A DNA stretch of 24,000 bases from contig NZ_VPEO01000002.1 in the NCBI RefSeq assembly GCF_013417155.1, positions 106,481-130,480 on the forward strand. The letters run 5' to 3'. Below the pieces are notes generated by a model. That model saw only the letters and a list, made by a program, of their open reading frames with translations. It did no database searches and was not told the DNA's origin. How positions within the stretch are numbered: position 1 is the first letter of the stretch; each line of letters opens with the position of its first letter. A program made the position numbers and the translations under genes. This DNA comes from Acinetobacter sp. YH16052. GTDB lineage: Bacteria; Pseudomonadota; Gammaproteobacteria; Pseudomonadales; Moraxellaceae. Below, one piece after another: positions 1 through 24,000 of this stretch.

Positions 1-30
1 TAAGTGTAAAACCCTTAATCCTTTTCATTA

Positions 31-531
31 TTATTTCCACTCCTTGCTATTTACGCCACAATTCGTACTCGTAACAATCAATGAGTCTTTAGTCATACAC
101 TTTACACCTCTAGAATCCAATAACAGATATTCAGAATTTCTAAGCGCATTACTTTTAGTTTGATTAGGAATGGCGATCATTTTCCAGCCTTGCCCAATTG
201 TAGAGTCTTCTAAAGCCTTAGTTGAATCGTTAATATCAACAATTTTGATTTGATAATCGTAATTATTTGCAGAATCATAAGGAATATTGATCTCACCTTT
301 TATTGAGGTCTGATGTTCAGGAATATATCCTGCGTAACTTAATTGCTTCCCTTTATAATTTTCTAAACGCTCAGCAATCTTCAACATTTCAGATTGTGCT
401 TTAGACTTATTTGCTCGAGCAATATAAACTTCATAACTTGGAATAGCGATAGCTGCAAAAATTGCAACTATCACCACAACAACCATCAATTCAAGCAAAG
501 TGAAGCCTGCAGTATTTTTAATTTTATCCAT
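31..531 (-). CDS. pilE: PilE-like type IV (minor) pilin
   Basis: Class III prepilin signal MDKIKNTAG/FTLLELMVVV with Glu at +5, followed by a hydrophobic alpha1 helix. It is the last gene of the fimU-pilVWXY1 operon. I chose the ATG at 531 (AGGGAAG Shine-Dalgarno just upstream, 11 nt after the pilY1 stop) instead of the longer ORF start at 549. Confidence 0.8.
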   Translation of the reverse strand: MDKIKNTAGFTLLELMVVVVIVAIFAAIAIPSYEVYIARANKSKAQSEMLKIAERLENYKGKQLSYAGYIPEHQTSIKGEINIPYDSANNYDYQIKIVDINDSTKALEDSTIGQGWKMIAIPNQTKSNALRNSEYLLLDSRGVKCMTKDSLIVTSTNCGVNSKEWK

Positions 532-542
532 ACATACTTCCC

Positions 543-3500
543 TTACCACTCAAACCAGCGGACAGGCTTAATCTTACGTGCCTGGCTATATTTATACAGA
601 TTTTGATCTGTTAAAGTTGTATTTGCAGGCTTACAATTTCCGACACAAGATTCTTGTGTCTCCGCAATAGGTCCAACCAACATGGTTGTTCTTGGATCAG
701 TAGAGGAAACAGCACCAAAGGCAGGGCCATTAATACCTTGATAGCTAGTTTTAACATATGCAGCACAGTCACCATATGGCATGCAAATACGGTGAGTCGT
801 AGAAATACCTGCCACACCACCACCACAACCACTTACAGTTCCAGTCAATGTCGCTTTCGGATCATACAGGCTGACATATAAATCACCAGTAATAAGCTGT
901 GAATCTTCAAATGCACGCGCATAATTTCCTGAATCAACTGAACGTAGTTCAAAACTCCAACCACGAAGCATAGTATTACCAGTTGTTAATTTCATATTAG
1001 CGATATCAGCAGCAGAAATTTGCTTAGAAACCGTTTTGCCAAGTATGCCTGAATTAGCCAAATTCGCTGGCAAAATAGTCGCAGCAGATGTAAAACTCGA
1101 GTTTTCCAAACCATTGGCTGCTGCATCACGGTCAATTAAACCGTAGATTTTGTTTTTTCCGCCGACTTCCGCTTCCAAAGGAAAACTGCGATTACCTGAA
1201 CCTGCTGTCACAAGTACAAAGCGGTTTTGCCCATCATCAAAAACTGCCGTAGATAAACGGTCATAGAAACGCGGTACAAATGTTCCATCTTTTAACTTCG
1301 CTATGGTTTGCACACGCACCGCAATATTAGTATTGTCAGTTGCAGACATTTGATTATTGTTATTCAAGTCTACACGGAAAATCTGTCCACCTAAATCTGC
1401 AAAATAAATCATGTCTGCAAGACCATCGGCATCATAATCACGTACCACAGGCTGCCCTACAACACTGTAATTTATATCACTATTAATCGTTTTCTTATAA
1501 CTGTCACTAATTCCTGAGCCATTTGAGCTACTCATCCAGATCAAGTTACCATTTGCAGCATCTACTATATATAAAGCGTTGCCATAAGTTGAGGACGGCT
1601 CTGTAAAAGTAGCCGCTGGTTTTTCATAAACATCAGCATCGTAACCGCCGCCAAAAATTAAGACTTTTTTACGTTCGCCTTTGACACGAATTTCAGCAAT
1701 AGTCGGTTTAGCCCAGATTTGAGCCATACGCTGAAATTCATTTGTTGATGTCGGTTTAATTTGGAATAATAGCTTCGGACTTGCTGGATTAAGTATATCC
1801 AATCCATAAAGCCCACTTCCCCCCATACGTAAACCGCCATAAATATTCATTTTATTGGCAACATATTTTGTGGTTGAAACTGTACCAGACTTAGTAATTT
1901 GCACCTTAAATGTATTGTCCGCTACCCATGGTGCATCTACACCATAAGCTATACCCGACAGGCTACCCACCCCTTTTGAATCTTTACCAGCCAACGTATC
2001 ATATTGATTCGTTATAATTTCTGGCGGAACAAATACCGACTGCTCTTTACCTGTCGAAGCATCCACAATATGCAAGCCGCCATCCATTGACCCATAAACT
2101 GTATATTCTTTACGTGTATCCGCAACATTACTAGAAGTTACTGTTGACTCTTTTGTTACCATGAGCGGCGTTGAATGCACCACCCCACCAAGGAATCTAT
2201 ATGGGCTAGCCGGATTTACTGCGAGCGTATTAATTTCTGTAGAAGTTAAAGTTGTCTGTGTCGCGGCTGCAGGAAATACAGTTTGATAACCCATATAATT
2301 CAACAAAGCTAGGCGCTGGTTAATTGTGTAAGTCCCGCTCAGAGCATCTGTACCAGTAGTATTCGTTGCCAGATTTGTCTTAGTCACTTTTTTTAAAGAA
2401 CTGCCATCTAAGATGTAGACTTTACGCTCACTATCTTTATTGCTGATTGAGTCTGCTTCAGCCAAAGCTGTAGATGGAACAGGAATTTTATTCCATGCAC
2501 CACCACTATTAATTAATGAATGGTCAGAGCCAGAAGCCGCGGTAGACCATAAATCTTTTGCAGATGAGTTAATAACCTGCTGATTGTTTTCAACTTTATA
2601 AATTGCATTATTACTGCTGTCTTTCAGCGTACCGTCAAGAATTTTATATTTCTTTAAATTCCCAGCCCATGTACGAAAGGTAGAATCTTCCATAGGCATA
2701 ATCATTGGGAAAAAACCTTCAGTCATAGATTTTGTCTGATCTAAAGGATCACGCGGTACAGATATGGAACCTAGGCTAGATGGGGTGAAACTAACTTCTA
2801 CATCCGATACAAATTTAATAATACTGTTTTTAATGTCATCCGCATTTTCGGCATAGTAGAAACCTCCGTCTCCATATTCAGCTCCGCCCCATTTACATGC
2901 ATTGTATGCATCTGGGTTATAATTTGATTTTGTAGGATCATTCACCGCTTCGCAGTTATAACTACCATCTCCATTTTCTGGAATACCGGCGAAAGAAGAA
3001 CCAAAACCAACCACTGCAGTTTTAATTTTCATATTGGCAGGGTTTTTGGTTGGGTCAAGAATCTTTTTTGAGTATGCCCCAATATATTCCCAACCTCCTG
3101 TTTCACCCGAAAATAGGTTAGATTTTAAAGCAGGGGAAACCAATACACTCCCGGTTGGTTTTGCAGAAAAACCATACGTTCCTGCTGGACTACCAGAGGC
3201 TAGAGTGGTGGTGAGCGTGTCATTCATAATCGCTCTTGCCATACTGTCTTTAGTCGAGTTAGGTGCACCATCGGTTAAGAAGTAAATACCGTTACCATTA
3301 CAACTACCCTCTGAACCACCTATATTGTATTTTGTGCCTGCTGCATTTTTGGTATCATTAGCGGAATAGGAAATACCACCACTTAAATTGTCAGTATAGG
3401 GGTTGCCAGAAGCCGTAAGAGCCGATTCCGTCAAAGCAAAAGGGTTAGTTCGGTAAGTCACTAAGTTACGAAAATCAGTATTTTGATCCCACGCTGCAGC

Positions 3501-4859
3501 AGCAACAGGCTCAATATCCATAGGTAGATTATCTACTTTCATCCAGCCGCCATAACGCCAACCCGATGGAAATTTTGAATATAACTGCCAATTATCATCT
3601 ACGGTGCCCATTCTAGTGATAAACTCTGTTTTAGCTACCGAATTATCCTTAATTCGAATCCAGCCCCCGTTACCATTAGGCTTATAAACATTATCAATCG
3701 TATCATTATGTACAGCTTTTCCATTACGGTACGGCCAAGAATTGATACATTGCTTAACATTATTGGTCCCCCCCAAGGCGTTCGTTGGCGTGGTCCCCAA
3801 TTCAACACAAATAAAATACGCTTGATCATCTTGATCACTAGTACTAGTTCTTCGTCTTAGTTGAGTTGCACCATCATATACATAATTAATATAATTGGTG
3901 GACAGACTGTTTGGGCGAGTTTGAGTTCCCATCATATAAGCAGCAGCTTCAGCATAAGCATGTGCAGTTGGGGTTCCGCTGGATGCTTTCTTAATGTCTT
4001 GCGGTGGATTTTTTGATGAGTAACGTTGTTTACTGGCAGTAAAGTTTTGAGTTTTACCGGATCCTACGTTATCTGTCACACTCTCAGTGTCAGCGTTAGA
4101 ACCATCTTGTTTTGTTTTTGTATCTAAAGACTGAAACTGGGCAATCGCCTGAATGAGCCTTAATCGATGTGCTCTCCCAACCGCATCCTTAGTCAGGGCT
4201 ACGTTTGGTACGAGAATATTACCTGAGTGCCCATCGACAAATTGAACATTACTACTCGCCGAACCCACTTTAAGTGAGGTTTGGGTAGAAAAGTGTCCCA
4301 AACCAATACTCACATCCGATAAGCTATCTTCATCTGCCAACAAGGTAATAATGGCATCTTTCAAGCGAGATAAACGGTCAAACTTACCTGTATTGCTTTC
4401 CACTAAATTACCATTACTATCGACTGTCGCTGTTCCACAACCACGCACATAGTAAGGTACAGTGGTACCGTTTACGATGACTGCTTTATAAAATGAGGTT
4501 TTAGTCCTTGTAGGGTTGGTAATCAAGGTGCCATTTACCCTCACTTGAGTACGGGTATCTATCGCATCATATTGGTACTCACGCATATTCCCCGCTTTAT
4601 TCCCACCAGACTCATGTACTTCCTGTTGAGCACATAAGGTACTATCCACATCCCCAGGGCTACCATAAGCATTATTTTTCGGCAGTACTAGAGAACTAAT
4701 CCCCATACTTCCTGATGTATCCAGCATTAACAGAATAGACGTTTTTCCAGTCGTATTTCCTCTATACAGGCTCAAGTCACTTGCAAGGACTGCTGTACTT
4801 GTTGGTACCGCCATCACTGGAAGCAAGGCCATCATTATTACAAGGGGTTTTAATCTCAT
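543..4859 (-). CDS. pilY1: PilY1-family type IV pilus tip adhesin / biogenesis factor (1438 aa)
   Basis: The protein has a signal peptide and an N-terminal vWA-like MIDAS motif LLMLDTSGSMG (nt 4701-4721). Its C-terminal region carries an EF-hand-like loop DYDADGLAD (nt 1413-1439) followed by IYFADLGGQIFRVD, as in the PilY1/PilC beta-propeller. It sits between pilX and pilE, and GGGAGAAGAG precedes the ATG. Confidence 0.9.
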   Translation of the reverse strand: MRLKPLVIMMALLPVMAVPTSTAVLASDLSLYRGNTTGKTSILLMLDTSGSMGISSLVLPKNNAYGSPGDVDSTLCAQQEVHESGGNKAGNMREYQYDAIDTRTQVRVNGTLITNPTRTKTSFYKAVIVNGTTVPYYVRGCGTATVDSNGNLVESNTGKFDRLSRLKDAIITLLADEDSLSDVSIGLGHFSTQTSLKVGSASSNVQFVDGHSGNILVPNVALTKDAVGRAHRLRLIQAIAQFQSLDTKTKQDGSNADTESVTDNVGSGKTQNFTASKQRYSSKNPPQDIKKASSGTPTAHAYAEAAAYMMGTQTRPNSLSTNYINYVYDGATQLRRRTSTSDQDDQAYFICVELGTTPTNALGGTNNVKQCINSWPYRNGKAVHNDTIDNVYKPNGNGGWIRIKDNSVAKTEFITRMGTVDDNWQLYSKFPSGWRYGGWMKVDNLPMDIEPVAAAAWDQNTDFRNLVTYRTNPFALTESALTASGNPYTDNLSGGISYSANDTKNAAGTKYNIGGSEGSCNGNGIYFLTDGAPNSTKDSMARAIMNDTLTTTLASGSPAGTYGFSAKPTGSVLVSPALKSNLFSGETGGWEYIGAYSKKILDPTKNPANMKIKTAVVGFGSSFAGIPENGDGSYNCEAVNDPTKSNYNPDAYNACKWGGAEYGDGGFYYAENADDIKNSIIKFVSDVEVSFTPSSLGSISVPRDPLDQTKSMTEGFFPMIMPMEDSTFRTWAGNLKKYKILDGTLKDSSNNAIYKVENNQQVINSSAKDLWSTAASGSDHSLINSGGAWNKIPVPSTALAEADSISNKDSERKVYILDGSSLKKVTKTNLATNTTGTDALSGTYTINQRLALLNYMGYQTVFPAAATQTTLTSTEINTLAVNPASPYRFLGGVVHSTPLMVTKESTVTSSNVADTRKEYTVYGSMDGGLHIVDASTGKEQSVFVPPEIITNQYDTLAGKDSKGVGSLSGIAYGVDAPWVADNTFKVQITKSGTVSTTKYVANKMNIYGGLRMGGSGLYGLDILNPASPKLLFQIKPTSTNEFQRMAQIWAKPTIAEIRVKGERKKVLIFGGGYDADVYEKPAATFTEPSSTYGNALYIVDAANGNLIWMSSSNGSGISDSYKKTINSDINYSVVGQPVVRDYDADGLADMIYFADLGGQIFRVDLNNNNQMSATDNTNIAVRVQTIAKLKDGTFVPRFYDRLSTAVFDDGQNRFVLVTAGSGNRSFPLEAEVGGKNKIYGLIDRDAAANGLENSSFTSAATILPANLANSGILGKTVSKQISAADIANMKLTTGNTMLRGWSFELRSVDSGNYARAFEDSQLITGDLYVSLYDPKATLTGTVSGCGGGVAGISTTHRICMPYGDCAAYVKTSYQGINGPAFGAVSSTDPRTTMLVGPIAETQESCVGNCKPANTTLTDQNLYKYSQARKIKPVRWFEW

Positions 4860-4884
4860 TTCTCTTCTCCCAATCTTCCAGTGC

Positions 4885-5694
4885 TTAATTTTTTGCTTCG
4901 GTTAAACGGACTACATATTCTGCAACTTGCGTATTCAGCGGTACACCCAGCTGATTTAAACATTCATGCAAGGTTTCAACCTTAACTTGGCCTACAGAAC
5001 TATTTGCACGATTCTTCAATAGCAAATCATCCATTACACGCCCTCTCAAACATGTATTCATATCCGACAAAGTTACAGACGGCGCCATAGCAGGAGCAAA
5101 CGATGTTGCAACCACACGAATACGCTTAGTATCTACATCCGCTTTTAAATCTGTATTTTTATTGGTTAATTCAAATTTGCGCATTTCCACTGCTGGATCA
5201 TCTGGATTAACAACAGAAACCTGCGTCACAATTGCTTTACGGCTGATAGAAAACATTGTTGCTGGATTACAAACCGCATCAATATCTCCAGAAAGCGCAG
5301 CGCTTACACCTGTAGCGGCAGTCGCCGAAGCACGCTCAATAATTCGAAAGTCGCCAAGATTAAAGAACATGTTATTTTTAGCCGCACTGCTTTCTATTTC
5401 TGTTGGTTTAAAACAAAACTGCAGCTCCTTACCTTGGTTGCCATCTAATAAAACTTGTCCAATTGGTGTACCCGCTAAATTCGTGCTTTCATTGGCATTA
5501 AAGTTTTTTTCTAAATGATCCAATGCCACGTCAGAAGTTTGCATTAATAAGGTTTGTACCTGAGCATTTGTCGCGAGCTTTAAGCTAAAAATACTGTTGC
5601 GGATAGCATACAAGCCAACAACAGTAATCAATATCAACAAAATCAATACTGTAATAAGGGTTACACCCTGCTGGTGTTTAGAATGATTTATCAT
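4885..5694 (-). CDS. pilX: PilX-like minor pilin
   Basis: The N-terminus QQGVTLITVLILLILITVVGLYAIRNS has PilX_N-type hydrophobicity. The gene lies between pilW and pilY1, and its ATG overlaps the pilW TAA by 1 nt (TAATG). Confidence 0.7.
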   Translation of the reverse strand: MINHSKHQQGVTLITVLILLILITVVGLYAIRNSIFSLKLATNAQVQTLLMQTSDVALDHLEKNFNANESTNLAGTPIGQVLLDGNQGKELQFCFKPTEIESSAAKNNMFFNLGDFRIIERASATAATGVSAALSGDIDAVCNPATMFSISRKAIVTQVSVVNPDDPAVEMRKFELTNKNTDLKADVDTKRIRVVATSFAPAMAPSVTLSDMNTCLRGRVMDDLLLKNRANSSVGQVKVETLHECLNQLGVPLNTQVAEYVVRLTEAKN

Positions 5695-6665
5695 TAAATA
5701 TCCCCCAATCCACCATTACGGATTGCAATTGTTGTGGTGTAAACCTGACGCATGTAACCGTCTTTTGTCGCAGAAATCGCCTGATCTAAAACTTTGAATT
5801 CTGTTTTTTCAGCCATTGCGACCTTTTCTGAAGAACGTACAAGCCAGCCTAAATTCACACCAATTACCGCTGGGCGCGGCAATGTCGTAATTGCTTTATA
5901 GTCATTCACACCTAAAGTACGTGTAGTACCATTGGTATTACGAACAACCAATTGCACTCGCATATACTCAATATTTTTTGCAATAATTTCGCCAGCATTT
6001 GCTGCATAATTTGCTGTCAGTGTATTTACAGCATTAATAGTTTGAGACTCATAAGTTTGTGGAACAGTTTCTCCATCTGCAAGAAACATACTTGAGGAGC
6101 AATTCAAGTTTGCTTCACTTTTAGAACTATCCTTACTAATGTAATAACGCTCAATGACATACCAGCCTTTGGCATAAGTTGTACTTGTTTTTATTGGCCC
6201 TCGTACTTTTTTACCATCACATGTAAAAGTATCCATAGGTGCTTGATACATAATGACCAGCTGATCACTTTTTGGATAAGTATTAAATGCGCTGTCATTA
6301 TTTACACTTGCTGACAATAAATTATCGCCAGACAGTAATGCTGTGCCAATTTTCAAACCTTTTAAATTACCATCTGCCGGAGGGGTAGCAGTACTGCTTG
6401 TTTGATTGCTTAATACAATACCGCCATACAATGACGCATCATTAATAATTCCAGCATTGCCGTGGTTCGCCAAACGAATATTCTTCGTGACGTAGTTGAT
6501 CCCAAATAAACCACTATCTTGCAAAGATGCGGCCGAGGATTGAATCCGATAGTTTTGCTGCCCACTTATAAGCATTTGAATTGCTACGGCCACCAAGATC
6601 AGACCGAGTGTAATCGCAACCATTAATTCAATAAGCGTGAAACCTGCCTGTTTAAACACTTTCAT
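5694..6665 (-). CDS. pilW: PilW-like minor pilin
   Basis: Prepilin signal [22 protein letters not shown] chose the ATG at 6665, which overlaps the pilV TAA by 1 nt, over the ORF-track start at 6689. Confidence 0.8.
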   Translation of the reverse strand: MKVFKQAGFTLIELMVAITLGLILVAVAIQMLISGQQNYRIQSSAASLQDSGLFGINYVTKNIRLANHGNAGIINDASLYGGIVLSNQTSSTATPPADGNLKGLKIGTALLSGDNLLSASVNNDSAFNTYPKSDQLVIMYQAPMDTFTCDGKKVRGPIKTSTTYAKGWYVIERYYISKDSSKSEANLNCSSSMFLADGETVPQTYESQTINAVNTLTANYAANAGEIIAKNIEYMRVQLVVRNTNGTTRTLGVNDYKAITTLPRPAVIGVNLGWLVRSSEKVAMAEKTEFKVLDQAISATKDGYMRQVYTTTIAIRNGGLGDI

Positions 6666-7174
6666 TAATATGCCTCCAGCACCAAGCAACTAGAATCATC
6701 TGCATATTTTCCATCTGTTTTTAAACATGCATTTTGAACTGCGGGAGCATCTGGAGTAGCTTTAGCATCAGTAATTGGCTGAGTTTCCCCCCAAGCCGCG
6801 ATTAAACATAATCGCTCCTGACTTGCCGAAGTATTTAAACAATTAATTACCCCAACTTCCATCCCTTTTGATACCGCAACATCACTGTATTGTTTTAAGT
6901 CATAAAGCGCCTGATTCACGGCATTGCAGCCACTATCACAATTAGGCAACGCACTTGGAATAGCGGCCTTGTAATTACCTGTCGGATTTAATCTTACTTT
7001 TTCTGCAAGCCCATTCAGCAAAATAAGCGCATCAGCCCTTTTAATCGATTCTTCAGTCGCAGCCGTAGCTCTAACTTGCAGCGCAGCATAGCCTAAAATT
7101 GCTATAGCAAGAATCAGCATCGCAACTAAAACCTCCATCAACCCAACGCCTTTTTGGCTGGAAACACTTATCAT
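6665..7174 (-). CDS. pilV: PilV-like minor pilin
   Basis: Prepilin-like N-terminus SSQKG/VGLMEVLVAMLILAI with Glu at +5. The ATG at 7174 forms an ATGA overlap with the fimU TGA. The ORF-track start at 7180 is a TTG. Confidence 0.8.
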   Translation of the reverse strand: MISVSSQKGVGLMEVLVAMLILAIAILGYAALQVRATAATEESIKRADALILLNGLAEKVRLNPTGNYKAAIPSALPNCDSGCNAVNQALYDLKQYSDVAVSKGMEVGVINCLNTSASQERLCLIAAWGETQPITDAKATPDAPAVQNACLKTDGKYADDSSCLVLEAY

Positions 7175-7662
7175 GAGCAAGCTCCTCCTTGTGCAATTTC
7201 AACTGTTCCAGGAATACCAACTGTTAATACATATGACCCAGCAGAAGAACAAAAAGTAATTGTTTTGGAAGCACTTAAATTTCCCCGAGCCGAAAAAACA
7301 AAACTATCATCTGAAGTGCTTTTTAAATTTATTTTTTTCTCAACATTTACAATAAGAACGCTATCTTTTTTAAGGGAAGTTGTCATGCTGGTTGAATAAT
7401 TTGTTAATGCTGCCCCACATCCAGCTTCTGTTACCGCAACAGCTGACTTATTTATTGAAGTACAAACCACAGTTTCATTTCGATTCAACATGGCGCGGCT
7501 TCTAGCTTCTTTTAATGTATCCCTCATGTTATAAGCTGTTGTTTTAAGATTTTGCTTAATTATCAAATTCCCAAAAGAAGGCGCCGCCATCATCGCCACA
7601 ATCGCCAGCACCGCAATGGTGACCATCAATTCAATTAAGGTAAATCCCTGACTTTTTCGCAT
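7171..7662 (-). CDS. fimU: GspH/FimU-family minor pilin, first gene of the minor-pilin operon
   Basis: Prepilin signal [22 protein letters not shown]. The size (163 aa) and first position in the operon match fimU of the fimU-pilVWXY1E arrangement. GGGGGAGAG precedes the ATG. I saw no C-terminal GRxR-type motif of the kind described for DNA-binding FimT. Confidence 0.7.
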   Translation of the reverse strand: MRKSQGFTLIELMVTIAVLAIVAMMAAPSFGNLIIKQNLKTTAYNMRDTLKEARSRAMLNRNETVVCTSINKSAVAVTEAGCGAALTNYSTSMTTSLKKDSVLIVNVEKKINLKSTSDDSFVFSARGNLSASKTITFCSSAGSYVLTVGIPGTVEIAQGGACS

Positions 7663-7746
7663 GCTCTCCCCCTAGGCAAAAATGTTGGCCCAGTTAAAAT
7701 CATACTTATTAAAGTTACAAAACCCACACAGAACAGATAAAAGGCA

Positions 7747-7790
7747 TAAAAAAGCAGATAACCGTCATACAAGGGTTATCTGCCTCTTTT
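7747..7790 (-). terminator. Rho-independent terminator downstream of ispH
   Basis: On the minus strand, GCAGATAACC / GGTTATCTGC forms a 10-bp stem (7754-7763 and 7774-7783) followed by a T-run. Confidence 0.75.
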
Positions 7791-7824
7791 TAATCATTTT
7801 TTAAAGTGTTATGTACTTCGCAGT

Positions 7825-8775
7825 TTAAGCTTGTGTTACAGGAATACGTAACTCTTTGGGCAAACTAAAGGTAATGTTTTCTTCACGGCCTGCCAGCTCT
7901 TCAGGTGCAGTTGCCCCCCAGTCCTGCAAACGGTGAATCACTTGTTTAATTAAAATTTCTGGAGCAGAGGCGCCTGCAGTTACACCAATCTTTGTATTCG
8001 GTTGAAACCATGCTTGCTCCAACTCGTCTGCATTATCCACCAAGTAGGCGCGTTTCCCCATACGTTCAGCCAACTCTCGCAAACGGTTAGAATTAGATGA
8101 ATTTGGCGAACCCACCACCAACACCACATCACATTGATTGGCCAAGTCACGCACTGCATCCTGACGGTTTTGAGTAGCATAACAAATATCGTCTTTACGT
8201 GGCCCTTGAATATTCGGATATTTTTGGCGCAAGGCATCAATCACTTTGGCAGTATCATCAATCGACAAAGTAGTTTGTGTCACAAAAGCCACTTTATCTG
8301 GATGCTGAACCGCAAGTGCAGCCACATCATCTTCATCTTCTACCAAATAAATTTCGCCGCCATTTTTCTTGTCGTACTGACCCATCGTCCCTTCAACTTC
8401 GGGGTGTCCTTCGTGACCAATTAAAATCGCCTCTGTGCCTTCACGCGCATATTTGGTGACTTCAATATGTACTTTGGTGACCAACGGACAAGTCGCATCA
8501 AATACTTTTAAGCCGCGACGCTCCGCTTCTTGCTGCACCGCTTTAGATACGCCATGCGCACTAAAAATCACGATATTGTCATCTGGCACTTCATCTAGCT
8601 CATCGACAAAAATTGCACCGCGTTGGCGTAAGTCATCTACCACAAATTTATTATGTACCACTTCGTGACGTACATATATAGGGGGGTTAAAACACTCAAG
8701 GGCACGATTTACAATCGCAATTGCTCGGTCTACACCTGCACAAAAACCACGTGGATTCGCCAATACAATTTCCAT
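7825..8775 (-). CDS. ispH: 4-hydroxy-3-methylbut-2-enyl diphosphate reductase
   Basis: The full-length 316-aa protein starts [19 protein letters not shown] and contains HEVVHN and SAHGV, typical of IspH/LytB. Confidence 0.97.
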
Positions 8776-8909
8776 AGAACCCTCTATGTTGAAGTTAAAT
8801 AGGTCGGATGTTTAAAAAATTATGCCAACAAAAGCCATCTTGGCTATTTTGTTTAAGGGGCGTCTACTCTAAAATAGAGAAGATATTTTATCATATCAGG
8901 AAAAATATC

Positions 8910-9533
8910 ATGTCGGGTCTATTGTTTGTCGTTTCTGCCGCTTCAGGAACAGGCAAAACATCCCTTGTTAAAGCCCTGCTTGAGCGTGTGAATAATTTAC
9001 ACGTTTCAGTCTCTCACACAACACGTGGTCAGCGTCCCGGCGAACTCGATGGTGTGCATTATCACTTCACACAAAAACAAGATTTTATCGACTTGGTAGA
9101 ACAAGGCGGTTTTATTGAGTATGCAGAAGTATTTGGCAATTATTACGGCACCGCGCAAGCAACAGTTAAAGAGCAGTTAGCCAAAGGTCACGATGTATTG
9201 CTTGAAATTGACTGGCAAGGTGCTCAACAAGTACGCAATCTTTTTCCTGAATCGAAGCAAATTTTTATTCTTCCACCAAGCCAGTTTGATTTACGTGAGC
9301 GCTTGTCTAACCGTGGCACCGATACAGTCGATGTGATTGAGCATCGTTTGGGCTGCGCAGTTGAAGACATGCAGCAATATGTCAATTTTGACTATGTAAT
9401 TATTAATGATGACTTTAATAAAGCCCTGCACGATTTAGAAGCAGTGATTATTGCCAACCGTTTGGTGACGGCGCAGCAGGCACATCGTCATCAAGCCTTG
9501 ATTGAAAAGTTAATTAGCCCGCCAAGCGCGTGA
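8910..9533 (+). CDS. gmk: Guanylate kinase
   Basis: P-loop SAASGTGKTS plus the TTRGQRPGE and HYHF motifs. I chose the ATG at 8910 (AGGA upstream). The 34-codon upstream extension in the ORF track has no kinase-like sequence. Confidence 0.95.
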   Translation: MSGLLFVVSAASGTGKTSLVKALLERVNNLHVSVSHTTRGQRPGELDGVHYHFTQKQDFIDLVEQGGFIEYAEVFGNYYGTAQATVKEQLAKGHDVLLEIDWQGAQQVRNLFPESKQIFILPPSQFDLRERLSNRGTDTVDVIEHRLGCAVEDMQQYVNFDYVIINDDFNKALHDLEAVIIANRLVTAQQAHRHQALIEKLISPPSA

Positions 9534-9609
9534 TTAAAACTTGAGTCTATAAGCAAAGCACCTTATACTGCACAGTCTGTTTAAATTTATTATTCGAACG
9601 AGAATTCTT

Positions 9610-9891
9610 ATGGCACGCGTTACCGTTGAAGATTGTTTAGACCATGTAGACAACCGCTTTGAGCTTGTACTAGTGGCAAGCAAGCGCGCGCGTCAATTGG
9701 CACGTCAAGGCATAGAACCTACCGTTGAGTGGGACAATGACAAACCTACCGTTGTTGCTTTACGTGAAATTGCAGAAGGTCACGTTTCTAAAGATATTTT
9801 GAAACAACGTGATCAAGACTATCAAACTTCGAGTCTTGACCTTGCACTTTCTGCAAATAATTTGAATTTAGATGGTTTTTCTTTCCAATAA
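9610..9891 (+). CDS. rpoZ: DNA-directed RNA polymerase subunit omega
   Basis: [30 protein letters not shown] is the canonical RpoZ N-terminus. Confidence 0.97.
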
Positions 9892-9904
9892 GAGATCGTC
9901 ACTG

Positions 9905-9936
9905 AAAAAGCCTAGTTTTAAACTAGGCTTTTTTTG
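9905..9936 (+). terminator. Rho-independent terminator after rpoZ
   Basis: AGCCTAGTTT / AAACTAGGCT stem with a 2-nt loop, followed by TTTTTTT. Confidence 0.8.
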
Positions 9937-10105
9937 TTATGTGACTTTTATATTTATGCCAGAACGGTTATAACATAAGGGTTAGCCATGCAACTTGAAT
10001 CGGCTTGATCCTGGTTAAAGTAAAAGACAAGCAAGCGATACAATTTGCATTTGATCAAAGCTTTCATGGTTTTATTTGTAAGAATTTCAGTTTTAAAGGT
10101 GTTTT

Positions 10106-12211
10106 ATGCCAGGCCCACAGGTCAGTCAAGCCAAGCAGCAGTTAGAGATCATTATCGACGCGTATTTAAATCAAAGCGATGTTGAACGTGTGCTTGCGGC
10201 CTGTGATTATGCAGATATTGCCCATGACGGGATTGTACGTAAAAGTGGCGAACCTTATATTTTGCATCCGATTGCGGTCAGCTGTATTCTGGCGCATATG
10301 CGTCTTGACCCTGAAACGCTAATGGCTGCCTTGCTGCATGATGTGATTGAAGACACCGAGTTTAACAAAGACGATATTACTGAGACATTTGGTTTTACTG
10401 TAGCCGAGCTGGTCGATGGCGTGACCAAACTGAGTCATTCCAGCGATAAAGAATATAATAAAGCCGCTTCATTCCGGAAAATTCTGCAAGCCACCTTACA
10501 AGATCCACGTGTCATTATTGTGAAACTGGCCGACCGTTATCACAACATGACCACTTTGGACGCACTGCGTCCCGACAAACGCGCGCGTATTGCCCGCGAA
10601 ACCTTTGAAATTTTTGTTCCAATGGCACGTATTGTCGGTATGAACGAAATGGCCGATAACCTGGAACATCTTTGTTATCAGAATCTAGATCTGGATATGT
10701 ATAACAATGTGCAGGCTGCCCTGCTGGAAACCAAGCCAAAACGCTGTGAATATCAGGCCAAATGGGAAAAGAACCTGACTGAACTGCTGCAACAGAATGC
10801 CATTCAGGGCCGGATTAAGAAGAAGAATAATAATATTGAGCTACTGCGCCACTTCGTTAAAAATGATATCGATCTACAAGAATTAACTCATAGCCATGCT
10901 TTTGAAATTATTTTACAGAGCATCGCGGACTGTGACCGACTGGCAGAAATCCTGACACAAAGTTTTAAAATCCAGAGTTATGAAGATCATATCCGCCGCC
11001 CATTACCGGGAGGCAACCAGTCCTTGATGATGCGCCTGAAAGGCGAAAAGACCACTTTGTCTTTGACTATTCAAACCGAACTCATGCGTAAAGCGGCACG
11101 TTTTGGCGTTGTACTCGGTGAAAGTGCGCCGCAAGCCTGCCGCTCTGCGATTCAGGCCTCGATGCAAAATCTGAATGTTCTGGTCGATGGTGAATGTGCC
11201 AAAACCACTTTCAGTGAACTACTGGATTATCTGCACCAAGAAAAAATCTGGGTCTATACTCCGCACGGCCATTTACATGAATTGCCGCAAGGTGCCACGG
11301 CGGTCGACTTTGCTTATGCCGCGAGTTTATTCCTGGGCAACCATGCGGTGGGTGCAAAAATTAATAATGAGACCAAACCACTGTCGACTCCTCTAGTCAG
11401 TGGTCAGGTGGTCGAAATTATTACCGATGTCCTTGCGACTCCGAACCCAGATTGGCTCAGTTTTATTAATACCCAGAAAGCTCGTCGTGCTATTCAGAAT
11501 ATTCTGCGTGATCAGGACCCAGACGAACAGCGTCTGGTCGGGCAACAGGCTCTCAATCGTGCACTGAAACTCTTCCATCGTTCCATTCGTGATCTGACGG
11601 AAGCAGACTGGAAAAATCTTTTGGAATGGCGCCATGTTTCCAGCAAGGAACAGCTATTTGAACAGATTGCAGTCGGTGATTTATTACCGCAACTGGTGGC
11701 CAACCATTTATTTGCCCAAGATCAGCATCAGAATATTGCCAGCTCAGACCGTCTGATTCAGGGAACGGAAGGTGTCGATGTCAAATATGCACATTGCTGC
11801 AATCCTGTGCTGGGTGATCCAATTCAGGGGCATTTGACCCGTCGCGGTCTGATTGTGCATCGTGCGCGCTGCCATAACCTGCTGCATGAACAGCATCAGC
11901 ATCCAGAAAATATCATGTTGTTGCAGTGGACCTCTGATGATCTGGAAGATATCAGCTTTACTGCCTATCTCAGCATTGACCTGAACATGAATGACGAGCA
12001 GATTTCCGACCTGATTTACCAATGTCGTAAAGCGCATTCCGGGGTGGAAATGGTGCGCACTCAGGATGACAAAACTTACGTCAATATCGTGGTGCATAAC
12101 CGTAAACAGATTGCACAGATTATCCGGGATTTACGCATGTATTTCGGTTTCCCGCGAATTATCCGTCTGGCACAGCCCGTTGTTTTCAGTGAAGCCTCTA
12201 AAGCGAGTTAA
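10106..12211 (+). CDS. spoT: RelA/SpoT-homolog long RSH; HD ppGpp hydrolase domain intact, synthetase-like domain degenerate
   Basis: The HD motif is present (HPIAVSCIL...LLHDVIEDT). A TGS-like region (VYTPHGHLHELPQGATAVDFAYA) and a C-terminal ACT-like region are also present. The gene lies directly downstream of rpoZ. Confidence 0.95.
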   Translation: MPGPQVSQAKQQLEIIIDAYLNQSDVERVLAACDYADIAHDGIVRKSGEPYILHPIAVSCILAHMRLDPETLMAALLHDVIEDTEFNKDDITETFGFTVAELVDGVTKLSHSSDKEYNKAASFRKILQATLQDPRVIIVKLADRYHNMTTLDALRPDKRARIARETFEIFVPMARIVGMNEMADNLEHLCYQNLDLDMYNNVQAALLETKPKRCEYQAKWEKNLTELLQQNAIQGRIKKKNNNIELLRHFVKNDIDLQELTHSHAFEIILQSIADCDRLAEILTQSFKIQSYEDHIRRPLPGGNQSLMMRLKGEKTTLSLTIQTELMRKAARFGVVLGESAPQACRSAIQASMQNLNVLVDGECAKTTFSELLDYLHQEKIWVYTPHGHLHELPQGATAVDFAYAASLFLGNHAVGAKINNETKPLSTPLVSGQVVEIITDVLATPNPDWLSFINTQKARRAIQNILRDQDPDEQRLVGQQALNRALKLFHRSIRDLTEADWKNLLEWRHVSSKEQLFEQIAVGDLLPQLVANHLFAQDQHQNIASSDRLIQGTEGVDVKYAHCCNPVLGDPIQGHLTRRGLIVHRARCHNLLHEQHQHPENIMLLQWTSDDLEDISFTAYLSIDLNMNDEQISDLIYQCRKAHSGVEMVRTQDDKTYVNIVVHNRKQIAQIIRDLRMYFGFPRIIRLAQPVVFSEASKAS

Positions 12212-12286
12212 TCATTTAAAACGATAGTGCTTTGATCGGCCGAATTGATCGAATATGATGTATGTCGATGATAAAAGGAGAAATTA

Positions 12287-12670
12287 ATGTCCCGCCAAGT
12301 AATCCATACTGAAAATGCCCCTGCTGCGATTGGCACTTATTCGCAAGCCATTTTAGTGGGTGATACCTTATATCTATCAGGTCAAATTGGCCTGGATCCT
12401 TATAGTATGGAACTGGTTGAAGGCATTGAAGCGCAAATTCGCCGGGTGTTTGATAACTTAAAAGCAGTCTGTGAAGCCGCCGGTGGTTCTTTGGCAGATA
12501 TCGCCAAACTGAATATTTTCTTGACCGATTTGTCTCACTTTCAACTCGTGAACCAGATTATGGGCGAGTATTTTGCCCAGCCTTATCCAGCACGTGCCGC
12601 TTTAGGTGTCGCCAGCCTGCCTAAAGATGCTTTGGTTGAAATGGATGGTATTGTCATCATTAATCAATAA
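12287..12670 (+). CDS. ridA: RidA/YjgF-family reactive intermediate (enamine/imine) deaminase
   Basis: The 127-aa protein has the [16 protein letters not shown] and [20 protein letters not shown] motifs. AAGGAG Shine-Dalgarno upstream. Confidence 0.93.
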
Positions 12671-12720
12671 GTTATAAAAACCACTTAATTCCCGCCCTGC
12701 AATATCTCATTCTAAATCAC

Positions 12721-12782
12721 AAATCACTCTTGTGCGGAAATCTAAGCAGTACTTGGATTTCCGCTCAGGCAGTGATTTTTTA
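12721..12782 (+). terminator. Nested hairpin with T-run after ridA
   Basis: An outer stem AAATCACT / AGTGATTT encloses an inner stem GCGGAAATC..AAG / CTTGGATTTCCGC (12734-12764). TTTTTT follows. Confidence 0.6.
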
Positions 12783-12826
12783 TCTAAATCATCAATCATG
12801 ATAAAAGCTATTTCAAATGATTTTTA

Positions 12827-12856
12827 TTGACAAACGATAACAATTATCAATAATAT
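12827..12856 (+). promoter_or_regulatory. Candidate sigma-70 promoter of bfd overlapped by a Fur-box-like sequence
   Basis: TTGACA (12827-12832) lies 18 nt upstream of TAATAT (12851-12856). GATAACAATTATCAATAAT (12836-12854) matches 13 of 19 positions of the Fur consensus GATAATGATAATCATTATC. A weaker AT-rich TCATGATAA-type repeat lies at about 12788-12806. Confidence 0.6.
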
Positions 12857-12890
12857 TACTTATCTTATTCAATCACTGTGGTTGTGTCCT

Positions 12891-13085
12891 ATGTACGTTT
12901 GTCTATGCCGTGGCATTACAGATCAAGACATTAAAGATGCTATTGCAAATGGCGCTGAAAGTTATCGTGATGTCCGCGATATGTTGGACTTGGGAACTTG
13001 CTGTGGCCGCTGTGCACCAGAAGCCCGTATGATCATCAGTGATGAAGTTTCACAAATTGCAGCACGGCTGGCAGTTGCAGCATAA
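12891..13085 (+). CDS. bfd: Bacterioferritin-associated ferredoxin (BFD-like [2Fe-2S])
   Basis: MYVCLCRGITDQDIKDAI ... CCGRC gives the four-Cys CxC...CxxC pattern. The protein is 64 aa from the ATG at 12891. The ORF-track start at 12882 is a TTG. Confidence 0.9.
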   Translation: MYVCLCRGITDQDIKDAIANGAESYRDVRDMLDLGTCCGRCAPEARMIISDEVSQIAARLAVAA

Positions 13086-13147
13086 ATTAAAAATATTTCT
13101 CCTTATAAGCATAATGAAAAACAATGATCTTCGATCATTACTCCTCC

Positions 13148-13176
13148 CCCGCCTTTGACTCTGGCGGGTTTTTATT
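13148..13176 (+). terminator. Rho-independent terminator after bfd
   Basis: CCCGCC / GGCGGG stem with a 9-nt loop, followed by TTTTTATT on the plus strand. There is no T-run on the minus strand. Confidence 0.7.
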
Positions 13177-13179
13177 GCC

Positions 13180-13330
13180 ACTCATCTGAGTCTGGATCGA
13201 TTCGATGTCGATTTTCATTTGCTGTTCCTTGACATCCTCACCTCTCTAAATAGAGCTGATTCCTCCTGCGAGACGCTTATGCCCAAGCGCAAGTATGTTC
13301 TTAGCACTATTCAAGTCCCGATCCAGAACA
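13180..13330 (-). ncRNA. Predicted omega-RNA (reRNA) scaffold overlapping the tnpB 3' end and right end
   Basis: This call rests on position only. In characterised TnpB systems the guide RNA scaffold covers the 3' end of tnpB plus the right end. Local stem-loops are present, such as ATCGA...TCGAT at 13196-13206 and ACTC/GAGT around 13181-13192. No covariance-model search was possible. Confidence 0.3.
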
Positions 13331-14307
13331 CTTGAACAGTTTTCACATTCCCATACTCTTATTCGCAAATCTGCTCTACCTTTCGGACTGCTTGCAGTGA
13401 CCTCACCACAGCATGAACACATTTGGGTTGTGAAACTTTCACTAACTTCTTCAAACCATACTCCTGCGTTCTCGCATTTATACTTGAGCATGGTCTTGAA
13501 TGCTGAAAATCCGGTATCCAGAACAGACTTCGCCATCTTGGTTTTCACCAGTTTTTTCGCACTCAGATCGCCTACAACAATTAGTGCATTTTTCTTTATA
13601 AGCATTGTACTCGCTTTGTGCAAATGGTCTTTACGACAGTTTGCAATCTTGGCGTGTAATGCACGGACCCGTTTTCTATTTTTCGCTCGTTGAGCAATCC
13701 CTAATTTCTGTTCATATTGACGGTAGAACTTGGGATTTGAAATTATCGTACCATCCGAACAAGTGGCTATATCCTTTAAGCCCAGATCAATCCCAATCAA
13801 ATTAGTCGCAGTCGATTTCTCAATTTTAGGGCTATTCACAACTAAGCAGACATACCAGCGGCCACGCGCATCCTCGACAAACGAACCAGTCTTGATACTG
13901 TAATTTGACAGTCCATAGCTATCCCATATTTTAAACTGATGCTTGCCATACTGGATATGGCCATCAGCATACTTGATTGCTACTTTCTTAAAGGGTATCC
14001 AACCTAGTGATCTTCTGGCTGATTTCTTATGACTGACCCGCCATCTTAGTTTGGTCTTCTTGAATTGCTTTCTGCGTATGACTAATTCTTCGGTAATAGC
14101 CTGAATGGTTTGACTATGTAACCCACAAAGCCTAGATGTACCTTTCGTATATTCAGCAATATCGTAAGCACTGAGAAATTCACCTTTTCTTTTAAGGTGT
14201 TTAAAGCTTAAATCATTGACATAATTCCAGACGAAATTCACTTCAGATGCTAATTGCTCTAATATCTTGGAATGTTTATCTTTAATGCGTAATTTAAGTG
14301 TTTTCAT
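13246..14307 (-). CDS. tnpB: TnpB (OrfB) RNA-guided endonuclease-like transposon protein, 353 aa
   Basis: RuvC-I is IGIDLGLKD, the RuvC-II Glu is in VWFEEVSESFTTQ, and RuvC-III is LDRDLNSAKNI. The zinc ribbon is CSCCG...CENC. The basic bridge region is QRAKNRKRVRALHAKIANCRKDH. Confidence 0.93.
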   Translation of the reverse strand: MKTLKLRIKDKHSKILEQLASEVNFVWNYVNDLSFKHLKRKGEFLSAYDIAEYTKGTSRLCGLHSQTIQAITEELVIRRKQFKKTKLRWRVSHKKSARRSLGWIPFKKVAIKYADGHIQYGKHQFKIWDSYGLSNYSIKTGSFVEDARGRWYVCLVVNSPKIEKSTATNLIGIDLGLKDIATCSDGTIISNPKFYRQYEQKLGIAQRAKNRKRVRALHAKIANCRKDHLHKASTMLIKKNALIVVGDLSAKKLVKTKMAKSVLDTGFSAFKTMLKYKCENAGVWFEEVSESFTTQMCSCCGEVTASSPKGRADLRIRVWECENCSSVLDRDLNSAKNILALGHKRLAGGISSI

Positions 14308-14369
14308 GCGATTATTTTATCAATGAAAATAACCAATAGAATATCCAAAGTTAAAAATGTTAATTTGAA

Positions 14370-14386
14370 ACGACATTTCATGTCGT
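14370..14386 (-). repeat. Left-end subterminal hairpin of the tnpB element
   Basis: Perfect 7-bp stem ACGACAT-TTC-ATGTCGT (top strand ACGACAT GAA ATGTCGT), 63 nt upstream of the tnpB ATG. Confidence 0.5.
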
Positions 14387-14538
14387 ATGGCTTAGGTCAC
14401 TCATTTATATCCCTGCCTTGAAAACGAGGTTTTACGTTTGATTTGATAAATTACTCGCCATTTGCCCCTGACTTGCTTTACTATCAGGATTAGAGCGCTT
14501 TCTTAGAAAGATAAAACAGGTCCAAATGGAGTTATGCG

Positions 14539-15003
14539 ATGAAAGGCAATCGTGATGTGATTAATCAGCTCAATCAGGTGTTGTATCACCACTTAACTGC
14601 CATTAACCAGTATTTCCTGCATTCGCGCATGTTTAATGACTGGGGCATTGAGAAACTGGGCTCGGCAGAATATAAAGAATCCATTGTTCAGATGAAACAT
14701 GCCGACAAAATTATTGAACGTATTTTATTTTTGGAAGGTCTGCCGAATTTACAGAATCTGGGCAAACTGTATATTGGTCAGCATACTCAAGAAGTGCTGC
14801 ATTGTGATGTGCGCAAAGTTAAAGAAAATATTGAAGCCATCCAGAAAGCAGTCGCGCTGGCTGAAACCCAAATGGATTATGTAACGCGTGATCTGGTACA
14901 GGAAATCCTAGAGAAAGAAGAAAACTATCTGGATTGGACCACGACACAAATCGATCTGATCGAGAATATTGGCATCGAAAACTATATTCAAAGTCAGCTC
15001 TAA
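14539..15003 (+). CDS. bfr: Bacterioferritin
   Basis: MKGNRDVINQLNQVLYHHLTAINQYFLHSRMFNDWG gives the ferritin-like di-iron motifs. The protein is 154 aa, with GGAG upstream. Confidence 0.95.
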   Translation: MKGNRDVINQLNQVLYHHLTAINQYFLHSRMFNDWGIEKLGSAEYKESIVQMKHADKIIERILFLEGLPNLQNLGKLYIGQHTQEVLHCDVRKVKENIEAIQKAVALAETQMDYVTRDLVQEILEKEENYLDWTTTQIDLIENIGIENYIQSQL

Positions 15004-15019
15004 ACTTAAAATTAAGCCC

Positions 15020-15047
15020 AAAAAGCCAGCATCTGCTGGCTTTTTTG
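15020..15047. terminator. Bidirectional rho-independent terminator shared by the convergent bfr and pglL-like genes
   Basis: AGCCAGC-ATCT-GCTGGCT is flanked by an A-run on one side and a T-run on the other. Confidence 0.8.
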
Positions 15048-15050
15048 TAT

Positions 15051-16685
15051 TTAGCGAGGTACATCCTGCGTTAATTCTTCATAACTCATTTCAGTTTTCT
15101 GAATGGTCTTTAAGCGTTGCAGCTGGTGCTTGGCTTCCGCCTCATATCCATTAAAAGCTAAAAGTTTGGCATATTTGATCAGGTTATATTTAGTCGGATA
15201 ACTCAAGACCATTTGTTCACCTTCCTGAATCTGTTCAGCAGACGCTTTGCTATAAGGATTCAGACGAATCCAGGCAATACGATGATTAAACTCAGTCAGT
15301 AGATAAATTGGTTTTTCATTGGTGATTTTTTCCGGCTGTTTTTCATAACGAATACTTTGCCCGAGTTTTGGTACTGCAACATCATAATCGCGATAAATCA
15401 CAATTAATAGAAGTAACCCAACAGAAAAAATGAATTTCATACCAATTGATGGCATAACCACTTTTTTAGTTTTTGGACTTTGTGCCAGAACCGTACCCAG
15501 AATAAAACCTACTGGCAACAGGAAATAGGCATAATGCTGTGGAAACTCAAACATGGCATGTGTGACAAATGCTCCAATCATCAAAATTCCAATGACAGAC
15601 TCTGGCGTATTGACCCAGCGTTGCAACTGATAGCCCAAATAACCAAAGTAGGCCAAGAAAGGCAGACCGATGATTAATCCATTCCAGAGCAAAAAGTCCA
15701 GAATAAAATTATGTGAACTACGAATCCAGACCGGACCTTGCACCGTATCACTAATCGAGACAAAAGCGACACTGGTCTGATACCAGCCATAGCCAAACCA
15801 TGGCTGCGCCTGAATGGCTGCCAGCATCTGCTGCCAGATTGCGAGGCGTGACATATCACCGGTAGCACGCGCTACTACATCTCGGCTTTGGACTACGTCC
15901 GTATTCATCACCTGTGCAGCCAGCTGACTGAGTAATGGAAAAGCCACAATACAGCAAATAAAGAAGATGAACCAAGCGGTGCTGTAAACCCATTTCAGGT
16001 GAATAATGCCTTTATATTGGTAGAACGCTAAATACAGCATGATGGCGGTTGCAGCGACCCATGCAGTACGCGACTGACTTAACGCCACTCCCATGACAAT
16101 CACAGCAGCGCAGGCAAACAACCATTTGGTCTGGATTTTTTTCTTTTCATAGAGGTACAAACAGCTCATCAATGCCATGACTAAAAAAGTTGCCATATTA
16201 TTGGGCTGGGCGAAGTTGGCATAGGGCCGCTGATTGCCACTGATATTCACCATGCCTGGCAATATTGAGTCAAGATTTATCCACTGACATAGAGCAATTA
16301 ATCCTGTAATGGTGCCTGACACCAAGAATACATAGCTTAAATGGGTAAAGGTTTCTTCTCGGCTATTGTTTCCTGTAGAAAAATTATAGCCAAGTACACT
16401 TGCCAGCCAAAAGCTAAAAACAAAAATAAAGCCCATCATGGCAGTGCTAAAGAAAAATACCTGTCCTGTCAGAAAATGTATCAGTGGTACACAGGCGAGT
16501 AGCAATAATGGCAGACTGAGAGCTGGAATTTTGAGTTTTTCTTTGAGGCAAATTGCAGCTAAAGCAAATAGTACAAAAAAGGCATATAGCTCACCCGTAT
16601 ATGTCACCCAAGGCCGATAATGAATGGGCATGAGCCATGCAAGGGAAATGAGAATTGCTGCTATTAGAGCGAGCATGAATTTCAT
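15051..16685 (-). CDS. pglL: O-antigen-ligase-family (Wzy_C) polytopic membrane protein, PglL-like general O-oligosaccharyltransferase
   Basis: About 12 predicted TM segments. Motifs are RPYANFAQPNNMATF, LSQSRTAWV, QPWFGYGWYQTS, SSHNFILDFLLWNG and HAMFEFPQHYAYFLLP. Its position next to bfr and near pilA matches the described Acinetobacter pglL locus. The symbol is assigned by synteny and architecture only. Confidence 0.7.
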   Translation of the reverse strand: MKFMLALIAAILISLAWLMPIHYRPWVTYTGELYAFFVLFALAAICLKEKLKIPALSLPLLLLACVPLIHFLTGQVFFFSTAMMGFIFVFSFWLASVLGYNFSTGNNSREETFTHLSYVFLVSGTITGLIALCQWINLDSILPGMVNISGNQRPYANFAQPNNMATFLVMALMSCLYLYEKKKIQTKWLFACAAVIVMGVALSQSRTAWVAATAIMLYLAFYQYKGIIHLKWVYSTAWFIFFICCIVAFPLLSQLAAQVMNTDVVQSRDVVARATGDMSRLAIWQQMLAAIQAQPWFGYGWYQTSVAFVSISDTVQGPVWIRSSHNFILDFLLWNGLIIGLPFLAYFGYLGYQLQRWVNTPESVIGILMIGAFVTHAMFEFPQHYAYFLLPVGFILGTVLAQSPKTKKVVMPSIGMKFIFSVGLLLLIVIYRDYDVAVPKLGQSIRYEKQPEKITNEKPIYLLTEFNHRIAWIRLNPYSKASAEQIQEGEQMVLSYPTKYNLIKYAKLLAFNGYEAEAKHQLQRLKTIQKTEMSYEELTQDVPR

Positions 16686-16723
16686 GGAAATATCAAGCGG
16701 TAGAAGTTTGGCACATGATAAAC

Positions 16724-16759
16724 AAAAAGCAGATTAAAGGGGAATCTGCTTTTTGTTTT
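16724..16759 (-). terminator. Hairpin terminator between the 245-aa gene and the pglL-like gene
   Basis: AGCAGATT-AAAGGGG-AATCTGCT (16728-16750) has T-runs on both strands. Confidence 0.6.
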
Positions 16760-16776
16760 GATCTTTCAAATACAAG

Positions 16777-17508
16777 TTAGTTCCACGGGCGAAGGTCGAC
16801 GATTGCAAGTGGTTTACCCTGTGCATCAAGCAGTACCGTCATATCTATTTGACTTGCCTTTAGTGGTACAAATCCTACTGCTGTAGGTGAGTCGTCTAAA
16901 ATTTTACGAACACTTAATGCCTCATTGTACTCATAAAGTTTTCTAATATTCAAAATATTTTTACCTAGCACAAGTGCTTTATTATCAAATTCAATATAAC
17001 GATCTGGCATTTGTGATAATGACACTCCTCCAAGCACTTCCGTAAATAAATCAGCTTGACGCTTTTGAATATCTGTAGCCACCTCAACCATCACATATTG
17101 GGGTTTTAATAATGAGGGCTGTTTGTACTGTGGGTGTGCCTTTTCAATATTTTCATTGATGATTTCATTTTTACGCACAAGCTCAAAACGGTCTACATTA
17201 TAAACAATCCAAGCTGGTCGCCCCTGCTCCAAACTATAAATACCATACATCAAAGCCGAAATCTGGATCAAAATAATGACAGTCAAATCAAATTTTAAGG
17301 TTTTTTTATGTTCTTTATAAACCAATAAACCTAATAAAGGTCCAACAATAATATCAATAGCAAATAACATTAAAATGATATAAGTTACACCAACAGCTTT
17401 TGCAAGTGGTGTAGGGTACCAACAGTAAAAAACAACCCCAAGCACCACTAGGGCAATGATAAAGGATAACGTTAGATGCTTGATAAAAAACTGAATACGC
17501 TTTGTCAT
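16777..17508 (-). CDS. 3-TM membrane protein, putative type IV pilin accessory protein (TfpX/TfpY/TfpZ/FimB-like)
   Basis: Three N-terminal TM helices (LTLSFIIALVVLGVVFYCWYP, VTYIILMLFAIDIIVGPLLGLLVY, LTVIILIQISALMYGIY) precede a soluble C-terminal part of about 150 aa. The gene lies in the pilA downstream cassette. The family assignment comes from remembered architecture and the WYP / GPLL-type motifs, and was not searched. The ATG at 17508 is preferred over the TTG at 17514. Confidence 0.45.
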   Translation of the reverse strand: MTKRIQFFIKHLTLSFIIALVVLGVVFYCWYPTPLAKAVGVTYIILMLFAIDIIVGPLLGLLVYKEHKKTLKFDLTVIILIQISALMYGIYSLEQGRPAWIVYNVDRFELVRKNEIINENIEKAHPQYKQPSLLKPQYVMVEVATDIQKRQADLFTEVLGGVSLSQMPDRYIEFDNKALVLGKNILNIRKLYEYNEALSVRKILDDSPTAVGFVPLKASQIDMTVLLDAQGKPLAIVDLRPWN

Positions 17509-17514
17509 AACCAA

Positions 17515-19173
17515 TTACTTCATGTTTGGGGCTGATAGATCATCATGCTTTTTTAAAAATAGCGATGCAATATTATTACTTTGGTGTGTATCGATTTTTG
17601 ATAAATCTTTGAATAAAGCCTTTTTATTATATAGTGCATTCGATACTTCAAAATAATAATTTGCTTTCACCCAATCTTGATTAAAGTAAAATATTTGTGC
17701 CATTTTAAATAAATTATAGTAGCTTGGTTGACTAACTACATAGTGCTCAAATGAATCTAATTTGTCTTCAGCATACTGTTTATCCACTTTTGCAACAATA
17801 AACTCAGCTCGATCTGCAAACTGTGAAAAAATGACTGATTGCTTATTTTGTGATTGACCTGTATTTTCCATACCTGATGCATAGCCCAGATTCGTCAACC
17901 ATTGATCATATTGTTGAAATATTAAAGCGTAAAATATAATTGAAAATAAAAAAGTTACTTGCTTTAATTTTTCATTGATTGAGATTGTATTGACATTGCA
18001 ATTTATCAATAATACTCCAACAAAGAACCCCAAAGGGAATAAGAAATAGCTATAATATAGTGGATATTCAAGCTGAGCATGCACCAATATACATAGCATC
18101 ATTATAAATACATAAAGTTCATCTGTTGTTTTAATATTACAAATAATCACCTTGATTAAGTACAAACTATAAAAAATCAAAAGAATACCGAATGGAATGC
18201 CTACCCATAGTATTAAATCAATCATAATATTATGTGCACTTGAGAGATTGCCTTCATTTTTAAACAGCAGTACACCTTGAAGCTGAGCAATCGTAGTTTG
18301 ATACCATCCATAGCCAAGCCAAGGCTGCTGTTGGATGGCATAGATCATATGCTTCCACATTTCAATACGCGCAAAACCACCATTAATACGATCTTCTAAA
18401 GGTACAGGTATAACCAAATTAAAATATTGTGCGATCTGTGCATTAAATATAAAAATTAGCGCATATGAACAGAAGAAAAACGATAGTAAATAATGTGTTG
18501 TTCTTTTTTTGAAACGAATTTTTTTAAATAGATATCTAAACAACAGTACAATCAAAATAATCCAAGTTGTTCTAGATTGCGTCAAAGCAAGTGCAAGAAA
18601 TTGTAAAAAGAGTATAGGGATATATATAAAACATTTGTATTTAAGCTGTTCATATAAAAACACAACACTACAAATACTCAGCATCAAAAGTGTTGCCAAA
18701 TGATTCGGCTGACCTAAATTTGCATAAGGTCGATTGTGAATTAAATTTAAGATACAAGGATGAGAAATTTGCAACCATTGCGCAATGGCGAATAGACTAC
18801 TAATCAATCCAATAAGCGTATAAAAATACGCAATATATTGAATAATTTTATTTTTATCAGCCAAGTGATGGCTATTATAGCCATATAAAACAGTGGCTAC
18901 AAAAGCAAAAATGAAAATAAAACTCAAAAATGCCGTAGAAAAATAATATACCTGCCCAAAAGTAAATTGGACTAAAGGAATGAAACATATACAAAGAATA
19001 GGAATAGTAATTTTAGGCAGTTTAACTTCTTTTTTATAAAATAAGCTAAAAGATAAAATTAGACCCAAAAACCATAAAAAATCTTGCGAAGATGAAGTCC
19101 ATGGAAACGCAGATAGGCCTATAAAGTAAGATAACCCAAAACAAAGAAAAATTATAAAAATTATAATACTCAT
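17515..19173 (-). CDS. Pilin-linked O-oligosaccharyltransferase paralog (Wzy_C family; TfpO- or PglS/PglL-ComP-like)
   Basis: It shares its architecture and motifs with the 15051-16685 protein. Its versions are RPYANLGQPNHLATL, LTQSRTTWI, QPWLGYGWYQTT, SAHNIMIDLILWVG and HAQLEYPLYYSYFLFP. It lies immediately downstream of pilA. Confidence 0.75.
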   Translation of the reverse strand: MSIIIFIIFLCFGLSYFIGLSAFPWTSSSQDFLWFLGLILSFSLFYKKEVKLPKITIPILCICFIPLVQFTFGQVYYFSTAFLSFIFIFAFVATVLYGYNSHHLADKNKIIQYIAYFYTLIGLISSLFAIAQWLQISHPCILNLIHNRPYANLGQPNHLATLLMLSICSVVFLYEQLKYKCFIYIPILFLQFLALALTQSRTTWIILIVLLFRYLFKKIRFKKRTTHYLLSFFFCSYALIFIFNAQIAQYFNLVIPVPLEDRINGGFARIEMWKHMIYAIQQQPWLGYGWYQTTIAQLQGVLLFKNEGNLSSAHNIMIDLILWVGIPFGILLIFYSLYLIKVIICNIKTTDELYVFIMMLCILVHAQLEYPLYYSYFLFPLGFFVGVLLINCNVNTISINEKLKQVTFLFSIIFYALIFQQYDQWLTNLGYASGMENTGQSQNKQSVIFSQFADRAEFIVAKVDKQYAEDKLDSFEHYVVSQPSYYNLFKMAQIFYFNQDWVKANYYFEVSNALYNKKALFKDLSKIDTHQSNNIASLFLKKHDDLSAPNMK

Positions 19174-19186
19174 ATTAACTTTATTC

Positions 19187-19215
19187 TAAAAAAAGCTGAC
19201 CGAAGTCAGCTTTTG
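19187..19215 (-). terminator. Rho-independent terminator after pilA
   Basis: On the minus strand, AGCTGAC-TTCG-GTCAGCT is followed by TTTTTTT. It lies 13 nt after the pilA stop codon, with 14 nt between the end of its T-run and the next ATG (19173). Confidence 0.8.
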
Positions 19216-19227
19216 ATTCTTAATATT

Positions 19228-19779
19228 TTAGAATGTTCCAGCAGTTTGAGAAACACGGCATGTTGCTGGAAGATATTTTTGCATTGCTGCAAGCTCTGTT
19301 GATACAGGACCACAGCTCCACTCTTTAATTAAAGCACCAGCAGCTGTATTAGTTGCTGGAGAAACGGTTGAAATAGTTAAATTAGAACCGTTAGCTAATT
19401 TAGGTGTCATGTAGATATATTTACCACTTGCTCCTTTTAAAGAAGGATCCGTAGTTAACAATACTTGAATTTGACCAACTGCCATTCCAGTAGAAGAAAC
19501 TTTGATTGTTTGTACATATTTAGTGGCTGCAGTAGCTGCTGCCGTACCTGAGCCCTGTTCACACCCCCATAAAGCATCTGTACCTGATGGGATTGAACCT
19601 GAATCAACGGCTTCCGTTACTGCTGTACGACAAGAAGAAGCAGCTAAAATACCTTCAGATACTTTTGCACGAACTGTATAATCTTGGTATGCAGGAAGTG
19701 CAACTGCAGCAAGAATACCGATAATTGCTACAACAATCATTAATTCAATAAGGGTAAAACCCTTTTGTACTGTATTCAT
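19228..19779 (-). CDS. pilA: Major type IVa pilin (prepilin)
   Basis: [34 protein letters not shown] is the canonical leader and alpha1-N. A C-terminal disulfide pair lies in [24 protein letters not shown] sits 6 nt before the ATG at 19779. The ORF-track start at 19791 adds 4 unlikely codons. Confidence 0.9.
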
Positions 19780-19851
19780 AACATTCTCCACAAATGTTTT
19801 TGTTTATTTATAAGCCTAAAGAAAGAGCTCATTTAGCTTAATTTTATATTT

Positions 19852-19867
19852 AGCACTAAGTATGCCA
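19852..19867 (-). promoter_or_regulatory. Sigma-54 (-24/-12) promoter candidate for pilA
   Basis: The minus strand reads TGGCAT-ACTTA-GTGCT against the consensus TGGCAC-N5-TTGCW, with correct GG/GC spacing. It lies about 75-90 nt upstream of the pilA ATG. Confidence 0.65.
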
Positions 19868-19955
19868 AGTTTTATTATAATAAAATTAAGAGAAAAAACA
19901 GCAATTTAAAAAAATATTTTTATTTTTGTAATTATTGTATTTTCTTTTGTGTAAC

Positions 19956-19978
19956 TAACTGACAAAAATTGTCAGTTA
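19956..19978. promoter_or_regulatory. Perfect 10-3-10 palindrome, candidate enhancer-binding-protein (PilR-like) site
   Basis: TAACTGACAA-AAA-TTGTCAGTTA lies about 90-110 bp upstream of the sigma-54 element and contains TGTC half-sites on both strands. It could instead be a weak terminator for the upstream TPM gene, but no T-run follows it on the minus strand. Confidence 0.4.
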
Positions 19979-19989
19979 ATTGACATAGT

Positions 19990-20550
19990 TCACCCTAATA
20001 TAATGGGTTTATTTCCTAATTCATTCTTTAAATCATCTATTTTTCGATCATAATATTGATCTAATACGTGTCCAATCTCTTTTACGCCTTCAATTACACC
20101 TTCTTTAAATTTCTTTTGCTTTAATTGCTGAATGATATTTTGGCAAATCTGATCCCAAACTTCTTGAGTTGTCGCCTGTTTGATGCCTCGATCAATCACG
20201 ATTTCAACCTTATGTTCGCAAAGGTTTAAGTAGAGAAGTACACCACTGTTATATTCGGTGTCCCAAACGCCCAGTTCAGCAAACAACTGACGGGCACGAC
20301 ACAACGTATCCTGATAATAGGCCGATCGTGAAGGTAAACAGCCTTCAATCACTACCTGAATTTCCCCCACATGCCCATGCTCAGCTTCTTCAACAGCTAA
20401 TGCAATTACATGCTGATCTTGCTTAGAGAAAAACCGCTTGGTTGCTGGCATATAAAAGAAATGCTTGAACCATCGCTTAAAACTCGGCTGTGCATATTCT
20501 TCCAGCTTCGGTTGTGTGACAATTTCTGTTGTATCTGTAGTTGTTACCAT
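19990..20550 (-). CDS. TPM-domain (TLP18.3/Psb32/MOLO-1 family) protein, cytoplasmic type
   Basis: FSKQDQHVIALAVEEAEHGHVGEIQVVI ... NSGVLLYLNLCEHKVEIVIDRGI shows the TPM fold pattern. The start overlaps the upstream stop by 7 nt (ATGGTAA). Confidence 0.8.
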   Translation of the reverse strand: MVTTTDTTEIVTQPKLEEYAQPSFKRWFKHFFYMPATKRFFSKQDQHVIALAVEEAEHGHVGEIQVVIEGCLPSRSAYYQDTLCRARQLFAELGVWDTEYNSGVLLYLNLCEHKVEIVIDRGIKQATTQEVWDQICQNIIQQLKQKKFKEGVIEGVKEIGHVLDQYYDRKIDDLKNELGNKPIILG

Positions 20551-21596
20551 GAGCCTGATGCTCCTCCCCCACCAAAACCGCCACCGCCACCGCCGAAGCC
20601 GCCGCCGCCAAAACCACCTCGACCGCTACCGCCGCCTCGGCCGCCACCGGCTAAAAAGGCATGTAATATCAGCTGGGCTATAGAAGTTATCAATAAAAAG
20701 AAAATACCTGTACCAATCATTAAACTTGCAAGCAAACCCATGCCATTGACCAGACCGGCAGCTGTACCTGCAACTGCGGCAGTCGCAGCGCTCAGTTTTC
20801 TGCCGAAAATCATGGAACCCACGACACCTGCGACAATAATAAACAGCACACTACTGAACGTTGCCTTGCTGGCTTTTTGTGCCTGATAAGCCTGTTCCTG
20901 ACGTTCTTTAAGCTCATCGGCCGCCTGTGCTGCAATTTCAGGATCCAGATTTAAAATCCGTTCTATTTCAGTCAGACCTGCAGCAATCCCTTGCGCATAC
21001 TGCCCTTGCTTAAAATACGGTGTGATGGTGTCATGAATAATCCGGCCTGCCACGATATCGGGCAGCACCCCTTCCAGACCATAACCAGTCAGAATTTGTA
21101 TACGGCGATCATTGATAGCAATGGTCATGAGTAAACCATTATCGCGTTTGGCTGAACCGAGTTGCCAAGCGTCGGCCACGCGCATGGAATAATCAAAAAT
21201 ATCTTCCTGACCCGTGGTCGGAACAATCACGATACCAATCTGGCCTTTACCGGCATTATGCAAGTTTAAAATACGTTGGCTAATCGCCTGCTTCTCAGCT
21301 GAGCTGAGTAAATTTGCCTGATCAATCACCGGTTCATTCAGACTGGGTAAATCACGCTGAATTTGCCCTTCCGCCATATCATTGGCAATTTGTGGCTGCC
21401 GGGCAGAGTCTACTTCAATATCCGTTTGAGCTGTTTGAGGATTAGTTGCAGCCGGCTTTTGTAATATTTCACGCGCTACAATGACTTCTTCAGTATCCGT
21501 TGCTGTCGCAGTCTCACTCCAAGCCAGATTGCTCAGGCTCATTGTTAAACTGAGCAATAGCCCGATACAGAATTGTGCAGCCAGATTATGCCTCAT
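20544..21596 (-). CDS. Secreted/membrane TPM-domain protein (YgcG-like) with Gly-rich C-terminal tail
   Basis: The protein has a signal peptide and a TPM domain (VIDQANLLSSAEKQAISQRILNLHNAGKGQIGIVIV...NGLLMTIAINDRRIQILTGYGLEG). TM segments follow, then the tail GGGRGGGSGRGGFGGGGFGGGGGGFGGGGASGSW. The ATG at 21596 (AAGGTGG upstream) is preferred over the GTG at 21605. Confidence 0.8.
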   Translation of the reverse strand: MRHNLAAQFCIGLLLSLTMSLSNLAWSETATATDTEEVIVAREILQKPAATNPQTAQTDIEVDSARQPQIANDMAEGQIQRDLPSLNEPVIDQANLLSSAEKQAISQRILNLHNAGKGQIGIVIVPTTGQEDIFDYSMRVADAWQLGSAKRDNGLLMTIAINDRRIQILTGYGLEGVLPDIVAGRIIHDTITPYFKQGQYAQGIAAGLTEIERILNLDPEIAAQAADELKERQEQAYQAQKASKATFSSVLFIIVAGVVGSMIFGRKLSAATAAVAGTAAGLVNGMGLLASLMIGTGIFFLLITSIAQLILHAFLAGGGRGGGSGRGGFGGGGFGGGGGGFGGGGASGSW

Positions 21597-21628
21597 TGCA
21601 GCCACCTTCTCTCTTCTGAAGTTTGATA

Positions 21629-22219
21629 TTACTCAAAGGAAACCGTTGGAGCTTTTTGGGCACTTTGCTCAGCACTAAAGTTTGGTTTGGTATCCATACC
21701 AATTACTTTGGCGGTCATCACTTGCGGGAATTGACGCGCATAAGAGTTAAAGTCCTGAACCGTAGTGATGTAACGGTTACGTGCCACGGCGATTCTATTT
21801 TCAGTGCCTTCCAGTTGCACCTGCAAATCACGGAACTGCTGATTGGCTTTCAGGTCTGGATAGTTTTCAGTGACCGCCAATAAACGTGACAAAGCACTGG
21901 TCATTTGTGACTGTGCTTCCTGGTAACGCTGGAATAATTCGGGATTTTCCAGTAATTCCTGATCGACTTTGAGGCCTGCTACATTGGCACGTGCCTGAGT
22001 GACTTCTGTAAGTACCTGTTCTTCATGCGCGGCATAACCTTTTACGACATTCACCAGATTTGGCACTAGATCGGCACGACGCTGATACTGGTTCTGTACT
22101 TCAGACCAGGCTGCAGTCACTGCTTCATCTTTCACTTGCAAGGTGTTATAGCCACAGCCACTCAGGGTTAAGGTACTGGCCAGCATCAAAGCTATGAGAG
22201 ATTGTTTTAATACACGCAT
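21629..22219 (-). CDS. lemA: LemA-family lipoprotein
   Basis: Lipobox LTLSGC. The coiled regions (AWSEVQNQYQRRADLVPNLV ... ENYPDLKAN ... LEGTENRIAVARNRY) are typical of LemA. Confidence 0.85.
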   Translation of the reverse strand: MRVLKQSLIALMLASTLTLSGCGYNTLQVKDEAVTAAWSEVQNQYQRRADLVPNLVNVVKGYAAHEEQVLTEVTQARANVAGLKVDQELLENPELFQRYQEAQSQMTSALSRLLAVTENYPDLKANQQFRDLQVQLEGTENRIAVARNRYITTVQDFNSYARQFPQVMTAKVIGMDTKPNFSAEQSAQKAPTVSFE

Positions 22220-22350
22220 GATGTCTCGTCCTCAATTCTTTATTGATATTTATATAATTAATTTGATTTTAAACAGTATTTTCTAAAGTTTTGTTACTTT
22301 TTATAATCTTTTTAATGCGTCCTATTTTAAGTTTGGAAATAATTAAAGAT

Positions 22351-22374
22351 TAAAAAACCCGCCATAGCGGGTTC
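22351..22374 (-). terminator. Rho-independent terminator after gltD
   Basis: On the minus strand, AACCCGC-TATG-GCGGGTT is followed by TTTTTT. Confidence 0.8.
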
Positions 22375-22403
22375 CTTAAATAATTACAGTGAATTTTTAA
22401 CTG

Positions 22404-23897
<1,494 letters not shown>

Positions 23898-24000
23898 TTA
23901 TTGTGGATCAGCTTGAGTTGTTTTTAACAGCGTTTGCAAGTTGGCTGCTTTTGGTTTTACCAACCAGAACTTGCGGCTGTAGAAGTCAAACTCATGGCGG
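23898..24000 (-). CDS. gltB: Glutamate synthase large subunit, 3' end (partial, continues beyond the window)
   Basis: I translated the minus frame by hand: RHEFDFYSRKFWLVKPKAANLQTLLKTTQADPQ*, with the TAA at 23898-23900. The KFWxVxP-type C-terminus and the position upstream of gltD fit gltB. Confidence 0.7.
   Translation of the reverse strand, partial: RHEFDFYSRKFWLVKPKAANLQTLLKTTQADPQ

Follow-up and report, generated by a model that had tools for sequence, protein, structure and literature searches.

TnpB is encoded by some of the most abundant genes in prokaryotes, and most copies lack a transposase. The persistence of these orphan copies still calls for an explanation. In Acinetobacter lwoffii, a tnpB gene lies antisense between bfd and bfr, two iron-storage genes, within the 24,000-nt stretch of DNA that we analysed (the window). 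What kind of element does this gene belong to, and how could such an element be maintained? We think it probable that it is a non-autonomous IS200/IS605 element, with a rearranged TnpB and a predicted omegaRNA, that spreads by RNA-guided homing. The features that we discuss are listed in Table 1.

Table 1. The tnpB element, its predicted RNA and its neighbours (positions in the window)
Feature	Position	Strand	Basis
TnpB-only IS200/IS605-family (IS1341-type) element, complete, non-autonomous, 1217 bp	13229..14445	-	filled vs empty alleles
TAM / transposon target motif 5'-TTTAT-3' (minus-strand reading), directly 5' of LE	14446..14450	-	
Left end (LE), the 138 nt that precede the tnpB ATG	14308..14445	-	tnpA-deletion derivative of the autonomous LE-tnpA-tnpB layout
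Site where relatives have the subterminal LE hairpin that TnpA recognises; the hairpin is eroded in the A. lwoffii copy	14411..14429	-	
Perfect 7-bp hairpin within LE, ACGACAT-TTC-ATGTCGT	14370..14386		read from sequence
tnpB coding sequence, 353 aa	13246..14307	-	ORF list, HMMs, fold match
Codon of D174	13786-13788	-	
Codon of G246	13570-13572	-	
Codon of E290	13438-13440	-	
Codon of D331	13315-13317	-	
Predicted omegaRNA scaffold, ~228 nt, approximate 5' limit	13229..13456	-	covariation
Right end (RE) subterminal hairpin, also the predicted 3'-terminal omegaRNA stem-loop	13239..13258	-	compensatory changes among paralogs
RE terminal tail AGGATGTCAA, whose last letters are the TCAA right-end cleavage motif	13229..13238	-	
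Guide template (filled allele) and predicted TnpB target (empty allele), GGAACAGCAAATGAAAATCG, 20-nt length assumed	13209..13228	-	
Terminator-like hairpin, 83-113 nt past RE	13116..13146	-	consensus scan only
bfd (bacterioferritin-associated ferredoxin), RE-side neighbour	12891..13085	+	Pfam Fer2_BFD, NCBIfam PRK10509
bfr (bacterioferritin), LE-side neighbour	14539..15003	+	TIGR00754, 205 bits

An earlier note on this DNA had placed the element at 13180-14410, and it had proposed that empty bfd-bfr sites in relatives would define the ends, the TAM and the guide. We found such sites in close relatives and read the exact LE and RE junctions from them. Comparing filled and empty alleles that encode identical Bfr proteins gives unambiguous boundaries (13229 and 14445) and shows that insertion caused no target-site duplication. 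The earlier span was off by about 35-50 bp; 13180-13228 belongs to the bfd-bfr spacer and contains the guide/target. In 25/25 filled alleles the length of the element is 1217 bp, and in paralogs inserted elsewhere the homology stops precisely at these two ends. Where the earlier note had anticipated a TAM of 4-5 nt flanking the LE, there is the 5-nt motif TTTAT, which precedes the LE at 19 of 20 distinct junctions of the family, tnpA-carrying relatives among them. The RE tail is near-invariant across copies and is followed by unrelated flanks. A plain search for the terminal motifs gave only one LE and one RE. The insertion point is 93 bp upstream of the bfr ATG; on the other side, annotations of related genomes give bfd a length of 64 aa.

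As the earlier note had said, there is no tnpA here: Pfam searches of all ORFs of at least 100 aa, together with a regular expression for the HUH and Y motifs, found no Y1 transposase in the window, so the element is non-autonomous. Seven related loci, from other Acinetobacter species, carry a divergent Y1 tnpA, so the A. lwoffii copy is a tnpA-deletion derivative. According to the earlier note, an upstream tnpA remnant would change the classification. We rejected a remnant because the first ~57 nt of the LE align with the LE of autonomous relatives as far as the tnpA stop, and homology restarts only in the last ~25 nt, which align with their tnpA-start/intergenic region.

The two subterminal hairpins differ in their state. 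The RE hairpin persists, with covariation among paralogs (helix 10 of the RNA model described below, with 4 pairs changed on both sides), and its loop contains the tnpB stop codon TAG (13246-13248). The LE hairpin is kept in relatives, where it folds in a conserved register at -2.1 to -8.9 kcal/mol, but it is eroded in the A. lwoffii copy: in that register there is no hairpin, and the best fold uses a different register, with a minimum free energy of -1.5 kcal/mol (z = -0.27). The perfect 7-bp hairpin elsewhere in the LE was not found in the LE of autonomous relatives.

Could a Y1 TnpA supplied in trans, from another locus in the genome or from an incoming plasmid or phage, move the element instead, with repeated excision and re-insertion at TTTAT? 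The tnpA genes beside related tnpBs in other Acinetobacter are cognate, mobilizable plasmids and a phage carry relatives of the element, and the RE hairpin and the TCAA end are intact. Also, exact insertion with zero co-conversion of the flanks is expected of TnpA. But TnpA targets only a ~5-nt motif, and yet the copies that are at least 97% identical (29 loci) are all at the bfd-bfr site, and each lineage of paralogs is locked to its own site. Furthermore, the LE hairpin that TnpA would need for recognition is eroded, and among 80 loci, no A. lwoffii-labelled copy has an adjacent tnpA. (None of the names of the TnpA homologues is explicitly lwoffii; one of the close TnpA clusters carries the label "MULTISPECIES Acinetobacter".) We consider mobilisation in trans to be very unlikely. 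Because tnpA has been lost and the LE hairpin is eroded, we infer that hopping by TnpA is unlikely and that homing is the main way in which the element persists and spreads.

Homing would require a working nuclease. The minus-strand ORF that the earlier note had identified as a TnpB matches NCBIfam's guided_TnpB at 244 bits (cut-off 100) and contains the Pfam domains OrfB_IS605 and Cas12f1-like_TNB (PF01385, PF07282). Its AF2 model (pLDDT 90.1) matches the folds of the ISFba1 and ISDra2 TnpBs. The motifs that the note quoted are all present: IGIDLGLKD (with D174), FEEVSE (E286/E287/E290), LDRDLNSAKNI (D329/D331), and a zinc ribbon (C297/C300 and C321/C324). The note also took these motifs to hold all three RuvC signature positions, and for the glutamate this did not stand. 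In the alignment with ISDra2, D174 corresponds to D191 and D331 to D361, but the canonical RuvC-II glutamate (E278) corresponds to G246 in VVGDLS, not to FEEVSE, so the canonical RuvC D-E-D triad is not found at the ISDra2 positions. G246 is invariant in 64/64 homologues (34-90% identity) and is found in 69/71 in a second alignment. E290, the last residue of FEEVSE and 44 residues after G246, is likewise invariant in 64/64 homologues. In the AF2 model, D174, G246 and E290 are at or just past the ends of consecutive strands (E290 directly follows strand 284-288), and D331 is at the start of a helix.

The TnpB2 or RIIr enzymes have glycine or proline at the canonical glutamate and an alternative glutamate about 45 residues downstream, on or after beta-5 (PMC10530073, PMC10691335). 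The conserved trio of D174, relocated E290, and D331 appears to be this rearranged configuration. The structure of ApmFanzor2 (9b0l) matches our TnpB at E = 1e-26, and E290 may be the counterpart of its E467, given the spacing and the literature. TvTnpB, a rearranged enzyme, shows TAM-specific cleavage, and ApmFanzor with E467A is dead. The earlier note held that D/E/D residues outside the catalytic positions would argue against nuclease activity. The glutamate is indeed off the canonical site, but since the rearranged type is active in tested relatives, this probably does not imply inactivation.

Another explanation is that tnpB is an old, vertically inherited relic that is decaying and has no current activity. 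The loss of tnpA and the erosion of the LE hairpin fit with this. But the tnpB ORF is intact in 25/25 filled alleles, the catalytic residues are kept in all 25, and dN/dS is about 0.13-0.33. TnpB is thus intact and under purifying selection, not a relic, which agrees with the earlier note's description of a plausible active nuclease. We return to the relic below, with the ages of the element and its flanks.

The RNA partner of TnpB is predicted to lie almost entirely within the 3' coding part of tnpB: it comprises the last ~210 nt of the gene and a 17-nt non-coding tail. Our model has 45 pairs, of which 97.6% are paired across 34 distinct 3' ends from the family, as compared to 33-44% if the model is slid along the alignment. 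There are 79 cells with changes on both sides, versus 28±4 in shuffles, and 0/500 shuffles reach the observed value. A structured omegaRNA that overlaps the 3' end of tnpB is therefore supported by covariation. The conserved block, from about position 990 of the element, recurs in plasmid and phage matches. Two of the plasmid matches (H6 and H7, with the 3' 228 nt) looked like omegaRNA-only mini-elements, but we rejected this because tnpB is truncated there by an IS110 insertion. The omegaRNA of the A. lwoffii element is not in Rfam: scanning the window at the gathering threshold, and 13050-13650 permissively, gave only chance-level matches (MicA, JPX and sR38, with E about 1). The terminator-like hairpin past the RE is a possible stop for read-through transcription of tnpB and the omegaRNA.

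The expected guide is the sequence just past the RE. In the filled allele, GGAACAGCAAATGAAAATCG directly abuts the RE and is preceded by GTCAA, which is not a TAM. In empty alleles, the same sequence comes straight after TTTAT. Positions +1 to +19 of the target are invariant in 33 alleles, and the first variation is at +20. TTTAT and the target are intact in 7/7 empty alleles, and the intact recognition site is found in empty alleles only; the window, which is filled, contains no TAM-adjacent match to the guide. At each insertion site of the family, the flank beyond the RE, which would be the source of the guide, is different.

The earlier note had left the element as either non-autonomous or domesticated, and this arrangement bears on the second option. 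A domesticated, immobile tnpB might act on the iron-storage locus as an RNA-guided regulator, similar to TldR, or have some other host function. Exapted TnpBs are documented in the literature, and this one is single-copy, has no TnpA, and is fixed in place between two iron genes that are regulated. But its catalytic residues are conserved, which is not the case for the nuclease-dead TldRs; it still has its transposon ends; close relatives differ in whether the site is filled; paralogs are at unrelated loci; and the guide fits only the empty allele, not a promoter in some other place. We reject domestication, which we regard as extremely improbable.

One line of evidence for homing is that the element appears younger than the DNA around it. 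We compared 33 alleles of the bfd-bfr site (7 empty and 26 filled), a modest sample whose members are not phylogenetically independent. The table of flank haplotypes is based on MAFFT alignments, and the profile of the flanks excludes one locus (L029). Among close relatives, the site is filled in some and empty in others. Across lineages, the elements are 97.6-100% identical while the flanks are 86-97% identical: lineages with strongly diverged flanks have near-identical elements at one and the same site. The synonymous divergence (dS) of tnpB is 0-0.065, versus 0.06-0.21 for bfd, 0.11-0.51 for bfr, 0.10-0.35 for ridA, and 0.23-0.43 for spoT. This makes tnpB 5-10 times lower than the flanking genes (Fisher p = 1e-8 to 1e-24). 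The window's element has 0 differences in 1217 nt from those of two other loci (L002 and L021), and substitutions resume 25 nt beyond the LE and 34 nt beyond the RE. Elements with at most 2 differences are found with at least 4 flank haplotypes, and the window's own flank haplotype also occurs empty, in the close relative L013. Four other site-locked lineages of paralogs show the same pattern. The window's own ridA-spoT site is empty and has a mismatch at position 4, so it may be a resistant allele. The pattern suggests that the element recently copied itself into one site across diverged lineages. The low dS of tnpB, together with the discordance between the genealogies of the element and its flanks, is also why we reject the vertically inherited relic, to which we give almost no credence.

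Could the element have spread to the same site by ordinary homologous recombination after natural transformation, in a neutral or selected sweep, with no involvement of the TnpB nuclease? Acinetobacter recombines extensively, and the pilin/pglL region next to the flanks is a highly recombining mosaic (50-90% identity). The left flank is conserved for at least 200 nt and would be a good recombination arm. Also, an insertion just upstream of bfr could alter its expression and so be selected for. But recombination should co-transfer flank markers over hundreds of base pairs or more, and instead the differences resume 25-34 nt from both ends, in several independent combinations of haplotypes. An advantage that is specific to bfr is unlikely because the pattern recurs at four unrelated sites, and the nuclease ORF, the catalytic residues and the structure of the omegaRNA are maintained by selection. 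Overall, we consider ordinary recombination to be unlikely, and we infer that the near-identity of elements at the same site, across diverged flanks, reflects nuclease-driven conversion.

Homing has its own difficulties. Conversion tracts that end 25-34 nt from the element are short for recombinational repair. Because the flanks adjoin the highly recombining pilin/pglL region, independent replacement of the flanks could contribute to the pattern. And in the LE, a consensus scan and a reading of the sequence gave no convincing sigma-70 promoter or Shine-Dalgarno sequence for tnpB.

If homing is correct, the tnpB transcript would be translated to TnpB, and its 3' part would be processed to the omegaRNA, whose guide would come from the 20 nt immediately after the RE. 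The ribonucleoprotein would recognise TTTAT followed by GGAACAGCAAATGAAAATCG, a combination that is found only in the element-free allele because GTCAA replaces the TAM in the filled allele. Once the nuclease had cut the empty allele, a filled copy, either on a sister chromosome or on transformed DNA, would serve as the repair template, and the element would be re-installed. Acinetobacter are generally naturally transformable, and this model assumes that strains of the A. lwoffii group are competent. More broadly, the TnpA-less TnpB/omegaRNA elements of the A. lwoffii group might be chromosomal, RNA-guided homing "gene drives." Each lineage would be guide-locked to one site and would sweep through diverged lineages and named species (for instance, from A. 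lwoffii to A. pseudolwoffii) via transformation, while the LE hairpin decays and the nuclease and the omegaRNA are kept. We view this broader proposal as about an even bet.

According to a 2026 review, natural spread into empty alleles on chromosomes is still "awaiting experimental validation." The bfd-bfr locus offers a natural test system: the ends, the TAM and the guide are exact; close relatives provide filled alleles with empty counterparts, and one flank haplotype occurs in both states; and five independent site-locked lineages share the signature of an element that is younger than its flanks. If the broader proposal is correct, then this would be the first evidence from natural populations for canonical (inter-allelic) homing by TnpB, and specifically by a bacterial TnpB with a rearranged RuvC-II. 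The locus also yields a compact, as yet uncharacterised bacterial TnpB of 353 aa, with a rearranged active site and a TTTAT TAM. Tested relatives with this type of active site lack collateral activity, which is relevant to the discovery of genome-editing tools.

How does this element compare to known systems? IS608 and IS605 of Helicobacter pylori move by peel-and-paste Y1 transposition, and they insert 3' of a short motif (TTAC) without duplicating it. The A. lwoffii element is similarly inserted 3' of a short motif without duplication, its RE ends in TCAA, and its subterminal hairpin positions lie ~17 nt in from the LE terminus and ~10 nt before the end of the RE. As in IS605, the autonomous Acinetobacter relatives have divergent tnpA and tnpB. 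The target is TTTAT instead of TTAC, though, and the A. lwoffii copy has no tnpA and a degraded LE hairpin.

The TnpB-omegaRNA of ISDra2 from Deinococcus radiodurans (PDB 8EXA/8H1J; PMC8612924, PMC10097598) has the same fold (TMq 0.56-0.67), although it is only about 22% identical to the Acinetobacter TnpB. The RuvC-I aspartate and the RuvC-III DRDxN motif align, and both proteins have a CxxC..CxxC zinc ribbon. Both elements have a T-rich pentanucleotide TAM 5' of the LE (TTGAT for ISDra2, TTTAT here). In both, the omegaRNA derives from the 3' end of tnpB and the RE, with the guide from the flank past the RE; for our element this is a prediction. The two differ in that ISDra2 has tnpA and the canonical E278, while the A. 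lwoffii element has no tnpA, has Gly246/Glu290, and has an RE that runs just 17 nt beyond the stop codon. With the RuvC-II-rearranged TnpBs (TnpB2, PMC10530073; RIIr-3 and RIIr-5, PMC10691335; and Fanzors), our TnpB shares the glycine at the canonical glutamate, an alternative glutamate (44 residues on, in our case), and the DRDxN motif of RuvC-III. The tested members of that group are archaeal (TvTnpB, with TAM NTGAC and a TnpA) or eukaryotic/viral; no member from Acinetobacter has been characterised so far.

TldRs, which are nuclease-dead TnpB-like repressors, are also TnpA-less tnpB homologues at fixed chromosomal positions. In contrast, the A. lwoffii element keeps its catalytic residues and its transposon ends, its site is polymorphic, and its guide would target the empty allele. 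Homing endonuclease genes and group I introns also resemble it: they are present or absent at one site, their insertion destroys the target, and they are younger than, and discordant with, their flanks. But they depend on recognition by a protein, whereas here recognition would rely on a guide RNA and a 5-nt motif, outside of any intron or intein. Further parallels are the laboratory demonstrations of "restorative homing" by TnpB after excision by TnpA (Meers et al., PMC10055086) and of a TnpB gene drive among plasmid copies (Mears et al., PMC11870625). The mechanism that we propose matches theirs: a guide that keeps a record of where the element was inserted directs cleavage of the empty site, and the break is then repaired from a filled copy. 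Those are laboratory systems, and what we describe is a natural, chromosomal pattern, between lineages, for elements that lack TnpA.

The earlier note's 353-aa TnpB, antisense between bfd and bfr, is confirmed by every profile that we tried. The product scores 244 bits against the guided_TnpB profile of NCBIfam (cut-off 100) and contains OrfB_IS605 and a Cas12f1-like TNB zinc ribbon (Pfam). Exact protein matches and a scan over species-representative genomes assign the window to A. lwoffii; in strain ED23-35 (CP082143), for instance, a TnpB that is 100% identical occupies the same site.

Features of the tnpB element and its surroundings
Feature	Position	Strand	Remark
bfd	12891-13085	+	
guide template	13209-13228	minus	the first 16-20 nt past RE
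element	13229-14445	minus	1217 bp; no base duplicated
omegaRNA scaffold (putative)	13229-13456		~228 nt
tnpB ORF	13246..14307	minus	
hairpin in LE	14370-14386		perfect, 7 bp, ACGACAT TTC ATGTCGT; in LE segment absent from tnpA-carrying relatives
bfr	14539-15003	+	
sigma-70-like promoter	12827-12856		TTGACA-16-AATAAT, 11/12 matches; upstream of bfd
terminator-like hairpin	13146->13116	minus	AATGATC-GAA-GATCATT, then T-run; between bfd and element
bfd terminator	~13148-13176	+	CCCGCC...GGCGGG, then TTTTT
empty ridA-spoT site	12251-12275	minus	TTTAT, then CATCGACATACATCATATTC
1438-aa ORF	543-4859	minus	among minor-pilin genes (ComP-like, PilX, PilW, PilV-like, FimU/GspH-like)
type IV minor pilins			one ComP-like
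ispH, gmk, rpoZ, spoT, ridA			
region adjoining bfr	15051-19800		two PglL-type O-oligosaccharyltransferase genes, pilin gene, 245-aa ORF without Pfam match
TPM/LemA proteins, gltD-like oxidoreductase			

We also noticed some features around the element. The 1438-aa ORF has no Pfam match at E ≤ 0.001 and may encode a divergent tip protein of the PilY1/ComC type. In the region adjoining bfr, strains share only 50-90% identity and gene content varies by locus, which suggests a recombination hot spot. The promoter listed is the top sigma-70-like match of its region; it is overlapped by the AT-rich dyad GATAACAATTATCAATAATATTAC, a candidate Fur box by resemblance. The back-to-back hairpins at 13116-13176 would shield bfd against read-through from the element.

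The earlier note expected relatives to hold an empty site that would define the ends, the TAM, and the guide, and they do. We read the junctions by aligning filled and empty bfd-bfr spacers from contigs with identical Bfr. On the minus strand, the left junction is ...GGCGAGTAATTTAT / CAAATCAAACG... (the left end, LE, begins after the slash) and the right junction is ...GAGGTGAGGATGTCAA / GGAACAGCAAATGAAAATCG... (the right end, RE, before the slash and flank after it). Both ends are corroborated by family paralogs at other sites (74-84% nucleotide identity), which all terminate in ...GAGGATGTCAA, followed by unrelated flank. LE is preceded by TTTAT in 19 of 20 distinct family junctions; judging from these alignments, TTTAT is the TAM and insertion motif. 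In the empty allele, TAM and target are contiguous (TTTAT+GGAACAGC...). In the filled allele GTCAA takes the place of the TAM, and self-targeting is thereby avoided. IS608/IS605 ends lack inverted repeats and carry one hairpin ~17 nt inside LE and another ~10 nt from the end of an RE that closes with TCAA; the element follows this plan, with the LE hairpin present in relatives but eroded in the window copy.

The window contains no Y1 transposase, as the earlier note had said (Pfam on all ORFs of at least 100 aa and a scan for HUH/Tyr motifs). In seven related loci, from A. schindleri, A. bohemicus, Acinetobacter sp. Ver3, and MAGs, a Y1 TnpA of 135-138 aa is encoded divergently upstream of tnpB (Pfam Y1_Tnp, 150-160 bits), with an identical TTTAT-LE plan. 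The window's LE (138 nt) aligns to theirs as far as the tnpA stop, and the match resumes at the tnpA-start/intergenic region. This comparison found no tnpA remnant, and by this alignment the window's LE is a clean tnpA deletion. The LE hairpin folds in all relatives (-2.1 to -8.9 kcal/mol) and is absent from the window copy. None of ~30 loci labelled A. lwoffii has tnpA in the adjoining sequence. Of the two options that had been proposed, non-autonomous or domesticated, the first thus stands. A domesticated regulator is not supported: the site is filled or empty among relatives, the ends are kept, and the guide fits the empty allele.

The three RuvC positions that had been proposed hold in part. 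D174 and D331 align with D191 and D361 of the characterized ISDra2 TnpB, but the canonical RuvC-II Glu (E278 in IGTEHL) aligns with Gly246 (VVGDLS). In an alignment with 70 diverse full-length homologues (35-57% identity), 69 of 71 sequences have Gly in this column. The conserved Glu is E290, the final residue of FEEVSE (Glu in 70/71; Pro in ISDra2). In a 64-sequence alignment (34-90% identity), G172, D174, G176, G246, E290, R330, D331, N333, and the zinc-ribbon cysteines C297, C300, C321, and C324 are invariant. In an AlphaFold2 model (pLDDT 90.1, pTM 0.76), whose closest folds are ISFba1 and ISDra2 TnpB, D174 ends strand 169-175, G246 ends strand 240-246, E290 lies directly past strand 284-288, and D331 opens helix 330-342. 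This is the published RuvC-II rearrangement (RIIr clades, PMC10691335; "TnpB2", PMC10530073), in which Gly or Pro replaces the canonical Glu and the next strand, ~45 residues downstream, supplies a substitute Glu; the spacing here is 44. Rearranged enzymes are active: TvTnpB performs TAM-specific cleavage and shows no collateral activity, and the E467A mutation inactivates ApmFanzor. Given these activities and the spacing, we predict that the nuclease is active through D174/E290/D331.

We aligned 34 distinct family elements over their final 260 nt. Nucleotide conservation exceeds what coding alone explains, and there are many compensatory changes. The RNAalifold consensus has 45 pairs, with 97.6% of cells paired (33-44% with partners slid). 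Both sides changed in 79 cells, versus 28 ± 4 in shuffles (0/500 reached 79). The 3'-terminal stem-loop is also the RE hairpin, and the stop codon of tnpB falls within the loop. A conserved block that begins near element position 990 and recurs among plasmid and phage matches suggests a scaffold of ~228 nt. No Rfam family matches the element's omegaRNA. ISDra2 TnpB is reported to produce omegaRNA by processing the mRNA that encodes it (PMC10278001), and no separate promoter is therefore needed.

The central hairpin (alignment columns 157-195, 227-241) overlaps the second zinc-ribbon CxxC. It is paired throughout the paralogs despite altered sequence, register, and length (GTGGAAT/ATTCCAC, CATGAG/CTCATG, CAGAAC/GTCTGG); loci L096/L097 carry 14 extra nt there, and in L095 an insertion of 15 nt lies in another helix. 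Several Ralstonia phages (matches H11-H17) align at element ~991-1217 only (67-68% nucleotide identity), which suggests that the 3' coding/omegaRNA block is kept across genera far more than the remaining tnpB. Two Acinetobacter plasmids, NZ_CP127894.1 (L101, 2501-2729) and NZ_CP127913.1, retain nothing of a related element but its final 228 nt (88% identity), the omegaRNA/RE block. This remnant immediately follows an IS110-family transposase gene; tnpB there is truncated by the IS110 insertion.

We compared 25 further filled alleles; 12 of them each represent a different GTDB species cluster, under the names A. lwoffii, A. idrijaensis, or Acinetobacter sp. All 25 have the 1217-bp element with an intact ORF and catalytic residues. 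The elements are 97.6-100% identical to the window copy, while flank identity reaches only 94-97% towards bfd/ridA/spoT and 86-94% towards bfr/pglL. Relative to the window, dS is 0-0.065 for tnpB, 0.06-0.21 for bfd, 0.11-0.51 for bfr, 0.10-0.35 for ridA, 0.23-0.43 for spoT, and 0.55-0.95 for pglL (Fisher p for the tnpB deficit 1e-8 to 1e-24). Constraint is not the cause, since synonymous sites vary among paralogs (74-84% nucleotide identity). Among more diverged same-site copies, dN/dS is ~0.13-0.33. The window and ED23-35 elements do not differ, and substitutions begin 25, 26, 43, and 51 nt beyond LE and 34, 48, 97, 125... nt beyond RE. At least four right-flank haplotypes carry elements with two or fewer differences; one resembles the flank of allele L032, which carries an element with 29 differences. 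The empty alleles L012, L013, and L018 have exactly the window's flank haplotype, and L013 is closely related elsewhere too (spoT dS 0.04). By these comparisons, element and flank genealogies are discordant. A vertically inherited relic is excluded by the intact ORFs, the low tnpB dS, and this discordance, so the claim that the element is no decayed relic is borne out.

Plain transformation and recombination, one of the two remaining rival readings, would account for the horizontal spread, but not for tracts that end within 25-34 nt in several independent haplotype combinations, or for the same tract ends at five sites. At least five TnpB-only paralog lineages in the A. lwoffii group are each fixed, in all their strains, to their own chromosomal site (L035-L068, L084/L085) and exceed their flanks in conservation (for instance, 99.5-99.9% versus 84-97%). 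Four lineages other than that of the window element repeat its excess conservation. Between A. lwoffii and A. pseudolwoffii, identity is 99.8% for the ridA-spoT element and 90-95% for its flanks.

This ridA-spoT paralog (78% nucleotide identity to the element; L057/L058 ~3989-5073) lies ~1 kb from an empty bfd-bfr site in A. lwoffii 72 and A. pseudolwoffii ANC 5044. The window's empty ridA-spoT site departs from the guide of this paralog at a single base, TAM-proximal position 4, a mismatch that could render the allele resistant.

All copies at least 97% identical occupy the bfd-bfr site, and no plasmid or phage match carries this element (only relatives at 69-79% identity). Re-insertion driven by TnpA, the other remaining rival, would explain why flanks show zero co-conversion, but with a target of only 5 nt it leaves the strict single-site occupancy, and also the eroded LE, unexplained. 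RNA-guided homing is, to our reading of these alleles, the most economical explanation: TnpB-omegaRNA would cut TTTAT+target in the empty allele, and repair would copy the element from a filled template. ISDra2-like cuts fall ~15-21 nt into the right flank. If this enzyme behaves like ISDra2, its break would lie there, which would fit the flanks: positions -16..+19 are invariant in 33/33 alleles and variation starts at +20. We are nearly certain of the element's identity and anatomy, consider it probable that an intact, tnpA-less element spreads by RNA-guided homing, and lean slightly towards the nuclease as the driver of the spread.

The element belongs to the IS200/IS605 TnpB-only elements, the RuvC-II-rearranged TnpBs, and the OMEGA systems. 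Laboratory work has demonstrated TnpB homing in two forms, restorative homing once the element has been excised (PMC10055086) and a drive between copies of a plasmid (PMC11870625); according to a 2026 review, spread into populations still awaits validation. With a defined TAM and guide and natural filled/empty allele pairs, homing into populations is directly testable at the bfd-bfr locus. In contrast to the laboratory systems, the signature here is natural, chromosomal, and between lineages, and it involves elements without TnpA, which is the less ordinary part.

Follow-up and report, generated by a model that had tools for sequence, protein, structure and literature searches.

The 24,000-nucleotide stretch of DNA that we analysed (the window) contains the major type IV pilin locus of Acinetobacter sp. 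YH16052, a strain of the A. lwoffii group. Four ORFs lie on the minus strand at the coordinates given by the original prediction: 19228–19791 (a pilin, 187 aa if read from a GTG codon), 17515–19173 (552 aa, here called OT1), 16777–17514 (an accessory protein, 245 aa if read from a TTG codon) and 15051–16685 (544 aa, here called OT2). All four genes are under purifying selection, with dN/dS ratios between 0.07 and 0.38 (0.14–0.27 for OT1 and 0.07–0.09 for OT2). The conserved right-hand boundary is the bacterioferritin gene bfr on the plus strand at 14539–15003 (TIGR00754, E = 4.3e-61), which was also the downstream neighbor expected. A minus-strand gene with a TPM domain (Pfam; 19990–20550) forms the conserved left-hand boundary of a variable island. 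Beyond it are a second TPM gene and then LemA, and this LemA-TPM-TPM arrangement borders the pilin island in most of 49 loci that we surveyed. We looked for a tRNA gene flanking the island and found none.

The first gene of the island, pilA, codes for a PilE-like type IVa major prepilin with the Pfam domains Pilin and N_methyl. Judging from its sequence and an alignment with orthologous pilins, translation most likely starts at ATG 19779 rather than at GTG 19791, which gives a gene at 19228–19779 (minus strand), a prepilin of 183 aa and the leader MNTVQKG/FTLIE. Numbered from this ATG, the cysteine pairs of the prepilin are 50/73 and 156/174. Among solved structures, N. meningitidis PilE comes closest (E = 7.8e-21 across residues 12–184), and in this full-length alignment the glycosylation region around PilE Ser63 falls on a variable Ser/Thr/Gly/Ala-rich stretch that follows the Cys50–Cys73 loop. 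The tail after the last cysteine is also variable and bears Ser or Thr residues (for example QTAGTF, QS, QTAGS and QTAGTYSN). The window pilin ends in QTAGTF, with Phe as its final residue, and six orthologous pilins end in S, Q, S, F, N and S; three of these seven proteins end in Ser and two in Thr-Phe. The pilin with a final Gln, from locus L002, has a single Thr in its tail. A [ST]-K-Y-V-Q motif is present also in pilins that have no adjacent oligosaccharyltransferase (OTase), and so may be structural. Among nine pilins with a Cys43–Cys64..67 loop (mature numbering), six have a large OTase as the next gene, and these enzymes come from three OTase clades. We considered whether the window pilin is a ComP and rejected this identification, because its loop is different (Cys50–Cys73, ...WGC) and has no ComP-type sequon; in ComP, the sequon around Ser84 is flanked by a disulfide, C...ISASNATTNVATAT...C (peptide from PMC6385209).

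OT1 and OT2 both match the Pfam models Wzy_C, PglL_A and Wzy_C_2 above the gathering thresholds (50.5, 33.1 and 49.5 bits, respectively, for OT1; 59.5, 36.6 and 50.5 bits for OT2). The two proteins are 27% identical over 538 aa (E = 6e-67) and share the motifs RPYAN, QSRT, QPW[LF]GYGWYQT, [AS]HN and E[YF]P..Y.YFL.P in their alignment, which confirms them as the pair of O-OTase paralogs that had been predicted. The residues proposed to form the active site of PglS (PMC12800693) are kept in both enzymes–in OT1, R148, R262, R269, H314 and E369 align with PglS R159, R271, R278, H324 and E379. The residues reported to mark PglL and not WaaL, which in N. meningitidis PglL are Q178, N180, G316, G318, H400, E404 and P406 (PMC3643930), correspond to OT1 Q155, N157, G287, G289, H365, E369 and P371, and their equivalents are present in OT2. 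The catalytic H349 and two Arg residues of the PglL set are matched in OT1 as well (H314, R262 and R269). In an alignment of 50 sequences, OT1 positions Q155, N157, G287, G289, E369, P371, H314, R262 and R269 are invariant and H365 is nearly so. A WaaL O-antigen ligase had been named as the identity that would overturn the prediction for either paralog. We rejected it because both proteins have the PglL-specific residues and match PglL_A, a model designed to tell PglL from WaaL (PMC3643930), and because their neighbors are pilin, TPM and bfr genes with no LPS genes among them; by sequence, both enzymes are PglL-type. OT1 also aligns with a solved 610-aa oligosaccharyltransferase (9rmk_A, E = 8.5e-17), including the catalytic His, has an AF2 model with a pLDDT of 85, and matches a protein at NCBI from Acinetobacter sp. 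YH16052 with 100% identity.

In a neighbor-joining tree of OTases, from which TfpO and N. meningitidis PglL references were left out, OT1 falls in a clade of its own (bootstrap 100), apart from PglS, TfpM and core PglL. It is not a PglS, because the PglS proteins of A. baylyi ADP1 and A. soli group together (bootstrap 100) and do not fall within the clade to which OT1 belongs (bootstrap 79); its BLAST scores are 130–137 bits against PglS and 214–280 bits against PglL-like proteins. We also rejected assignment to TfpO or TfpM, enzymes of about 420–470 aa (PMC9829042) that do not have PglL_A and Wzy_C_2 (PMC12645811), since OT1 is a 552-aa protein with both domains and its cognate pilin ends in Phe instead of Ser or Thr; O-OTase families are not assignable from sequence alone (PMC9829042). 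A BLASTP comparison of OT1 with A. parvus TfpM produced no alignment at E <= 1e-3. The relatives of OT1 comprise at least 35 sequence clusters, all of them from Acinetobacter where named. OT2, on the other hand, lies inside a bootstrap-100 clade that takes in all 39 of the bfr-adjacent OTases located downstream of tfpZ, A. calcoaceticus included, and is the core PglL ortholog. Its orthology and synteny with A. baumannii A1S_3176 suggest that it is a general O-OTase acting on many proteins. The genetic context of A1S_3176 is given as 'pilin' (PMC3643930), and the primers used to knock it out encode the start of a pilin on the upstream side and part of bfr on the downstream side (PMC3369928). 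A pairing of one pilin-dedicated and one general enzyme, as in the original prediction, fits both the phylogeny and the synteny.

The protein encoded between the two OTases matches NF041437, 'TfpX/TfpZ family type IV pilin accessory protein', over the full length of the model (E = 1.5e-89; 299.8 bits, where the cut-off is 200; profile positions 1–240 of 240), and PF27166 'FimB' is precomputed on its orthologs. The HMM searches that had been suggested for all three proteins thus returned the Wzy_C and PglL_A models for the OTases and the TfpX/TfpZ model for the third, in agreement with its description as a TfpX/Y/Z-like protein with three transmembrane helices. The most likely start of this tfpZ-like gene is ATG 17508, not TTG 17514, as Met3 is invariant in an alignment of homologs, of which 1689 clusters were found; the gene then occupies 16777–17508 on the minus strand and codes for 243 aa. 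This ATG is 6 nt past the stop codon of OT1, so OT1 and tfpZ are probably co-translated. Hydrophobic helices at about residues 14–31, 41–65 and 76–94 precede a C-terminal domain of about 150 aa. The AF2 model, which is weak (mean pLDDT 56, with an unreliable middle), places helices at 5–32, 43–67 and 73–96 and strands at 214–219, 224–229 and 235–239 (pLDDT 71–88 there). TfpX/Y/Z proteins have three N-terminal transmembrane helices and a periplasmic alpha/beta domain ending in a three-stranded antiparallel sheet (PMC11841053). A full-text literature search found no functional description of OT1 or of an Acinetobacter TfpZ-like protein; all that it turned up was an AlphaFold model for a TfpY-like protein from A. 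baumannii (PMC11841053), so for these two genes the earlier statement that they are not functionally described stands.

We assigned promoters and terminators by consensus matches. The sequence TGGCAT-N5-GTGCT upstream of pilA (19852–19867, minus strand) is of the sigma-54 type (GG-N10-GC) and overlaps a sigma-70-like TTGGCA-16-TAAAAT, a resemblance to consensus only; promoter-like sites are no more frequent than in shuffled sequence. Scans for terminators matched a hairpin at 19188–19214 (minus strand) in the 54-nt spacer between pilA and OT1. This candidate intrinsic terminator, AAAA GCTGAC TTCG GTCAGC TTTTTTT, ends 14 nt before the ATG of OT1, and its position matches that of the terminator beside pilin accessory genes in P. 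aeruginosa and other species (PMC11841053). As this hairpin lies downstream of pilA, which has a promoter-like region to itself, OT1 and tfpZ may be expressed at lower levels, by read-through. The scans also matched terminator-like hairpins between tfpZ and OT2 (16720–16758, minus strand) and, in bidirectional form, between the convergent OT2 and bfr genes (15020–15045). At the DNA level, the pilin gene belongs with the 5' two-thirds of OT1 to a single recombination block that is divergent (65–85% identity to loci L001 and L002), and the 3' third of OT1 together with tfpZ is about 100% identical. The locus therefore has two parts instead of being the single four-gene cassette that was originally proposed: a swappable pilA-OT1-tfpZ cassette, which is a low-GC, recombining variable island exchanged horizontally, and a conserved backbone gene, pglL (OT2), behind a terminator-like hairpin.

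Our survey covered 49 loci from Acinetobacter, Moraxella and Neisseria, found with two peptide patterns and one genome per species, which makes the frequencies approximate. A tfpZ-like gene is downstream of a pilin in all of these loci except two for which no upstream pilin was found. Directly after tfpZ there is a PglL-clade gene in 38 of the 49, and bfr is also found in 36 of these 38; the two others end early or have no bfr match in the stretch examined. Overall, bfr occupies the same position in 40 of the 49 loci. The interval between pilin and tfpZ contains a Wzy_C enzyme in 11 loci (TfpM of A. parvus DSM 16617 among them) and no OTase in 38. The common tfpZ-like–pglL–bfr backbone is preceded by a hypervariable pilin island. 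In each of the 8 loci examined for it, OT1 immediately follows pilA. It is restricted to a single pilin type, and a change of cassette removes it but leaves the core PglL in place. The exact four-gene order of the window recurs in a minimum of six further genomes, among them A. lwoffii, A. pseudolwoffii, A. wanghuae, Acinetobacter sp. A2 and ASP199, and in metagenome contigs. The original prediction was right about the gene identities–a pilin, two OTase paralogs and a TfpX/Y/Z protein–but not about their combination being a rare hybrid architecture, and a comparative survey showing the arrangement to be common, which it had named as grounds for refutation, is largely what we obtained.

The tfpZ gene co-varies with the pilin cassette and not with the backbone. 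Among lwoffii-group loci with a shared backbone (PglL 84–92% and bfr 95–99% identical), tfpZ reaches 99% identity only between loci that have the same cassette, and is otherwise 45–61% identical. Similarly, in pairs of loci that share 80% or more identity in PglL, tfpZ identity follows that of the pilin (rho = 0.38) and not that of PglL (rho = −0.13), statistics that rest on non-independent pairs.

All components of the locus are members of families already known, and closely similar layouts have been described before. The pilin locus of A. nosocomialis M2, in the work of Harding and colleagues of 2015 as covered by PMC6385209 and PMC9829042, reportedly has the order pilA-tfpO-pglL. There too a Wzy_C O-OTase linked to the pilin comes next after it, with a general PglL at the same locus, two paralogs in tandem, but in the window the first enzyme has 552 aa, resembles PglL and carries PglL_A and Wzy_C_2 instead of being a 440–470-aa TfpO, the pilin has no final Ser, and a TfpX/Z-family gene separates the OTases. 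The comP-pglS pair of A. baylyi ADP1 occupies the same chromosomal site, from the TPM genes to bfr, and also has a large (548-aa) O-OTase directly after its pilin substrate, which PglS modifies at an internal site. It differs in that OT1 is outside the PglS clade and the window pilin is PilE-like, without the ComP Cys75–Cys95 sequon; moreover, neither A. baylyi ADP1 nor A. soli has tfpZ or an adjacent PglL. The pilin-TfpM pair of A. parvus DSM 16617 (Knoot et al. 2022, PMC9829042; locus L024) shares this site, with tfpZ-like, PglL and bfr genes next in order, but TfpM has 422 aa, only the Wzy_C domain, a C-terminal Thr as its target and no BLASTP alignment to OT1. The P. aeruginosa group IV cassette, pilA-tfpW-tfpX, similarly consists of a pilin, a glycosylating enzyme and a three-TM TfpX/Y/Z protein, and the group III and V cassettes (pilA-tfpY and pilA-tfpZ) have a TfpX/Y/Z-family gene after the pilin. 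All three groups resemble the window in having a terminator after the pilin, horizontal exchange, and an accessory gene that tracks pilin type. We rejected membership of group IV because only the cassette logic is common and not the enzyme family: the modifier in the window is a Wzy_C/PglL-type en bloc O-OTase, whereas TfpW is a GT-C arabinosyltransferase. In addition, a general PglL follows the island here, and there is no flanking tRNA gene. Lastly, the Neisseria PglL-PilE system is comparable through PilE, the closest structural match of the window pilin, and through the match of OT1 to 9rmk_A, but Neisseria PglL is a general enzyme that is not pilin-linked, and the window pilin has an extra disulfide in its alpha-beta loop.

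We think it probable that OT1 glycosylates the adjacent pilin internally, that TfpZ aids pilus assembly, and that PglL (OT2) is an independent general enzyme. Pilin-dedicated OTases are typically encoded beside their substrates (PMC12645811), and internal sites are used by the large OTases (PglL and PglS), C-termini by the small ones (PMC9829042). OT1, in the inner membrane, would most likely transfer an undecaprenyl-pyrophosphate-linked glycan onto the pilin in the periplasm, and its most likely target is an internal Ser or Thr in the Ser/Thr/Gly/Ala-rich stretch. The TfpZ-like protein most likely does not glycosylate and would help its cognate pilin to enter pilus assembly, by analogy with P. 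aeruginosa TfpY, which promotes assembly, raising piliation and twitching without modifying the pilin (PMC11841053). OT2, behind its terminator-like hairpin, would serve many periplasmic proteins.

Modification of the C-terminal tail, in the manner of TfpO and TfpM, seems unlikely. The well-studied pilA-adjacent TfpO and TfpM classes all act at the C-terminus (PMC9829042), and the tails of these pilins are variable and Ser/Thr-bearing, with a final Ser in three of the seven and a Thr-Phe end in two, but the final Phe of the window pilin and the final Gln of the L002 pilin speak against it, as do the size of OT1, its PglL_A plus Wzy_C_2 set (tied to internal sites and absent from TfpO and TfpM) and the failure to align with A. 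parvus TfpM. We regard it as improbable that OT1 and OT2 are two general O-OTases, overlapping or glycan-specific, with OT1 not dedicated to the pilin: a general enzyme is hard to reconcile with its restriction to one pilin type, its loss on cassette change, its recombination with the pilin and its location behind the pilA hairpin, even though it is closer to PglL-like proteins than to PglS, has the full PglL domain set and specific residues, and N. meningitidis PglL glycosylates pilin and many other proteins (PMC12645811).

Very improbable, in our judgment, is a new three-gene module in which the TfpZ-like protein is the partner of OT1, an adaptor that offers the OTase its pilin substrate or links glycosylation with assembly. 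The two genes are 6 nt apart and adjacent in 8 of 8 OT1-type loci, tfpZ forms one block of about 100% identity with the 3' third of OT1, and a Wzy_C gene is present upstream of tfpZ in 11 of the 49 surveyed loci. Against this, the other 38 have no such OTase, comP-pglS in A. baylyi and A. soli manages without tfpZ, PglS works with ComP alone in E. coli, and in P. aeruginosa TfpX is dispensable for glycosylation by TfpW and TfpY acts in assembly (PMC11841053).

Phage resistance, immune recognition and adhesion are all influenced by the glycosylation of pilins, and bioconjugate vaccines are produced with O-OTases. OT1 represents a previously uncharacterised clade whose members are large O-OTases linked to a pilin, with a short candidate sequon. 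That OT1 and its relatives form a fifth functional class of pilin-dedicated O-OTase is a long shot. Such a class would act on an internal site in the alpha-beta loop of PilE-like pilins that have two disulfide bonds, together with a co-translated TfpZ-like partner that couples glycosylation to delivery of the pilin into the assembly machinery; if true, the TfpX/Y/Z family would gain its first biochemical partner. The pilA site of Acinetobacter, from the TPM genes to pglL-bfr, is a hypervariable pilin-modification island, and its TfpX/Z-family gene, a near-constant member that follows the pilin type, makes it a natural comparative system for TfpX/Y/Z.

The pilin locus consists of four ORFs that all lie on the minus strand and whose coordinates match those of the original prediction exactly: pilA (19228-19791; Pfam Pilin and N_methyl), encoding a type IVa major prepilin; the O-oligosaccharyltransferase (O-OTase) genes OT1 (17515-19173, 552 aa) and OT2 (15051-16685, 544 aa), whose products each match Wzy_C, Wzy_C_2 and PglL_A above the gathering score; and, between these two, tfpZ (16777-17514). 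The 245-aa product of tfpZ had been read as TfpX/Y/Z-like, and HMM analysis agrees: it matches the whole of NCBIfam model NF041437 (TfpX/TfpZ family type IV pilin accessory protein; E=1.5e-89, 299.8 bits, cut-off 200). OT1 and OT2 are paralogs, as had been proposed (27% identity across 538 aa, E=6e-67), and the motifs quoted as common to them are seen in their alignment. An NCBIfam search returned no model naming OT1 or OT2; in NCBI, OT1 has a 100% identical protein match from Acinetobacter sp. YH16052. Judging from the reading frames, the most likely start of pilA is the ATG at 19779 (183 aa), giving the leader MNTVQKG/FTLIE, and that of tfpZ is the ATG at 17508 (243 aa), 6 nt past the OT1 stop. 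All four genes are under purifying selection (dN/dS 0.07-0.38). Their GC content is 29-33% in pilA and OT1, 36-38% in tfpZ and 42-47% in OT2.

The locus is bordered on one side by bfr and a lone TnpB gene, and on the other by two TPM-domain genes, LemA and gltD, with a minor-pilin operon about 8 kb away. The window has no tRNA genes, which rules out a tRNA-flanked island of the kind seen at P. aeruginosa pilA. TnpB (13246-14307, minus strand) is an IS200/IS605-family RNA-guided endonuclease (NF040570, E=3e-72) without TnpA; it has a matching position in several lwoffii-group genomes (L001, L005, L010, L011 and L017 in our survey), and in strain ASP199 (L054) it lies between bfr and the BFD gene. 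One of the TPM-domain proteins (20544-21605, minus strand) has a Gly-rich C-terminal tail, GGGRGGGSGRGGFGGGGFGGGGGGFGGGGASGSW, and an antisense 158-aa proline-rich ORF (20410-20886, plus strand) is most likely a compositional by-product of this tail and not a gene. In the minor-pilin operon, a 1438-aa ORF (543-4859, minus strand) without a Pfam match at E<=1e-4 occupies the PilY1/ComC position, flanked by pilX-like and pilE-like genes, and the 172-aa minor pilin beside it matches ComP_DUS (PF16732).

We surveyed the locus by scanning an alignment of TfpZ-like proteins against one genome per species, which yielded 49 loci, of which 46 belong to Acinetobacter or to near relatives, two to Moraxella and one to Neisseria. 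These were annotated by phmmer and hmmsearch with the window proteins, plus Pfam. The common layout is LemA-TPM-TPM, then a variable pilin island, then tfpZ-like-PglL-bfr. A PglL-clade gene lies immediately 3' of tfpZ in 38 of the 49 loci, and bfr comes next in 36 of these 38; the remaining two are incomplete or have no bfr match in the stretch analysed. Most islands contain just one or two pilins, and a Wzy_C enzyme sits between pilin and tfpZ in 11 of the 49 loci. This enzyme is of the OT1 type in A. lwoffii VE245-5 (L001), A. pseudolwoffii ANC 5044 (L002) and Acinetobacter sp. A2 (L003); another OTase of 545-562 aa, with merely 25-33% identity to OT1, in L004, L019, L015, L016 and L046; a 394-aa Wzy_C protein in L012 and L013; and the 422-aa TfpM in L024, A. 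parvus DSM 16617, whose pilin-TfpM pair Knoot et al. 2022 (PMC9829042) list in their Table 1. By exact-sequence look-up of OT1 orthologs, we also found the order pilin-OT1-FimB/TfpZ-PglL-bfr in A. wanghuae (CP045650) and Acinetobacter sp. ASP199 (CP062182), and it is present in metagenome contigs too, where OT1 is only 54% identical. The union of a Wzy_C OTase and a TfpX/Y/Z gene in one locus, originally put forward as a hybrid of known architectures, is therefore recurrent and standard in the genus rather than rare.

Further contents of the islands are beta-lactamase-family, sulfatase/EptA-like, and MFS or spermidine-synthase-like genes. In at least seven species (L008, L025, L028 from A. calcoaceticus, L037, L038, L012 and L013), a beta-lactamase-family protein (PF00144, about 392-401 aa) is encoded directly 3' of the pilin, between pilin and tfpZ-like (for example, L025:6163-7362); it has no obvious pilus role and is a candidate for modifying or processing pilin. 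The sulfatase/EptA-like genes (L012:3645-5009, L013:3647-5011, L045:4211-7972) are possible phosphoform transferases (compare Neisseria PptA), and L045 additionally encodes a 514-aa protein with a spermidine-synthase domain, as well as an MFS fragment; all these genes lie between pilin and tfpZ-like. Acinetobacter sp. ANC 4862 has, on two contigs (L004 and L019), two roughly 70% identical copies of a 551-aa OTase, each followed by tfpZ-like; of the two, L019 alone occupies the canonical PglL-bfr site. The L019 contig starts at the OTase, and an upstream pilin is present in L004. At L041, in Neisseria montereyensis (6751-8744), two pilins with a window-type alpha-beta-loop disulfide precede a TfpZ-like gene 46-49% identical to that of the window, which suggests exchange of a pilin-accessory pair between families.

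The two OTases have different affinities in a neighbour-joining tree of 60 sequences (Poisson correction, 100 bootstraps), built without TfpO or A. baumannii PglL references. All 39 OTases located 3' of tfpZ beside bfr, including OT2 and the A. calcoaceticus enzyme, fall into a single clade (bootstrap 100). Another clade (7 sequences, bootstrap 100) unites OT1 with its orthologs and has a pilin-linked enzyme from A. pragensis as sister (bootstrap 84). A. baylyi ComP, matched at 100% by a database entry, led to the comP-pglS loci in A. baylyi and in A. soli; the PglS proteins from ADP1 and A. soli make up a distinct clade (bootstrap 100), outside both the OT1 and core PglL clades (bootstrap 79). 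OT1 scores 214-280 bits against PglL-like proteins and 130-137 bits against PglS, and its identity as a PglS ortholog is ruled out by the phylogeny and the pilin sequon. Of the primers published for knocking out A1S_3176, the general OTase of A. baumannii, one encodes a pilin start (13 residues) and the other, as its reverse complement, a bfr fragment, SRMFNDWGIEQLG (PMC3369928), matched in the window bfr by SRMFNDWGIEKLG. This functional PglL is therefore flanked by a pilin gene and bfr. By its bfr-adjacent clade and the position of A1S_3176, OT2 is the core PglL ortholog. The same tree places OT1 in a distinct, uncharacterised, pilin-linked clade.

Neither enzyme is of the WaaL ligase type. 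The PglL_A domain (PF15864) was designed to tell PglL from WaaL, and the PglL-specific residues of N. meningitidis are Q178, N180, G316, G318, H400, E404 and P406 (PMC3643930); their OT1 counterparts (Q155, N157, G287, G289, H365, E369, P371) are invariant or nearly so in a 50-sequence alignment. The domain and these residues rule out WaaL for OT1 and OT2, which we classify from their sequences as protein O-OTases. The proposed active-site residues of PglS (R159, R271, R278, H324, E379; PMC12800693) align with R148, R262, R269, H314 and E369 of OT1 and with R153, R273, R280, H325 and E380 of OT2. Among solved structures, OT1 matches 9rmk_A, an oligosaccharyltransferase of 610 aa (E=8.5e-17), whose His349 lies opposite OT1 His314. 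A Foldseek search of the PDB with the OT1 AF2 model (pLDDT 85, pTM 0.88) gave nothing significant (top match FtsW 8p1u, E=6e-3; WaaL and the 9rmk OTase not retrieved), so the fold comparison gave nothing beyond the 9rmk_A sequence match.

Loci with the A. lwoffii-group backbone match the window in LemA (at least 95% identical), PglL (84-92%) and bfr (95-99%). On this backbone, only the two loci that share the pilin-OT1 cassette have a 99% identical tfpZ; with other cassettes its identity is 45-61%. Among locus pairs with PglL identity of at least 80%, tfpZ identity correlates with pilin variable-region identity (Spearman 0.38, p=0.03, from 32 non-independent pairs) and not with PglL identity (rho -0.13). 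At the DNA level, the window is about 100% identical to both L001 and L002 over about 1.6 kb (~18350-16800; the 3' third of OT1 and the whole of tfpZ), a block shared by three different strains or species. Identity drops to 65-85% on one side, across pilA and the first two-thirds (5') of OT1, and to 76-86% on the other, at the start of pglL; the block is therefore a tract of recent recombination, and a breakpoint falls within OT1. Together, the co-variation of tfpZ with the cassette and the DNA mosaic mark pilA-OT1-tfpZ as the exchanged island and pglL as a core gene. The single four-gene cassette originally envisaged thus loses OT2, which lies outside the island.

Among solved structures, the window pilin is closest to PilE of N. 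meningitidis (E=7.8e-21), whose Ser63 is the PglL glycosylation site (PMC6385209). The Ser63 region aligns with a 13-residue stretch just after the Cys50-Cys73 loop of the window pilin; in seven orthologous pilins this stretch is Ser/Thr/Gly/Ala-rich, varies in length and ends with a conserved A-[ST]-K-Y-V-Q. We did not adopt that motif as the glycosite because similar motifs are present in pilins without an adjacent OTase. A large OTase comes next in six of nine pilins with this type of alpha-beta-loop disulfide, from three OTase clades (in L002 the OTase ORF begins within the pilin, so this case was scored manually), and large OTases are described as modifying internal sites and small ones the C-terminus (PMC9829042). 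A C-terminal acceptor site is the rival reading; the C-terminal tails vary (…QTAGTF, …QS, …Q, …QTAGS, …QTAGTYSN), and the last residue of the window pilin is Phe. Given the PilE alignment and the habit of large OTases, our best guess is an internal site.

We propose that pilA would be transcribed strongly, with terminator read-through yielding low levels of OT1 and of the TfpZ-like protein, whose translation would be coupled to that of OT1. Terminator-like hairpins lie 3' of pilA (19188-19214, GCTGAC-TTCG-GTCAGC-T7), 3' of tfpZ (16720-16758) and between pglL and bfr, and a GG-N10-GC element lies 5' of pilA, all as consensus matches only; in P. aeruginosa, among other species, pilin-accessory cassettes are described as having such a hairpin 3' of the pilin gene (PMC11841053). 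In the periplasm, OT1 would move a glycan from its Und-PP carrier onto the pilin, and PglL (OT2) would work separately, on many proteins. A less likely reading makes OT1 and OT2 two general OTases. The TfpZ-like protein, which has three TM helices followed by a C-terminal domain in the periplasm, may help assemble its cognate pilin, by analogy with TfpY, whose role in pilin assembly has been shown (PMC11841053). A less likely alternative is a role as an OTase partner; TfpX is not required for glycosylation in P. aeruginosa (PMC11841053). Its AF2 model (11-sequence alignment, pLDDT 56) was too poor for a fold search.

All components of the locus come from known families, and its layout has close precedents in comP-pglS, pilA-tfpW-tfpX and pilin-tfpM. 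Another is pilA-tfpO-pglL, which we take to be the gene order of the A. nosocomialis M2 type. In A. baylyi and A. soli, comP-pglS is found where the window has its pilin locus, between the TPM genes and bfr-BFD-RidA-SpoT, but with neither tfpZ nor an adjacent PglL. A full-text literature search, whose coverage left out a key 2015 paper, found no description of the OT1 clade, the travelling TfpX/Z gene or the TPM-bfr island. The new findings are modest: a clade of large O-OTases, pilin-linked and uncharacterised, a TfpX/Z gene recognised as travelling with pilin-OTase cassettes in Acinetobacter, and the TPM-bfr interval described as a hypervariable pilin-modification island.
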